Under the pieces are notes generated by a model, which had not been told where the DNA came from, did not search any database, and saw only the letters and a list, made by a program, of their open reading frames with translations. From Nitrosopumilus sp. (GTDB lineage Archaea > Thermoproteota > Nitrososphaeria > Nitrososphaerales > Nitrosopumilaceae): 64,000 nucleotides of DNA. Below, one piece after another: positions 1 to 64,000 of this stretch (position 1 is the first letter of the stretch; every line of letters starts with the position of its first letter). A program made the translations under genes and the position numbers. The stretch covers positions 1 through 64,000 of the forward strand of contig CBDBGZ010000008.1 in the NCBI GenBank assembly GCA_965205425.1. Reading direction: 5' to 3'.

Positions 1-621
1 GATAACAACCTAATTGAGCCCTGATTCTTTTTTCAACGCACTGCATGGTGCAGTAACTCTCAAAATGAGTAGTACTGTTTTTTGATTTTGATTTTATTAA
101 AGAATGGTTTGGCAATTTGTCATATCTTGGGATTAGATGTTTGTCAATTGCTACAGTAACTGGTTGCTCCAATACTCCCAATTCTTGTAATTTTGATATG
201 GTACTATCCAGTGAACGATGTAATTGAATTTGCATTGTTTTTTGTGATATTTTTGATATGATTTTTCTCAACCATGAAACCAGTTGGAGAATGATTCTGG
301 GATTCCATTGCCAGTCTCTTTAATCCAGATTCAGAATATGAATTTCCCAAACACAATGACATGATAGAATTATGTGCGTCTGCATTGTGGAACCGTGAGT
401 TATTTTTACTAGAGCATGGAAACAACAAGATATTGTACATTATTTTAGTGATAATCTCAAATGCTTTAGATAGTATCACGCCTTGGTGTGTCATGGTATC
501 AAATGAAGTACAATGCATATTTGATGGAGTGACATACTTTCATCAAGCTTTTTCTATCTGAATAGATTGATTGAATAATTGATAGTTTTTGATCTAAATT
601 GAGTTACTTTCCCATCTACTG
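1..621 (-). mobile_element. ISH3-family IS, 5' part (runs off window); transposase frameshifted
   Basis: Near-identical to the corresponding part of the copy at 50403-51721; TIR GAGTTACTTTCCCATCTACTG at 601-621; an extra A near 278 (CATGAAACC vs CATGAACC) truncates the ORF to 204..518. Confidence 0.9.
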
Positions 622-732
622 ATATGCCCAGATTTTCTTTCTTTCATATGGGTAATCACAGCACCTGTTGAATACAAAACACCTTTGATGTTGACATCAA
701 TCATTCTATCCCATTCATCTATTTTGAGGCTT
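622..732 (-). pseudogene. Internal fragment of an SDR-family oxidoreductase
   Basis: Minus-strand translation [36 protein letters not shown] is a typical SDR segment; cut off at the ISH3 end. Confidence 0.65.
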
Positions 733-916
733 TACATTCCAATTATTTTTTTTGTTTGGTCAAATGCTTAATTTCAAGTTCTAGTGCTTTTTTCTTTGAA
801 TCAGGTGCAGATTCTGCCTCAGGATTTGGAATCTCTTCAGATGACTTTACAGTATAATATGTATAATTTCAATCATATTCATCATTTTAAACTAGAATCA
901 CTTTGAAGGAATTGCT

Positions 917-1630
917 TCATTTGAGTGATGGATGTGTTAGTGGTAGTTGTAGATTAAAGCCTTTTTCTAACAGAGTCTCATATGTATGCTCTTTGAGGCA
1001 TACTGGTGTGTTGTAGTTGCGCATGTACAACTCTAGCCCCTCATTACAGTGTACCTCATTTAATGATATGTTAAATTCACTCATCTGAATTGCAGGTGTT
1101 GGATGTCTTTGCATGATTGCCTTTATGACACTGTAATTGTCATCTTCATACGTTTTGATGTTTGCAAGATTGTCATCATCACTGGACGGATAGTCAGAAC
1201 TAATCCAAGCAACTTCGGCTATATTTGGAGAATAACTATATCCTGTGATGTAACCACATTTGTCAAAAAAGACCATTAATTGTGGACCCTCATCATAAGG
1301 ATAAAGTATAAAATCAGGAATAGCCCATCTATCTGCTGTATATGGGTTATTTATTGAACTTATTACCTTATCCTCAAATGAGACATCCTTGTGCACATGC
1401 AAAAATTGTTTGAGGATGTAATCGTTTTCCAATGTGATTTTTTCATCATAGTGAGATGGCCAAGATTCTTCTACACAATATTGTTGAATTTCACAAAGAC
1501 TAGTACGTGAATGTGGGTATTTTGTAAGGTCCTCCATTGCAATCTTACAACTTATATATATTTCTTCTGCAAAAACCATTGTGGTTGGTACAAAAATTAG
1601 TAAAAAAATAAGAGAGGGGAGAGGGTTCAA
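917..1630 (-). CDS. Secreted hypothetical protein, partner of the upstream S1 protease
   Basis: 237 aa, N-terminal signal peptide (..TTMVFA-EE), 4-bp overlap with the protease stop codon. Confidence 0.75.
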   Translation of the reverse strand: MNPLPSLIFLLIFVPTTMVFAEEIYISCKIAMEDLTKYPHSRTSLCEIQQYCVEESWPSHYDEKITLENDYILKQFLHVHKDVSFEDKVISSINNPYTADRWAIPDFILYPYDEGPQLMVFFDKCGYITGYSYSPNIAEVAWISSDYPSSDDDNLANIKTYEDDNYSVIKAIMQRHPTPAIQMSEFNISLNEVHCNEGLELYMRNYNTPVCLKEHTYETLLEKGFNLQLPLTHPSLK

Positions 1631-2994
1631 CTTAATCCGCGGATGTTTATCAGGTCTACTATTTTATCATATGTGATGAACCTTGAATATCCATCACCAT
1701 CTATAGGGGCACATGGGGCAGTTTGAGCATCATCGTTAGTAGATTCATCGTCGACATCTTTGCCAAGATGCATTCCATATACGGTAAACTCACCACGGCT
1801 AACAGTTCCTACCGGAGCTCCACTATCTCCTGTACACTCGTTATATGATGCATGTACAATACCCATATCAACAGATCGTATGAATCCAAATGTTGTACCA
1901 GTAGCTGCTCCTGTTTGGTACACATAGTGGCCTATTGCAGGATTACCTGTATTGTATCCTGCAATGTCATAGTCAATACCATAATGATTGATTTCTCGGT
2001 CTATTGTCTTTCCAGGCAATGATTTGACAAATGCAGCATCATTGAAATTACCCCCATTATATATTCCATAGTTGAGTTTTCCAATAACTGTTGCCTGCCA
2101 TGATAAATCTGAAAGGCTTTGTCCCGTTGGAGTATGTGCTGAACCATCAACATTACTTGGATCTGGACCTGGTTGAAATACTTTCAATTGACTTGTAGGT
2201 GCACTAGCAGTTTTGGATAGGACTTCATCAAACGCATGTCCTACGGTGACAAATCCATTGTCGCTACCTTTTGTTGCTGGAAATGCAATTGTTGCTTGAG
2301 CACATTGATGATTACGTTGACCGTGTCTAGGGCCAAATTCTGCACAATACAAATCATTACCTGTAACAGTACTTGCAGTAAAGTGCTTGACTCCAATGTC
2401 AATATTACCTGCAACATCCTCAAAGTTATCAGATGCAATGGAGTCAGTTGTATCTAGAACACTGTTCCTGTGCAATTCAAAATCATTTGAGTGCAAAACA
2501 ACCTGTACTGATTCATCTAAATGATCAACAAATACATCATTTAGTAGCGCTGTATTGTTGTACTGTACGAGTATCTCTTGTTTAATATCAAGTAATTTTT
2601 GATGTCTTTTTTCTGGAATCTCAAACAGTGTATAGGCTTTTTCTTGCAGTGCATCTAATTCTACATACAATGCATCAATGGTATCTTTTACATTTTCTTG
2701 TCCATCTGTAATTCCTCTTGATTTTAGATCAGTCAATGTCACCTCCAATTCAAATATTCTTTTAGATACTGTCGTCATTTGAATCTCTAGATTCGCTATG
2801 TCTTTCTTTTTTGTATCTATTCTTAATTTGTGGGATTCTGCAGTGTGTTCTTCAACAACTCCTACAGGACCGACAACACCTTCTGTTTCTAGTTCTGTAT
2901 CACCTTGAGCAAAAGTATCACTCATTCCGACTGGAATTAACAATACCAGTGCTAAGAGTGGTATCGTATATTTTGTATATTTTGTATAATTCAT
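1627..2994 (-). CDS. Secreted S1 (alpha-lytic/chymotrypsin-like) serine protease with coiled-coil pro-region
   Basis: Signal peptide; GFVTVGH (His), DAAFV (Asp) and GDSGAP (Ser) motifs. Confidence 0.85.
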   Translation of the reverse strand: MNYTKYTKYTIPLLALVLLIPVGMSDTFAQGDTELETEGVVGPVGVVEEHTAESHKLRIDTKKKDIANLEIQMTTVSKRIFELEVTLTDLKSRGITDGQENVKDTIDALYVELDALQEKAYTLFEIPEKRHQKLLDIKQEILVQYNNTALLNDVFVDHLDESVQVVLHSNDFELHRNSVLDTTDSIASDNFEDVAGNIDIGVKHFTASTVTGNDLYCAEFGPRHGQRNHQCAQATIAFPATKGSDNGFVTVGHAFDEVLSKTASAPTSQLKVFQPGPDPSNVDGSAHTPTGQSLSDLSWQATVIGKLNYGIYNGGNFNDAAFVKSLPGKTIDREINHYGIDYDIAGYNTGNPAIGHYVYQTGAATGTTFGFIRSVDMGIVHASYNECTGDSGAPVGTVSRGEFTVYGMHLGKDVDDESTNDDAQTAPCAPIDGDGYSRFITYDKIVDLINIRGLS

Positions 2995-3159
2995 GTTCTT
3001 GAATGATCACATAAATTGATTTTATTTAACCTGTTCTAACATTCTAATCATATAAAACAAGAACCTTGAAATTCCAGATAACATAAAGTCCGGGAATCTT
3101 TCTATTTAGGATTATTGAAATGATTACTTTGGTCAGAACTAGGCGGATTCTCAACTGAT

Positions 3160-3220
3160 GGTCAATTCGGGTGATAGAGTGGTCAGTTAGGGTGATAGAG
3201 TGGTCAGTTAGGGTGATAGA
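3160..3220. repeat. Three tandem 21-bp units GGTCAGTTAGGGTGATAGAGT
   Basis: 3160-3180 (2 mismatches), 3181-3201 and 3202-3220. Confidence 0.9.
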
Positions 3221-3303
3221 TTGAGTATAAAATAATTTTCCAAGATTCATAAAATCCCTTTTTGAAAATTTATCATTATGGTCTGTAAAGGAATCTGCAC
3301 TCA

Positions 3304-3461
3304 ACATAAAGCCACACATGTCACTTGACTGGGATAATCTTGAGACCCCTGCAAAGGCATATGCAAGAAAGATGCCAGAGAAGGGAACAAGAGTTATTGA
3401 TGAGCAGACAGGAGAAGAATACGATGTCAAATAAGGGACGAACTGATTTTGGGATACAACA
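3304..3461 (+). mobile_element. IS481-family right-end remnant
   Basis: Near-identical to the 3' ends of the IS481 copies ending at 25218 and 50281 (..GGGATACAACA). Confidence 0.9.
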
Positions 3462-3567
3462 AAAATTTCACCATGGTGTCTTCTTTTTAAGCTTAAACCC
3501 TTCAATCCTTTCTCATTTGGCCATACATAGCAGAGAAAATAAAAGGATCAGTTTAGGATAACCTTGT

Positions 3568-5256
3568 ATGAAATTACTAAGATTTCGAGTTCAACAATAC
3601 AAGAGAATTGAAGACTCTGATTGGATTGAGACTGGTGATGTCACTGCTATGGTTGGAAAAAATGAGGTAGGGAAATCTTCTATTTTTAGAGCCTTATCTA
3701 AATTGAATCCTTCAGATAATGAAGGATTTAACAAACAACAAGAATTACCTCATAAATCCTATGTTAAATTAAAAGATGAACTCATCTGTCCTATTACTGC
3801 TGAATTTGAAATTTTAGAAAATGAAGAGTTTATTACAAAAATTAAAAAACCTCATAAATTAATTGTAAAAAAAGATTATGATAATAATTTTTATTTTAAC
3901 TTAGACGGACAAGACGTTGCTGATGAAGAAAAATCTTCTAAGATAAAAGAATTTTTGCCTCGCTTCATTTACTTTGATAATTATGATAAGATTAAAGGTA
4001 GATTTGACATTCCTAATTTTATTTCTGCATATACTGCTGATCCTGATAATAGAACAATTAGAACAGAAAGATGTATGTTTGAATATGTTGGATTAGATCC
4101 TGCAAAACTTTTAGAGCTTAAAACAACTCCAGAGATGCCAGAAGCTGAAAAATACAAACGTGTAGAAGAGAGAAAAATCTTATGTGATTCTGCAGCTTCT
4201 AGTATGACTGACGAATTTAGAAATTGGTGGAAAGTTAGAGATTATAGATTTGATTATCGTATGGATGATGATAGTTTTGGAGTTTATGTGTCAGATCATA
4301 TTGATACTACTAGTGTTGAATTAGATCAAAGAAGTTCAGGATTACGTTATTTCTTTTCATTTTTCTTAATTTTTACTGTTGAATCCAAAAGAGGACACAC
4401 AAACTCTATTTTATTACTAGATGAGCCTGGTTTGCATTATCATGCAACGTTCCAATTGGATTTGATTGATTTCTTTAAAGAACTATCTAAAAAAAATCAA
4501 CTTCTCTATTCTACACATTCTCCATTTTTGGTAGATGATGATAATTTAGATGATGTTAAAATCGTTTATGAAGATAGGGATACTAAAAAAATTAAAGTTT
4601 CTGCTAATGGTGTATGGCCCAAAGATGCAGAGACTCTATTCCCTCTTAGATTGTCTTGGTGGAATAGTGTTTTTCAATCATACATGCAAGATAAAACACA
4701 CATGTTGGTAGAAGGTATTACAGATTCACGCATACTTAAAAAAATCAACAAAATTTTGATTAATAATGGGCATGATGGATTAGATCCTGAAATTGTTATA
4801 GCTCCTGGTGGGGGAAATAGGATGAGTGCTTTGATTTCTATTTTAAAAACTAGTGATGTCAGTCAATTCTACTTCCTTGATGGGGATAAACCTGGACTTA
4901 GTAGAGCTAAGCATTATACAAAAGATTTTGATTTGACAGGATTGACAACTAAAAATTTCAGCAAATTAGATCATTCTTCATTAGAAGATTTGATTCCAAA
5001 ATATGTTTATTTGAATGCAGTAAAATCTGCATATACTTTATCTGAAGTCACTTTAAATGAAACTGATTCGACTGATAAAATGATAACCCATCAAGTTGAT
5101 GAATATCTTAAAACTAAGGAATTAGGGAAAATAGATAAATTAAAAATCACTGAACAATTACTTCCTTTACTTGATGGTATTTCCAAGGAAATTTGTGATA
5201 CTTTTGTTCCTATATTTTTAAAAATTAATGAAATAAAAAAAACCTTGGATAAGTAG
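3568..5256 (+). CDS. OLD-family ATP-dependent nuclease (ABC ATPase + TOPRIM)
   Basis: Walker A GKNEVGKS, signature SSG, Walker B LLDEPGLHYH, H-loop STHSP, TOPRIM VEGITD and DGD. Confidence 0.85.
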   Translation: MKLLRFRVQQYKRIEDSDWIETGDVTAMVGKNEVGKSSIFRALSKLNPSDNEGFNKQQELPHKSYVKLKDELICPITAEFEILENEEFITKIKKPHKLIVKKDYDNNFYFNLDGQDVADEEKSSKIKEFLPRFIYFDNYDKIKGRFDIPNFISAYTADPDNRTIRTERCMFEYVGLDPAKLLELKTTPEMPEAEKYKRVEERKILCDSAASSMTDEFRNWWKVRDYRFDYRMDDDSFGVYVSDHIDTTSVELDQRSSGLRYFFSFFLIFTVESKRGHTNSILLLDEPGLHYHATFQLDLIDFFKELSKKNQLLYSTHSPFLVDDDNLDDVKIVYEDRDTKKIKVSANGVWPKDAETLFPLRLSWWNSVFQSYMQDKTHMLVEGITDSRILKKINKILINNGHDGLDPEIVIAPGGGNRMSALISILKTSDVSQFYFLDGDKPGLSRAKHYTKDFDLTGLTTKNFSKLDHSSLEDLIPKYVYLNAVKSAYTLSEVTLNETDSTDKMITHQVDEYLKTKELGKIDKLKITEQLLPLLDGISKEICDTFVPIFLKINEIKKTLDK

Positions 5257-5454
5257 ATTTTACAAACTGTTTCATGAATTCACGAAAGTCTTTATCCGCA
5301 CAACCTAACAATTCTGATTATATTCTTTCTCAATCTCGTTTGTTATTTTTACGAAAATTATATTTTAAAAAAAGAGCATGTTGCAAATTGTGATTTCAAA
5401 TTATAATTTTAGAGAATATTGACAAATGATAAACTGCTATGCTTTTTCAATTAT

Positions 5455-5475
5455 GAGTTACTTTCCCATCTACTG
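5455..5475. repeat. Solo ISH3 terminal inverted repeat
   Basis: GAGTTACTTTCCCATCTACTG, identical to 601-621 and 51701-51721; no recognisable adjacent transposase. Confidence 0.85.
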
Positions 5476-5709
5476 ATCATAAAATTCACCGTAAACTCCG
5501 TTAGTTGTAATTAGTGGAATTGACATTAATGCCACAATCAATGTTAAAAAAATCCCATTCAATGCAAAATTCAATATATTTTCATTATTAAATAATTCGT
5601 ATCATTGAATTTCATCAACCGATAATCAACACAAAGAAAACAACCACAGACACAACAGAACCTTTGATCATTATCTTTATATCGGAATATTTCTATAATT
5701 GTTCAACAT

Positions 5710-7620
5710 ATGAATTATGCAAAATGTGTCATACCATTTTTGACTTTGTTGTTAATTCCTGTAGCAATGAGCGATACTTTTGCCCAGAGTGTCAATGATG
5801 ATTATCCCATATCAAATAGCACCTTGTCTGGATTTATTTCTGATGATGGTACGGTAGGTCCTGTAGGAATTGTAAATGAATTGTACAAGGCACATTCAGA
5901 TGTTACAAATATTATGATTGACCATTCAAAAGGTAATTTCTCAATAGCTGAAAACATTGTATTTACAATGGTACTAGTTGATGAGGAAAATGAAAAACTT
6001 GTAGTTGCAATAGACCCTGTACTGCTAAGCCTTGGTCTTGATACTGGCACATCTGATATTCAGCAATTGCTTGATACTGATGTAAATGTAGATTTGTCCT
6101 ATGCTGTGTTTATTCCTGAAAGCCACATAAACCCGTCTTCACAATCACAGATTAACACATGGATCTCATTATACAATGATAGATGTTCTACTTTAACAAC
6201 AAGTGCATTATGTCAAGCTTTAATATTTAATTTACAAACTCAAAACCATTACACACTAAATTCAAGTGGCATGTGGGTCGCACCATCCACTGATACACCA
6301 CCCCCTGCACCAGAACCACCTGTTACAACTACAACAACACCTAGTTCAACATCAATATCACAAACAATTCTCTTTTCAGATGACTTTGAAGATGGTACAT
6401 TAAACAAATGGACTGAATCCGGAGAATCTGATTGGAGGGCAGATACCTTTGATGAAAACAGAGTACCTGAAAATCATTCAAGTTCTAACAAAGTAGCAGA
6501 GGCTGACAACTGCGATACACAATGTATACTTGTGATAAAAAATGCAGTTGATATCTCGACATCTACTAGTCCAAAACTGGAATTTTGGAGATACATCGAT
6601 AGATCTCTTGATAATACAGAATATCTCAAAGTTGAGGTAACCAAAAATGGCAGTACCTGGATAGAGATAGACAAGTGGACTCCTGAGAATGGAGACGACG
6701 ATGATTCTTGGCACAAAGAGACATTTGATTTGTCCCCTTACAAGTCCAGTAATTTTAAGATACGATTTGTAGCATCAATGAGCTCTACAAGTGAAGATGT
6801 AGGTATTGATGATGTAAAGATTACATCACAAAGTACTTTATCTACAACTGTGAAAAAGTTTTATGGCGGCCAGCAGATTATCAAGTCTCAAATTATAACT
6901 ACTGATACAGCATTAGATTTTTCTAATGGTACTATAACAATTGGTGCCACAAAGACTAATGGCCAAATTGGGTTTGTAACTGCTGGTCATGTTTTAGAAA
7001 TATCTGATAGTACATATAGGTATCCTGTAACTCTAGGTGGATATTATTTACCAGGTAATACTATAACGACTATGGGATTAACACCAAATAACATAGAAAA
7101 TTATGCTTTAAAACTTGAGGTAATGAATCCTACAATAGTTAGAGATGTAAGAGGAGATATGGCATTTGTTCCAATCACTGAATCAAATGTTATAATATCA
7201 CAAACTGAAATCATAACACGTAATGGAACTTTGATAAATGTAATACATGGTTCTGCTGATTCTATACCACTTGGTAATGATATAGAAATTTATGGTATAA
7301 ATAATAATGCAGTTGGTACATTAAGATACAACAATGTAACTGCTTCGACTGATGATGGCATAACATTTACTAATATGGCAGTAGGTCATTATGACAGTGT
7401 AAATGGAGACAGTGGTGCTCCAATAATAGTTACAGATCGTGGTATCAACAAATTGATTGGTATTCATAAAGGTAAAATATGTGCATTTCATAGTACGGAT
7501 ACTGGGTTACTCTTACAAGATGTACATAATTCTGTACAATTTTGTCCAAATGGCTACGGCTTATATTACAAACTCTTTACTCCTTTTGAAAACATCAAAT
7601 CAATTCTTAATCTAAGATGA
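5710..7620 (+). CDS. Secreted S1 serine protease with Pro/Thr linker and a beta-sandwich (MAM/cleaved-adhesin-like) domain
   Basis: Signal peptide; PPPAPEPPVTTTTT linker; LFSDDFE...IDDVKIT domain; GFVTAGH, DMAFV and GDSGAP catalytic motifs. Confidence 0.85.
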   Translation: MNYAKCVIPFLTLLLIPVAMSDTFAQSVNDDYPISNSTLSGFISDDGTVGPVGIVNELYKAHSDVTNIMIDHSKGNFSIAENIVFTMVLVDEENEKLVVAIDPVLLSLGLDTGTSDIQQLLDTDVNVDLSYAVFIPESHINPSSQSQINTWISLYNDRCSTLTTSALCQALIFNLQTQNHYTLNSSGMWVAPSTDTPPPAPEPPVTTTTTPSSTSISQTILFSDDFEDGTLNKWTESGESDWRADTFDENRVPENHSSSNKVAEADNCDTQCILVIKNAVDISTSTSPKLEFWRYIDRSLDNTEYLKVEVTKNGSTWIEIDKWTPENGDDDDSWHKETFDLSPYKSSNFKIRFVASMSSTSEDVGIDDVKITSQSTLSTTVKKFYGGQQIIKSQIITTDTALDFSNGTITIGATKTNGQIGFVTAGHVLEISDSTYRYPVTLGGYYLPGNTITTMGLTPNNIENYALKLEVMNPTIVRDVRGDMAFVPITESNVIISQTEIITRNGTLINVIHGSADSIPLGNDIEIYGINNNAVGTLRYNNVTASTDDGITFTNMAVGHYDSVNGDSGAPIIVTDRGINKLIGIHKGKICAFHSTDTGLLLQDVHNSVQFCPNGYGLYYKLFTPFENIKSILNLR

Positions 7621-8309
7621 TTACGTTTAGTGTTTTTCTTTTATTATTTTTTGTAATAATCCTATTTTTACCATCTGTATCTATGGCGTCAGCTTATTTT
7701 GATGACTGCATAACAATGAACAAAGTCTCTAATGACAAACTAATCTGTGTATTTCATGATACCTTGCAAAAATTAATCGATAGAGACTATGCATATGTTG
7801 AACATGACTGGCAACTCATATGCGATAATAACATAAATTCACCACATTCTTGTCATATGATACGTTATGATGATAAACTATGTATATTTATTGTATCTGA
7901 GTCTGAGAGATGTATTGAAGAATATGATAAACCTCAAGATTATGATGAATGTTTCAACGAATATAAATTACAAGTAAGATATCTTGTACAAGCATTTTCT
8001 CCACATAGTAATGATTTTGGCATTATTGATGAATATTTTTATTTTAGTCATGATTTTTGTGATCTAGATTATGTACTTAAGTATGAAACACAAGAGCGTG
8101 ATGGAGTTATTTACCAAATTACCCATCATAGAGTGTTTGTAGAAAATTATGGAGTACCTGATTCATTATTTTATAGAATAAGTGCTATCGATGAATCAAG
8201 CCCTGTATATGAGTATGGTACAGGTTATTTTCTCTCGCCTAATGGGGAAAAACATAATTTTACATATACTTCCCATGGCTATTACCTTAAAATGAAACTT
8301 ATTGATTGA
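7617..8309 (+). CDS. Secreted Cys/Tyr-rich hypothetical protein, partner of the upstream protease
   Basis: Signal peptide (..SMASA-YF); ATGA overlap with the protease stop codon. Confidence 0.75.
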   Translation: MITFSVFLLLFFVIILFLPSVSMASAYFDDCITMNKVSNDKLICVFHDTLQKLIDRDYAYVEHDWQLICDNNINSPHSCHMIRYDDKLCIFIVSESERCIEEYDKPQDYDECFNEYKLQVRYLVQAFSPHSNDFGIIDEYFYFSHDFCDLDYVLKYETQERDGVIYQITHHRVFVENYGVPDSLFYRISAIDESSPVYEYGTGYFLSPNGEKHNFTYTSHGYYLKMKLID

Positions 8310-8398
8310 TTTACAACGATTAATTTCAAGTCTGTATCATAACTGCTTCTCTGAACTTTTTGCTTACATGTTGTGAACCGTTGTCTGTTCGAATAATC

Positions 8399-8445
8399 GG
8401 TTCTGGTGGATTCTAGTGATCAGATCACCAAAATACACCACATCC
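8399..8445 (+). repeat. 47-bp palindromic mini-element, copy 1
   Basis: GGTTCTGGTGGATTCTAGTGATCAGATCACCAAAATACACCACATCC; homologous copies at 35923 and 42686. Confidence 0.85.
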
Positions 8446-8611
8446 TCTAAAATTACTCAAAAGAGCCAGAGCAGGATTACTCCAACAAAAAGTTACAATA
8501 CAATTAACCAAAGGAAATGCCAGGAAATTGCGTAGTTTGGCTGGTAAAAAAGAGATTGATGTGGTTGAGATGGCTGATGAAATTTTGTCAAAATATCTAA
8601 AAAATAGATAG
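8446..8611 (+). pseudogene. 3' remnant of a ParB/Spo0J-like HTH protein gene
   Basis: LKLLKRARAGLLQQKVTIQL..YLKNR*; homologous to 42823-43248 and 51722-51991. Confidence 0.65.
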
Positions 8612-8700
8612 AATTTAGGCATAAAAATACTATTTCATTAAATTAAGATAAAGATAAGTGACCAATAAAGGGATATTTAATTCAAAGATCATGATACATT

Positions 8701-9090
8701 ATGAAATACTCTGTAATTGTTGAAATTCCAAACTCTTCAAACATACTTTTAGAATTAGATGATTCAAATTCTCCAAAAACTGTTAATGACTTTATTGAAA
8801 AATTACCCTTTACTGTGGATCTAAATGTGTGGGGCGATGAAATTTACACTTCAAAATCCCCAATTTCTCAACCTGAAGAAAATGCAAAATCTCCTGTTGA
8901 ATTAAATGATGTTGCATACTGGCCTACTGGCAAAGCAATATGCTTGTTTTATGGTCCTACCCCTATTGGGAATCCAGGCGAAATTACACCTGCATCTCCA
9001 GTTAATGTAATTGGAAAAATTGTTTCTCCAGATAAAACAATTCTAAATAATGTCAATAGTGAACAAGTTACATTTCATTTACAGAATTAA
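8701..9090 (+). CDS. Cyclophilin-like fold protein (DUF369/TM1367 type)
   Basis: WGDEIY, DVAYWPTGKAICLFYGPTP and PASPVNVIG motifs. Confidence 0.85.
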   Translation: MKYSVIVEIPNSSNILLELDDSNSPKTVNDFIEKLPFTVDLNVWGDEIYTSKSPISQPEENAKSPVELNDVAYWPTGKAICLFYGPTPIGNPGEITPASPVNVIGKIVSPDKTILNNVNSEQVTFHLQN

Positions 9091-9094
9091 ATTA

Positions 9095-10136
9095 GGTGAT
9101 TGTAAACCTATTACCACCAACTATTTTTGAGTAATTATTGGAAAAAACAATCAACATAATTGAGTTATCTAAAATAATTCACAACAAATCAACTGCATTG
9201 GAATTTCTCTGCAACCAATTCAAAAAGAAAAACACAATTCATTGTTCATCATGTAACTCTGAGAATTACTATATTATTTCAAGAGGGAAACTAAGATGCA
9301 AAGATTGCAAGACAGATTATAGACCGTTTGCTGGAACATGGTTTGATATCATCAACATTAATTTTACAAAATGGTTGGCCCTAGTCAAATTATTTGATAT
9401 TGGGATTAGTGCAAGATGTGCAGCTAGAGAAGCAGATGTCAGTTATCCAACTTGCACTAAATGCTTTTGATTGCATCAGATATTCAATACTGTATCACTT
9501 GGCAGAATCAGACAAGAAATTAAAAGGGGAAATTGAGGCTGACGAGGCGACTATTTTGGAGGAAAAAGAAAGGGAAATCGTGGCAGAGGTGCCAAGAACA
9601 AGACCATCGTATTTGGCATACTGGAAAGAAAGGGAAAAGTTCACGTTGAGATTGTAAACAATGTCAAGGCAAAGACATTGCTTGCAGGAACAATCAAGAA
9701 AGTAAAGAAAGGAAGCATTGTGTATAGCGAAAAGATAAAGTTCGTGAACTAAAAATCATCAAAAAACTAGAGATTAGATGATTTTACCTAAGGTAAATAC
9801 GAATAAACAATCTGAAACACCTTGAAAATAGTTCATGAACATATGCTTCTCGCTATATACGGACAAGTGGAGAGGATATGATTCGCTAATTTTCAACGGT
9901 TACAAACATCTCTCAATAGACCACAGCAAGATGTTTGGCAAAGGCGACGTGTACATCAATGGGATTGAAGGGTTTTGGAGTTTTGCAAAAGAGAACATGG
10001 CAAAGCATCATGGTGTCAGTCCAGGTAAATTCTTGTTGTACATCAAAGAGATGGAATGGAGATATAACAACAGAGATGAAGATACTTTCTCATTATTGCT
10101 TGATTATATGTTGGGGGTAAATAATTGATAATCACC
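9095..10136 (+). mobile_element. IS1595-family IS with pseudogenised transposase
   Basis: Imperfect 27-bp TIRs GGTGATTGTAAACC../GGTGATTATCAATT..; Zn ribbon, EADE, YTD and INGIEGFWS motifs split over three ORFs; interrupted by a MITE. Confidence 0.9.
9725..9855. mobile_element. 131-bp MITE with TA target duplication (IS630/Tc1-type)
   Basis: Absent from the second IS1595 copy (empty site GTGTATACGG near 61520); TIRs TAGCGAAAAGATAAAGTTCGTGAACTA / TAGCGAGAAGCATATGTTCATGAACTA; flanked by TA. Confidence 0.9.
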
Positions 10137-10326
10137 ATTTATCATTATGAAATTCTGTAAGTTTCTTATAGAATTCTGTAAGGTTTGTATTTTGTTCGAT
10201 TAATGGGAGTTCCAATCTGTAGAACTGTTGGAGTTTCTTCTTAATTCTATGTTCTAAAACATAACTGTAAGATTTTGAATAACTAGTCTTATTTTCCAAG
10301 TACTGACGTTCGTGAATACTTAGCAT
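10132..10326 (-). CDS. Small basic hypothetical protein
   Basis: 64-aa ORF following 10339..10992; its stop codon lies inside the IS1595 TIR, so it may be truncated. Confidence 0.5.
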   Translation of the reverse strand: MLSIHERQYLENKTSYSKSYSYVLEHRIKKKLQQFYRLELPLIEQNTNLTEFYKKLTEFHNDKW

Positions 10327-10338
10327 GTTAGTCTCAAA

Positions 10339-10992
10339 TTAATTGTTCATATTTTTGAGAATCATAGATAAAATAACAAAGTCATCTTGGTCATCATAAA
10401 ATTGAATCCCCCTATCTGTAGAATATTCTATCAAAATCAAGATGTTGTTTACGTAGCACAAATCAGTATGTAAATCGCGAACTGTGTGTATTTCTTGGAT
10501 TGATCTACAATTTTCAGTTTCATTGTAAATGTCAAAGGCCCTATTCATATTTTGAAAATCTTTAATGTTATTCCATTGTTGAAATGCTTCATCAGCGGTA
10601 TTAAATTTATACAAAGATGCTGTAGCCCAAAACTTCCATGATGAAGAGGTTTCTAATTTTGTATATTTCTGTGAAACCGACTCCAATACACCAATTGATT
10701 CAATTTGATATGATTCTAGGTCATTTTCAGATAGAATGTTTTCTGCTAGTTTTGTATTGGAATCTGCTTTTTCACCCAATCTCCAATTCAAACCTAATTC
10801 ATCAATTGTAGGTAATAATTCATCTACATCCACATCTAGATATTCATTGAATGTGTTAGTATTTTCAGTTACAGATATTTCTTCATTTTGAGGATTGGCA
10901 GATTTTTCTGATGGAGGTACGGCCATCCCAATTGCAATTAATAGAATTAAAATTCCAGCAATACCAATTCCTATTTTCTTAAATTTTCCCAC
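10339..10992 (-). CDS. Membrane-anchored hypothetical protein
   Basis: Single N-terminal TM helix followed by an acidic extracellular domain. Confidence 0.7.
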   Translation of the reverse strand: MGKFKKIGIGIAGILILLIAIGMAVPPSEKSANPQNEEISVTENTNTFNEYLDVDVDELLPTIDELGLNWRLGEKADSNTKLAENILSENDLESYQIESIGVLESVSQKYTKLETSSSWKFWATASLYKFNTADEAFQQWNNIKDFQNMNRAFDIYNETENCRSIQEIHTVRDLHTDLCYVNNILILIEYSTDRGIQFYDDQDDFVILSMILKNMNN

Positions 10993-11005
10993 AATATGAG
11001 GTTCA

Positions 11006-11620
11006 TCACTTACCTTTTATGCGTATTGTTCTTGTATTGAAGATATTCATCTTTGATGTTCTTTTTGATTTTTCTGCTCTGGCACGAAGTCTTTCCCATT
11101 CTTTTCTAAACTCTTTGTCATCAAGAAACCCTCCATCTTTTCGTTTCTTTTCAATGCTTTGCATTTCAGATAGTAATGTGGCATCTGCATCATGCCATGT
11201 TCCTTGTATGTTAATTATTGTCTCATCTATCCCCCAGACTTTACCATATTCCAGACAGCATAAAATATCGTCAGTGAACATTTTCGCATATTGCAAGTAT
11301 TGGTTTGACCATCGGAGTATTGTTGTATGGTCTGTTATGTCTCCCCACTCAATAAACAGTCTAAGACATGTTTGCCTTGAACTCATCCCAAAGACAATAT
11401 TGTCAAATATACTCCCCATCTTTTTTAGTCGGGTTTTAGTGACTTGTGGACTTTTTATGATGTAACTTTTCTTGCAATTTTTGCACATGTATCGTATAGA
11501 ATTATTTTCCGAGATTGTAATTTTATTAAAATTATCACCATTCCCACAGTAACATGAATTAGGTTTTGAAGATGTAATGCCATCACTTTTTGGATAGTAG
11601 CGTGTGATGGTTTTGCTCAT
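11006..11620 (-). pseudogene. Truncated IS6-like (Zn ribbon-HTH-DDE) transposase
   Basis: CxC..CxxC, GMSSRQ, HTTILRW and VWGIDET (first catalytic Asp); the rest of the DDE domain is missing. Confidence 0.75.
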
Positions 11621-11725
11621 TTATGCGATCAGAAATTATTCCTTTAAGACCTTTTGGTCAGATGCCTAATGTGAGTAAGCCTGAACAATCGCTAATCTTA
11701 AAACCAGGATGTTTTTAGGGCTAAC

Positions 11726-12787
11726 ATGAGACCGACTGCAATTGAGTTATTTTCGGGTTGTGGAGGAATGGGATTAGGGCTGGAAAATGCAGGATTTGAC
11801 ATACTATATGCAAATGACATCAACAAGGATGCAACTAACACGTACAAAATGAATCTAAATGCCAAAATCGTTGAATGTGGGGATGTTACAAAAATCAATC
11901 CTAATGATGTACAAAAAAGAATTGGTAGAAAACATGTGGATCTTATAGTTGCAGGCACCCCTTGTCAGGGTTTTTCTACATCGGGAAAAAGAAATCCTAA
12001 TGATCCACGAAACAAACTCTTTAGACAATTACTAAAATTTGTCAATACATTTGAACCGAAATTTTTTGTCATGGAAAATGTCAGTGGTCTTCTAAGTATG
12101 GAAGAAGGAAATGTAATAAAGAAAATAAAAAAATATTTTTTGCAAATTGGGTATAATGTTCATCATAAGGTTTTATCTGCTGCAGAGTTTGGAATACCTC
12201 AAAATAGAAACCGAGTATTCATAATTGGTACAAAAAAAGAGATCGGATATGAAATGTTGTTTCCCCGTATTGGGAAAGCCAAACAAGTTACAGTAAAAGA
12301 TGCATTATCAGATTTATGTTTTCTTCAGGTTGGAGAAAAATCTGATTCTTATAAAATGAAGCCAAAATCACAATACCAAAAAACTATGAGAAAAAATTCA
12401 AAAAGACTTTGTAATCACGAAGCAGCAAACCATTCCCAAAAGGTCCAGAATAGGTTTGCAAGAATTCCTTCAGGGATAAATATTAGAAGCATTATTGCCA
12501 AAAAAGAGACTAATAAGAGAGACTGTTATAGACTTGATCCCAAAAAGCAAAGCAGAACAGTCACAACATTACCTGAAGATTTTATCCATTATCAAAAAAA
12601 CAGAATACCAACAGTACGTGAGATGGCCAGACTTCAGTCATTTCCAGACACCTTTGTATTTTCTGGGCCTAGGACTACAGGAGGACCAAGAAGAATACAT
12701 CAATGTCCTCAATACACACAAGTTGGAAATGCTGTTCCTCCTATGATGGCTAGACGTGTTTTTATGACCCTTGTAAAATTAGTGTGA
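11726..12787 (+). CDS. dcm: DNA (cytosine-5)-methyltransferase
   Basis: Motifs FSGCGG, GTPCQGFS, MENV, QNRNRVF, RLQSFP and GNAVPP. Confidence 0.95.
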   Translation: MRPTAIELFSGCGGMGLGLENAGFDILYANDINKDATNTYKMNLNAKIVECGDVTKINPNDVQKRIGRKHVDLIVAGTPCQGFSTSGKRNPNDPRNKLFRQLLKFVNTFEPKFFVMENVSGLLSMEEGNVIKKIKKYFLQIGYNVHHKVLSAAEFGIPQNRNRVFIIGTKKEIGYEMLFPRIGKAKQVTVKDALSDLCFLQVGEKSDSYKMKPKSQYQKTMRKNSKRLCNHEAANHSQKVQNRFARIPSGINIRSIIAKKETNKRDCYRLDPKKQSRTVTTLPEDFIHYQKNRIPTVREMARLQSFPDTFVFSGPRTTGGPRRIHQCPQYTQVGNAVPPMMARRVFMTLVKLV

Positions 12788-12789
12788 GG

Positions 12790-13605
12790 CTATTCCAAAC
12801 TTCTTTTTTCATCAATTTTTGCTTCAAATTCCTTCAATAATGACGAAAAACCATCTATTTTTCCAAATATTTTATGAATGTCATCTCGTGTAAATTCTTC
12901 ATCGTTTCCCATGTGAATCAACTTGTTATTCTCCCCATCTTTTACTTTACAATGTGCAAGAAGGTTTCTCTTCTGCTGAAGATCTCCGAGATTTCCAAGT
13001 CCTGAAAATTCAACATTTTCAGATTCCTTAATCTTTGAAAGAATTGTCTTTTTTGCTTCTAATGATATGTGCTTGTTTTCCAACACAAAATCTCTAAATC
13101 GATGATTTTTTGTTTGAGAAAAATATTTTTCAATAAAATTATTTATTTCTAGCTCAATCTCGATAATTCTAGATATTACTATTCCTCTCAAATAGTTCAT
13201 ATTTTCCCATTGAGAAATATTTTTTTCTACCAATGTCTGAAAACGATCTTGAATTTCTCTCCCTTCGACAATTTCAACAGAACCATACTGACAAATAACA
13301 TCGAGTTCTTTTCTGTCATATTTGTCAGCTGAATAAAACAATACATCAAGATGTTGGAACTCAGAACGTATCTTCCTGACTACGTCTAATCCGTCACCTG
13401 GATTTTCAATATTTTTGTCTGTCAGAACGATATCAATTTTTTTATTTTTTATTATAGATGTTATGTCATCGGTAGTTTCCAATTTAATCAGATTGGATTT
13501 ATACCCCTTTTCATCTAAATTCTCAAGTACTTCATCAATACTGCTTTTTACAGATGCAGGTTCATCATCAATCAACAAAAAATTAATGCTCATGTCATTA
13601 GTCAT
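12790..13605 (-). CDS. Response-regulator receiver (REC) domain fused to a putative HEPN domain
   Basis: LLIDDE acidic pair, VLTD phosphoacceptor, DGLDV and FYSA; helical C-terminus with RNLLAH (Rx4H). Confidence 0.75.
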   Translation of the reverse strand: MTNDMSINFLLIDDEPASVKSSIDEVLENLDEKGYKSNLIKLETTDDITSIIKNKKIDIVLTDKNIENPGDGLDVVRKIRSEFQHLDVLFYSADKYDRKELDVICQYGSVEIVEGREIQDRFQTLVEKNISQWENMNYLRGIVISRIIEIELEINNFIEKYFSQTKNHRFRDFVLENKHISLEAKKTILSKIKESENVEFSGLGNLGDLQQKRNLLAHCKVKDGENNKLIHMGNDEEFTRDDIHKIFGKIDGFSSLLKEFEAKIDEKRSLE

Positions 13606-15854
13606 TCAAACACCAACTCAAAACATGCTCCTTTCCCCAAATCCTCAAAATTATTCTCAACAAATCTTACACTACCACCCATTTTTTCTATAGATGTCTT
13701 AATATGTGTAAGACCAATTCCTGAACCATGTTTTGTGGTGGTAAATCCTCTCTTAAAGAGAAATTTACGGTCTTCTTTGGAAATTCCTCGTCCGTTATCG
13801 GCTACAAGTAAATGCAATTTTTTATTTTTTACTTTAAATTGAAATGACATTTTTGTTGAATTTGCTTTTCTAGAATTGCTGATGAAATTATCAAGAATCA
13901 TAGAAAGTTCCAGCGGGATGAATTTAGTCTTAAACTCAATATCCTCATTGATGAATTTGAATTGTATTCTGTTTGATACTCGAGATATGACTTGTTGTAA
14001 ATATTGTTTGATATATGATGGAATGTCTGCAGGAATCTTGCTAAGTTTCAGGTCAAAAGTAGCATTAGTAATTATTGATGCGAGTACACGTGCTTTTTGA
14101 TTCTCAATACTTATTTTTTCAATTCCTTCAAGAATTTTATCTGTAGATGAGTGATTTTTTACAAGGTCTATAAGCTCTTTTAGATATGTTGCTATATTTC
14201 CAGTTGTTATCGTAATGGAATGATTATAATCTTGAACCATCTGTGCATCATTGGAAAGTGTTTTCTTTAGAAACAGTAATTCTTTTTCACTTTGTTCTTT
14301 TTCTTTTGCAACAGATTTCATCTCTTGAGAATATGTCTTACTAATGTTAGTAATTCGTTTGATTTGAGATTCTACATATTTACGATCTTTTGTAGGAAGA
14401 AAATCCATCACAGGTTCCAAGTTTTTGACCATGTCGGGAAGGTTTTCTATCTGTCTTTCTTTGAAAATATTTAGTAAGTCTGGATTGAACCTGATTGATT
14501 TTTGTGGGTCTTTTACCTGCCCTGCAAGTTTACTAACAATTTCTAAACTATCATGCATTATCTCATCTTCTGTTTTCCTTCTTTCTTCAACAGGTTTATC
14601 CCAATCTATTCCCTCAACAACATATCTCTCAATTCTTCGAAGCACTTTACTGATGAAAAAATCTATCAATTGTTCATATCCTGATGTATAAACAACTCCT
14701 CCAGATCTACTTGAAACTTCCTTGAATTCGGGTTGTGGGCCTTGAAGTTCGATTCTTCCCATAATTTCCCTAGTAGAAAGATATCTGCTATGGCCCTGAG
14801 TTTTCCTTTTGTCTAGATTCAACCAATCATCTCCTTCATCACCATACGGTTGTATACGAAATCCATTTTTGTAAAGAAAGATAGAACCAAATCTTACTGG
14901 TACAAGACCCATCGTGCGTGTAAATTCGGCCTTAGCATCTCTATTGAGGAAGAATACTTTTATCGATATGTTGTCAAGTAGTTCAAATGTATTTTCTTCT
15001 TCAATGGTAAACACAAACCTTCCTTTGTCCTTTAGTGTGGTAATTATTTTTCCATCTTTAATTTCTGAACTTAGTTCAGTTGTTTTAATTTTTAATTTTT
15101 CAAAAACTATGTTTTCAATCTTGCCATTGATTTTAAGATAATTTGGTTTTCCTCTGTCATCATATGAAAATTCTTTTGCTATTACTTCGATTTCGAATTG
15201 ATTATTTTTTTCAAGCTGATTAGGGTTTACCAAACGTTGTAAATATCTACGTAATCTCAAAAGTTTGTCTTCATTCCAGACGGTGTTAAGAGGGTAAATC
15301 TCTAGAACCGTACCATGTTTGAAAGTTTTTAATTCAAAATTCTCTAAAGACATGTGTTTGGTAGTAATGTACTCCACTTTGATTTTGTGGAATTCTTTTT
15401 GCTGGTTATGTTCAAATTTTCTCCAATCAAGATCAATAAAATGAATGTCTGAATTATTTGCAGTTTTTGTATACATTCGAAGTTTGGCACCTAATCTATC
15501 TGCAGAAAATCTGCCGATTCCTTTTGCACCTGCAAAAATTCTTTTATTTTTACTCATTTTATCTATGAAATTTTCTTGAGAACTATCAAGTTTTTTTTCA
15601 GAATATCCTACAAATAACCACTTGTTTTTTAACTCTTCATAGGACATTCCAACTCCGTTATCTACAATGAGAATTTTTGATTTTGTATTGTCTTCCGATT
15701 TTATGTTCTGAAAAATAATTTTAACATTAGTTGCATCAGCATCATAAGAATTTTTTACCAATTCAAAGATGGCAGTATGATCTTCTGTGATTAGCTCTTT
15801 TCCTATAATATTTTTGAGCCCAGCACTAATTTTGAAATCTAATTTCTTTTCCAT
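13602..15854 (-). CDS. MORC/GHKL-type ATPase fused to a C-terminal histidine kinase
   Basis: N-terminal ELVKNSYDA, DNGVGM, GAKGIGRF and HGT; coiled coil; C-terminal H-box YNHSI, N-box DNFISNS, DNGRGI, FKRGFTT and GSGIGL. Confidence 0.85.
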   Translation of the reverse strand: MEKKLDFKISAGLKNIIGKELITEDHTAIFELVKNSYDADATNVKIIFQNIKSEDNTKSKILIVDNGVGMSYEELKNKWLFVGYSEKKLDSSQENFIDKMSKNKRIFAGAKGIGRFSADRLGAKLRMYTKTANNSDIHFIDLDWRKFEHNQQKEFHKIKVEYITTKHMSLENFELKTFKHGTVLEIYPLNTVWNEDKLLRLRRYLQRLVNPNQLEKNNQFEIEVIAKEFSYDDRGKPNYLKINGKIENIVFEKLKIKTTELSSEIKDGKIITTLKDKGRFVFTIEEENTFELLDNISIKVFFLNRDAKAEFTRTMGLVPVRFGSIFLYKNGFRIQPYGDEGDDWLNLDKRKTQGHSRYLSTREIMGRIELQGPQPEFKEVSSRSGGVVYTSGYEQLIDFFISKVLRRIERYVVEGIDWDKPVEERRKTEDEIMHDSLEIVSKLAGQVKDPQKSIRFNPDLLNIFKERQIENLPDMVKNLEPVMDFLPTKDRKYVESQIKRITNISKTYSQEMKSVAKEKEQSEKELLFLKKTLSNDAQMVQDYNHSITITTGNIATYLKELIDLVKNHSSTDKILEGIEKISIENQKARVLASIITNATFDLKLSKIPADIPSYIKQYLQQVISRVSNRIQFKFINEDIEFKTKFIPLELSMILDNFISNSRKANSTKMSFQFKVKNKKLHLLVADNGRGISKEDRKFLFKRGFTTTKHGSGIGLTHIKTSIEKMGGSVRFVENNFEDLGKGACFELVFE

Positions 15855-16001
15855 CTATGACGTTATAAACACCTAAGATAAAAAACTACTATACGTGAAA
15901 ATCATAGTTGTCCAATCACCATATTAAAAAAATAAGACCAAGCCTGAAATCCTTTACTGTGACTCCTTTGAGATATGTGTTCTCAGATCAAATTATTCTA
16001 A

Positions 16002-16147
16002 AGATCATCAAAATGCACCAGCAGGGTTTTTTGAAACAATTTAGTGTAAATCATTCAAATAGAAATACCAAAGTCAGATAAAATCGAATCTTGAGAAGAT
16101 CCATAATTCATGATTATGTGTGTAGATCATCAAAATGCACCAGAACC
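16002..16147 (-). repeat. Two half-copies of the GGTTCTGGTGCATTTTG.TGATCT end motif
   Basis: 16002-16021 and 16124-16147; the latter extends homology (AATCATGAA) to 37930-37970. Confidence 0.8.
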
Positions 16148-16220
16148 GTAGAAAGGGTTTCAGGCATATTCATGTAATATACCGGAACTGGTAAGTTAAC
16201 GAGATATAACTACAAATCTT

Positions 16221-16287
16221 TACACTGTTCAATCTCCGGAGCTTTTCAACTGCCTGTTAAATTAGAGACTTTTTGTGTTAAGTTAGG
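16221..16287 (-). repeat. Partial copy of a ~120-bp dispersed repeat
   Basis: Reverse complement of parts of 21984-22102 and 45453-45572. Confidence 0.85.
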
Positions 16288-16290
16288 GTC

Positions 16291-18486
16291 TTAATTCAGA
16301 TCAAGAGGTTTCCAGTCTGAAAAATCCTTTTCATCATACTCATATTCCTCATTGTCATTGTACAACCATTCACCATTCTCAAATACTGCAATACCACCAA
16401 AAACCTTCTTGGACTTGTTGTTTCTGATGTATCTAGATAATGCCTCTGCCTTTGGTTTGGCAATCTTGGCTGTAAATCCTGCTTTTGTGTCGTATAGACC
16501 TATTCTGCCATCATTCATGCGAATAACAAAGTCAACATAAAATGCGTGAGGTTCTCCAGTCTCAGGATCATCATACTTTATGGCAAAGTATTTCTTGTCA
16601 TTGACCTCATTTTTAAACCACCATTTCACGTTATTTTCTTCTTCAAGAAAATCCATGAATCGGATCTCATTTTGTATGTCTGTTTTGATATAAGCTGGTG
16701 ACATTATGCATTTTTTGTAGTCTTTTTTGTCATAGACTTTGGTATATTCTGTATTTTTTGGTATATTCCATTTTTGAATATCTTCTGTTTCACGATTGAT
16801 TTTTTCAACAACATCTCTGGTAAACTGAGATTTTGATTCAGATATTGCCCTGATAAAATGATCCTTATTTTTTGTAGACAATGTTATGTTTGCCATGTCC
16901 ATAAGATCAGTTATTTTGGTGTTTTTCTCAAAAAATTGATGAATACATCTTTTTATGATTCCGTGAGAGTGTTCTTTTGCGAAAGGTTCTGACATTTCTC
17001 TTGCAAATGAATCGAATCTATTTTGTAAATTCATTGCATCAGATTGTCTAATCAGTAAAGTTCCTTGAAGACTTTGGTTTTTATCCAATTCTATAATCTC
17101 TGCATCAGATATTAGATTCTGTTCTAATTGTGGAACATTCAATGAAATTTTATCTATGATATGTTGTCTGTTTGCAACATTAGAAAAGATCTTGCGAAAT
17201 TCTGCATTAAGACGAGTTTTTTCATGTTTTCGTTTTATGTATATGGATTTTAGATCAATATCCTCATGAAGATCTTCTCTTCGTATGGACTCATAAATTG
17301 TAATATAGTCTCTTGTGACATCTTCGGCAATCTGTACTTCTTCAATGTTTGTGTATACATAGGCATGATTTAATTCATCATTATCATAATGTCTTATTTC
17401 TGGCATTCTAATTATTCTGCCTATTGTCTGTATAGAAAATTCAAATTTTTTCCATTCTCTAAATAACACAAGAATTGATGAACGTGGACAATCCCATCCT
17501 ACAGTAATTGCCTGTTTAAAGATTAAAACTTCAACCTCATTTTCATTTTTTTCAATATTTTCAAGATTTACCTTGTTGTCTTTGTCTGAAAGATAAATTG
17601 CAAGTTTACCATTGTTTGTATTTATTCCAAACCTTGAGTTCAAGAGTTCGATTACTTGATCTTTTCTATCCGACATTCCTTTGCGTGAATCAGGTAATTG
17701 TATTAATACCAGAGGATTCACACTAGAATTTTCATTCTCATAACTTTTCTTTAATTCCTGTCTTTTTTCAAGAGCTGTCTTTATGATTAATTCATCTGTT
17801 GTGCTACCTTGAGTATTTCCAAGATGATAATTTAATCTTACAGAATTTTTCACCATCTCTTCATCTTTGACTTCTTGAAGATCAATACTTTGAACATAAT
17901 CAGTATCAGAAATTTTAGGCGTAGCTGAAACCTCTATCGTTACCTTTGGGTTTATTTTTTGGATTATTTCTCTTGATTTTTCAGAGCTTGCAGTATGATG
18001 ACTTTCATCAATGATTAGGATTATTTCTCTACCTTCATCTTTTGTATTTTCTATGACTTTTGATAGATTAAACTCATTTTCATTTTCTCGTATGTAGATA
18101 TTTTTTTCTTGGTTTATACTCTGCCAGTTGAAAAACAAGATTTCTTTATCCTGTATCTGTTTGTCTTGTAAATCATTGAAATTTGCACATCCTACAGTTT
18201 GTAAATCCTCGTAATATTTTTCTAATTTTTCCTTACTTTGGTCATGTAGTTTATGAACAGTAATCCAAATAAATGCAATTTCTTTTCCATCCTTTCTATT
18301 ATCTACAAGTCTCTTGATCAGTTCAGCCATCATGATTGTCTTACCTGATCCAGTCGGAGACTTGAAAATGCAAATTTTCTTTGATTCTAAATTAAGAAAT
18401 TCATCTATTTTTTGTTTTAACTCACTTACGTGTTTTTCTTGATAATTTCTTAGTCTGAACATACGCAAATATCCTCTTGTATACAT
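16291..18486 (-). CDS. res: Type III restriction enzyme Res subunit
   Basis: SPTGSGKT, IIDESH, SATP, GWDCPR and QTIGRIIR; C-terminal nuclease FYVDF..YDTK; probable start at MFRLRNYQ. Confidence 0.9.
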   Translation of the reverse strand: MYTRGYLRMFRLRNYQEKHVSELKQKIDEFLNLESKKICIFKSPTGSGKTIMMAELIKRLVDNRKDGKEIAFIWITVHKLHDQSKEKLEKYYEDLQTVGCANFNDLQDKQIQDKEILFFNWQSINQEKNIYIRENENEFNLSKVIENTKDEGREIILIIDESHHTASSEKSREIIQKINPKVTIEVSATPKISDTDYVQSIDLQEVKDEEMVKNSVRLNYHLGNTQGSTTDELIIKTALEKRQELKKSYENENSSVNPLVLIQLPDSRKGMSDRKDQVIELLNSRFGINTNNGKLAIYLSDKDNKVNLENIEKNENEVEVLIFKQAITVGWDCPRSSILVLFREWKKFEFSIQTIGRIIRMPEIRHYDNDELNHAYVYTNIEEVQIAEDVTRDYITIYESIRREDLHEDIDLKSIYIKRKHEKTRLNAEFRKIFSNVANRQHIIDKISLNVPQLEQNLISDAEIIELDKNQSLQGTLLIRQSDAMNLQNRFDSFAREMSEPFAKEHSHGIIKRCIHQFFEKNTKITDLMDMANITLSTKNKDHFIRAISESKSQFTRDVVEKINRETEDIQKWNIPKNTEYTKVYDKKDYKKCIMSPAYIKTDIQNEIRFMDFLEEENNVKWWFKNEVNDKKYFAIKYDDPETGEPHAFYVDFVIRMNDGRIGLYDTKAGFTAKIAKPKAEALSRYIRNNKSKKVFGGIAVFENGEWLYNDNEEYEYDEKDFSDWKPLDLN

Positions 18487-20099
18487 TTAGTATTGCGGAA
18501 GGTATTGGTTTTAAAGTTACTAATGATCGGATATTTTCAAACTCATCTGTATTTACTTCATCAGTCAATGAAAATACATACGTATTGATTTTTTTATCCA
18601 ATTTTAGAACCTCTTTTTTGAATGATTCTATTCCATCATTAATAGATAATTCCAAGATATTTATTCTCATGATTCTTGAATATTTTGAATTGTTTTCCTT
18701 TTTTGACTAGTTCAAAACAATCTTCTTTTAAGCATAACATTTCTGTTGATTGTTCCACCATCACCCTCTTATTCTGATCTGTTGGTTCTGAATCTACAAA
18801 CAAAGTTTTGAAATATTTGAGATTACCACCTAATCCGTCTATTTTTTTATCTTTGACACTCTTGTAACCCTTGATCACTTTTTTTAATCTTGGATAACAA
18901 ACATCAGTACAAATATTATTTTCATTATTTGTACAGAGAATAAATTTTCTGTTTCCTTCATCCTCTTTATTCAATTCCATTACTGCATGTCCTGTAGTTC
19001 CCGAACCCGCAAAGAAATCTAAAATCAAGGACTCTTTGTTTGAGGCAATTTGTAAAATCCTTTTAATTAGTCTAACTGGTTTTGGTGTAGAAAATACATC
19101 ATCAGGCAAAATATTTTGTAGTTCTTGTTTTGCTTCTTGATTATCTCCAGCTTCATCTCTTAACCAAATTGTTTTTGGTATTACTCCATCTCTAACATCT
19201 GATAAAAATCGCTTAAATCTAGGCACATTATTTCCAGATTTTCCAAAATATATCCTATTATCTTTTATCAATTCATCAAGTTTTCTTTTTGAAAATCTCC
19301 AACTTGTACCTTTAGGAGGCATAATTTTTCTACCACTTGGAGTTATTATTTCATATATGTCTTTTTGATTTGGAGTTTTCACTTGTAATGGACCTGATGC
19401 CCAAACACCTCGAGAATCATTATCTTGATTTTTATAAATTGATAATTGAGATTCCATTCGGGTTAAAAGATTAATTTTTAATTTTTTTGAATCTCGTGCA
19501 TATACAAAAATAAAATCATGATTGTCTGAAAAATATTTTGCATCATTAGAAGACGTATGTTTTTTCTGCCATATTAAAGTGGCAATAAAATTATTTTCAT
19601 CAAAAATTTCATTACATAATAATTTTAATTGAGCTTGTTCATTATCATCAATAGAAATAAAAATAATTCCTTTTGAAGAGAGTAATTTCTTTGCCAGTTC
19701 TAATCTCTTTTTCATAAATGATAGCCATTTACTGTGTTTGTATGTATCTTCTCTATCTACAATCTTATCATTATACGTAAATTCATTTCCAAGATTATAA
19801 GGAGGATCAATATAGATAACATCTATTTTTTCTTTATGACTATAATTCAAAACTGAAAGTGCATGATAATTATCTCCTTCAATCAAAATATTATTGGGTT
19901 TTGATTTATCTTCAATTCCATTTTTTGTAACATCTTTTAGAACTGGAAGTTTTTTCTTTACTTCTTCTTCAAAAACTTCTTTAACTCTTTCCTCATCCCA
20001 AATTAGACCATATTTTTTTCTCTTGTTCAGTTTTTGAATTTCTTTAACAAGTTCTGGTTTACTCCATTTTTTATAATCGATTTTTCCGTTAACTGCCAT
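18422..20099 (-). CDS. mod: Type III R-M Mod subunit (N6-adenine MTase); C-terminus frameshifted near 18640
   Basis: IEGDNY, IDPPY, PKP and DFFAGSGTTG; the last ~70 codons (NTYVFSL..PIPSAILNVYKRIF) continue in ORF 18422..18670. Confidence 0.9.
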
Positions 20100-20105
20100 G
20101 AATCA

Positions 20106-20243
20106 TCACTTTGATTTTTTTGGGTTACGATCCCAGTAGACACTTTTGCACTTTGCACAACGTAATGGTTTTTCTCCATCTCTAGACAACCATTCATGAT
20201 CACATCTACAACATTTCCAAACCTTGCGTGTAACCGTTGGCAT
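20106..20243 (-). CDS. 45-aa Zn-ribbon protein, putative regulator (below the ORF-track cutoff)
   Basis: MPTVTRKVWKCCRCDHEWLSRDGEKPLRCAKCKSVYWDRNPKKSK; two CxxC pairs; ends 6 bp upstream of mod. Confidence 0.75.
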   Translation of the reverse strand: MPTVTRKVWKCCRCDHEWLSRDGEKPLRCAKCKSVYWDRNPKKSK

Positions 20244-20339
20244 CACTAAAGGTGATCACCACTTCTATAAAAACATTCACTAAAAGTGATCACTTAAAAT
20301 ATTAAAATTTATATACACTATTAGAGTCCACTAATAGTG
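20243..20339. promoter_or_regulatory. Divergent promoter region with operator-like repeats
   Basis: TCACTAAARGTGATCAC at 20243-20259 and 20277-20293; TATA-like TTTATATA at 20308; perfect IR CACTATTAG-N6-CTAATAGTG at 20316-20339. Confidence 0.6.
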
Positions 20340-21686
20340 ATGTCTACAAACAATAAAAGAAAACAAAAAGCAACACAAATTTTCTCAAAGACAAACTCAA
20401 TTAGAAAAATTACAAATAATCACTATGTTGTAAATTCACAAAATTCAGATAAAAAATATAACATCAAAAAATTGTCCAAAGTTGATGTATGGACTTGTGA
20501 GTGTAAAGATTTTCATTATAGATTGAGAAAAATGGATGATAAGCATTGCAAACATATTCGAGCTTGTTTGTTACTTCAAGATACAATAAACATAGAAAAT
20601 AAAATAGAGAAAACAGAACAACCTCAAGTTTGTCCAAAATGTAGTTCTACTACAATAATTAAACGTGGATTTAGGAAATTAAAGAATGGTACAAAGAGAC
20701 AAAAATATGGTTGTAAACAATGTAATCGTAAATTCATTTTGGGTGAGAACGGATTTTCCAAAGTTTCATCTGATCCAAAAATAATCTCTGAATGCCTTAA
20801 CTTGGTTATGTCGGGTGTTTCATACAGAAATATTGCAAGACATGTTTACTCTACACATGAAATTAAAATTAGTCATGTATCTGTAAATAACTGGATAAAG
20901 AAATACACTTACATGATTAAAGAATATGTGGAATCATTTTATCCTGAATTAGGTGATGTGTGGTCACTTGATGAAATGTATCTTAATGTTAAAAATACAA
21001 AGAAAACAGGTAAAGGATTTCATGACTGGTTATGGAGTATCATTGACCCAAAAACTAGATTTCTAATTGCTACAGAAGTTTCCAAAAAGAGGGAAATTTC
21101 AGATGCAAGAAAGATTATTGCAAGGGGTAAAAAATCAATCTCAAAAAACCCAAATTATGTTCTAACTGATTCTCTAAACTCATACCAAGAAGCAATCAGA
21201 AAAGAGTTTGAAAATAGAACTGCACATGTGAGAACCAAATCTCTCAAAGATGGATTTGTGAATAGACCTATCGAAAGATACCACAATGAAATTAGGGAAA
21301 ATACTAAAACTAGACGTGGACTAGGTAACGATGATTCTGCTCAAGACTTTGTAGAACTGTTAAAGATTAATCATAATTTTGTAAAACCACATCAAGGATT
21401 AAAAGGTAAAACGCCAGCTCAAGCTGCAAATATTGACTTGAATCTGGGCAATGACAAATATTTAGATTTAATCAAACAAGCTGGAAGCAAACCAAATTTT
21501 GTAAATAATCTAGGGAAACGAATCAAGAAAGTAACTATTGTAAATGAAGGTGATTGTATCAGGATAATTCCTAAATGTTGGATCGATAAACACATCTGGC
21601 GAGAGATTAATGATATATTGAGACTATATGGATTTGCATGGTTATCTAATGGAAAAGACAGTTATTGGATCAAGCTAGTTTCCTAA
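20337..21686 (+). CDS. Large IS6-like DDE transposase with SWIM and Zn-ribbon domains
   Basis: WTCECKDF..CKH (SWIM); CPKC..CKQC; WSLDE, VLTD and IERYH catalytic motifs. Confidence 0.85.
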   Translation: MMSTNNKRKQKATQIFSKTNSIRKITNNHYVVNSQNSDKKYNIKKLSKVDVWTCECKDFHYRLRKMDDKHCKHIRACLLLQDTINIENKIEKTEQPQVCPKCSSTTIIKRGFRKLKNGTKRQKYGCKQCNRKFILGENGFSKVSSDPKIISECLNLVMSGVSYRNIARHVYSTHEIKISHVSVNNWIKKYTYMIKEYVESFYPELGDVWSLDEMYLNVKNTKKTGKGFHDWLWSIIDPKTRFLIATEVSKKREISDARKIIARGKKSISKNPNYVLTDSLNSYQEAIRKEFENRTAHVRTKSLKDGFVNRPIERYHNEIRENTKTRRGLGNDDSAQDFVELLKINHNFVKPHQGLKGKTPAQAANIDLNLGNDKYLDLIKQAGSKPNFVNNLGKRIKKVTIVNEGDCIRIIPKCWIDKHIWREINDILRLYGFAWLSNGKDSYWIKLVS

Positions 21687-21983
21687 ACTTTTTGTATGTG
21701 TAAAATTCATCAAAATCATGAAAACATTTTGTAAATGTGGATGTCAAACACCACTAACTGATTACGAGTATCGTAAATTTTCAGGATATAAAAGAGGGCA
21801 TGAACCATTACCATAATTTTATTCAATGAATAGTCATGTTAGGTATAGAAGTATCAGATCAAGAAATAGTCAAAAGACTAAAGGAAACAATAGAATTTCT
21901 CAAAGTTGAATCTGTTGGAGGTATGTGGAATACGCCTCAACTAATAGATATGCTAGAGGATTTACTTAAAGAAGATTCCAAGA

Positions 21984-22102
21984 TTTACAAAAATAATAAT
22001 TAAAAATTCCAGTTATTTTTTCAATATGAAAAGCACCTAACTTCACACAAAAAGTCTCTAATTTAACACCCTGTTGAAAAGCTCCGGAGATTGAACAGTG
22101 TA
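21984..22102 (+). repeat. ~120-bp dispersed repeat, probable IS end or MITE remnant
   Basis: Similar to 45453-45572 and 16221-16287; ends ..GATTGAACAGTGTA. Confidence 0.85.
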
Positions 22103-22104
22103 CA

Positions 22105-22335
22105 AATCTTCTTCGTGGTAAGTGTCGAGGTTTTTGGTAGCATCTTTCCACACGGAGGGGATCAGCTTCTTGATTCGCTTGATCCTTGTCCTTATCTTCT
22201 TGTTCTCGCCCTTCTATTCTTCTCATATTGTGAGTAGTTGCGATACTTTCGTGCTTTGAGATTTCTGACGTGCTTGCGGTATTGTGTTACGTGTGCACCG
22301 TACAGTGCGTTCCTGTGCTTCTTTTTCCCAGTCAT
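22105..22335 (-). pseudogene. Possible 5' remnant of an IS5-like transposase
   Basis: GC-richer segment reading MTGKKKHR..RKYRNYSQYEKNR then disrupted; resemblance only. Confidence 0.35.
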
Positions 22336-22469
22336 TACATGTGCCAGTTATTTGGTGATCAAAAAACATGGCGGAATCCGTCATGATCTATAAGCTTTTC
22401 GCAAGTTTTGCGGAAAAAATTTGGACAGCACCATTCTGATCATCATTCTTTTAATCTAGTATACGATCC

Positions 22470-23513
22470 TTGATCCTAATGACATTGGTAAAATATTCAA
22501 TACCACTCTTGGCAATTGTATTACTTGTTCCTGCTGGAATGGACAATGCAATGGCACAAGAGGTACCAGGCGGAGAAGAACTAGAAGCAAATGGAGTAGG
22601 TCCTGTAGGAATAGTTAACGAGGTTAATGACAGACCATGGGCAAATTCAACAGAGCAGATAGAAGCACATAGAAATTTCAAAGCTTTTGTTGACCATGAA
22701 ATGCAGGATAGTTATACCAACAATGAAAGAAAAGCTGCAGGTATAATTATCCATAACATTGTCACAGAAATCGGCAAAGAACTTAGCGGTTATGAACTAG
22801 CAGGATTAATTGCAAAACTACAAATCCTTGATGGAATATACAATCCAACCTCTCCAGAAAGAAAAATGCACGAATGGGCATTTTTCATGCATGATATTCC
22901 TGAAGACAGAGAGACAATCAATGCCAGAATAGATTTCATTACTAATAATGCCGATGATGAATTGGTAAATGATTTAGTTGATGCAATACATAGACTGGTC
23001 AATATTGGTTCTGTATCAAGAGATCTAAAAGATTCTGATCGTAATTATTGGTTTTTGCTTTCAGTAAAAACTGCTTGTGATCATGATCCAATATGCAGTG
23101 AAATGGGGCTAGGACCAAATGACTTTGATGAACCTACAGATCCTCAAATTATACCTGTAACAAGTTATGGGTTTCATTGGGGATATATTCTTGCAGATTT
23201 TAAATCTTGTCAAGGAAATATGGAATCATGTGAATCTGATTACTCTCAATATGGAACTGGGATAATATCAAATAGTTTCAGTAGTCCAGAACATGTGATT
23301 AGTAGAACTGTCAACTTGGAGATGTATGCTAATGGTTCGACTGATTCAACTGCTGTAGTAACAGGGCAAGTAACAGAGCCTCTTCCTGGAACAATACTCT
23401 CTGCATATGATAGAGATGGATATGTTATAACAGATGGATATGTTTCTAATCCAAATACACGCTCCGCACCATATATCGAGATAGGCTTTACAAGCTACGC
23501 TTATACTCGTTAA
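22470..23513 (+). CDS. Secreted protein with type-A leader (KYxIPLLA..GVGPVG)
   Basis: Signal peptide plus QEVPGGEELEANGVGPVG, identical to 45588..46505; probable start ATG at 22479. Confidence 0.8.
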   Translation: MILMTLVKYSIPLLAIVLLVPAGMDNAMAQEVPGGEELEANGVGPVGIVNEVNDRPWANSTEQIEAHRNFKAFVDHEMQDSYTNNERKAAGIIIHNIVTEIGKELSGYELAGLIAKLQILDGIYNPTSPERKMHEWAFFMHDIPEDRETINARIDFITNNADDELVNDLVDAIHRLVNIGSVSRDLKDSDRNYWFLLSVKTACDHDPICSEMGLGPNDFDEPTDPQIIPVTSYGFHWGYILADFKSCQGNMESCESDYSQYGTGIISNSFSSPEHVISRTVNLEMYANGSTDSTAVVTGQVTEPLPGTILSAYDRDGYVITDGYVSNPNTRSAPYIEIGFTSYAYTR

Positions 23514-23551
23514 TTTTTTTAAAAATATAAAAAATAAAGTAAAGTGAAAAA

Positions 23552-23731
23552 CAGTACTTGGGAAAGTAACTACCTGACATATTCCAAATAGTATTCTGAT
23601 TTTATTCTCCTAAAGAAATCAACAATAATAATTTCAAAGATGCACTTGAGAATTTCAATTGTAATTATTGGATTTGTGTGATTGATGGAACAAGTATTTC
23701 TCAACGTACAATTTGCAATAATCCATGCGTT
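23552..23731 (-). mobile_element. ISH3 right-end remnant
   Basis: Reverse complement of the 3' end of 62078-63394; TIR CAGTACTTGGGAAAGTAACT. Confidence 0.9.
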
Positions 23732-24099
23732 ATAGTTTAGGCATATAAATTCTGAATAAACTGTCAAGTATTTTAATCCAAAAGATCTAGATCACAGAAT
23801 TCGTTTTAAAAAACCATGTCAAAGAGTACAAGACAATCCAAGGTTTCCTCTGGAAATCAATTCATGAAAGGTACAAGCATTAATTTTTTGAGAAAAGCAT
23901 GTAAAAATGAACGTAATGCAAAAGCAAAGATAAGACTAAAGGCTGCAATTTTACGCAAACAAGACATGACATATTCTCAAATATGTGTCAGTCTTGATGT
24001 CATACCATCTACTCTTAGTTACTGGTTAAATAGATGGATAAAGAAGGAATATCTGCATCACACCGTAAGGAATATTCTGGTTCTAGATGTTTTCTAAAT
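23732..24099 (+). pseudogene. IS630-family 5' remnant (HTH part of the transposase)
   Basis: KNERNAKAKIRLKAAIL..STLSYWLNR resembles the N-terminus of 41592..42590; begins at a TA; truncated by IS481. Confidence 0.7.
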
Positions 24100-25218
24100 T
24101 ATCTTTTCCGGAAATTATTCTATTATCCTCAAATTAGTTCACCCAATTATTTCCAGACTAAAGTCAAGATACGTTTGGAAAAGAGGAAAGAATCACAAGA
24201 TTATGCAAAAGTTAGATCCAATCCAGATATCCTGGATAATCAAGTCAAAAGAGGATCGGTGCCAAGAACGCAGACGTAGCCTCATCCATGAAGATATCTG
24301 TTCGGTGGGTGCAGAAACTCTACTCACGGTATCGCCGTACTGGTGCAGTTCCGATTCTAGGCAAGCCTGGAAGGCCAAAGGGAATAATCACAGAGCAGAT
24401 GGTGCAGACTGTCCAGTCTACATTTGAAAAGTTCAGGTGTTCTGCAGTATTCTTGGAGAAAATAATTGATACTACTGGAACACACATACCTCACAATACC
24501 ATACATAAAATTATGAGAGATGAAGGGTTGGCAGAAGCTCAGCCAAAGAAGAGTAGAAGACGAAAGTGGGTTAGATACGAGAGGACATATTCAAACTCCA
24601 TGTGGCATACTGACTGGAAGAAGCTAGATGATGGCAGATGGTTCTTATGCTACCAGGATGACGCATCAAGGTTTATCGTCTCTCATGGAGTGTTTGCAGA
24701 GGCAACAACAGATAACGCACTTGTAGTATTACATGAGGCAATTGCAAAGCACGGTAGGCCTGCATCAATTCTAACTGATCATGGCTCCCAGTTTTATGCA
24801 AACCAATCAGAATACAAGAGAAAAGGAGCATCACAGTTTGAGCAGGAACTGGTTAGACTTGGAATAAAACATATCATGGCAAGAGTGAATCATCCACAGA
24901 CAAATGGAAAGTTAGAAAGATTTCACGGCGAGATTCAGAGAAAGCAGAAATGGTTTGGCACCATTGATGAGCTGGTCCACTGGTACAATCACATAAAGCC
25001 ACACATGTCACTTGACTGGGATAATCTTGAGACCCCTGTAAAGGCATATGCAAGAAAGATGCCAGAGAAAACATACCATTGCTCTGTTTTCTGTACTAAA
25101 GGCACCTGTAAAGGCATATGCAAGAAAGATGCCAGAGAAAGGAACAAGAGTTATTGATGAGCAGACAGGAGAAGAATACGATGTCAAATAAGGGACGAAC
25201 TGATTTTGGGATACGACA
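24100..25218 (+). mobile_element. IS481-family IS (type b) with 5' frameshift and 3' duplication/insertion
   Basis: WHTDW, DDASR, TDHG and TNGKLERF integrase core; N-terminus MQKLDP.. lies in another frame. Confidence 0.9.
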
Positions 25219-25261
25219 ATTCTTAGACAGCTAATATAGGAGTATAAGAAGGTAAAATATT

Positions 25262-27328
25262 GTGACATATTATAGAATTTCAAATGGCAAGAAAAGATTC
25301 ATAGAAAATGGATTTCCAACTGCCAAGTCTCATTTGATTGCTATGAGGGAAGGGAATTCTAAACGTCCAATATATCAAATCCATAAGTGGTGGGCGAGAA
25401 GGCTTGGAAGTGTATTTCGCACTTTGTTAATTTCTTCATTTTCTCCTGCACATGAGTCTCAAAAGGATATTTGGTCAAAATATTATAATGGATTTTCACT
25501 TCAAAACAAGGTAATTTATGATCCGATGATGGGAGGAGGTACAACTTTAGTTGAGGCACTAAGGCTTGGTTGCAATGTGATAGGTTCTGACATCAATCCT
25601 GTTGCATGGTTTGTTACAAAAAAAGAAATTGAAACATTTGATGAATTAAAAGCTGATAAATATTTTAAAAAAATTGAAAATAATACAGGTGTAAAAGTCA
25701 AAGAATTTTACAAAACTAAATGCAATAATCATCATACATGTGATACACTTTATGATATTTGGGCAAGGCAGGTAACATGTATTGCATGCTCAAAACAATC
25801 CGATTTATTCACCAGTAGGATAATTAGAGATGATGGAAAAACAAAAACAGTTCACTGTCCTACATGTGATGAAATATTCCAAACCCGTCAAAAATCAAAC
25901 CAAATCAAATGTAGACAATGCAAGCACCATTTTAATTTAATGTCTAGCAACTCCAAACGAGGATATTTTACTTGTACATGTAAAATAAAAACAAAGATTA
26001 CTGAAATAGTAAAACAACAAAAGAAACTTTTGGACTCTAGAATCATCTGCGTAGAGTTTGAATGTAGTAAATGTGGAAGGGGCTTTAAAAAACCAAGTAA
26101 AACTGATATCAAAAAATTTAAAACAGTACGAAACATGTTTGCTAAAAACAAACGACAATTACCATACCCTAAAGAAGAGGTACATCCAGGCCACATTGGA
26201 GACACTAGACCAAAAAATCATGGGTTTGATTTTTATCATCAGATGTTTACTTCGAGACAACTTTATTCTTTAGCATTAACATTAAAAGAAATTAAAAAAA
26301 TTCCCGACCAAAATATAAGGGAATTCATTTTACTTGCATTCTCCAGCTGTCTGGAAACCAATAATACCCTTTGTAAATACGAAACTAATTGGGGCAAAAT
26401 ATCTGCACTCTTTGCATTCCCATCATACCATGTTCCAGAAAGATATTGTGAAAATAACCTATGGGGAAACGGACGTGGCTCTTTTGTGCGCTCGTATTTG
26501 AAACTAAAAAGAGGCAAAAAATATGCAGATCAATCATATGAAATTGTTCAAAATAACAAGAACATGGTTCACAAGAAAAAGAAATTCACCGGACACAGTA
26601 TTCTTACTGACATTGGAAAAGGCAAATCAAGTGCAACAAATGGACGTGTGAGTCTTCAATGTAGAGATTCGAAGAACATGCCTATGATAAAATCAAAAAC
26701 GGTTGATGTAGTATTGACTGATCCACCATATTTTGATATGATGAGCTATTCAAGACTGGCTGATTTCTTTTTTGTATGGCTTCGACTTGGTCTACAAGAT
26801 CAATATCCTTGGTTCAAACGCATTTCTTCCTCATCAAAAAATGAGATTGTCTTAAATGATTACTTTGATGAGGATACTGAAAACTTTGTCTTACAAATAT
26901 CACAAGTATTCAAAGAATGCAAAAGGGTTCTCAAAGACGATGGAATAATGGTATTTACATTTCACCATAGCAAAGAATGGGCATGGTCAAATCTCAAAGA
27001 TGCATTAAATAAGTCCGGTTTCACTGCTACCGCAAGTCAGGTAATTCGTTCTGAAGGGAAGACCGGTTTCAAAAAGAGCGGGAATACGGGTTATGATGTA
27101 TGTGTAATAGCAAGAAAAACAAAATGCATAGAGAAAAAAAATACTCAAAGTAACAAACTAGTCAAAAACTATGACAAGTCAGTAAGATCAATGAGGCAGC
27201 ACAACTCTGGAATTAACAAAGCAGACATGTTTACTGCTGCAATGGGACAGTATATGTTAAGCAGTAAAAATACTACTGAGGAATTTTTAGAACTTCATCC
27301 AAAATTTATGAAAACAACCACATCATAA
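25262..27328 (+). CDS. DUF1156/COG1743 adenine DNA methyltransferase with Zn ribbons
   Basis: IHKWWARR, DPMMGGG and TDPPY motifs plus multiple CxxC; start uncertain. Confidence 0.85.
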   Translation: MTYYRISNGKKRFIENGFPTAKSHLIAMREGNSKRPIYQIHKWWARRLGSVFRTLLISSFSPAHESQKDIWSKYYNGFSLQNKVIYDPMMGGGTTLVEALRLGCNVIGSDINPVAWFVTKKEIETFDELKADKYFKKIENNTGVKVKEFYKTKCNNHHTCDTLYDIWARQVTCIACSKQSDLFTSRIIRDDGKTKTVHCPTCDEIFQTRQKSNQIKCRQCKHHFNLMSSNSKRGYFTCTCKIKTKITEIVKQQKKLLDSRIICVEFECSKCGRGFKKPSKTDIKKFKTVRNMFAKNKRQLPYPKEEVHPGHIGDTRPKNHGFDFYHQMFTSRQLYSLALTLKEIKKIPDQNIREFILLAFSSCLETNNTLCKYETNWGKISALFAFPSYHVPERYCENNLWGNGRGSFVRSYLKLKRGKKYADQSYEIVQNNKNMVHKKKKFTGHSILTDIGKGKSSATNGRVSLQCRDSKNMPMIKSKTVDVVLTDPPYFDMMSYSRLADFFFVWLRLGLQDQYPWFKRISSSSKNEIVLNDYFDEDTENFVLQISQVFKECKRVLKDDGIMVFTFHHSKEWAWSNLKDALNKSGFTATASQVIRSEGKTGFKKSGNTGYDVCVIARKTKCIEKKNTQSNKLVKNYDKSVRSMRQHNSGINKADMFTAAMGQYMLSSKNTTEEFLELHPKFMKTTTS

Positions 27329-27510
27329 TTTTTCAAATATTCTTTTTGACGATAATGTATCGCATATATGCTTATGAACTAAAATGAGAAGTTAGGTAAA
27401 CAAATCAGTAGTGATCATCTTAATTGCAATTTATTGGAAATGCTCAAAAAACATCTAGACGAATTTGAAGAAATTTTTAAACACTTTGGATAACTAGATT
27501 AAAAATACAT

Positions 27511-28764
27511 TTACCTTAGGGAATATTCTGAATCTCCTTTCTCATTAATTATCCAATCTACTGCCTTCAACTCTGTTAGTCTACCCATTGTGGCTAACCT
27601 CCATTGAGAAATTTTACGTTCGGTTATTTCATTTTTTATTTCAAGGTGATTGATATTGTATATCTCTTGAGATTTGGGATTTTCTTTCAAGTATTGAATT
27701 GCAGTTTTTTTAATTTCATCATCTAACATATGACTAATTTTCTCAAAATCATCTTCGAATATTTTTTGTTTTCTTTTTTGAAATATTTTAACAACTGAAA
27801 CTGCGGTTTCAACAAATTTTTGTTCTAGTGGTCTTTGAGGAATTAATTCTTTTAAAATAAAATCTGATTCTTTTTTTGTTAACGGCCCATTTTTGTAATC
27901 TCCTTCCACAATTGGATTGTCAATCAAAAAGAATTTTTTTCCTAACTCTGTTAAGGAAATAAACACCTTACCATCTTCTTCAAAAGCGTAAACTAATCCT
28001 AATGCAGATAATGCACCTTCAAAATGATTTGTTTTTGTACTTCTACTTTTTCTTACTTTTCCTACAAATTGATCCTTGAATCTTTTTTGAGCCATTGCTT
28101 TCTTTTCGTCATCTTTATCATCTTTCCCTTTCTTTGGAAGTCCTGTTGATATTTTCTTATTTCTTGGAACACTATGTTCATTTTCATATTTACTCAAAGT
28201 TTTGGCAATTTCTTCTGCAATATCATATGCATTAATGCGAAAATCTTTTAATTCAATTTTTGATTCTTTATTTCTTTCAAGTAAATGTGCTAGTACTGTC
28301 AAGACAATTTTTACTGGTAAAAATCTGCTGTAAAAACCAGACAACAATGGAAATCCATCATAATGAATTATGTTTTCTGGTTTTGAAATCATTAATTTTT
28401 CAATGTATTTCTTAGTATGTTGAAAATTGTCTCGAAGTTTTAGATGATCATCATCTCTTTGAGCAAGTATCCTTTGTTGAGATAATTCATCTGCATCTTT
28501 ATCAATTTCTAAATCTCCAAACTGTTTTTTTATTTCCTCAGGATTCATACTCATTTTCATAAACCCCTCCTGTTCTGGTGAAAAAGGCATCAGGGTTTTC
28601 ATTAATTCCATACATTCTTCAGGATGTTCACTCTCCCAAGTAAGCAGAATTTCTACAGCATTTTTTAGAAAATCTTCTGGATTTTTGTATTTTTTACTAT
28701 CTATTAACTCCCTAATTCTTTGTGCATGTATTTCGAGCACAGAGTATACCATTTTTTCCGCCAA
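27511..28764 (-). CDS. Hypothetical protein with possible N-terminal RHH and internal winged-helix elements
   Basis: 417-aa ORF; IRELIDSKKYKNPEDFLKNAVE is RHH-like; ISLTELGKKF is wing-like. Confidence 0.7.
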   Translation of the reverse strand: MAEKMVYSVLEIHAQRIRELIDSKKYKNPEDFLKNAVEILLTWESEHPEECMELMKTLMPFSPEQEGFMKMSMNPEEIKKQFGDLEIDKDADELSQQRILAQRDDDHLKLRDNFQHTKKYIEKLMISKPENIIHYDGFPLLSGFYSRFLPVKIVLTVLAHLLERNKESKIELKDFRINAYDIAEEIAKTLSKYENEHSVPRNKKISTGLPKKGKDDKDDEKKAMAQKRFKDQFVGKVRKSRSTKTNHFEGALSALGLVYAFEEDGKVFISLTELGKKFFLIDNPIVEGDYKNGPLTKKESDFILKELIPQRPLEQKFVETAVSVVKIFQKRKQKIFEDDFEKISHMLDDEIKKTAIQYLKENPKSQEIYNINHLEIKNEITERKISQWRLATMGRLTELKAVDWIINEKGDSEYSLR

Positions 28765-28938
28765 TGCCTTTTATATATAATTATTATATAAAAATCCTGT
28801 GAGTAAAGGGCTAGTATATTATAATAAAGCTGATTTCATAACATTATCTATGTTATGTAACATTATGTAAAGATACTTTTTCTTTATAACATAATAATTG
28901 TCTTTATATGTAAATAAAGGAGCCTTTATATACATATA

Positions 28939-29388
28939 ATGTGTATACTATGTATGGTTGGAATAAGAAATGGAAACAAGTTCGTTTTAGACACTTGTAC
29001 AGTAATCAATATTTTGGAGAATAGGGCAATAGCTGATCTAATTAAATGCCATATTGATACTGAAAATTCTAGTGTCTATCTGAATAGTGTGTCACTTGAT
29101 GAGGCTTTAAGAAAAGGATATGACAAGAAGAAAATTGTTTCAAAAATCTCAGAATATTTGGACACTTTAGTTATTGTCAAAGAGGTTTCTATTGAAAATC
29201 ATGTTACTGCTCGAAGACTAGAAGATGATTGTTCTTTAATTCATCGTGGTGATTCTGCAATTGCAGCATTTTCAATGGATCATAAATCAACTTTGATTAC
29301 ATATGACAAAGAATTTCTCAAAGGGTGTCATAGTGTAGGAATTCCAACTTTTAATCCAAACATGATTTTTGGAGGAATGACTGCATGA
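28939..29388 (+). CDS. PIN-domain (VapC-like) nuclease
   Basis: FVLDTCTVIN, DE, HRGDSAI and ITYDK acidic motifs. Confidence 0.8.
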   Translation: MCILCMVGIRNGNKFVLDTCTVINILENRAIADLIKCHIDTENSSVYLNSVSLDEALRKGYDKKKIVSKISEYLDTLVIVKEVSIENHVTARRLEDDCSLIHRGDSAIAAFSMDHKSTLITYDKEFLKGCHSVGIPTFNPNMIFGGMTA

Positions 29389-31290
29389 GTCTGATATCTC
29401 TTTCTGAAGCATATTCTCTTAGTACTGGAATTGAAGTTGAAGGAATTGTAAAATCTATGGAAAAAGCCGGTCATATGTGGATTGATTATTTACAAGATTA
29501 CAGACTTGTTTGTAATGCAAAACTAATTGATGGAAAAGGCAATATGATAAATATTGTATTTTGGGAAAATGATGTTCTTAGAGTTAGAAATAATTTAAAA
29601 ATTCACATAACTGATGCAAAATGGAATGATACAAAAAAAGTTCTATACAAAACAAAATTAGGCTCAATAATTGTTTTAGATTTTAATCCTAATTTAATTA
29701 AAGAAGACATTATCAATATTAAAAAAAGAAAGAAGATAATTTCTTTCAAAGAATATCAAAAACATGTTGAAAATAGCTCTGGCTTTACGTATCTTGGTAC
29801 AGATAGGAAAAAATATTTATCTATCGCCAAAGCCTTTGCTCAAATTGAAAAATTAGCATCAAAATTTAGAAATAGTGGAGTATCTAGTGCAATAAAATAT
29901 TTACACAATGAAATTACACTTTCTGCAGAACAGATTTGTACGATTCTTAAAATATTTAATATCTCAGTTTCGTGTGACAGAATTTTAAGAAATTCTATTC
30001 CTTCTAAAATAAAAGAAAATAAAATAATTCATACAGCATATTCATATAAAACAACTATAAAAAGGAATAATTCTGATTCTATTCGTATCTTTTCCGGAAA
30101 TTAGTTCACCCCTTAACTAGGAGAGCATCATTCCCATACTATCGTATGCGTGGGTATCGTGGCATACCTATGGTAAAGTTAGATGAGAATAAGATCAGGT
30201 GGATTATACAATCTAAAAATGAAAAAGTCAAGAATTTAGATATTTCAGTAATCCTCAAGATAACGCCTAGAAGAGTACAACAAGTCTACTCTCAGTACAA
30301 AAAAACCAAAAAGATTCCCACACTCAAAAGGCCAGGGCGTCCAAAAAAGCCAGTCACTGTACACGAGATAGAGCTAGTCAAACAAGTTCAAGAAAAATTT
30401 CATACAAACGCACTATACCTTGAGAAAATCATATCAAAATTGTACAATACCAAGATAAACCACAATCGCATCCACAAGATTATGCTAGATGAAGGATTAT
30501 CAGTTGAGCAACCACGGAAAAAGATGAGAAGAAAGTGGATCAGGTATGAACGTGAATATTCAAATTCACTGTGGCATACTGACTGGCACACAATACATGA
30601 TTCACGCTGGGCAGGAAAACAACTAATTGCATTTGAAGATGATGCCTCACGATTTATCACGGGTTTCGGAGTGTATGATGAGGCAACATCTGTGAATTCT
30701 TCTGCAGTACTATCTGATGCAATAAAGAATCACGGTAGACCAGCATCCGTACTATCTGATAATGGAAAACAGTTCACATCAAATGTCAATACTCTTGATC
30801 ATAACAAGCCAGTAGACTTTGAGCAGCAACTAATGAGACATCACGTAAAGCACTCTCGTACAAGAGTGAGACATCCACAAACAAATGGTAAGCTAGAAAA
30901 GTTCTGGGATATCTTTGAGTGTAAAATAGAATACTTTGAGTCAGTGGAGCAGTTTATGCATTGGTACAATCACATTAGAGTTCATGGCGCACTAGACTTG
31001 GATAATATGGAGACACCATCTGATGCGTATCACTCCAAGATGATAACAAACGAAATACTCATAGACCCAAGTATTCTATGGAGGAATTACTCATGAAAGT
31101 GACACGAAATAATTTTTGGAAAGAACATTCTGATTCTATTCGTTTAGAGACAATTATTGAGGAAGATACCAATGGGCCAACAAGTACTGAATTGCCTAAT
31201 GAGATATCTGTTAGTGAGGCATCTTCAGATGATGAATTTACGCCTATAATGATAGAAGATATCAAACATTGTGGAAATTATAGAGACTAA
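29385..31290 (+). pseudogene. OB-fold (RPA/SSB-like) protein with acidic tail, interrupted by IS481
   Basis: VEGIV..AKLIDGKG..INIVFWE; reading frame resumes after the IS at 31128 (SDSIRLET..). Confidence 0.7.
30086..31127 (+). mobile_element. IS481-family IS (type a), intact, 15-bp TSD
   Basis: Transposase 30146..31096; ends TATCTTTTCCGG/..GGAAAGAACA; TTCTGATTCTATTCG on both sides. Confidence 0.95.
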
Positions 31291-31374
31291 TGATGTCCAA
31301 ATATCATAAAAATACATTGTCATACAATCATTTAGATACCAAGTTTAATAAAATCAGATTGGGGATAATCCGAT

Positions 31375-32763
31375 ATGGTCATCAAAAAAAACACTGATTC
31401 AAAAAAATCAGAATATACAATCAATAAAAATAATGCAAAAATGATTTTAGATTTTATTAACAAAAACAAAAAATGTAAAATTAATAATAGTGCGGGAATT
31501 GTAATTGAAAACGGAAAGAAGAAATCTAAACCTTCTTTCATGATACCTAGAAGCCTTTTAAAATTAAATACTTTCAATCATAGATTCACTACTTCGATGA
31601 ATACTTTAAGAGATGAAAGAATCAAGTCTGGAAAATCTCCTGAATTTGATATGAATAAAAAAGCAGATGTTGAAATAATAAGAAATATGCTTAGGGGAAT
31701 TGATCCTTCAAACAAAGATAGACACAATCAATACAATATATTAAAAAATGAAATAGAAAAGGCATCATTTGAGTTTGGTACTAACGGAATAGAAAAACCC
31801 ACTATTATCACTGCTGATGGAATATACATAAACGGAAATAGACGTGATACTGTTTTAGAAGATCTTAAACAGATACAAATTAAAAAGAAAAAAGGAGGGT
31901 TACCTGAAAAATATAATTCAATTGGAGTAATGATTTGTGATGCAGATATTACAAATTCAGATATACGTAGAATGGAATTGAAAGAACAGGTCAGTAAGGA
32001 TCTTCGAGATGAATATGATACAATGAATTCAGCAATACTTGTTAAAGAAGAATATGAAAATGAACTGGCCATTAAAGGACCTGGTCATGAAGAAGAAGTA
32101 AAGAAAATACTTGCAGGTACAATGGAAGGTAGAAACGTAAAGAAAATTAATGAGCTTTTAGATTTTGCAGATTTTGTAGATCAGGTCTTAATACAATTAA
32201 AACTTGAAAGACAATATCATAAAATAAACACAAATTCAGATGAAAATGATGCAGTACCTGTAACAACAATTATCAAACAATTTTCAAGTAAATGGGCTAA
32301 TGCAAGTCCTGCCGACAAAGCTAACATAATATTTGAATGTGCAGGAACTGTTCAAGGAGTTTTAAGTAAATCTAAGATTACAGATCCAACACACTATAAT
32401 TTTACATCCAGAAAATATTGGGAGTCAAGAACGCTCCGAAATAAATCACCAAGTGCTAAAAAAATTGTAGATGACTATGATTGGTCCAGTCACGATTTTA
32501 CTTCAATTGAAAGTTGTAAAAGATTTGGAAACATACTTCAAAAGGCTGAAGAAAGAGCAAAAGATGAAGAGTGGATAAATTCACCCAGTAAACTTCTTGT
32601 ATCCGTTAATGATAAACTTGTAATTATTTCTGATGCATTAACAGGGCCTCAAAATAAAAGAATGAAAATAAAGTTAAAACAATCTAACGTTGACAGACAT
32701 CTGAGAGAAATTAAAAAATCTTTGGCTAGTATTGAATCTAAATTAAAGAAAATAAAGACGTAG
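31375..32763 (+). CDS. ParB/Srx-like domain protein
   Basis: PTIITADGIYINGNRR motif followed by a helical region. Confidence 0.7.
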   Translation: MVIKKNTDSKKSEYTINKNNAKMILDFINKNKKCKINNSAGIVIENGKKKSKPSFMIPRSLLKLNTFNHRFTTSMNTLRDERIKSGKSPEFDMNKKADVEIIRNMLRGIDPSNKDRHNQYNILKNEIEKASFEFGTNGIEKPTIITADGIYINGNRRDTVLEDLKQIQIKKKKGGLPEKYNSIGVMICDADITNSDIRRMELKEQVSKDLRDEYDTMNSAILVKEEYENELAIKGPGHEEEVKKILAGTMEGRNVKKINELLDFADFVDQVLIQLKLERQYHKINTNSDENDAVPVTTIIKQFSSKWANASPADKANIIFECAGTVQGVLSKSKITDPTHYNFTSRKYWESRTLRNKSPSAKKIVDDYDWSSHDFTSIESCKRFGNILQKAEERAKDEEWINSPSKLLVSVNDKLVIISDALTGPQNKRMKIKLKQSNVDRHLREIKKSLASIESKLKKIKT

Positions 32764-32772
32764 AGATAATTC

Positions 32773-34770
32773 ATGATAAATATTTATTTTTCTAAAACTG
32801 ATTCGAATACTTATCAGATTAAAACTGATGAAGAACTTCATACATTTTTCATACCTACATTGAATGCTTATAATTTTAAAAACACTAGTGAAAATTTATG
32901 GGAAAATATTTCCGATGATGATTATATTATTTCTCAAATGTATAACTTGTTTACGTGTCCTGGTTATAGCATTATCCCAAATCCCAAAATTAAAGAAATT
33001 AAAGAAAAATTTGAACAACAGCAAAAAGATTATCAAAAATTTACAGAACTCGGCATTAAATTAAAGGAAAATAAAAATCCAGAATTACCTAAAATAGAAT
33101 TAAAAAAAGGAATTACTCTGGAATCTTTTCAAAAAATGTCCATTAATCATATGATTAACATACCTAATTCTGCAAATTTCTCCATTCCAGGTTCTGGAAA
33201 AACATTAATGACATTATCTGCATTTAATATTTTAAAAAATCAATCTAAAATAGATCAAATGTGGGTAATTGGTCCATTGGCTTCATTTAAAGCATGGGAG
33301 ATAGATTACGAAAATCTATTTGGTAAATCAATATCGTCTCATACCCTTCGTTATCATGCGAGGACCCCTGCAGAACGTAAAAAATTAAGAAATAAGATCA
33401 AAGACAAAGATATCATCATTACATCATATGGTACTGCAACTAATGATATTGATTTAATTAAATCCTTATGGGAATCCAATGACAAAAAAATATTATTGGT
33501 ACTTGATGAATCACATCACATAAAAAATATTAGAGAAACTACTGTAGATGGAAATGATACTCTTTCTAGTAAAATAATTCAATTAGGGAAATCTGCTGAA
33601 AGAAGATGTATTTTAACTGGAACTCCAATTCCCAGAGATTTAACCGATCTCTGGTCACAAATTACATTTTTGTGGCCACATATTGAACCATTTAAAGATC
33701 GTAGAGAATTTGGACGGAGATTAAAAGATTTTGAAGGATTTGTTGAAGATGAAATTAAAAAAGATATTGAGTTTATGTGGAGCAGAGTTACAAATAAGCA
33801 AATGGAACCTAAAATGCCAGAAAGATTCTATGAAACGATTGAAATTAAAATGGATTCAACTCAACAACAAATCTATTCTATAATTAGAGAGCAAATGATA
33901 CATGAAATGGATCAAGGTAGAAATCAAGATGCAATTAGAAAGTTAAAAAAAGCACGAATTATAAGATTATTACAAACCGTAACAAATCCTAGATTGATAT
34001 CTGAAAACGATCCTGATTTTCGTTATGATAAATTAACCGTAACAAAAAAAGGAGATAAGGACATTCTACATCTTCTTTCAGAATATGATGATACTAAAAC
34101 TACTCCAAAAATCATTGCTGCGGCAAAACATGCACGAGAATTAGCTACAGGGATTGGTTTACGTGCATTAAATAAGAAACCAAAAAATGTATTAATTTTT
34201 ACTATGTTTAAGGGTACGGCGAAAGATTTATCTGAAGAATTAAATGATCAAAATCCACTAATAGTTACCGGTGATCTTGATGCAAAGATTAGAGAAGAAA
34301 CATATGAGAAATTCAAAGATTGGAATTTTAAAAATGGATCTGGCAAAATTTTAATTGCAACTGTTGGTTCAATAGCAGAATCAGTATCATTGCATAAAAA
34401 TAAAGAAGGAAAATCTGTATGTCAAACTGTGATTTATTTAGAGAGAAATTATAATGCCGGACAATATATGCAGTCCCTTTTTCGTGTTTACCGTATAGGT
34501 TCAAACAAAGATTTACCTGTTCGTTATTATTTTTATCAAAGTACATTTGATGATGGAACTGATTCTATTGATGGTAGAATTCATGATATCTTAGATAATA
34601 GAACTACAACCATGTTTGAAATGTTAAATGATGAATTTAACATACAACCAATGTCATTAGGAATAGATCAAGGCGAAAAAAGAGATGAGGATGATAAAGA
34701 TGAAGACATGGAAGATATTGAAGATGAAATTTATCAAAAAGAAATTTCAAATGGGGATTGGCTTAATTAA
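32773..34770 (+). CDS. SNF2-family helicase/ATPase
   Basis: PGSGKT, LDESHHIKN, LTGTP and QSLFRVYRIG. Confidence 0.9.
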   Translation: MINIYFSKTDSNTYQIKTDEELHTFFIPTLNAYNFKNTSENLWENISDDDYIISQMYNLFTCPGYSIIPNPKIKEIKEKFEQQQKDYQKFTELGIKLKENKNPELPKIELKKGITLESFQKMSINHMINIPNSANFSIPGSGKTLMTLSAFNILKNQSKIDQMWVIGPLASFKAWEIDYENLFGKSISSHTLRYHARTPAERKKLRNKIKDKDIIITSYGTATNDIDLIKSLWESNDKKILLVLDESHHIKNIRETTVDGNDTLSSKIIQLGKSAERRCILTGTPIPRDLTDLWSQITFLWPHIEPFKDRREFGRRLKDFEGFVEDEIKKDIEFMWSRVTNKQMEPKMPERFYETIEIKMDSTQQQIYSIIREQMIHEMDQGRNQDAIRKLKKARIIRLLQTVTNPRLISENDPDFRYDKLTVTKKGDKDILHLLSEYDDTKTTPKIIAAAKHARELATGIGLRALNKKPKNVLIFTMFKGTAKDLSEELNDQNPLIVTGDLDAKIREETYEKFKDWNFKNGSGKILIATVGSIAESVSLHKNKEGKSVCQTVIYLERNYNAGQYMQSLFRVYRIGSNKDLPVRYYFYQSTFDDGTDSIDGRIHDILDNRTTTMFEMLNDEFNIQPMSLGIDQGEKRDEDDKDEDMEDIEDEIYQKEISNGDWLN

Positions 34771-34779
34771 ATCGACAGC

Positions 34780-35751
34780 ATGAACTTAAAAATTTCTAAT
34801 TTGATGCATATTTTAAAATATTTTAATGATTTTAAATTTATAGAAAAAGAAATAGTATTTTTTCAATTAAATAATGATAAAATAGAAATCCCTGTTAATT
34901 GGGTTCAAATATATGATTTGGGAATAAAATTAAATTTTTTAAATGAAAATAACAATAAGATCCAGATTACATCTAAAGGAAAAATATTCTATTCAATGTC
35001 ACATAATTTTTCAGGATTAAATCATGAACAAAAAATATTTACTTTTAAAAATGGAATTTTAAATAATCTATCATTTGAATCTGTGAATTCTTTTTTGAGA
35101 CTATTTACAATAAATAAAAATGATGTTTTAGAATTGTATACAACAGAGGAAAATTATAAAGAATTAGGATTAGATGACAATATAATTTTATCTGAATTAA
35201 ATGTGTTAAATTATGAAACTAACAAAATAACAATTAATGAAGAATTTGCAGAGATATTATTACATCAAAAATTATTTGGTAAGTCGGAATTATCTCAAGG
35301 TGAATTAGATCGAATCAATGATGAAAAAAAAATCATTGGGGATACCGGTGAGAAATTAACATTAGCATATGAAAAGAAGCAATTTAAAAAGAAGAAATGG
35401 GATTATCAATTCAAAAATGTCCGAATTATAGGTAAAAAAAATGTCCGGGCCGGGTATGATGTTGAATCTTTTTTGACCAAAGATTCGAAACTTGATTTCA
35501 CGGGGATTGCTGATAAGCATATAGAAGTAAAAAGTAGGAAATATGATGAATTTTCTTTTTTTATATCTGCAAATGAATTAAAGATTGGAAAGTTGTTTTC
35601 CAAGATGAAAAATCATGAATATTTGATATATTTTTGGAATAATTTAGGTAGTATGCCTTTGCCTACAACTCCCACAAAAATTATACCCTTTCAAAAATTA
35701 AATATTAAACCTTGTAAAGGATGTTTGAATTATTTGGTTGAACTAAAATAA
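34780..35751 (+). CDS. DUF3883/NOV-type PD-(D/E)xK nuclease domain protein
   Basis: IGDTGE..YE, GYDVES, IEVKS and FFISANE. Confidence 0.8.
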   Translation: MNLKISNLMHILKYFNDFKFIEKEIVFFQLNNDKIEIPVNWVQIYDLGIKLNFLNENNNKIQITSKGKIFYSMSHNFSGLNHEQKIFTFKNGILNNLSFESVNSFLRLFTINKNDVLELYTTEENYKELGLDDNIILSELNVLNYETNKITINEEFAEILLHQKLFGKSELSQGELDRINDEKKIIGDTGEKLTLAYEKKQFKKKKWDYQFKNVRIIGKKNVRAGYDVESFLTKDSKLDFTGIADKHIEVKSRKYDEFSFFISANELKIGKLFSKMKNHEYLIYFWNNLGSMPLPTTPTKIIPFQKLNIKPCKGCLNYLVELK

Positions 35752-35922
35752 TTTTCTAAATATTAAAAATTTTTTATGAATAAATGGGACTTTTTTGAGA
35801 TCAATTATTCTACTAGTCATGTCAAGTTATTCTAAGAATTTTTTAGGTCAAGATGGTATGTGGAACTTAAGAGACCCATACCTGAATTTATCTGGATCTA
35901 GAACTTACTATGGGTATCTTTC

Positions 35923-35969
35923 GGTTCTGGTGGATTCTAGTGATCAGATCACCAAAATGCACCAGAACC
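35923..35969 (+). repeat. 47-bp palindromic mini-element, copy 2
   Basis: GGTTCTGGTGGATTCTAGTGATC-A-GATCACCAAAATGCACCAGAACC; arms 20/23 complementary. Confidence 0.9.
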
Positions 35970-36023
35970 TTCTAAAACTCACATATCATTACCAACAAAA
36001 TCCAAATATTTTACATGATATTA

Positions 36024-36974
36024 TCAATTTGATTTTATGATTAATTCATAAAGGATTTTGATTGCTTGCTCATAGTTACCATTCAATACTTCAGTACATG
36101 ACTCTTTAGCAAAGTTATCTGCGTTTTTTGGTGCAAAGCTATAGTCACACGCATCAAACATAGGCACATCCATTTGAGAATCACCTACTGCAATTTTGAA
36201 TGAATTTCCCCATTTAAGTCGCTTGCCTAATTCTAGTATGGCAGAGCCTTTACTCACATTTGTTTTTGAAATATGATATGAATTCTGGCTTTTATGAACA
36301 GTTATTTTTGCATTGGTTGCTTTTTTTGCTTCTTCTATCTGATTCATTGAAACATCAGACTGCAAGAAAATTATTTCTGTGATTCTTTCTTCCTGTTTCA
36401 TATCTTCTTTAATTTTGTATTTTTCTTGAAGATAAGTGAGGATTTTGTTAGGCTCAGTTTTGTTACCATGTTCCAAATAACCCTCAGTGGTGAATCCCAA
36501 AATTATTCCTCCATTTTCAGCTATGGATGTTTTTTGAATTGGATTGTCATTAACAATCTGTGTCAAATCATAAACAGATCTGCCAGTAGCAACATAGATC
36601 CAAATCCCCCTGTCTTCTATTTTCTGAAAAATTGGTGGTATTGATGGATGAATTGTACTCATACCTCCACGTGTAATTGTACTATCAACGTCAAAGATTA
36701 ATCTGCACGTGTTATTGGACAGAGATTTTTTCATGTTGATATTTTTTACTTTAAGATGTCTTTTTACAACTTTGACATATTCAACACCGCGCATTTTTTC
36801 TACAGTACACTTTATTTTTTTGAATTCTTTAGAATGTGGTTTTAAATCACTAAAATTCAAAAAAATTTCATTCAGTGTACTGTTTGCAGTGGCAACAACA
36901 AATTTCTTCTTTCGTATTTTTGCAAGAACATCATCAAATTTTCCCTTTTTTAAAGATAAGAAGAGATCAACCAC
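36024..36974 (-). CDS. Cof/HAD-IIB phosphatase with an N-terminal Lrp/AsnC-like domain
   Basis: FDVDST, ATGRS, ENGG, SKG and GDSQMD. Confidence 0.85.
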   Translation of the reverse strand: MVDLFLSLKKGKFDDVLAKIRKKKFVVATANSTLNEIFLNFSDLKPHSKEFKKIKCTVEKMRGVEYVKVVKRHLKVKNINMKKSLSNNTCRLIFDVDSTITRGGMSTIHPSIPPIFQKIEDRGIWIYVATGRSVYDLTQIVNDNPIQKTSIAENGGIILGFTTEGYLEHGNKTEPNKILTYLQEKYKIKEDMKQEERITEIIFLQSDVSMNQIEEAKKATNAKITVHKSQNSYHISKTNVSKGSAILELGKRLKWGNSFKIAVGDSQMDVPMFDACDYSFAPKNADNFAKESCTEVLNGNYEQAIKILYELIIKSN

Positions 36975-37008
36975 TATGACGTGTGCAAGTTATAACAAAG
37001 AAATAAAT

Positions 37009-37317
37009 CTATTGTTGGTCTATGACAAAGTGAACATTTGAGATTCCAATAGATTTTTTTGCACTAGTGTGAAGATTCCATAATCCTTGCTCAAATTTTC
37101 TCTCATCTGCAGAATTTACTAAAGCAGTTGCAGCAACACACCATTGTTCACCATGAATTTTCACATTAGTAGTTTGTGCACGTCTAACATTGGGATGTTT
37201 TTCCAACAATGCGTCACGGATTTTTCTACAATCATCATGTTTTCTTTTATTACATTTCAAAAGTATGTATGCATTTTTTAATTCGTTTTTAGATATTTGC
37301 ATTATTATTCCATCCAC
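37009..37317 (-). CDS. Small Lrp/AsnC ligand-binding-like protein
   Basis: AYILLKC start resembles GFILLNC of 52054..52287. Confidence 0.5.
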   Translation of the reverse strand: MDGIIMQISKNELKNAYILLKCNKRKHDDCRKIRDALLEKHPNVRRAQTTNVKIHGEQWCVAATALVNSADERKFEQGLWNLHTSAKKSIGISNVHFVIDQQ

Positions 37318-37755
37318 CTGTTTTGCATAGCAAGTTTTGAAAATCTAAAATGTAATTTAAACCAATGAATTCTGAATTGTGACTTTTATTCTCCTGCAAG
37401 ACATTTGCAATCAAGTTTTGCTCATAATTAACTATGCTCGAATTCATGATATAGTCATTATTCATATACATTATTCTAAAACAAACAAATCATTCTAGTA
37501 CTCTAGAATGATTGTATTATTTCTCCAGGTTCTGTGTCTATGTTTATAAAAAATCTACCAGTAAAGCTTAATGTACAATCATATCTGCTACGATTAATAA
37601 TGAGTGACACTCTCAATGTTTTTGTATTCCCATACTTGTTAATAAAGAAGTTTTTGAGAATTATTCTCAATCCAGTCATTTGATAAAACTGACTGGACAA
37701 ATGTTAAATCAAAAAGAAAACTATCTCAAAAATACAGTGTTGCAAACATAACCAC

Positions 37756-37929
37756 ATGCTATCTGATTTCCTTGTCTTCTTATTCACATATCTATGTGAA
37801 ATCTTTAAAAACATTTGCACTCTTTTGCAACACATGAGAATGGCTACCGCTAGAGATGATCCCATTCATTTTCAAAAGATGAAACCGGACACATATCTAT
37901 TTGAGGATCTCCCTCAGTACCATCTTCAT
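37756..37929 (-). mobile_element. IS110 remnant spanning the A/B element junction
   Basis: Reverse complement of 48056-48229; cut by the GGTTCTGG end motif at 37930. Confidence 0.9.
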
Positions 37930-37953
37930 GGTTCTGGTGCATTTTGGTGATCT
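37930..37953 (+). repeat. GGTTCTGGTGCATTTTGGTGATCT end motif
   Basis: Matches one arm of the 47-bp element. Confidence 0.85.
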
Positions 37954-38157
37954 GTACAACAAATCATGAAATGTGAGTCTTTTTACAATTATCTTTATAT
38001 TGATATTTCTTTGTGATATGATTAGAACATGAATAAGCAATATCTGATAGTGATATCTGCAATAATATCTATAATGCAGTTAGACAAAAAATAAACAAAC
38101 GTTGATAATGTTTCTGTGATTCAATAATCCTAAAACCTAATTGCTAAATATAATAGT

Positions 38158-38648
38158 AACCATATGTGAATAAACAACGAAATTTAGATGGTACTGCTGA
38201 TTCTATAGTTTCTAAAAGATACACCTCCAAGAAAAAACCAAAGAAAATCATTAGGACTAGAAAGACAAAACCCATGACCTATGTCGGAATTGATTTGCAC
38301 AAAGAATTCTTACAGGTCGAAACAATGGATGATAAAGGACATACATTATTCAATGAAAAAATTACAAACACCAGAGGGGATATCAAAAAAGCATTTTCTG
38401 CAATCCCAAAAAACTCAAAATGTGTAATGGAATCATCATCTGTCTGGTATGGCGTGTTTAGGTTTCTGCGAGACGAACTAGGATTTGATGTAATACTATC
38501 AAACCCATATCACACAAAAGCAATTGCAGCATCAAAGAAAAAAACTGACAAGATTGATGCTCACATCTTGGCAGATTTGCTAAGAGGAGGATACATCTCA
38601 TCTTGTCATGTACCAGAAAAAGATACCGTGCAAACAAGACAACTGGTG
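38158..38648 (+). pseudogene. IS110-family 5' remnant
   Basis: Left end AACCATATGTG; YVGIDLHK, VMES and KTDKIDA (DEDD domain); truncated. Confidence 0.9.
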
Positions 38649-38761
38649 GTCTGGACCCCTCTAGAGTAGGACCAGTAGCATACATACACTTTTCAGATAA
38701 CTTGGGAGGTTTACTTTCATGGTAAAGAGCAAGTGATATGTTTACAATATTGGGCATTATT

Positions 38762-38901
38762 AGACGTCTTGCGTAATTATAGAGATTTTTTCTCAAATTT
38801 TGTATTTTAACAGAATTCATACCTGAAAATTCAAATTTCTCAACCAATTTGAAAAATCCTGCAGCAAAATTCACGCCTAGAAATAATTACGCAAGACGTC
38901 T
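38762..38901. mobile_element. 140-bp MITE
   Basis: Perfect 19-bp TIR AGACGTCTTGCGTAATTAT; no cognate transposase in the window. Confidence 0.8.
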
Positions 38902-38937
38902 TTTATATTGGAATAATTTTTGCGATGTGACAATAAC

Positions 38938-39819
38938 ATGAAAAATATTACAAACAAAACAAAGATAATCCTCTTTGCATCCTTGATAACTGCAATGATA
39001 CTTCCATTTAGTACAATGGATTTTGCAGAGGCCAAGAAAGGAGATTTCAAATTTGATAAAGATGATTTGAAAAACGATGTAAAGAAATGGATGAAAGACG
39101 ACAAAGACAAATCCAGAAGTGATAAAGTTGGTGAATTGAAGAACAAATATAATGAATTGCTTAGAGAATCAATTGAAGAAGTTAGACTCGATACTAACAC
39201 TCGTGTATTAACAGAAAATGAGATTAAACAATCAATACACTATATCGTTACTGAGGCAATTAAAGACGAGAAAGAAAAAGATAGAATTTCAAAGTCTGAA
39301 CAAGCTAACGATGAAACACTCTCAACTGATTATCTAGAAGCTTTAGGTATTCAATATGTTGATGCTACATGTCCTTCTACAACAAACCCAACATACAAAC
39401 AAGTATCAATTGACATAGATGGCGGCTCTTATGGAGGTAATACTTTTGGTGGAGACAATGATCTCTATCTAGTGTTATACTCTGATAATGCATCCACTTG
39501 TGAAAGAACCTATACACTCTATTGGTATGATGAAGACCATCCAACTCTTGATTCCTATTATGATGGATTAAGACAAGCTTGGTATGGTAGAACTCATGAT
39601 ATAGAGACATTCACCATCAAAAACAATTCAACTATTGAATTTGATGGAACATGGAGTAATGGCCATAATTTCAATGATACATGTTGGCTAATTGCGGGAT
39701 GCCATGATACTACAACTAAAACATGGTCTGGCGGAAATGTCTATGTTTCAAACACTTGGAATCATATGATGGACACATCAGATACCAATTCTTCACTAAC
39801 CAAGGTCACTGTACCTTAG
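38938..39819 (+). CDS. Secreted protein with type-B leader (KIILFASLI.AMILP)
   Basis: Signal peptide, charged helical pro-region and a Trp/His/Asp-rich C-terminal domain (HDIE, NTWNH). Confidence 0.8.
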   Translation: MKNITNKTKIILFASLITAMILPFSTMDFAEAKKGDFKFDKDDLKNDVKKWMKDDKDKSRSDKVGELKNKYNELLRESIEEVRLDTNTRVLTENEIKQSIHYIVTEAIKDEKEKDRISKSEQANDETLSTDYLEALGIQYVDATCPSTTNPTYKQVSIDIDGGSYGGNTFGGDNDLYLVLYSDNASTCERTYTLYWYDEDHPTLDSYYDGLRQAWYGRTHDIETFTIKNNSTIEFDGTWSNGHNFNDTCWLIAGCHDTTTKTWSGGNVYVSNTWNHMMDTSDTNSSLTKVTVP

Positions 39820-39855
39820 TTATCTTTTTTTTATTAACGCATTAATGAGTTTATT

Positions 39856-40122
39856 ATGATTACTAAAAAGCAAATTATTACAAAATCGCTTGTTTTACTA
39901 GGTATTATATTTTCAATATTTACTCTAATACTACTCACCTCAAACAAAATCTACGCTTTAGGATTTGAGGTCCCTGATATGTTAATTGTAATTGGAATTG
40001 TTCTAGGAGTAATTGGCATTCCACTTTATGTTATAGATAAAAATCCTTTCAGATATGTTATTTTGAGCCCTCCTTTACTATTGTTTCTTTTGTTTCTTTT
40101 GAGAAGTGATCCTTTCAATTGA
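39856..40122 (+). CDS. Small 3-TM membrane protein
   Basis: 88 aa with three hydrophobic segments, 36 bp after the secreted-protein gene. Confidence 0.7.
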   Translation: MITKKQIITKSLVLLGIIFSIFTLILLTSNKIYALGFEVPDMLIVIGIVLGVIGIPLYVIDKNPFRYVILSPPLLLFLLFLLRSDPFN

Positions 40123-40295
40123 TACAATAGATTATTGACATGATTTTTTTTAGAGAATGTTCTCTAGATGAAAATATTTCATGTTGGAGAAGTTGTAAAA
40201 TAATCAATTGTACTGCTGCACCTCACATTCGTTTGGATGTCCATTGGAGCAGTAAATAATAATTTTTGAGATGGAAAATAATGAAGTGTTTCTCA

Positions 40296-40865
40296 TCATT
40301 GTGATTCTCTCCTGACGATTATTTTCTCATTGGAATCATTTCTAGTAATTTTGTACGGTGCTACTGATGATGTGAGTGTGTTTAGATGACGTCTTACTGC
40401 AGGTTCTGAACCATGTCCTATCTTTTGCTTACAGAGATACACTATACTGTATAGTGCATCATTGAACATTACATGTCCATCAGTACTAGTTTCATTTTTC
40501 AGATAGGATTCCACCAAATCATATGTTCCAATGTTAATTCCTATTTCACTGGTGTAATCGTGGTGTGTTGTGTTTGGTTTTTTCACTCGCACAGAAAATT
40601 CTTCTTCATTTAGTTTTAGCTTCTCTGATGCCATTATCTGATAGTCAGTGTTTTTGATCTTTTTGATATTGCATGACTGGTGACAAATTACTATATTTTC
40701 CACGTTGTTATGTGTACGATTGTTATCAAGATGATCAAATGAGAAATGTTTGCCGCTTAGTTGCTGCTTACAGTAGAAACATCGAAAACCACCATCACGA
40801 GCTATAATTATTGGGAGATACTTTTCCTTTTTTGCAGGAGTTAATGAATCCATTATGTATAGCAC
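40296..40865 (-). CDS. HNH endonuclease with a C-terminal winged-helix-like extension
   Basis: RDG..CFYC..FDH..N..N..CH..CN. Confidence 0.8.
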   Translation of the reverse strand: MLYIMDSLTPAKKEKYLPIIIARDGGFRCFYCKQQLSGKHFSFDHLDNNRTHNNVENIVICHQSCNIKKIKNTDYQIMASEKLKLNEEEFSVRVKKPNTTHHDYTSEIGINIGTYDLVESYLKNETSTDGHVMFNDALYSIVYLCKQKIGHGSEPAVRRHLNTLTSSVAPYKITRNDSNEKIIVRRESQ

Positions 40866-41515
40866 TCCTGCTTTTTTATTCTGCGCGTGCGAGTAAAAAT
40901 TTCAAAAAAGAAATAATGAGTAAAAAAATTCATTATTTTACTAGATTCCTCCTCTTTTTGCTGTTTGAAATTTGTTCTACCAAAAATTGTATGGGTGTAT
41001 AACCCGAGTATCCCAAACTGGACAGAATTGGAACCTGGCTTACCTTTTTGAATAGACTATCGTGGGATAGCACATCTGCTTGAGGGGCTGATGTGGCAAG
41101 TAAAGTGGAATTGTTGAAATGAGGATAATTAGGCTCAAAAATCATTAGGAATTACCTCTTGATGGAATAAGAGATAAAAATAAAACCAAAAAGCCAAGAG
41201 CAATTATTCCAAAGAAATTCAATAGAAATCCTCCAATGATTTTTGTGTTCCTGGTTGTGAGAAAATGGATTTTAATTTTCCATAACATTTGAAAAAATTA
41301 GATTTCATTGGATAATCACCTGCTTTGATTTGACAAGTTCCAAAACATGATTCTTAAAATCAGTTCGCCAAAATTCCATATTTTCTAGTGTGATATAGTA
41401 TACTGTACCATCATCAGATAGTTTTGAGAGATATGAATTCTGTTTTAGTAATCTCATGCAATCTTTTATTGTTGCTTGTGATTTTTTCATGGAAAGTGCT
41501 GTAGTGTAAGGCGTA

Positions 41516-42611
41516 TACCTCGGAGCATAATTCTTTGCAATTTTTCAAAACAAATAGCAATACTTTTTGATCAGTAGTTAGAAATAATTTCATGGACATT
41601 ACAAATGACGAGTTACTCCAGGCCTACAAAAAAGAAAAGTACGGTAAGAAAAAGGAAAGACTGCATGCAATGTGTAAGATTAAAATCAACGAATCCACAA
41701 TTGCTGAAACTGCCAACCAAATGTTTTGTACATACAACTCTGTAAGGAACTGGCTTGATTCATTTGAAAAATACGGACTAGAGGGCCTGGAGGACCCCCC
41801 TCGTTCTGGCCGTCCGCCATTAATTTCACACAAAAAATTACAAAAAATAGAGCGTACATTTAAGAAAATTTCAAACGGCATGACTCCAAAAAAACTGGTA
41901 CAATTCATATTTTACAGAACACGCATTACATATCATATCACTCATGTGCGTCCTTTGATGCACAAATGGAATCTAAAACCAAAGGTTCCCCAAAAGGTAC
42001 ATGTGCGAGCAGCATCCAAGGATGTGTGCCGCAAGTGGAAAAACCGCATCATTTCACGCATAGAAAAGGCAAAAAAGAAAGGTTTTACAGTATTCATCCA
42101 AGACGAGTCTGTATTTGTAGACGATGTACGTCTTGGTAAAAAATACTGGACAGATGTACACCAACGAATGATTGTACGTTGGAGAGGATCACACCAAAGA
42201 TTTTTGGTTTATGGGATGGTGACTGATGATAATCAAAGTTTTTTTAGATCGTATGAAAAATTTAATTCAATTGCATTTATGGATTATTTGGAGGCAGCTC
42301 GTAGAAAATTCGGGAAAATATTTGTTATCGTCGATAGGGCACCGCAACACAAAGCTAATGATGTAAAAGAATATCTGCGTAAAAACAAGGATGTCAAACT
42401 GGCATATCTTCCAAGAGGTTCTCCACATTTGAGTATGATTGAAGAGATTTGGAGACAGTGCAAACATGTTAATGTTGAATCAGAATTTTATGAATCTATT
42501 CATGAGATGAGACATACAGTTATGGAATATTTTAGAACCCATAAATTTAATTTGAATATGTATCAGTATTTTGCAAGAACAATAAATTGAAAAGACTTAT
42601 GATCTTGGGTA
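41516..42611 (+). mobile_element. IS630-family IS, intact
   Basis: Transposase 41592..42590 (QDES, VDRA.QH, LPRGSP..IEEIW); imperfect 25-bp TIRs; TA TSD. Confidence 0.95.
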
Positions 42612-42685
42612 TAAGCATTGTATGCAATTAACCTGTACAACATCTCATTGTCCTGAGTTGTAACATTTCTTGATGTGACATCTCC

Positions 42686-42732
42686 GGACGTGGTGTATTT
42701 TGGTGATCTGATCATCTAAATACACCAGAACC
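42686..42732 (-). repeat. 47-bp palindromic mini-element, copy 3
   Basis: Reverse complement GGTTCTGGTGTATTTAGATGATCAGATCACCAAAATACACCACGTCC. Confidence 0.85.
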
Positions 42733-42822
42733 ATTGAGAACATGATCAAATTGAATCAATTACACAACTCATCTAATAATTGAGTTTATCTGATATAAAA
42801 AATTCTCAAAGTCCGTTGGTTC

Positions 42823-43248
42823 GTGACGGCAGCTTGTGTGTTCTTGACTGAATCAATAGGCAAAGGTGATACCCAATCCGTCCTAAAAAAATTCCAAACA
42901 GCAGCTTGTGTGTTCTTGACTGAATCAATAAGCAAAGGCCAGGCTGCAAAGTCATTAGGGATTTCATCTCAGACCTTGAAAAAATACCTTGGATTTGCAG
43001 CAGTTCCAGAGAAACTAAAACAATTTGTTCCAAAAGAGTTGTCTCGTGATGATTGTACTAGATTATATCAAATTGTATCAAATGTACCAAAGGCCGTATC
43101 CATTGCAGAGAAAATTATTCCGTTAGATCAGAAACTACGAAAGGAATACCTCAAGGCTTTAAGTAGATCTCCAAAGTCATCACATCTAAAATTATTAAAA
43201 AGAGCCAGAGCAGGATTACTCCAACAAAGAGTCACAATTGAATTAACT
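42823..43248 (+). pseudogene. Internal fragment of a ParB/Spo0J-like HTH protein gene
   Basis: AAKSLGISSQTLKKYLGFAAVPEKLK is HTH-like; truncated by the IS at 43249. Confidence 0.6.
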
Positions 43249-45447
43249 GAGACTTGGGCATAATGATTTACAAAAATAATTTCCAATATTTCTCTAGCAG
43301 CACAACATTCTCTTTACAGTTCTTGGATTCTCTGCACCAATTGCACAGTTGTAGTAAACTGTCAACTGATACACAAGAACACAAACCAACACAAATGATT
43401 TGACATTGTGCAATCCCTTTACAGGCAATACTCTGATGTCAAAAATATCTTTGAGATACTCAAATAGAGGTTCAATTGAGACTTTTCTATCTGCATACAG
43501 CTCTTGCCCAATTACAGAATTGTAAAACTCTACGAGTTTTATTCTCTCTGGCGGCGTATGCGGGTATTGTTTTATTGGAGTAATTAGTCTCAGATTTTTC
43601 TTGTTGCTAAATTGATGCAGTGAACCGTTGTCATATGCAGGATCACATAAGATATTCTCGACAAATCCTGCAAGAGATTCAGTTAGTATTTCATACATCT
43701 TGCCGTCATGAACATTTGCAGTTGAGACATCAGCAGACAATGGAACTATCAGTTTTCCAGTACTGCAACTCATATGCAGTTTGTACCCAAATATCCAACC
43801 CTTTGATTTTGAAAAACCCCATTTTGCATCTGTGTCAATTCCTGAGATTGGAATTCTATTCTTTTTCATATCTGACTTGTGCCATACTGGACCTACAGCT
43901 TTTAGCATGGAACTATCCACTGATGCAGATATGTCATCGACTAGTTTCTCTGATACAAACAGACTTTCCATATTACTGATTATATCACCAATTGGCAGAA
44001 CTTGGAATCTCCTGTCAATGGTTCTTCTGTTTGGGATTTGAGTTAGTCTGCAAACCTTGAGCAATTTATCATTGATACCTTTAGTCGAAAGGAAATAATG
44101 TAATGTATTGTTGCTTGGAATTCTCATCCAAGATTTTATGATGGACAGCTGTACCATTAGAATTGTAGAGTATACGTACGGTCTACCAAGTTTTCAGTAT
44201 CTCTTCATACAAAGACAACATTCCCACCAAATGTAACATACCAATAAGAAGTGATTCCGATAGAATCTTGTATCTTTTCCGGAAATTATTTCACCCCTTA
44301 ACTAGGAGAGCATCATTCCCATACTATCGTATGCGTGGGTATCGTGGCATACCTATGGTAAAGTTAGATGAGAATAAGATCAGGTGGATTATACAATCTA
44401 AAAATGAAAAAGTCAAGAATTTAGATATTTCAGTAATCCTCAAGATAACGCCTAGAAGAGTACAACAAGTCTACTCTCAGTACAAAAAAACCAAAAAGAT
44501 TCCCACACTCAAAAGACCAGGGCGTCCAAAAAAGCCAGTCACTGTACACGAGATAGAGCTAGTCAAACAAGTTCAAGAAAAATTTCATACAAACGCACTA
44601 TACCTTGAGAAAATCATATCAAAATTGTACAATACCAAGATAAACCACAATCGCATCCACAAGATTATGCTAGATGAAGGATTATCAGTTGAGCAACCAC
44701 GGAAAAAGATGAGAAGAAAGTGGATCAGGTATGAACGTGAATATTCAAATTCACTGTGGCATACTGACTGGCACACAATACATGATTCACGCTGGGCAGG
44801 AAAACAACTAATTGCATTTGAAGATGATGCCTCACGATTTATCACGGGTTTCGGAGTGTATGATGAGGCAACATCTGTGAATTCTTCTGAAGTACTATCT
44901 GATGCAATAAAGAATCACGGTAGACCAGCATCTGTACTATCTGATAATGGAAAACAGTTCACATCAAATGTCAATACTCTTGATCATAACAAGCCAGTAG
45001 ACTTTGAGCAGCAACTAATGAGACATCACGTAAAGCACTCTCGTACAAGAGTGAGACATCCACAAACAAATGGTAAGCTAGAAAAGTTCTGGGATATCTT
45101 TGAGTGTAAAATAGAATACTTTGAGTCAGTGGAGCAGTTTATGCATTGGTACAATCACATTAGAGTTCATGGCGCACTAGACTTGGATAACATGGAGACA
45201 CCATCTGATGCGTATCACTCCAAGATGATAACAAACGAAATACTCATAGACCCAAGCATTCTATGGAGGAATTACTCATGAAAGTGACACGAAATAATTT
45301 CTGGAAAGAACATCCGATAGAATCTTGTTAGGGATTTTCATTTGTTTTGACATTACAATGAACAAAACATGATAAGATCCTTAGCTTTTTCTATTTGAAT
45401 AATTTGAGAATTGACTCAAAAATTAGAATTAGTTATGCCCATGTCTC
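43249..45447 (-). mobile_element. IS5/IS982-like (DDE_Tnp_1) IS, disrupted by a nested IS481
   Basis: 15-bp TIRs GAGAC(T/A)TGGGCATAA; ORF 43294..44157 has VDSS, FGYKLH, DPAYD and IEPLF; 5' part of the gene lies beyond the nested IS. Confidence 0.85.
44271..45312 (+). mobile_element. IS481-family IS (type a), second copy, 15-bp TSD
   Basis: Near-identical to 30086-31127; TCCGATAGAATCTTG on both sides. Confidence 0.95.
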
Positions 45448-45452
45448 AATTA

Positions 45453-45572
45453 TTTACAAAAATAATAATTAAAAATTTCAGTTATTTTTTTCAATATGAA
45501 AAACACCTAATTTAACAGTAAAAGTCTCTAATTTAACAGGCAGTTGAAAAGATCCTGAGATTCAACAGTGTA
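45453..45572 (+). repeat. ~120-bp dispersed repeat
   Basis: Homologous to 21984-22102. Confidence 0.85.
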
Positions 45573-45587
45573 AAAAATGAAGAGGGA

Positions 45588-46505
45588 TTATGTATGAGAA
45601 CCACCTACAATTATTCTAGACCCCAATGTACTATCAAGTGATGCACGATTACTTGCATCAATTGATTCGGAATTTTGAATAACTTGGCAACTATTTCTCA
45701 TACCATCCACTGATGTATTTTCTGTATTTGAATCATAATGGATTTGAGTGCCGAAGATATTGGTATTAATTCTTTCAACAGATGTCATTTTAAAATATAC
45801 TTGATTGTGTTGTACACTTCTATCAAGGCATATTTTGGATTCAAATGTTATTGTACCACTAGGTGCTACAAACCATACTTCTACGTGAGAAGTTCCAGGA
45901 CCATAAGTAAGAGTCCTAATAGGGCAAGTTCCAGAGAAACCCCAGCCTGATGGATAACATGGAAAGAGTATTCCTGCTTGATTTGATAAACTGACATCAT
46001 TTGTATGAATGTCAGTAACTGTTGCAGCATACCCCTGTGTTTCAAATTCAGCTAATGCTTGATCGTATTTGTCAAAGTAGTATGATGGATTATCATGTAC
46101 TTTGTCTTCAGGACCAACACCAAATTCTTCTAGCTGGGAAAATATCTCATCATGTTGAATCTTTAATTCCTCAATTCTCTGCTCGTCATTTGTAGCGTGT
46201 ATCTGCAATGAAATTCTACTTGCCTCTACAAGTAATTCGTTTCTTGCAAGTTCATATGCACTTTGTGCTGTGATGAACTCATTTGCAGATTGTATGTAGG
46301 TTTCTTGTTGTTCTTCAGTCATATTTTGATAATCTTCATCAAGTTTCAAAAGATCAACATATACACCAACATCTCCTACAGGACCTACTCCATTTGCTTC
46401 TAGTTCTTCTCCGCCTGGTACCTCTTGTGCTGTAACATTACTCATTCCAGCTGGAATAAGTAATACAATTGCCAAGAGTGGTATTGTGTATTTGATTTTA
46501 TTCAT
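45588..46505 (-). CDS. Secreted protein with type-A leader
   Basis: MNKIKYTIPLLAIVLLIPAGM..QEVPGGEELEANGVGPVG, then a coiled coil and a Cys-containing beta-rich C-terminus. Confidence 0.8.
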   Translation of the reverse strand: MNKIKYTIPLLAIVLLIPAGMSNVTAQEVPGGEELEANGVGPVGDVGVYVDLLKLDEDYQNMTEEQQETYIQSANEFITAQSAYELARNELLVEASRISLQIHATNDEQRIEELKIQHDEIFSQLEEFGVGPEDKVHDNPSYYFDKYDQALAEFETQGYAATVTDIHTNDVSLSNQAGILFPCYPSGWGFSGTCPIRTLTYGPGTSHVEVWFVAPSGTITFESKICLDRSVQHNQVYFKMTSVERINTNIFGTQIHYDSNTENTSVDGMRNSCQVIQNSESIDASNRASLDSTLGSRIIVGGSHT

Positions 46506-46858
46506 GTTCTTAGGATCAAGGATTGTATACTAGATTAAAAGAGTGGCGATTAGAAGGAACTGGTAAGTTAACGAGAATTGAATAATTCTTTGAGGATTTG
46601 GAAATGTATTATAAACCATGAACTATCCAAAGTTAAATGTAAAGAATCTTATTTTTGCTTGGCACATATTTGACGTATGTATTCTTGAAGATCTGGGGAT
46701 ATAGAAATCTTCTTTCCATCTAGTATGACGTCGTTTTCTCGCATACGCGCTATCCTTTTTTGGAGATATGTTTTGGAGATTTTTGTGTGTGCACTAATCT
46801 GAGATGTAGTGTGAATTGCATCATGTACGGTACAGCACAAAGCAGACACATCGTAACC

Positions 46859-48195
46859 ATAACCATATGTGCCAAAATCAGCTAGGAAATTAGATGGTAC
46901 TTGCATTCGTATCAAGAAAGTAAGAAATGCAAACAAACACACTACCATTCCTGAAAAAAAATATTTGATGTTTGTAGGATTGGATGTTCACAAGAACTCT
47001 GTACAGGTGGCAGCAGTAGATGAGATTGGCAAATTGTTATTTAACAAAAAGATTTCCAGTGATTTTTCTGCTATTAGCAAAATTACATCCAAAATTCCAA
47101 AGAACGCAAAATATGTTTTAGAGTCATCATCTGTCTGGTATGGCCTTTATAGACACATGACAGACAAATTACATCTTGATGTTATACTATCTAATCCATA
47201 CAACACAAAGATAATAGCATCATCACTCAAAAAGACTGATAAAATTGATGCGTACCATCTTGCAAATTTGCTACGAGGAGGATACATTGCAGAATCATTT
47301 GTGCCAGATCACACAATTGTGCAATACAGACAGCTTGTAAGACATCGACACAAGATTGTGCGCATCATTGTAAAGATGAAGAATTCCATACATGGTATTA
47401 CACTACAGGAGGGAATCCATATCAAAGCAACACCATTTTCCTCAGAACACATACGTGCACTTGGAAAATTGGAGAGTTATAGAATAGATTCGTACCTACA
47501 AAGCATAAAATTTCACAAAAAGGAGGTTGCAAAAATAGATTCCATGATACGTCGCATGGTAAATGATAATCCTGACGTGTGTATTTTGACATCAATATCT
47601 GGAGTTGGACCATACACTGCATTGAGCATATTCTCAGAAATTGCAGAGATTAGTAGATTTTCAAATTCTCGCAAGTTATGTGCATATGCAGGGATTGTTC
47701 CATCGGTGAGAAATTCTGCAGATACAATACATCACGGAAGAATTACAAAGAGAGGAAGCACCATGCTAAGATGGTTGCTAGTGGAGGCAATTCATGCACA
47801 TGTTAGATGCGCACCAGATAGCGACATTACAAAATTTTACAATCGCATTAAGAAAAAGAGAGGGACCTCAAAGGCAGCAGTTGCTGCTGCATCAAAGTTA
47901 TTGCGTGTCATATATTGGATGCTAAAGGAGAGGAGAGAATTTATTCAATGTCATCAATAATTTGTAAAACATTACAGTTAGGAGTTTGGCCGCGTTTTCA
48001 CATTGAGGATGCATAATACCTCGAAACTATAACCGCGGTTTCACCTAATAAATGGATGAAGATGGTACTGAGGGAGATCCTCGAATAGATATGTGTCCGG
48101 TTTCATCTTTTGAAAATGAATGGGATCATCTCTAGCGGTAGCCATTCTCATGTGTTGCAAAAGAGTGCAAATGTTTTTAAAGATTTCACATAGAT
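46859..48195 (+). mobile_element. IS110-family element A (IS1111-like layout), intact
   Basis: Recombinase 46869..47960 (GLDVHK, LES, KTDKIDA, SVRNS); short left end, ~235-bp right end, subterminal ATGTG/CACAT. Confidence 0.9.
47976..48170 (+). ncRNA. Putative bridge RNA of IS110 element A
   Basis: Two stem/internal-loop/hairpin units (CCGCG..GAGG..CCTC..CGCGG and GATGAA..GAGG..CCTC..TTCATC); scaffold shared with 49310-49490; boundaries approximate. Confidence 0.65.
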
Positions 48196-49518
48196 ATGTG
48201 AATAAGAAGACAAGGAAATCAGATAGCATAAAAAATGAATCTAGTTCCAAGGTTCGTAAATACTCGGCTCCAAAAAAGATTACAAACAAACAGATTAGGA
48301 AGAAACCAAAGAAAGGCATGTTTGTGGGCATTGACCTGCACAAGAAGTTTCTTCAAGTAGCAATAATGGATGATGCAGGCAAAGTATTACAAAATGACAA
48401 AGTGGATAACACTCATGAATACATAAAAAAGCATTTTGCAAAAATACCAATTTCTGCAAATATTGTAATGGAATCCTCATCAGTCTGGTATGACACGTAT
48501 CGATTTCTCACAGATACTTTGGGATACAAAAACGTCACACTCTCAAACCCATATTTGACAAAAGCAATTGCTGCATCAAAAAAGAAAACAGACAAGATTG
48601 ATGCCAAGATATTGGCAGATCTTTTGCGAGGAGGATACATTGCCACATGTTATGTTCCAGACAAAAAGATTGTACAACAAAGACAGCTCGTAAGATATAG
48701 GAAAAAACTAATCCAATGGAGAACATCTGTCAAGAATTCAGTTCATGGAATATTGTTACAAGAAGGAATCAGGATTCCAGGAGTTACATTTACTGAAACA
48801 TACAACAGAAGACTCAAGGCACTAGGAGATTACAGAATAGACGGATTCTTGCAACAAATCAGCCACACCTTAATTTACAGATTGCAGAGATTAATTCCAA
48901 AGTGTATGCTGCTGTAAAAGTTAATCCTGATGCAATTTTAATAAACTCGATTCCAGGAATTGGGCATTATTCTTCGCTTGTCATTGCATCAGAGATTGCA
49001 GATATTGAAAGATTCAATGATTCTCACAAACTGTGTGCATATGCAGGAGTTGTACCATCAGTTAGAAACTCTGCAGATACAATACACCATGGCAGAATAA
49101 CAAAACGAGGAAGCATGACATTGAGATGGGTTCTAACCGAGTGTATACACACTCATGCAATACATGCCAAAGATAGTGACATTACAAAATTTTACAATCG
49201 CATTAAAAAGAAAAGAGGATCATCCAAAGCTGCAGTAGCTGGTGCATCAAAGATCCTGAGGGTGATTTATTGGATGTTAAAGGAGAGGAGAGAATTTGTA
49301 CAAAATTATAGTTAGGACTGCAAGTCGCGTTGTAATTATTGAGGGACAAGGCCTCGTTTGATAACTGCGAACAATCCTAACTAGGATGAAGATAGCATTG
49401 AGAGAATAGTCTCGTATGGATACATGTCTGCCATCTTTTGATTGAAACCATTCTCTAGCGAAAGCTATGCCCTGATGTATGGAAAGAGAGGAAATGTATA
49501 AAAACAATTCACATGGAT
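48196..49518 (+). mobile_element. IS110-family element B; recombinase frameshifted near 48865
   Basis: ORFs 48198(GTG)..48917 and 48902..49315; right end finishes TTCACATGGAT and abuts IS481 sequence. Confidence 0.9.
49310..49490 (+). ncRNA. Putative bridge RNA of IS110 element B
   Basis: AGTTAGGA..TCCTAACT outer stem; TCGCG..GAGG..CCTC..TGCGA; GAGA..TCTC second hairpin; boundaries approximate. Confidence 0.65.
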
Positions 49519-50281
49519 AATCACAGAGCAGATGGTACAGACTGTCCAGTCTACATTTGAAAAGTTCAGGTGTTCTGCAGTATTCTTGGAGAAAATAATT
49601 GATACTACTGGAACACACATACCTCACAATACCATACACAAAATTATGAGAGATGAAGGGTTGGCAGAAGCTCAGCCAAAGAAGAGGAGAAGACGAAAGT
49701 GGGTTAGATACGAGAGGACATATTCAAACTCCATGTGGCATACTGACTGGAAGAAGCTAGATGATGGCAGATGGTTCTTATGCTACCAGGATGACGCATC
49801 AAGGTTTATCGTCTCTCATGGAGTGTTTGCAGAAGCTACTACAGATAACGCACTTGTGGTATTACATGAGGCAATTGCAAAGCACGGTAGGCCTGCATCA
49901 ATTCTAACTGATCATGGCTCCCAGTTTTATGCAAACCAATCAGAATACAAGAGAAAAGGAGCATCACAGTTTGAGCAAGAACTGGTTAGACTTGGAATAA
50001 AACATATCATGGCAAGAGTGAATCATCCCCAGACAAATGGAAAGTTAGAAAGATTTCACGGCGAGATTCAGAGAAAGCAGAAATGGTTTGGCACCATTGA
50101 TGAGCTGGTCCACTGGTACAATCACATAAAGCCACACATGTCACTTGACTGGGATAATCTTGAGACTCCTGCAAAGGCATATGCAAGAAAGATGCCCGAG
50201 AAAGGAACAAGAGTTATTGATGAGCAGACAGGAGAAGAATACGATGTCAAATAAGGGACGAACTGATTTTGGGATACAACA
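49519..50281 (+). mobile_element. IS481-family (type b), 5'-truncated by IS110
   Basis: Near-identical to ~24386-25218 but lacking the 70-bp insertion. Confidence 0.9.
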
Positions 50282-50402
50282 AGGAAGCCACATGGATACA
50301 AATTATAAATAGAATCAATTTGTGTAGTATTAAAGTGACTGTGAATAATAAAATAAAGACTGTAATGTTTGCGGTTTTGATATTTTCAATGATTGTTATC
50401 GC

Positions 50403-51721
50403 CAGTAGATGGGAAAGTAACTCAAATTACACATTCTAGGAAATAATTATTTTTGTTATTTCTAAAGTAATGAATAATTATCTTTACAAAGAAATATTTG
50501 AGAATTTCAATTGATATTATTGGTTTGTGATTTTGTACATTAGTTTCTTCTGAGATAATCAAATTAGCAATTATCCATGCATTGTACAAAATCAATGAAT
50601 AGTAAAAATACAACAATCTTATGGATTGGTTTGAACTGGTGGTTTTTGGTCTGAACCTTCCCACACATGCATATCCTGTTTCAATTCCCCAACGTTTCTT
50701 GTAATCAGTTGGAATGTTTTGTATGTTATATGATATTTCTTTTGGTGAAACGTTTGTTGCAAACACAACATACTGATCAATAATATTTGATTTTTTTCTT
50801 GCATTTTTGTTTGGTAGAATAACTAGATTAAATGATTCTACATGTCCTGATGATGATTTTATTGTGTATGGCGAGATTGACTTTCTATCTCCATTAACGT
50901 ATTGTAAAATGGCATCTTTGATTCGAGAATTCTTTTTTGCAGGCATTAGAAATTTCAGATTCTTTTGTTTTATTTCTGAAATTGTTCCAGCTGTGAAAAA
51001 CTCCCTATCCACTAGCAATAGTTTAATCTTGATTCCATTATTGATGCCATCAGAGAGTAATTTACGCACAAAACCGGCATTTGATATGTTGTCATACAAA
51101 GGATAACAACCTAGTTGAGCCCTGATTCTTTTTTCAACGCACTGCATGGTGCAGTAACTCTCAAAATGAGTAGTACTGTTTTTTGATTTTGATTTTATTA
51201 AAGAATGGTTTGGCAATTTGTCATATCTTGGGATTAGATGTTTGTCAATTGCCACAGTAACTGGTTGCTCCAATACTCCCAATTCTTGTAATTTTGATAC
51301 TGTACTATCCAGTGAACGATGTAATTGAATTTGCATTGTTTTTTGTGATATTTTTGATATGATTTTTCTCAACCATGAACCAGTTGGAGAATGATTCTGG
51401 GATTCCATTGCCAGTCTCTTTAATCCAGATTCAGAATATGAATTTCCCAAACACAATGACATGATAGAATTATGTGCGTCTGCATTGTGGAACCGTGAGT
51501 TATTTTTACTAGAGCATGGAAACAACAAGATATTGTACATTATTTTAGTGATAATCTCAAATGCTTTAGATAGTATCACGCCTTGGTGTGTCATGGTATC
51601 AAATGAAGTACAATGCATATTTGATGGAGTGACATACTTTCATCAAGCTTTTTCTATCTGAATAGATTGATTGAATAATTGATAGTTTTTGATCTAAATT
51701 GAGTTACTTTCCCATCTACTG
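50403..51721 (-). mobile_element. ISH3-family IS, intact
   Basis: Perfect 21-bp TIR CAGTAGATGGGAAAGTAACTC; transposase 50422..51618 (AIDKH, VDREF, YKKRWGIETGY); no TSD. Confidence 0.95.
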
Positions 51722-51991
51722 AATGTACCAAAGGCCGTATCCATTGCAGAGAAAATTATTCCGCTAGATCAGAAACTGCGAAAGGAATACCTCAAGGCTT
51801 TAAGTAGATCTCCAAAGTCATCACATCTAAAATTATTAAAAAGAGTCAGAGCAGGATTACTCCAACAAAAAGTTACAATACAGTTGAATAAAGGAAATGC
51901 TAGAAAGTTACGAGGTTTGGCAATGAGAAAAGATGTAGAAGTTACTGAGATGGCAGATATTATACTGTCAAGTTATTTGAAGAGAAAGTGA
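51722..51991 (+). pseudogene. 3' part of a ParB-like HTH protein gene at the island boundary
   Basis: Nearly identical to 43081-43235 and continues to ..SSYLKRK*. Confidence 0.7.
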
Positions 51992-52053
51992 ATTTAGGCA
52001 CAAAACAAGCTATCTTCTGAAATAAAACAATATAAAATTATCGTCCACATTAA

Positions 52054-52287
52054 TTATTCGGGAACTATTACATTTAGTGTCATTGTACTTACTACTCTTG
52101 AGAGTTTTCTAATTGTTGCAATGACTTTTTCAAATTCATCTTGATTTTTTGTCTGAATTTCTGCAATTACATCATATGCCCCAAAAGTTAGATATGCGTT
52201 GGAAATATCTTGCATCTGTTTTAATTCATCTACAATGTATTCTTCAGCTCCTAGGTCACAATTTAATAAAATGAATCCTTTGTGCAT
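52054..52287 (-). CDS. Stand-alone Lrp/AsnC ligand-binding domain protein
   Basis: GFILLNC, TFGAYDVIAEI and STMTL. Confidence 0.9.
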   Translation of the reverse strand: MHKGFILLNCDLGAEEYIVDELKQMQDISNAYLTFGAYDVIAEIQTKNQDEFEKVIATIRKLSRVVSTMTLNVIVPE

Positions 52288-52337
52288 TGGTTTATCTTAA
52301 AATTAATACGCAGTTCGGGTCTTTAAGTTTTACAGTA

Positions 52338-53657
52338 TTACCATCTACTACGTCCGCCGTAGCTGTTTCTATTTCCATCTCTACCAATGCTTCTTCTTCT
52401 ACCGCCACGGTTATCTCTTGGATTTCCTCCCCCTCTTGAACCTCCGTATCCGCCAGAGCGCCCACCTCTAGAATAATTAGATCTTGATTGCCCTCCGTAT
52501 CTTCTTGATGGTGTTTGCCTTTTTAGTGGGTCTGGGATTGAAATTTGAATTCCCATTTCTTGATTTAAATCGGTAATTGGAACTTTGATTTGACGTTTGA
52601 CTAGATTCCAATCCCCTACTGATGAATATGAAACAAATGTTATTGCTCTTCCTTTTGCACCAGCTCTTGCTGTTCTTCCAATCCTGTGAAAGTATGCCAT
52701 CTCTTGATTTGGAACATCATAATTTACTACTAATTCTACCCTTGGAACATCAATTCCTCTTGATGCCACATCTGTTGCGACAAGAATATCTGCTTTACCG
52801 CTTCTGAATTTACCCATAGATTGTTCTCTTCTATGTTGCGACATGTCTCCTTCAATAGCTACTGCATTGTATTTTTCTTGATGGAGGAATTTAGCAACAT
52901 CTCTGGTTCTGTATTTTGTTGAACAAAATACGATGATTTGTCCTTTAATTGGCTTGATAAAGTCAATTAGATACTTGAATTTGTCTCTGTCTTTAATCAC
53001 TAAATATGATTGATCTATTCCTTCACCACTAAGATCATCTGCATCTAGCAAGAATTGTTTTGGATTGTTCAAATATTCTTCTGATAATCTTAAAATTTCT
53101 GTTGGCATTGTTGCTGAAAATAATGACATTACTCGCTCTTCTGGTGCTAAATCTAAAATGAATGAAATATCATCTACAAATCCCATATCTAACATGGTAT
53201 CTGCCTCATCAAGTACAATATGAGAAATGTCTCTAAGTTCAATTGAACCTCTTTTGAGATGATCAATTAATCTTCCTGGTGTGGCAACAACAATTTCAAC
53301 CCCTCTATGTAGTGCATCTAACTGAATGCCCATTCCTTGTCCGCCGTAAACTGTTGCTATTCTGATTCCTGTATGTTTTCCAAATTTTTTAATTTCATCA
53401 CTAATCTGCATGGCAAGTTCTCTAGTTGGTGCCATGATCAAACCTTGAATTCCTTGTTTTGGTTGAATTTCTTGTAGCATTGATAATGCAAATGCTGCAG
53501 TCTTTCCAGAACCTGTATGGGCTTGTCCTACAACATCTCTCCCTGAAAGTAATACTGGAATTACTGCTTCTTGAATTGGAAATGCTTCCTCAAAACCTTG
53601 GTCTGTAATTCCTTTCAGCACATCGTCGCTTAATCCTAAATCTTGAAATTTTGTCAT
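52338..53657 (-). CDS. DEAD-box RNA helicase with RGG tail
   Basis: Q motif, AHTGSGKT, PTREL, DEAD, SAT and HRIGRTAR; start taken at MTKFQ. Confidence 0.95.
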   Translation of the reverse strand: MTKFQDLGLSDDVLKGITDQGFEEAFPIQEAVIPVLLSGRDVVGQAHTGSGKTAAFALSMLQEIQPKQGIQGLIMAPTRELAMQISDEIKKFGKHTGIRIATVYGGQGMGIQLDALHRGVEIVVATPGRLIDHLKRGSIELRDISHIVLDEADTMLDMGFVDDISFILDLAPEERVMSLFSATMPTEILRLSEEYLNNPKQFLLDADDLSGEGIDQSYLVIKDRDKFKYLIDFIKPIKGQIIVFCSTKYRTRDVAKFLHQEKYNAVAIEGDMSQHRREQSMGKFRSGKADILVATDVASRGIDVPRVELVVNYDVPNQEMAYFHRIGRTARAGAKGRAITFVSYSSVGDWNLVKRQIKVPITDLNQEMGIQISIPDPLKRQTPSRRYGGQSRSNYSRGGRSGGYGGSRGGGNPRDNRGGRRRSIGRDGNRNSYGGRSRW

Positions 53658-53755
53658 TTTGTTTTTCTCTCTTTGGCAATGACGAAAAAGCTCATTGCCC
53701 ATTCGTCATTATTCTGATGCTTGATCACGATTGTGGTCTAATAAACGCTTGTTAT

Positions 53756-54565
53756 TTAAGCATCTAGTTGAGCATCAATTATTTTTTTGAAACTCTCAAA
53801 TGGTTGTGCTCCTTTTAATTCCACATATCCAATTTGATCATTTCCTACAAAAAATCCTGGAGTTCCAGATATACCATAATCTCTTCCATCGTCAAGATCT
53901 TTTCTAATTTCTGGAATGTGTTCTCCACTAGTAAGACATGAGTCAAATGATTCTTGATCTAATTGCATACTTGAAGCATATTGACTGAACAAAGATAATG
54001 CCTCTACTGTCTCTAATCTGTTCCATTCATTTTGTTTTTCAAATAATATGTCATGCATATCTTTGAAATTTCCTTGATCATTTGCACATTCTGCTGCAAC
54101 TGATGCTGGTAAAGCATTAGGGTGAATGCTTTGAATAGGGAAATCTCTGAAAACTAATTTCACTTTACCTTGTTCAATGTATTCGTCAAAAATTAATGGT
54201 AAAGTTTGAGTATGGAATCTTGCACAAAATGGGCATTGAAAATCTGAAAATTCAATTATTGTAATTGGTGCATCTTGATTTCCAAAAAATGGATCATCAT
54301 CTGCTGAAATTTTTACTAGCTCTGTTGGTTGATTTGTAGGTAATTGATTTTGTAGTAATTTTAGTTCTAGTTTGGCAATTGCTTTATCTAAATCATCACT
54401 AGAAATTTGTTCAGAATTCAAACTTGTCATATATGACCCTGCAAAGAATGCTGTAATTCCCACTAAAACAATTAGCCCAATTACCAATCCATTAAAAGTT
54501 GATTTTTTCACTGAAATTTCCTTATTGTTATTATTTTCATTAAAATCTGATTCTTCAGAACTCAT
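53756..54565 (-). CDS. Membrane-anchored DsbA-family oxidoreductase
   Basis: FSDFQCPFC, FRDFP and GTP. Confidence 0.9.
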   Translation of the reverse strand: MSSEESDFNENNNNKEISVKKSTFNGLVIGLIVLVGITAFFAGSYMTSLNSEQISSDDLDKAIAKLELKLLQNQLPTNQPTELVKISADDDPFFGNQDAPITIIEFSDFQCPFCARFHTQTLPLIFDEYIEQGKVKLVFRDFPIQSIHPNALPASVAAECANDQGNFKDMHDILFEKQNEWNRLETVEALSLFSQYASSMQLDQESFDSCLTSGEHIPEIRKDLDDGRDYGISGTPGFFVGNDQIGYVELKGAQPFESFKKIIDAQLDA

Positions 54566-54640
54566 TTTTTTAAATCAATTATTAGCTTACTTAATCGTAT
54601 TGCCAAATCTTAAGATTCTATACTTTTTGAAAATTTTAAA

Positions 54641-54714
54641 AGCCAATGACGGGATCTGAACCCATGACCTATTGATTACAAATCAATTGCTCTACCAGGC
54701 TGAGCTACATTGGC
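54641..54714 (-). tRNA. tRNA-Thr(TGT)
   Basis: GCCAATG/CATTGGC acceptor stem; ATTGA-TTTGTAA-TCAAT anticodon arm; GGTTCAGATCC T arm. Confidence 0.95.
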
Positions 54715-54826
54715 ACGAAGTAAAATGAAATTTTTGAAGGTTTAAAGTGTTACCTGTGGTTAATTTACAAATAATTTTTATTTAAAAATCGTCAAATTCA
54801 CCGTCAGTTTATAATATTGCCCCATT

Positions 54827-55066
54827 TTGATATCTCATATGAGATACATCGAACCAACTAGAGTCAAGTTTTTGATGATTATGTTTTTTGCAACAGGCTC
54901 TCTTGGTATTGTTATTGGATTATCTCCAGTTGCTGGACCTCAACAGACTATGATAATCACTTTCATGGGTGTGATAAACATTGGATTGGGTGCATTCTTT
55001 GCATTTCTCTATTTAACACAAGTCAAAAAGGATCCCGATAAGAGAAAGAAAAAAAAGAAAAACTGA
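54827..55066 (+). CDS. Small 2-TM membrane protein
   Basis: Two hydrophobic helices and a basic tail; probable ATG at 54839. Confidence 0.75.
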   Translation: MISHMRYIEPTRVKFLMIMFFATGSLGIVIGLSPVAGPQQTMIITFMGVINIGLGAFFAFLYLTQVKKDPDKRKKKKKN

Positions 55067-55153
55067 TTAATCTTCAAAATCTTCCTTGAAAAATAATTTG
55101 AGCATTTCACCCAATTAAAGTATAAATAATAATCCTCTTTCATCAATTCAGAA

Positions 55154-55705
55154 ATGTTAGATTTAGTTGCTAAGAATTTGTTTCTTACAAAGGGTAAAGG
55201 AGTTCATGAGGATAGATTAACTAGTTTTGAATATGCACTTAGAGATGCTGGAATTGCTGGAACTAATCTTGTTTTAATTTCAAGCATATTTCCTCCTAAG
55301 GCAAAATTAATTACTAGAAAAGAAGGATTGAAAAAAATTTCACCTGGACAAATCTTATTTACAATTTATTCTAAAAATCAAACCAATGAACCTCATAGAG
55401 TTTGTTCTGCATCTGTAGGTCTCGCACAACCAAAAGATACCTCTAGATATGGATACTTATCTGAATATGAAGCCTTTGGACAAAATGAAGTTCAGGCAGG
55501 TGATTATGCTGAAGATATTGCAGCGCAAATGCTTGCATCTTCTCTAGGGATTCCTTTTGATGCTGACAAAGCATGGAATGAAAAAAGACAACAGTGGTCT
55601 ATCTCTGGAGAAATTTACAATACTCATAATATTACTTCTGCTACTAAAGGTGACAAGGATGGAAAATGGACTACTGTTTTTGCAGCAGCAGTACTTTTGT
55701 TATAA
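55154..55705 (+). CDS. pdaD: Pyruvoyl-dependent arginine decarboxylase
   Basis: SFEYALRDAGI..NLVLISSIFP self-cleavage motif; GYLSE. Confidence 0.9.
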   Translation: MLDLVAKNLFLTKGKGVHEDRLTSFEYALRDAGIAGTNLVLISSIFPPKAKLITRKEGLKKISPGQILFTIYSKNQTNEPHRVCSASVGLAQPKDTSRYGYLSEYEAFGQNEVQAGDYAEDIAAQMLASSLGIPFDADKAWNEKRQQWSISGEIYNTHNITSATKGDKDGKWTTVFAAAVLLL

Positions 55706-56944
55706 TTATTTTTTATATCCTTTAAGATAAAATATCGCAGCTGCAATTGCAACAATTGTAATTATTATAACTACAATTATTGATTCATCAAATTCCGGTT
55801 TCTCTATTTGTACATTAGTTCCTCCTAGAGAGAATTCTAATTCTTTACCATTCACTGATGTTTCTTTCCCAAAGATGTATTTTCCTTGAATTCTTTGTCC
55901 TTCTTCAGGATCAAAAATCCAACCTTGTTTAGTAATGTCTATGGGAATTTTTTCATTGTCAATTATTTGCGATTCTACTATGTTCCCTTTAACATCTGAA
56001 ACGTTCGTGTTTTCAGGGGATAATACAACAACTTGAATAATTGAATTTAAGGGATAGAATCCTGAAGAGAAATAATTTGATCTGTTGATATTTTCAATAT
56101 TGAAAAACTTCAATGGTGTAATATCTGACATCCCTAATGCCTGATTAGGATAATTTGCTGATAGTTTTAGCTGTAACAATGATTTAGAATCCATTGGTAG
56201 TATTGAAAATGTCATTTTAGCATTTTCATTTGTTGATAAATCTCTTGCAACTTTATAGAATCCTTCTCCGTCTCTAATTATTTTATGAACCAAAAGGGCG
56301 GTGACTTTGTCATACATGGAATCTGTGTCTTCCATTGGTAATGTGTAAACTACTGAAATGATGCCTTTACCTGAAATTACTCCTGATGTTTCTAATGCTG
56401 CATTTGTTTGATCATTTGTATGTACGTACACTGAATGGTATTTTGCATTTGTATCAAACATTTGGTTGATTATATCGATGTATTCGTCCCCAATTTTCCT
56501 TGAATTTTCTTGAATCATAATGATTCCTTTGTCTTCTGGATTTCTTTCAACATTAATCATAATACATGATTCATTTTGAACTCCAAGAACACATTGAACT
56601 TGATTTGTTAAAATCACTGCTTTAATTCTATGATCTTCTCTAATTTTTTGTTCTAATTCTGCAGGAATTTTGATTTCTTGTATGCTAGTACTTTGTAAAG
56701 TAATTGATGCTGTTACATTTTGAGATATGCTTTTGTCAATAACAAGTTGAGCTGTTTCTTGAAATGTGGAATGACTTATTTCTTGACCCCATGCAAAGTT
56801 GGTAGTAATTCCGACTAATGCAATTAATGTTAGAAAAATTATTGTGTTATGCACGAAGTGGACTTTAGAAATGAAATTATTAACTTTTCTCTTCTTTTGT
56901 ACATAGATGATCATTTGATCGTAGTTTTTTTTATTTTTTAACAA
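55706..56944 (-). CDS. Surface hypothetical protein (signal peptide and C-terminal TM anchor)
   Basis: Hydrophobic N- and C-terminal segments; true start probably ~30 codons into the ORF. Confidence 0.75.
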   Translation of the reverse strand: MLKNKKNYDQMIIYVQKKRKVNNFISKVHFVHNTIIFLTLIALVGITTNFAWGQEISHSTFQETAQLVIDKSISQNVTASITLQSTSIQEIKIPAELEQKIREDHRIKAVILTNQVQCVLGVQNESCIMINVERNPEDKGIIMIQENSRKIGDEYIDIINQMFDTNAKYHSVYVHTNDQTNAALETSGVISGKGIISVVYTLPMEDTDSMYDKVTALLVHKIIRDGEGFYKVARDLSTNENAKMTFSILPMDSKSLLQLKLSANYPNQALGMSDITPLKFFNIENINRSNYFSSGFYPLNSIIQVVVLSPENTNVSDVKGNIVESQIIDNEKIPIDITKQGWIFDPEEGQRIQGKYIFGKETSVNGKELEFSLGGTNVQIEKPEFDESIIVVIIITIVAIAAAIFYLKGYKK

Positions 56945-56996
56945 GAATACCTTATCTGGTAACTAATATTCCCATATTTCATGATATTAGGTTGAT

Positions 56997-57569
56997 ATGG
57001 CACTTATTCCATTCCTTGTTGATCTTTTTCTTCATCCAATAATTCAACTAATTGCTGTTTTGAGTGCATTTGGAATTGGATTATTTCAAGGAATTGTTCT
57101 TGGTAGAGCCATTTTGATAAGATTCCCTCGTTTACAAAATCATGTAAAAACTGTTTCAATCACAATGTTTGTTTTATTTTTAATAAACGCAATACTAAGT
57201 GTTCCTCGTTTTGCCTCTCCTGAAAAAATTAGCCTTTCAAATTTATCTGCAAATAGTCCTGGTGAAGTTACATCTGCACTTTTTTTGATTTTTGGAATGA
57301 ATACTGGATTTCTAACTGTACTGGCAATTTCTGTCACGGTGATGAGCTTTGTGGTTTTAAAATTCACCAATCTTAATGGAATAACTAAAGCGTTTGTTTT
57401 TCTTTTTAGTTTATTTATTTTAATATTAACTGGTATCAGTAGATTCACTGATCTAACCCCCACTGCTTTTGAAGTATTATTATATTTCCTTTATCAGTTA
57501 GGAATCACTATTGGGATTTTGATTGGTTCTATTAGAAAGATTAAACCTAAGAAATTGAATTTAAAATAA
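56997..57569 (+). CDS. Polytopic membrane protein
   Basis: About 5 hydrophobic segments. Confidence 0.75.
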   Translation: MALIPFLVDLFLHPIIQLIAVLSAFGIGLFQGIVLGRAILIRFPRLQNHVKTVSITMFVLFLINAILSVPRFASPEKISLSNLSANSPGEVTSALFLIFGMNTGFLTVLAISVTVMSFVVLKFTNLNGITKAFVFLFSLFILILTGISRFTDLTPTAFEVLLYFLYQLGITIGILIGSIRKIKPKKLNLK

Positions 57570-57629
57570 TTTCAAACGTTTAAATCAGATTATTATTGTC
57601 TTGGAATTGACATCGAATTCAAACCGTTC

Positions 57630-57670
57630 GGGGAACACGCCGGCAGTCCATGCGTTGGACTGTCGGCCCC
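57630..57670. other. GC-rich hairpin (terminator or small ncRNA)
   Basis: GCCGGCAGTCCA-TGCGT-TGGACTGTCGGC between convergent genes. Confidence 0.6.
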
Positions 57671-57684
57671 ATTTATTCTAAAAT

Positions 57685-59457
57685 TTAGTTTAATGATGAG
57701 AGTGTGTTTACTTGGTCTTTAACATAGTCAAATCCCTCTTGCCAGAATTTTGGACTCCTAATATCAAAGCCATACTCTGAGAGCAATTTTTCAGGCTTTT
57801 TGGAACCTCCTGCTGCAAGAATGCTAATGTATGCTGGAACAAAGTCTTTTCCTTCTTTTTTGTATCTTTGAAATAGTGACAATGCAAGTAAATTCCCAAA
57901 AGAATATGCGTAACAATAAAACGGTGTATGGTAAAAATGAGGAATACAACTCCATTCTATTGCAAAATCATCTGATAACTCCACTGAATTCCCAAATTGT
58001 ACTTTAAGATTCTTCAAATAGGTTTTTGAGATTTCATCAATTGTAGTTCCGTTCCCAATTTGTTTGTGAGCATCCACTTCAAAGATTGTGAAAAATGATT
58101 GTCTTAGAATTGTCGCATACAAATCATCAATTTTTTCTGAAAGCATAGTCTTTTTTTCGTCATCAGAAATTTTGCTGGATAAATTATCGTATAATAATAA
58201 TTCTGAAAAGGTTGATGCTGTTTCTGCTAAAGGTAATGGTGCATCTTGAACAAGAATTGATCTGTCTTGTGCAGCTTGACTATGAACTGCATGGCCCAAT
58301 TCGTGAGCTAAAGTAAATACATCTCTAGATTTACCTGTAAAATTTACTAAAACATAGGGTGTGATTTTTGGCGTTAGAGTACTACAAAAAGCTCCATCTC
58401 GTTTTCCTTGCCTTACTGCTGAATCTATGTGATTTTCATTGAATACTTTTCGGGCATATTCTTCTAAGGTGCTACTAAATTTCCCAAGTGATTCAAAAAC
58501 CAGTTTGACTGATTTATCGTATGAATAATTTTTCTCTTTAATGTTGGATGCTGCAGGTGCATACAAATCATACCTTCGTAATTTTTTCATTTTTAGCATC
58601 TTTGCTTTTTGAGTGAAAAATTTTTGAAAAATAGGAGAGTTTTTCTTACAAATTGAGAGTAAGGACTCTATAGTTTTATCATCTACATCATTCCCGATAT
58701 TCCTCATAGATATTGGAGATTTGTAACCTCGAATTTCAATACCCTCATCTTTCCAATTAAGAACAATGTTTTGGTATATTTCTCCAACAACTCCTTTATT
58801 TTCAGAATATTTTGAAAGAATTGTTTTGTATGCTGTTTCTCGAATTTTTGGATTTGTACTTCGCACATAATTTGTAAGCTCTTCTCTTGTCATGTTTTTG
58901 GATTTGTTTCCGATTTTCATTTTGTATTCAAAGGAATTAGTAATTTTGTCATACAATTTGACAAGTGCAGAAATTCCAGTTACATCTAATGTGTTTATGA
59001 TCCTCTCTTCAGGTTCACTAAGAGCATATTTTGCAAATAGTCTTTTGTGTGATAGATATTCTCTAATTTCTCCAGTATCTTTCATGAGTCTTTTTGCATT
59101 TTTATCATCAACTTGTGTCTTCCACCACAAATCAAAAAATAAAATCTTGTTTGAAATATCTGAACCAAGTTTTGACATCTTTGTCATTAGAGATGTTGCT
59201 TCGTCTGATTGTGTATCTGATGAATATGCTAATGATGCATATCCTCCAATCTTGCTCATGTTTTCAGAAATTTCTTCAACTTGATTGAGAATATTCATAA
59301 ATTGTTTAGATGACATTTTTGGATTTAATTTTGATTTAATTTTTTCAAACTTGTCTGCTTGTTTTTCTAACACTTGAATCTGTTTTTGAAATGCATGACT
59401 TTTTGGATTCTTTGCTAATTCTGAGAGATCCCATTTACCCGTTTGATACCCTGTCAT
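57685..59457 (-). CDS. pepF: M3B oligoendopeptidase F
   Basis: WDLSEL, GKRDGAFC, HELGH, AETAS and PHFY..FY.Y.Y. Confidence 0.92.
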   Translation of the reverse strand: MTGYQTGKWDLSELAKNPKSHAFQKQIQVLEKQADKFEKIKSKLNPKMSSKQFMNILNQVEEISENMSKIGGYASLAYSSDTQSDEATSLMTKMSKLGSDISNKILFFDLWWKTQVDDKNAKRLMKDTGEIREYLSHKRLFAKYALSEPEERIINTLDVTGISALVKLYDKITNSFEYKMKIGNKSKNMTREELTNYVRSTNPKIRETAYKTILSKYSENKGVVGEIYQNIVLNWKDEGIEIRGYKSPISMRNIGNDVDDKTIESLLSICKKNSPIFQKFFTQKAKMLKMKKLRRYDLYAPAASNIKEKNYSYDKSVKLVFESLGKFSSTLEEYARKVFNENHIDSAVRQGKRDGAFCSTLTPKITPYVLVNFTGKSRDVFTLAHELGHAVHSQAAQDRSILVQDAPLPLAETASTFSELLLYDNLSSKISDDEKKTMLSEKIDDLYATILRQSFFTIFEVDAHKQIGNGTTIDEISKTYLKNLKVQFGNSVELSDDFAIEWSCIPHFYHTPFYCYAYSFGNLLALSLFQRYKKEGKDFVPAYISILAAGGSKKPEKLLSEYGFDIRSPKFWQEGFDYVKDQVNTLSSLN

Positions 59458-59716
59458 GTAATTTTGTTGTTTTGTAACTATTAAAAAATCAATACGTGTT
59501 TTTTTGCATCAATTATATTTTTCATTATTTCTTAGATTAAATTGTAAAATGTTGAAAACCTTGAAATTCAAAGTTTATCCACATTTGATGAATTTTGGAC
59601 AAATTCTACATTTTTAACAAATTTGGTTCTCAGAATAGGCTTGAAATATGTCTCTAAAAAAATCTGCAAATAAGTCGTTTATATAGGAAATCAATAGCAG
59701 AAAATGAGTATTACTC

Positions 59717-60649
59717 ATGGTTTTAGAAATTATTAACGCAGATTCCGCTTGTGGCCGATGTGGAAAAAATTCCATGTTGACTGATAATGTCACTGGAGAA
59801 AGATTCTGTGGAAAATGTGGCTATGTCATTACTGAAACATTACAAGATTCTGGCCCTGAATGGAGATCCTTTTCAAAGGAAGGTGGAGCAGATCCAACTA
59901 GAACTGGAGCTCCAACATCACTTGCAATGCATGATAGAGGATTGGCAACCATTATCAGTCCGATGAACAAAGACTCTTCTGGAAAACCTCTCACCTCTAC
60001 TATGAAGAGTACTATTGAAAGATTAAGAACTTGGGATAGTAGAAGTAAAGTCAATGCATCTTCTGATAAAAATCTCAGACAAGCACTAAGTGAATTATCT
60101 ACGTTAAAAGATAAACTTTCATTATCTGATGCAGTTATTGAAAAAGCATCTTACATTTACAGAAAAGCATTGGAGAAAGGTCTAGTTAAAGGACGTTCCA
60201 TTTCAGCTTTAATTGCAGCATCATTATATGCTGCATGTAGAGACACTGAAACTCCGAGAACTCTAAAAGATGTTTCAGATGCTGGAAATATCAAGAAAAA
60301 AGATATTTCAAGATGTTATAGAATTTTGCATCAAGAATTAGAACTAAAAATGCCTGTAGTTGATCCTGTTCAATGTGTTGCAAGAATTGCAAGCTCTATT
60401 GGAATTACAGAAAAAACAAAACGTTATGCTGTTAAAGTACTCAAAGATGCACAAGCACATGAAGAATCAGCTGGTAAAGATCCTATGGGATTGGCAGCAG
60501 CAGCACTTTACTTATCTTGTGTTAAAAACGGTGAGGATAAAACTCAACGTGATATCGCCGAAGCTGCAAATGTAACTGAAGTAACAATTAGAAATAGATA
60601 CAAAGGTTTGAGATTAGACCAAAATATGGATATGATGGGAGGAAAATAA
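59717..60649 (+). CDS. tfb: Transcription initiation factor B
   Basis: Zn ribbon, GPEWRSF and two cyclin repeats, VTIRNRYK. Confidence 0.97.
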   Translation: MVLEIINADSACGRCGKNSMLTDNVTGERFCGKCGYVITETLQDSGPEWRSFSKEGGADPTRTGAPTSLAMHDRGLATIISPMNKDSSGKPLTSTMKSTIERLRTWDSRSKVNASSDKNLRQALSELSTLKDKLSLSDAVIEKASYIYRKALEKGLVKGRSISALIAASLYAACRDTETPRTLKDVSDAGNIKKKDISRCYRILHQELELKMPVVDPVQCVARIASSIGITEKTKRYAVKVLKDAQAHEESAGKDPMGLAAAALYLSCVKNGEDKTQRDIAEAANVTEVTIRNRYKGLRLDQNMDMMGGK

Positions 60650-60653
60650 GAAA

Positions 60654-61214
60654 ATGACACAAACAAAACCTATAATTGCAATAGTTAATGTGGTAGCTTC
60701 TGCTACAATTGAACAAAAGTTAGATCTTGTAGATATTACTAAAAAATTCCCTGCCGTTGAATATCATCCAGAACAATTCCCTGGTGCTGTATTTAGGCTC
60801 AAAAACCCCAAGACTGCCACACTTCTTTTTGGTTCAGGTAAAATGGTATGTACTGGTGCGAAATCTCAAGAATTGGCAGAAACTGCTGTATTTGAAGTTG
60901 TGAAAATATTACGAAAAGGTAAAATCAAAATTAAAAATGATCCTATAGTTTCAATCCAAAATATTGTATCCTCAATCAATCTTGGAGGTAAAGTAAACCT
61001 GGAGCAAGCTGCTAGAACCCTTCCAAGAAGTATGTATGAGCCAGAACAATTCCCAGGGTTAATTCACAGGATGCTTGACCCTAAAACTGTAATTCTAATT
61101 TTTGCTTCAGGAAAATTGGTATGTGTTGGTGCTAAACTTGAAAAAGATGTTCATCGTTCAGTTAACCAAATTCATGCATTGCTTGAAGAAAAAGGATTAA
61201 TGGTTTACGATTAG
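60654..61214 (+). CDS. tbp: TATA-box binding protein
   Basis: NVVAS..PEQFPG..GKMVCTG repeated twice. Confidence 0.97.
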   Translation: MTQTKPIIAIVNVVASATIEQKLDLVDITKKFPAVEYHPEQFPGAVFRLKNPKTATLLFGSGKMVCTGAKSQELAETAVFEVVKILRKGKIKIKNDPIVSIQNIVSSINLGGKVNLEQAARTLPRSMYEPEQFPGLIHRMLDPKTVILIFASGKLVCVGAKLEKDVHRSVNQIHALLEEKGLMVYD

Positions 61215-61244
61215 AATCATCTATTAAAATTTCAATTTTATTAA

Positions 61245-62077
61245 GGTGATTATCAATTATTCACCACCAACACATAATCTAACAATAATGAGAAAGTGTC
61301 TTCCATCTCTGTTGTTGTATCTCCACTCCATTTCTTTGATGTACAACAAGAATTTATCTGGACTTACACCATGATGCTTTGCCATGTTCTCTTTTGCAAA
61401 ACTCCAAAACCCTTCGATTCCATTTATGTAAACATCGCCTTTGCCAAACATCTTGCTGTGGTCTATTGAGAGATGTTTGTAGCCGTTGAAAATTAGAGAA
61501 TCATATCCTTTACACTTGTCCGTATACACAATGCTTCCTTTCTTTACTTTCTTGATTGTTCCTGCAAGAAGAGTTTTAGCTTTGACATTGTTTACAATCT
61601 CAACGTGAACTTTTCCCTTTCTTTCCAGTATGCCAAATACGATGGTCTTGTTCTTGGCACCTCTGCCACGATTTCCCTTTCTTTTTCCTCCAAAATAGTC
61701 GCCTCGTCAGCCTCAATTTTCCCTTTTAGTTTCTTGTCTGATTCTGCTAGATGATACAGTATGGCATATCTGATGCAATCAAAAGCATTTAGTGCAAGTT
61801 GGATAACTGACATCTGCTTCTCTAGCTGCATGTCTTGCACTAATCCCAATATCAAATAGTTTGACTAGGGCCAACCATTTTGTAAAATTAATGTTGATGA
61901 TATCAAACCATGTTCCAGCAAACGGTCTATAATCTGTCTTGCAATCTTTGCATCTTAGTTTCCCTCTTGAAATAATATAGTAATTCTCAGAGTTACATGA
62001 TGAACAATGAATTGTGTTTTTCTTTTTGAATTGGTTGCAGAGAAATTCCAATGCAGTTGATTTGTTGTGAATTATTT
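61245..62077 (-). mobile_element. IS1595-family IS pseudogene, 5' end removed by ISH3
   Basis: Homologous to 9095-10136 without the MITE. Confidence 0.9.
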
Positions 62078-63394
62078 CAGTACTTGGGAAAGTAACTCAA
62101 TTTAGATCACAAACTAACCATTATTTCATCAGTTAAACAACAAATTTGGATAGAAAAAGCTTGAAGGAGGTGTGCTGCCCCATCAAATATGAATCATAAT
62201 CTTGATTTTGCACACATTAGAAATTCAACAACTCAAGCATTTGCAAATATCGCTAAAATAATGTGCACGACGTTGTCGTTTTCTTGCTCACAAAAAAGTA
62301 ATGCCATATACAATTCAGAGGACATACATCATTTCATTATGGAATGTTGTCTTGGTAACTGCTATTCTGAATCAACTGCAAATAAACTGAAGATAAAAAC
62401 TGAATGTGTAATTCCATCAGGCTCTTGGATTAGAAAGCAGATTGCAAAAATACCACAAGAGAAAATGATTGTTGCATTATCAGATGGAATTGACCAAACA
62501 ATTACACACCTAAAGAATTTGGGAATGCTGAATCATCCTGTAACTGTTGCAATTGACAAGCACTTTATCCCAAGGTATGACAAAACAGATTCACCGTATC
62601 TGGTAAAATCAAGACCAAAAAATGGCACTGATACGTTTGAAGGATATGGAACAATTCAATGTGTAGAGAAATCATGTAGGGCACAAATTGGCTGTACACC
62701 AGTCAGAAAAGGTGACTCCAAAGCAGATATCGTGCGTAAATTACTTGGCGATGTTACCAGAAACAACATTACAACAAAACAAGTTCTGTTGGATAGAGAG
62801 TTTTTCTCAACTGGAACAATTCATGAACTAAAGCAAAACCAACACACATTCATCATGCCGGCAAGAAAGACACCTGGAATCAAAAAGGCAATAATACAAT
62901 ATGTTGAGGGGAACCGTAAATCAATATCAGAGTACAGGATTCATTCAGGGTCTGGTCATGTTGAATCATTTAATCTAGTTATTTTGCTAAACCCAAAACC
63001 TACAAAATCAAAGCCCACAGACCAGTATCTGGTTTTTGCAACAAATATCAAAAGAGCAGAGATATCCCAAGACATTTGGCAAATCCCAGACCAGTATCGC
63101 AGAAGGTGGGGAATAGAGACAGGTTATGCATGCGTTGGTAAGTTCAGACCAAGGACATGCAGTGTTAATCCGTCTGTCAGGTTTTTGTATTTTTTCTATC
63201 CTTTGATTTTGTTTAACGCATGGATTATTGCAAATTGTACGTTGAGAAATATTTGTTCCATCAATCACACAAATCCAATAATTACAATTGAAATTCTCAA
63301 GTGCATCTTTGAAATTATTATTGTTGATTTCTTTAGGAGAATAAAATCAGAATACTATTTGGAAGATGTCAGGTAGTTACTTTCCCAAGTACTG
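62078..63394 (+). mobile_element. ISH3-family IS (second type), intact
   Basis: TIR CAGTACTTGGGAAAGTAACT; transposase 62189..63376; no TSD. Confidence 0.95.
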
Positions 63395-63495
63395 AAGAAT
63401 CATGCAATTCATGTCCGAAATTGGCAAAATTAGACAGCACCGGAACAATCGATAATCTTATAATGGCATTATGAAGTGCAAACTACAATAACAGG

Positions 63496-64000
63496 ATGAA
63501 TATAAAAAACAGAACAAAAACTATTTTGTTTGCTTCTTTGATTGCTATAATGATTCTTCCTTTAGTAGGAATGAATTTGGCATATGCATTTACTGATGAA
63601 TATGTCAAGGCATGGGAAGTGGAAGACAAAAAACTGATGAAAATTCAAGATAAAATCATTGATCTTGAAGATCTATTAAATTCTATAGACTTATCTGATG
63701 AGGAAATTATCCAGATTAATTCCGATATATCGGAGTTAAGGGCAATTGAATCTCAGATAATAAACACAATTGATGAAATACAACAAAAAAGTTATGACTC
63801 TTTCGTTGTTGATGCTGAAACAAAAAAGAATCTTTTGTATGCTGAAAAACTAATCAATGAGAAATACATGGATATTAATTCTGATAAGTATGTAGGATCA
63901 AATCCAGTCAACTTTGTAATTGCTGATTTTCAAGACAAGCAATTGTTTGTATTGATGAGTGATAGTACTACTTATTCATACAATGAAAAATCTTCTGCTA
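63496..64000 (+). CDS. Secreted protein with type-B leader, probably an S1 protease pro-region (runs off window)
   Basis: MNIKNRTKTILFASLIAIMILPLVGM..; open to the window end; resembles the pro-region of 1627..2994. Confidence 0.75.
   Translation, partial: MNIKNRTKTILFASLIAIMILPLVGMNLAYAFTDEYVKAWEVEDKKLMKIQDKIIDLEDLLNSIDLSDEEIIQINSDISELRAIESQIINTIDEIQQKSYDSFVVDAETKKNLLYAEKLINEKYMDINSDKYVGSNPVNFVIADFQDKQLFVLMSDSTTYSYNEKSSA

Follow-up and report, generated by a model that had tools for sequence, protein, structure and literature searches.

A cytosine methylase, a paraMORC-type kinase and a receiver with a HEPN-like output domain: a candidate methylation-linked defence cassette in Nitrosopumilus

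Ambrosia (AbrR-AbrA-AbrB-AbrC-AbrD) from Pseudomonas aeruginosa was validated in 2025 as an anti-phage system; for its receiver a role in transcription has been proposed, and a D60A substitution there abolishes defence, while the methyltransferase is required, yet methylation gave phages no protection, and no toxicity to the host was seen (bioRxiv 10.1101/2025.09.30.679545). A layout of Dcm, paraMORC kinase and receiver had been predicted in 2021 in the form of HEF_HK (PF19191) and Response_reg_2 (PF19192) pairs, which were proposed to regulate restriction-modification (R-M) and for which no known output domain was reported (PMC8011034). A further point of comparison is provided by the paraMORC-Ymh HEPN fusions and the PrrC/RloC-like RNases that back up R-M, which likewise couple, within an R-M setting, a paraMORC GHKL ATPase to a HEPN RNase (PMC3710099, PMC2292703).

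Here, we describe a three-gene cassette from Nitrosopumilus sp., located in a 64,000-nucleotide stretch of contig CBDBGZ010000008.1 (the whole of which is referred to as the window), that encodes a C5 cytosine DNA methyltransferase (Dcm), a kinase and a receiver (REC) fused to a HEPN-like domain (Table 1). Compared by architecture, it shares with Ambrosia the presence in one cassette of a DNA methylase, a HATPase sensor kinase and a receiver with a phosphoacceptor Asp, and by this analogy it looks like an RNase-armed relative of that system; the two differ in that the methylase is N6 in Ambrosia (N6-adenine, AbrA) and C5 here, in that the receiver is a REC-wHTH protein there and a HEPN-like fusion here, and in that neither the XRE regulator AbrR nor the separate HNH protein AbrD has a counterpart in the window's cassette. 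The HEF_HK pairs are alike in combining a soluble kinase of HATPase_c_3, DHp and HATPase_c domains with an adjacent receiver, a C5 methylase and often Vsr (PMC8011034), whereas the proteins of the window match neither PF19191 nor PF19192, the predicted phospho-His is not followed here by Glu or Asp, and the Response_reg_2 query of that paper was 600 aa long against the 271 aa of this receiver. In the paraMORC-Ymh fusions the HEPN domain is joined directly to the ATPase, while here a His-Asp relay stands between the two, and the HEPN domain of the window resembles the RiboL-PSP and MAE_28990 families instead. From classical Type II R-M the cassette differs in that no cognate restriction endonuclease stands beside the methylase, or anywhere else in the window. 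Since PMC8011034 set out the layout in 2021 and the Ambrosia cassette has been validated, the present cassette belongs as a variant to a class already known, and its architecture is not new. None of the PADLOC and NCBIfam models fits the receiver or the full-length kinase. The apparent novelty lies in a receiver that has the putative toxic effector as its own output domain, a fusion for which a literature search returned no example.

Table 1. Features of the cassette and its surroundings, in positions of the window
Feature	Position	Strand	Remarks
dcm (C5 cytosine DNA methyltransferase)	11726-12787	+	353 aa; converges with the kinase and receiver genes; Pfam DNA_methylase
REC-HEPN receiver gene	12790-13605	-	271 aa; receiver residues 6-134, helical HEPN-like domain residues 136-270
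HEPN catalytic-type motif R213-N-L-L-A-H218 (RNLLAH)	12952-12969	-	alignment A2, 144 homologues
Phosphoacceptor Asp63 codon of receiver	13417-13419	-	retained in 139/144 homologues (alignment A2)
Kinase gene	13602-15854	-	750 aa; soluble; paraMORC-type GHKL + S5-like module + helical linker + His kinase
Predicted phospho-His545 codon of kinase	14220-14222	-	21/21 cassette kinases
5.1-kb block with all three genes	11040-16147		three occurrences in assembly
Truncated IS6-like transposase, left edge of block	11006-11620	-	intact 536-aa DDE_Tnp_IS240 gene in C9 copy

The kinase and receiver genes overlap by 4 bp (13602-13605) and the stop codons of receiver and dcm lie 2 bp apart, both as given in a preliminary description of the locus, which did not mention that the latter two genes are on opposite strands. 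Besides the copy in the window, the 5.1-kb block is found at C8:203516-209642, where it is interrupted by a 1-kb IS some 40 bp ahead of the start of the kinase, and at C9:6531-11639; since two of the three copies sit at contig ends, we rejected three true genomic copies, and the real number is probably two. Contigs of sequencing run X6 extend over 11984-16031 but take in little flanking DNA, a gap in coverage that proves nothing. A Type III res-mod pair (16291-20099) neighbours the cassette and was rejected as a component because it lies outside the duplicated block and was not seen beside relatives; it is a separate system, and the cassette is, as previously stated, devoid of a visible cognate endonuclease. 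A scan for sigma-70 promoters gave chance-level matches, that consensus being unsuited to an archaeal host.

The preliminary description had recognised in the kinase two GHKL domains, one of them MORC-like and the other part of a complete histidine kinase. The open reading frame and Pfam agree, with HATPase_c_3 at residues 26-181 (E 1.5e-26), HATPase_c at residues 648-749 (E 6.6e-20), the H, N, G1, F and G2 boxes all found and both GHKL domains intact. His545, in the DHp domain, is invariant and is directly followed by an acidic residue in none of the 21 cassette kinases, all of which retain the N-terminal ATP-binding residues E31, N35, D65, G67, G109, G112 and G114. The N-terminal module is upheld as a GHKL ATPase, though not as MORC proper: its S5 region, GSIFLYKNGFRI, has a Gly-to-Arg spacing of ten residues, against eight in the MORC motif, and does not match GhXhhpXXRhl, the S5-domain signature of MORC proper (PMC2292703), so that 'paraMORC-type' is the better label. 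The N-terminus is similar to BbrUII/HgiDII restriction enzymes (E 3.8e-24), and matches to PADLOC REase_II and NCBIfam BbrUII are confined to this shared GHKL region; Pfam gave no PF19191 match for the window kinase or the relatives scanned. In phages the kinase matches N-terminal fragments only, and sister kinases are paired with different receivers and have different genes downstream.

In the receiver, Pfam Response_reg covers residues 10-101 and the key residues are D13, D14, the phosphoacceptor D63, S92 and R116, whereas PF19192 is not matched by the window receiver and is matched weakly by 2 of the 144 family members (best E 0.0022). Members of the HEPN RNase superfamily share an acidic residue in their first helix, and position 151, on helix 136-162, is E or D in all 144 homologues. 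R213 and H218 are likewise present in every homologue and are the family's best-conserved positions, with the polar residue after R213 being N in 140 and D in 4. Of the 872 stop-to-stop frames of 200-350 aa in the host genome, 412 contain the loose Rx4-6H pattern by chance, but only 8 the strict form R[NDH]xx[AG]H. Weak matches to HEPN families of Pfam were obtained within the family (RiboL-PSP in 10 members, best E 6e-7; MAE_28990 in 6; ApeA in 4; Swt1 in 3), none of them from the window receiver itself. As whole-protein fold searches were swamped by receiver domains, the C-terminal domain was folded alone; its top match is sacsin HEPN (Z 8.6, rmsd 3.0, 106 residues), although for helical bundles the tool sets its mark at a Z of about 13. 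Seven of the 14 best matches are HEPN proteins, judging by their titles or by the table of PMC3710099, and MtlR is also among the matches. Foldseek with this domain returned nothing at E <= 0.001, a profile search against PDB sequences nothing meaningful (best E 0.022) and NCBIfam weak matches only (Csm6 in 2 of 31), while PADLOC run on the 144 receivers gave no real match, the weak ones being to PDC-M60B and PD-T4-2_B (8 each) and to CARF-HEPN models. The predicted REC-HEPN homodimer scored 0.02 against a mark of 0.42, which is not evidence either way. The fold result agrees with the motif conservation and the family Pfam matches, and on these sequence and model grounds the C-terminal domain, as first proposed from its RNLLAH motif, is HEPN-like and probably an RNA-cutting toxin domain.

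The expected recurrence of the triad was confirmed by a gene-neighbourhood survey, in which kinase and Dcm adjoin the receiver in 14 of 17 genomes found via the receiver alone; this count leaves out five receiver-less HEPN-only matches (G036, G780, G684, G1195, G1598) and the two centre genomes (G532, G533), which had first come up with the kinase. The remaining three genomes carry a receiver with neither kinase nor Dcm, in which Asp63 is replaced and RNxxAH kept, and in two related genomes these orphans occupy the same chromosomal site. Asp63 is present in all 22 kinase-linked loci, and its absence from all three kinase-less orphans lends indirect, sequence-level support to a phosphorelay coupling kinase to receiver. 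Locus L009 has a receiver, half a kinase and no Dcm within 6 kb. Across 21 loci, kinase and receiver distances correlate with a Mantel rho of 0.52 that is inflated by kin, and Dcm distances track both weakly (rho 0.20-0.21). Bacteria as well as archaea carry the triad, most copies found being bacterial, contrary to the archaeal framing under which it was introduced. Its occurrence is patchy (in the phylum to which a Chitinophaga belongs, 10 of 401 genomes; in the Chromobacterium phylum, 3 of 401), with no full-length match in 150 relatives and no full-length REC-HEPN in a plasmid collection. Beside the 21 relatives, a Vsr protein or a HhH-GPD glycosylase adjoins nine (four by Pfam, five by visible similarity), HNH_2 is found at only two among the neighbours scanned, and a PNKP-type HAD phosphatase, which would suit RNA-end repair, follows the receiver in two. 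The three genes are a real, widely transferred cassette.

Pfam DNA_methylase covers residues 5-349 of the Dcm (E 1.9e-75), which carries the TLP[ED]D.IHY / TTGG signature common to cassette Dcms. In the Dcm tree it groups with L029 and a Nitrosarchaeum Dcm (100/100), apart from the usual cassette Dcms, a position that marks the window copy as coming from a swapped-in sub-branch that has replaced the Dcm in this lineage. Palindrome depletion across 18 cassettes (81 kb, 162 patterns, judged against codon shuffles alone) was modest (TCGA 0.79, AGWCT 0.63, GGRYCC 0.50) and gave no clear site as the Dcm target.

We regard the chances as even that this is a methylation-linked defence cassette in which phosphorylation by the kinase switches on an abortive-infection RNase. 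Dcm, whose motifs are present, would mark a specific cytosine site, and the paraMORC GHKL-S5 clamp of the kinase would act as an intracellular sensor, most likely of the DNA state at or around that mark or of a loss of Dcm activity during infection. The kinase would then autophosphorylate on His545 and pass the phosphate to Asp63, pairing two HEPN domains whose RNxxAH motifs would form an active site and, following established HEPN biology, cut RNA, so that dormancy or death aborts the infection; HEPN would here stand in for the HNH, metallo-hydrolase or other effectors that are separate genes in sister cassettes. The survival of cells with Asp-less, kinase-less receivers fits a harmless unphosphorylated state. 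We counted for a defence cassette the IS-bounded duplication, the Type III R-M neighbours and the patchy spread, and against a defence RNase the modest fold score, the lack of a HEPN Pfam match in the window protein and of an acidic residue after His545, the MtlR fold match, given that HEPN proteins of the MtlR type are regulatory and retain the motif in 60% of cases (table of PMC3710099), the weak co-tracking and replacement of Dcm, and the Dcm-less L009. As Ambrosia is non-toxic to its host and its methylation left phages unprotected, abortive death and self-marking should not be taken for granted, and by analogy with that second result a simple self/non-self reading of methylation may be wrong.

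The switch may also be inverted, in the manner of guard or addiction systems, with the kinase maintaining phosphate on the receiver, and thereby silencing the RNase, for as long as the Dcm mark persists, so that upon loss of the cassette, methylation or kinase activity the phosphate decays and the RNase is freed. We consider this unlikely, although it suits a methylase without a restriction enzyme and recalls both the PrrC-like HEPN RNases, which PMC3710099 proposes to be held off by R-M partners, and the HEPN-MNT toxins, which are reported to be silenced by modification; under this reading the three genomes with a kinase-less, Asp-less receiver and intact RNxxAH should suffer toxicity unless that receiver is otherwise locked off, and Ambrosia defence needs its Asp (bioRxiv 10.1101/2025.09.30.679545). 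Less probable again is a regulatory, non-lethal output, in which the HEPN domain would bind or cut a narrow RNA target, or bind a protein as MtlR does, and so tune expression of dcm or neighbouring R-M genes. R-M regulation is what was proposed for the HEF_HK / Response_reg_2 class (PMC8011034), the Ambrosia receiver is proposed to be transcriptional and the host is not killed (bioRxiv 10.1101/2025.09.30.679545), MtlR is among the fold matches, and orphan receivers persist at one site in two related genomes; yet no residues are better conserved than the catalytic R and H, and most cassettes, with HNH_2 so rare among the neighbours scanned, show no other effector to regulate.

Behind both we place a sensor that reads the products of Dcm (T:G mismatches from 5mC deamination, or hemimethylated or newly methylated invading DNA) and serves as a DNA-damage or 'mark the invader' checkpoint instead of detecting unmethylated DNA. 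The Vsr or HhH-GPD neighbours speak for such a role, as do the MutL-type GHKL proteins that work with Vsr (PMC2292703), an Ambrosia methyltransferase that is required yet not protective (bioRxiv 10.1101/2025.09.30.679545) and one kinase with an N-terminal domain that also occurs in the HNH_2 proteins (E 1e-9); Vsr often accompanies Dcm genes anyway (PMC8011034), however, and neither is found in the window's cassette. Very improbable, finally, is a Dcm that is a chance neighbour of a unit made up of kinase and receiver alone: it is convergent, has 34-39% identity to the usual cassette Dcms, and has its nearest named relative beside a helicase operon in Nitrosarchaeum, but L029 shares the convergent layout (66-77% identity), a Dcm of the same signature is adjacent in those 14 of 17 independently found genomes, and all three genes lie within the duplicated block.

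Response regulators mostly act via DNA-binding or second-messenger domains. Should the receiver be a toxin RNase, phosphorelay would join the known ways of gating HEPN effectors. We suggest, tentatively and with somewhat more doubt than belief, that it is a response regulator with a lethal RNase output, turned on when a paraMORC kinase that clamps DNA and senses the methylation state of its cytosines transfers phosphate directly from His to Asp; if so, it would be a two-component kill switch without a transcriptional step, common to bacteria and archaea. With its three genes, the cassette represents in minimal form the paraMORC-kinase class, of which Ambrosia is the only validated member, and as its predicted effector offers a direct readout in RNA cleavage, it makes paraMORC-kinase sensing testable, with the natural kinase-less, Asp-less orphan receivers as built-in controls.

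Re-deriving the three reading frames of the cassette returned the arrangement of the preliminary description, with a 750-aa kinase overlapping a 271-aa receiver by 4 bp and a C5 cytosine DNA methyltransferase gene (Dcm) ending 2 bp away; Dcm lies on the opposite strand, convergent on the pair. Pfam recognizes HATPase_c_3 (residues 26-181) and HATPase_c (648-749) in the kinase, Response_reg in the receiver and DNA_methylase in Dcm. Neither PADLOC nor NCBIfam holds a model for the receiver or the full-length kinase, the restriction-enzyme matches of the latter being confined to its N-terminal GHKL domain, and the triad matched no named system in either collection.

Coordinates of the cassette and associated features (without prefix, positions in the window)
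Feature	Position	Strand	Remark
Kinase	13602-15854	-	4-bp overlap with receiver
Receiver	12790-13605	-	4-bp overlap with kinase
Dcm	11726-12787	+	convergent on kinase-receiver pair, stops 2 bp apart
Duplicated block	11040-16147		three occurrences in assembly
Type III restriction-modification pair (res, mod)	16291-20099		distinct from cassette
AAA_15 ABC ATPase	3568-5256		defence-like
N6/N4 methylase	25262-27328		defence-like
PIN protein	28939-29388		defence-like
SNF2 helicase, then NOV_C nuclease	31375-35751		defence-like
TFB- and TBP-like ORFs	59717-61214		identified by eye
Secreted-looking paralogue family	starts at 1627-2994, 5710, 22470, 45588
Orphan REC-HEPN genes	L037:6559-7644, L039:6968-7861, L041:6137-7282		three high-GC members of host's family
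PNKP-type HAD phosphatase	L067:1435-1899, L071:7838-8278		directly 3' of REC-HEPN gene, two unrelated genomes
Kinase with extra N-terminal domain	L061:3847-6669
Closest named relative of window Dcm, with Vsr-like gene	L030:4994-12525		5' of helicase and MrfA zinc-domain gene
Plasmid cassette, Stenotrophomonas	L076:1404-8462
Provirus-like gene run	L077 (G000:C9:12889-24386)		immediately past C9 copy
Region with N-terminally short MmeI-type R-M gene and inserted IS	L078 (G000:C8:199461-204719)		at C8 copy, which the R-M gene adjoins

The receiver had been thought to carry a helical, HEPN-like output domain, a reading that gains support here. A profile-library search gave 300 clusters at E <= 0.001 (the best 150 listed) and a word search 15 proteins; from 163 aligned sequences, 144 near-full-length, non-redundant receivers were retained as alignment A2. 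Here D63 is conserved in 139, S/T92 in 137 and a basic residue (Lys/Arg) following strand 5 in 127, while R140-G141, E/D151, R213 and H218 are each present in all 144. The strict motif R[NDH]xx[AG]H occurs in only 8/872 comparable frames of the host genome, and A2 members match four HEPN Pfam families, weakly. The AlphaFold model has pLDDT 94, and that of the C-terminal domain folded alone 93; the top structural matches of this domain are HEPN domains, namely sacsin (Z 8.6) and AF0298 (7.7), followed by HEPN toxins (7.3 and 6.9), YutE, HI0074 and AbiA, scores that are modest for a helical domain; a Foldseek search with the domain gave no significant match. Motif, profile and fold agree, and we regard the domain as very likely HEPN, and its predicted RNase activity as likely.

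Across 21 cassette kinases there is no variation in the N-terminal GHKL residues checked, in His545 or, towards the C-terminus, in N660 and the G1 and G2 residues; N656 and F700 are retained in 19/21. The alleged MORC-like ATPase keeps its GHKL residues; however, the conserved middle block xFLYKNGFRIxPYG..GDDWL, which we read from the alignment as a putative S5-like domain, fails the MORC signature in the accessible part of PMC2292703, and the module is therefore of paraMORC type. One kinase (L061) carries an additional N-terminal domain, possibly a DNA-reading module, whose homologues form the N-terminus of HNH_2 proteins adjoining other cassettes (E 1e-9).

With A2 as query, whole-genome searches found no full-length match in 150 relatives, 5 matches in 400 genomes of the host's own phylum, 10 in 401 of the phylum of Chitinophaga, 3 in 401 of that of Chromobacterium and 1 in 301 of that of Methanoregula. 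Setting aside the host, two centre genomes and five HEPN-only matches left 17 genomes, 13 of which carry the full triad and one a triad cut by a contig end. In the other three (G472, G493, G185), high-GC members of the host's family, kinase and Dcm are both missing from the neighbourhood, and the orphan receivers no longer have Asp63 or the acidic pair but keep RNxxAH; they are possibly domesticated RNases. Two of these genes occupy the same site, between ferredoxin-like and metallo-hydrolase-like genes. Searching with the kinase brought six more triads (L001-L006, of which two are the centre genomes) among 24 loci, and L009, where the receiver is accompanied by half a kinase but no Dcm; a metagenome locus (L029) has the convergent layout of the window plus Vsr. 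Across 22 triad loci, the window included, Dcm lies upstream in 17, convergent in 4 and downstream co-directional in 1. Among the neighbours scanned, Vsr or HhH-GPD adjoins 9/21 relatives, and HNH_2 and a PNKP-type HAD phosphatase 2/21 each.

The layout had been put forward as one lacking an experimentally characterised archaeal counterpart; the output domain is its apparently new part, the class being known. PMC8011034, in the text available, places kinases of this architecture next to receivers and C5 methylases and reports no known output domain, and the Ambrosia preprint (bioRxiv 10.1101/2025.09.30.679545) describes a validated MTase-kinase-receiver-HNH cassette. Our cassette would operate like both Ambrosia and the HEF_HK class, yet falls outside each as defined; HEF_HK kinases have an acidic residue after the His, whereas the 21 cassette kinases have Q, T, S, H or A and never an acidic one. 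PMC3710099 reports paraMORC-Ymh HEPN fusions, its accessible passages containing no REC-HEPN fusion, and Fig. 6F of PMC13092281 names HATPase and REC among predicted systems. No REC-HEPN effector was described in the literature searched, mostly non-subscription papers and including the accessible text of PMC13092281, PMC12839542, PMC10542128, PMC11090510 and the Tiamat and ParA preprints (a search by that name gave 0); supplements could list the fusion (PMC3710099 Additional file 1; PMC8011034 Tables S2-S3; Ambrosia Fig. S3, Table S2).

In the model we prefer, the paraMORC module would sense a DNA or methylation cue, phosphate would pass from His545 to Asp63, and the HEPN dimer would be turned into an active RNase, aborting infection; as a whole, we judge its chances evenly balanced. 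The domains, conserved residues, linkage and joint loss of kinase and Asp are observed, whereas DNA sensing, phosphotransfer, switch direction, RNase activity and a defence role are inferred. Against it, Ambrosia, in the text available, did not kill its host and methylation was no escape route, MtlR-type HEPNs are regulators, and the cassette kinases have an atypical H-box. An inverted switch, in which the phosphorylated receiver is RNase-off and phosphate loss frees the RNase, seems unlikely to us; the orphans that keep the motif having lost Asp63 tell against it. A non-lethal, regulatory HEPN output, akin to MtlR, is slightly less probable.

A sensor that detects Dcm products is a little more doubtful again; no Dcm target site could be inferred from palindrome depletion in 18 cassettes. 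That the window Dcm is a chance neighbour might be argued from its 34-39% identity to usual triad Dcms, the window kinase sharing 49-52% with its nearest bacterial and methanogen relatives; with the TLP[ED]D..HY / TTGG signature common to all triad Dcms, and triads recurring elsewhere, this is very improbable. In the tree, the window Dcm clusters with the Dcms of L029 and Nitrosarchaeum (its closest named relative; support 100/100). It appears to have been swapped in from within the same subfamily, which would argue for coupling via the DNA mark rather than tight protein contact. The gene arrangement at L030 is one that we take to be DISARM-like.

The TFB- and TBP-like ORFs mark the host as an archaeon, and its 33% GC, 2.2 Mb and closest named Dcm point to a probable nitrosopumilid. 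Its genome is very rich in IS, several elements having 15-30 near-identical copies each. Besides the window copy, the block recurs where contig C8 ends (with the left flank in common) and where C9 begins (with the right flank in common). Between them, the three occurrences combine two left with two right flanks, for which two inverted copies plus assembly redundancy or an inversion are the simplest account. Run X1 may be the source sample; there, depth was 1434 for the cassette contig and 691-853 for flanking contigs, depth not being copy number. A 1-kb DDE_Tnp_1 IS with an 8-bp target duplication lies ~40 bp upstream of the C8 kinase start and may alter its promoter. The provirus-like run beyond the C9 copy encodes a phage-type Dam, a packaging-type ATPase (PHROG terminase, E 2e-16), a collagen-like fibre and several uncharacterised ORFs.

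More distant kinases have as partners other receivers, N6 methylases, DUF4007/PAPS-reductase genes, a metallo-beta-lactamase-fold protein and uncharacterised proteins, so that both the effector and the mark can be exchanged within the class. The distant paraMORC kinases of L012, L013 and L015-L021 have receivers of 620-715 aa and lie 3' of DUF4007, ATPase and PAPS-reductase genes, presumably resembling phosphorothioation operons, and their relay may couple also to a non-methyl DNA mark. The Stenotrophomonas plasmid locus has a SIR2-like gene, a same-signature Dcm, kinase and short receiver; it also encodes a 226-aa protein, unannotated and with no Pfam match, whose HG and SCG motifs we take to recall a caspase-like protease. 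The cassette itself is real, conserved and mobile, and its notable feature is a response regulator whose direct output is a probable RNase.

Follow-up and report, generated by a model that had tools for sequence, protein, structure and literature searches.

The guide RNAs of IS110-family elements, called bridge or seek RNAs, have two loops and are a kind known since 2024 (PMC11187229, PMC11208160). IS1111 elements have extensions of 7 bp on the left and 3 bp on the right outside their subterminal repeats, which are usually 11-13 bp long (PMC11187229), or 7-17 in Durrant et al. (PMC11208160), and in their seekRNA the complement of the top strand stands ahead of the match to the bottom strand (PMC11187229). 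ISEc11, ISKpn4, ISPa11 and ISPst6 (Siddiquee et al. 2024, PMC11187229) show this order and these extensions, a non-coding region downstream of the gene, and natural reprogramming. IS621 (Durrant et al. 2024, PMC11208160) has two internal loops, one for the target and one for the donor, a recombinase with DEDD and Tnp domains, and guides on both strands round a short core with two handshake-like bases beyond it (PMC11208160, PMC13626964). Some members of the IS110 family hunt mobile elements: the targets are Tn21 repeats for IS4321 and IS5075, and IS3-family genes for ISEc21. In the modular circles of ISPpu9, several end-like boxes per locus permit recombination of modules (PMC12288879). Archaeal IS110 genes are already known (10.1101/2024.06.21.599552; PMC13343696).

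We analyzed a stretch of 64,000 nucleotides from Nitrosopumilus sp., referred to here as the window. It has two IS110-family genes in head-to-tail order, A (46869-47960), which is intact, and B, which is split by a frameshift. The main parts are as follows.

46860..46871, plus strand: left end of A, with the TA core and ACCAT (7-bp extension) and the 5-bp subterminal repeat ATGTG
46869..47960, plus strand: IS110-family recombinase A, intact, 363 aa from a GTG within the subterminal repeat or 330 aa from the ATG at 46968
48185..48196, plus strand: right end of A, with the repeat TTCACAT, the 3-bp extension AGA and the core TA (48195-48196)
48197..49315, plus strand: rest of B, with the left subterminal repeat and then the recombinase B gene (GTG at 48198), frameshifted near 48864
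49497..49519, plus strand: right end of B, with a TATA-like box (49497-49504), the repeat TTCACAT, the extension GGA and the core TA (49518-49519)
49520..50254, plus strand: 3' part of an IS481-like element, the target of B; NF033577 below cut-off (partial gene), 5' part absent from the left flank

By layout, A and B are IS1111-type IS110-family elements, and their predicted working is IS621-like. As in ISEc11, ISKpn4, ISPa11 and ISPst6, non-coding DNA lies downstream of the gene (about 210-235 bp on the right of each element and <10 bp on the left), and the 7-bp and 3-bp extensions, the guide order and the natural reprogramming are the same. In contrast to those four, the repeats of A and B are only 5-7 bp long, against the usual 11-13, the host is archaeal, the right end contains the whole of the TATA-like box, both ends appear to be read by a simple second loop, and A seems to target a member of its own family (PMC11187229). 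The two loops, the DEDD and Tnp domains, the guides on both strands and the two handshake-like bases are shared with IS621. Unlike in IS621, the predicted RNA is placed at the right end, the guide order is reversed, the core is T(A) and not CT, and the register is loose (PMC11208160); A and B also hold an internal copy of a donor guide, of which we found none in the descriptions of IS621 consulted (PMC11208160, PMC13626964).

Recombinase A contains PF01548 and PF02371 and gave 242.8 bits with NF033542 (cut-off 140). Its whole open reading frame is kept, with the D-E-D-D motifs (D6, E52, D91, D94) and the Tnp serine (S250) all in place in the 330-aa numbering, so that element A is intact, as the initial annotation had it. 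The PDB structures 8wt6 and 9t56, of the same type (DEDD and Tnp domains), were matched with E about 1e-7. Recombinase B shares 55-70% of its amino acids with A, and the frameshift near 48864 recurs in contigs from two public runs. The closest named relatives come from Nitrosopumilus genomes, with identity up to 99%; plasmid matches to the transposase, mostly in haloarchaea and labelled just 'IS110 family', have about 35% identity. In G000, the genome that served as test set, about 20 related copies occur, of three transposase types, A, B and C.

The region around the two elements is dense in insertion sequences. A broken A/C-type right end fused to a B left-end remnant lies at 37756-37953 (minus strand); at 38157-38650 (plus strand) is a C-type element that is truncated and whose left end has not been invaded. 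More transposase genes (DDE_3, two DDE_Tnp_1 and rve domains) were seen at 41592-45281 and 50422-51618, and 45588-46505 (minus strand) is a 305-aa open reading frame with a signal-peptide-like start and without a Pfam match.

The right ends of A and B are homologous (column identity 76%), and we assigned to them the following putative RNA parts.

47976..48050, plus strand: target-binding loop of A, with a 5' guide (47995-48003) antisense to the right flank and a 3' guide (48024-48033) in sense with the left flank, TA and AC
48054..48100, plus strand: donor-binding loop of A, with a 5' guide (48062-48068) and a 3' guide (48085-48095; right end, TA and TGTG)
49310..49435, plus strand: two-loop RNA of B, with target guides (49331-49339, 49357-49365) and donor guides (49392-49398, 49416-49426)

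The conserved two-loop fold was seen in the alignment of homologous right ends and not in single sequences. That is, the right ends of A and B folded singly gave z values of -1.37 and -1.08, no better than shuffles, while the alignment of 24 diverse right ends gave two stem-loop-stem units with 26 pairs, in which 98% of cells were paired. Compensatory changes on both sides occurred in 10 of the 26 pairs; this was equalled in 0 of 500 shuffles, a control that is inflated by kinship among the 24 sequences, and slid controls were 31-45% paired. The G-U pairs of the consensus fold occur on the plus strand only. A model made from the right-end alignment matches 20 of 151 genomes of the family, and the search against Rfam returned two chance matches only.

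Outside the consensus fold, a conserved hairpin-like word, TAGC-N4-GC, stands between the donor loop and the TATA-like box at 48129-48145 and 49452-49468. In two other places (L035:3170-3270 and G000:C5:227050-228200), different elements are inserted in the donor loop of the RNA, and at L032:3064-3446 part of the RNA region is present a second time, behind the right end.

In both loops, the 5' strand is antisense to the DNA on the right of the core and the 3' strand is in sense with the DNA on its left. The hexamers given in the initial annotation were found at their places (ATAGAT at 48190 and 48085 in A; ATGGAT at 49513 and 49416 in B), and TGTAATTAT at 49331-49339 agrees in 8 of its 9 bases with the reverse complement of 49517-49525. 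Co-variation of the terminal hexamer with loop 2 extends to the relatives, since among 79 parsed right ends the donor 3' guide, which is the loop-2 hexamer, is the same as the terminal hexamer in 76. The donor 5' guide follows the C or T of the left extension in 53/53 simple elements and in 10/13 composites, and further coupled changes of guide and end were noted by eye in L025 and L064.

The target guides behaved similarly. The 5' guide matched the right flank at 6.5 of 8 positions against 4.4 when shuffled (55 pairs, 27 guides, p about 1e-4), with a score that permitted six registers; from lineage to lineage the register moves by 1-2 nt, and 14 of the 55 pairs score 5 or less. The 3' guide matched the left flank at 2.6 of 4 positions against 1.4 when shuffled (41 pairs, p about 1e-4). 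Loop parsing left 15 of 74 loci unparsed. Thus all four guide segments track flanks and ends across the relatives. Among 20,000 random TA sites of this genome, 1.7% equalled the target-guide score of B (7/8, best register) and 0.6% that of A. The 3' guide of B in its target loop matches the left flank in the window at 1 of 4 positions. The 3' strands run two bases beyond the core; in most target loops these are AC, the start of the left end. The handshake-like TG of A/C donor loops fits the targets in 15 of 18 rows, and the B-like CA in 13 of 37.

Chance agreement in A+T-rich DNA, with the right end being merely a conserved DNA end, would agree with the poor folding of single sequences and with the lack of a matching Rfam family. 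This explanation is very improbable in view of the compensatory stems, the G-U pairs confined to the plus strand and the four guide segments that track flanks over 27 guides. We consider it very likely, from the sequences, that the right ends of A and B encode a two-loop guide RNA; the compensatory stems and the co-variation of guides and flanks bear out the right-end-encoded bridge RNA with target and donor loops that was proposed for this archaeal host. The right non-coding end would supply the two-loop guide RNA of an IS1111-type IS110-family element. In each loop the 5' strand would pair with the top strand on the right of the T(A) core, and the 3' strand with the bottom strand on the left, and pairing of the 3' strand would run across the core into two handshake-like bases. 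We infer the RNA, its pairing and the circle form from bacterial relatives; our own observations concern the fit of the sequences.

The core itself differs from the AT proposed earlier. The ends of G000 were collected by motif (18 left and 19 right). Right ends read CACAT-(A/G)GA-TA in 19/19, and the pattern of left ends is TA-AC(C/T)AT-ATGTG. Left junctions read x-TA-AC[C/T]AT, in which x varies and is set by the guide. The empty IS481-like targets hold a single TA, that is, 16 intact copies read GGGAA-TA-ATCACAG, and the target of C is G-TA-TGTGTTT in six empty sites. What the empty sites have in common is TA. In the parsed right ends the T of the core is present in 78/79 and the next base is A in 60/78, so that only T is invariant. 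We discarded AT on the left junctions and the empty sites, because the base preceding TA changes with the guide. The core is T(A). The targets are specific, the shared core is short, and there is no target duplication, as empty sites carry one TA.

The subterminal repeats are 7 bp in B and C and 5 bp in A, and joined ends would space them by 10 bp (7 left and 3 right). At the left ends of distant Archaeoglobi relatives (L147, L152) we noted by eye that the subterminal repeats are longer and that the start codon coincides with one more copy of the repeat, which is perhaps analogous to the internal guide copy described below. Like the IS110-family hunters of mobile elements named above, B and C target other mobile elements, IS481-, IS5-, IS66- and IS1595-like. 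Targets of B/C guides at G000:C4:208445, C4:16895, C4:55773 and C9:797479 are multi-copy IS66-, IS5-, IS1595- and IS66-like elements, respectively.

A and B had been described as two tandem elements. We found instead that A sits within the left end of a B/C-type element, as a stub of the host element lies upstream of A.

46854..46859, plus strand: stub of the left extension of the host element (TAACCA), left behind by the insertion of A

Contigs from public runs span both the left junction of the window and the A-B junction. A side-by-side tandem formed by donor-donor joining was considered, for the A-B junction resembles a circle junction, and it is excluded by the host stub upstream. The same arrangement settles a misfit in the initial annotation, in which the second donor guide of B did not match the left end. 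This misfit is only apparent because A sits inside the left end of B; the left extension has been displaced 1.34 kb upstream, and in uninterrupted elements the guide tracks its C or T without exception, as given above. The stub in the window is of C type, and the left flank is without the 5' half of the IS481-like target; therefore, the flanks in the window come from different insertions. L003 shows the nested arrangement with both target halves.

The nesting recurs in other copies. The guides of A predict the 15-mer AACTA-TA-TGTGAAAA, which the left end of B matches at 14/15 and that of C at 13/15. Of the parsed right ends that have an A-type target guide, 13/13 run on into ATGTGAATA (3 in G000 and 10 in two other genomes), and so does a fourth, partial copy in G000. 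The stub TAAC(C/T)A precedes 10/12 A left ends in G000 and 14/14 in other loci; the full stub is missing at the other 2/12 in G000. The host bodies of nested A are of three types, and uninterrupted hosts also exist. A variant A guide in L010 matches its target at 9/9. The nested junction was found in only 3/401 genomes of the family, and these copies are kin. Two 17-base pattern scans of 198 loci gave chance matches and no new A-type copy.

These findings make it likely, as judged from the sequences, that A targets the left ends of the sister elements B and C. In this mechanism, the target loop of A, being programmed for B/C left ends, would lead A to insert there, and the insertion would split the 7-bp extension of the host from its subterminal repeat and start codon. 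This differs from IS4321, IS5075 and ISEc21, in the parts of their descriptions consulted, in that A would target a sister element of the IS110 family at its donor end and create recombining pairs.

The guide RNA may, however, be real and A have entered sister ends only a few times, the nested form having spread as a unit or by recombination with A as a passenger. We think this unlikely. TA sites of G000 within two mismatches of the 15-mer number 28, that is, six uninvaded C ends and 22 unrelated, empty sites, of which two differ by one mismatch only. The many empty sites that fit the guides of A equally well favor the passenger, as do the several G000 copies, the one in the window included, with flanks from different insertions, one crossover and one guide common to three chimeras at three sites, and a frameshift near codon 138 common to the A copies of OZ242186.1. 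In contrast, the guides of A agree with the sister end in 13-14 of 15 positions, and a variant guide at all of its positions; three host types and double stubs need repeated entry, and the same host is found with and without A at like targets (L040 and L002). We retain sister-end targeting as the probable reading. Since 22 unrelated fitting sites are empty, the guides alone do not explain the 13/13, and something more must contribute, be it the handshake bases, a contact of the protein with ATGTG or the spreading of composites. Self-avoidance through the weak left repeat of A is not claimed here, as the relative L034 has a similar end.

The A copies split near codon 138 in OZ242186.1 are L001-L009 and L022, near 2413, and L001 has one extra G; the split is either real or a shared assembly error.

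Seven chimeras were mapped in which the A gene is joined to the B RNA (six G000 copies and L008). Their crossovers lie near 47755, 47835 and 47945 in the coordinates of A in the window, in at least three zones, and the tracts are patchy. The chimeras hold three target guides, each with different flanks. A in the window is itself a hybrid, being identical to element C from the donor loop (about 48062) onward; the other, native A end was seen in L001 and in run contigs. Recombination between the similar halves of nested pairs would swap transposase, target loop and donor loop, and collapse by deletion within nested pairs is plausibly the simplest route to chimeras of A transposase and B RNA. The extra module of ISPpu9 is a small-RNA passenger, whereas here it is a second full element (PMC12288879).

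A candidate promoter is also placed in the right end.

48174..48181, plus strand: TATA-like box directed out of the right end of A, 30 nt before the GTG if the ends join; putative promoter

By eye, each of 34 distinct right ends contains an A/T-rich box at a constant position, and of 25 distinct left ends 23 have the start GTG in the reading frame of the gene. A box 30 nt ahead of an in-frame GTG would fit a leaderless transcript from an archaeal promoter. On joining of the ends, the box would drive a leaderless transcript of transposase plus RNA. Nesting brings the box 6 nt nearer to the GTG of B, a shorter spacing that should cripple B. No joint of right end to left end was listed in the contigs of four runs, which as contigs do not show its absence.

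A second occurrence of the seven-base 5' donor guide, of the same sense, lies in the transposase gene around positions +23 to +35.

46894..46900, plus strand: same-sense copy of the 5' donor guide of A (ATGGTAC) in the gene start; candidate operator
48223..48229, plus strand: same-sense copy of the 5' donor guide of B (ATAGCAT) in the gene start, by sequence match

We compared the copy with the guide across relatives, taking guides from the model alignment and locating left ends via the protein; 70 of the 110 model matches were parsed and 40 unparsed, and one type of A/B chimera was excluded. The copy is exact in 28/42 distinct elements and agrees at 6 or 7 of the 7 bases in 38/42. Per guide, it is exact in 56% against 4% when shuffled (17 guides). 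In its first five bases the copy agrees with the guide in 36/42 and with the terminus in 19/42. In the last two bases, for which the terminus offers no explanation, copy and guide are the same in 33/42. On a tree of relatives only, guide and copy change jointly several times, and the sisters L108 and L109 differ by one base in both. The internal site fits one guide only, not both.

The likely partner of the RNA at the internal site is the template strand, because RNA and mRNA have the same sense. The RNA-loaded recombinase would bind this strand at the copy and damp its own transcription. It is possible, then, that the copy is an RNA-guided operator, which is the reading that we prefer; the co-variation is observed, and the function is a guess. 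The copy may, with a similarly tentative standing, be a part of donor recognition, as a loading site or second site of the donor loop, or may pair with the terminal ACCAT in a read-through RNA and hide the start codon. The main rival to an operator is the loading site for end recognition. Both the loading site and the hairpin fit with first five bases that are the inverted repeat of the left extension in 19/42 and with a position 30-45 bp from the end, and half-site binding across loops in the IS621 excision complex is consistent with the loading site (PMC13626964, in the part consulted). The better agreement with the guide than with the terminus, including two bases absent from the terminus, and a distance that varies in steps of three argue against the hairpin, and not against the loading site. 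We gave up the idea of an RNA switch involving a third strand, as the complement of the donor guide occurs elsewhere upstream in 1/19 elements only. Whichever its role, the co-varying copy is a precise site to mutate, and it bears on IS1111-type end recognition and on the control of expression.

We found no report of IS110-on-IS110 targeting or of an internal guide copy in the portions of the literature searched. Neither feature was reported in the available parts of the literature on IS110 autoregulation, on the structure of the IS1111 donor loop and on Nitrosopumilus IS110 elements (including PMC12288879 and PMC13604230), nor did nesting or an internal copy appear in those of 10.64898/2026.10.21.760802 and 10.1101/2025.10.25.684509.

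Taken comprehensively, the account of guide RNA, sister-end targeting and swapping, with the operator as its tentative last step, is, in our judgment, likely. What is new here against the literature consulted is the nesting in sister ends and the internal copy of the 5' donor guide, and these matter more than the bridge RNA, which by itself is a further example of the mechanism of 2024. Nesting offers a visible natural route for the swapping of bridge-RNA modules. Recombinase A is found with at least three sets of donor loop and right end, which bears on the interchangeability of these parts as tools. We speculate, with some doubt, that A is programmed by RNA to parasitize its own family, that nested pairs are the route by which transposases and the two kinds of loop are reshuffled, and that the donor guide, throughout the clade, may also serve as an RNA-guided autorepressor at the internal copy.
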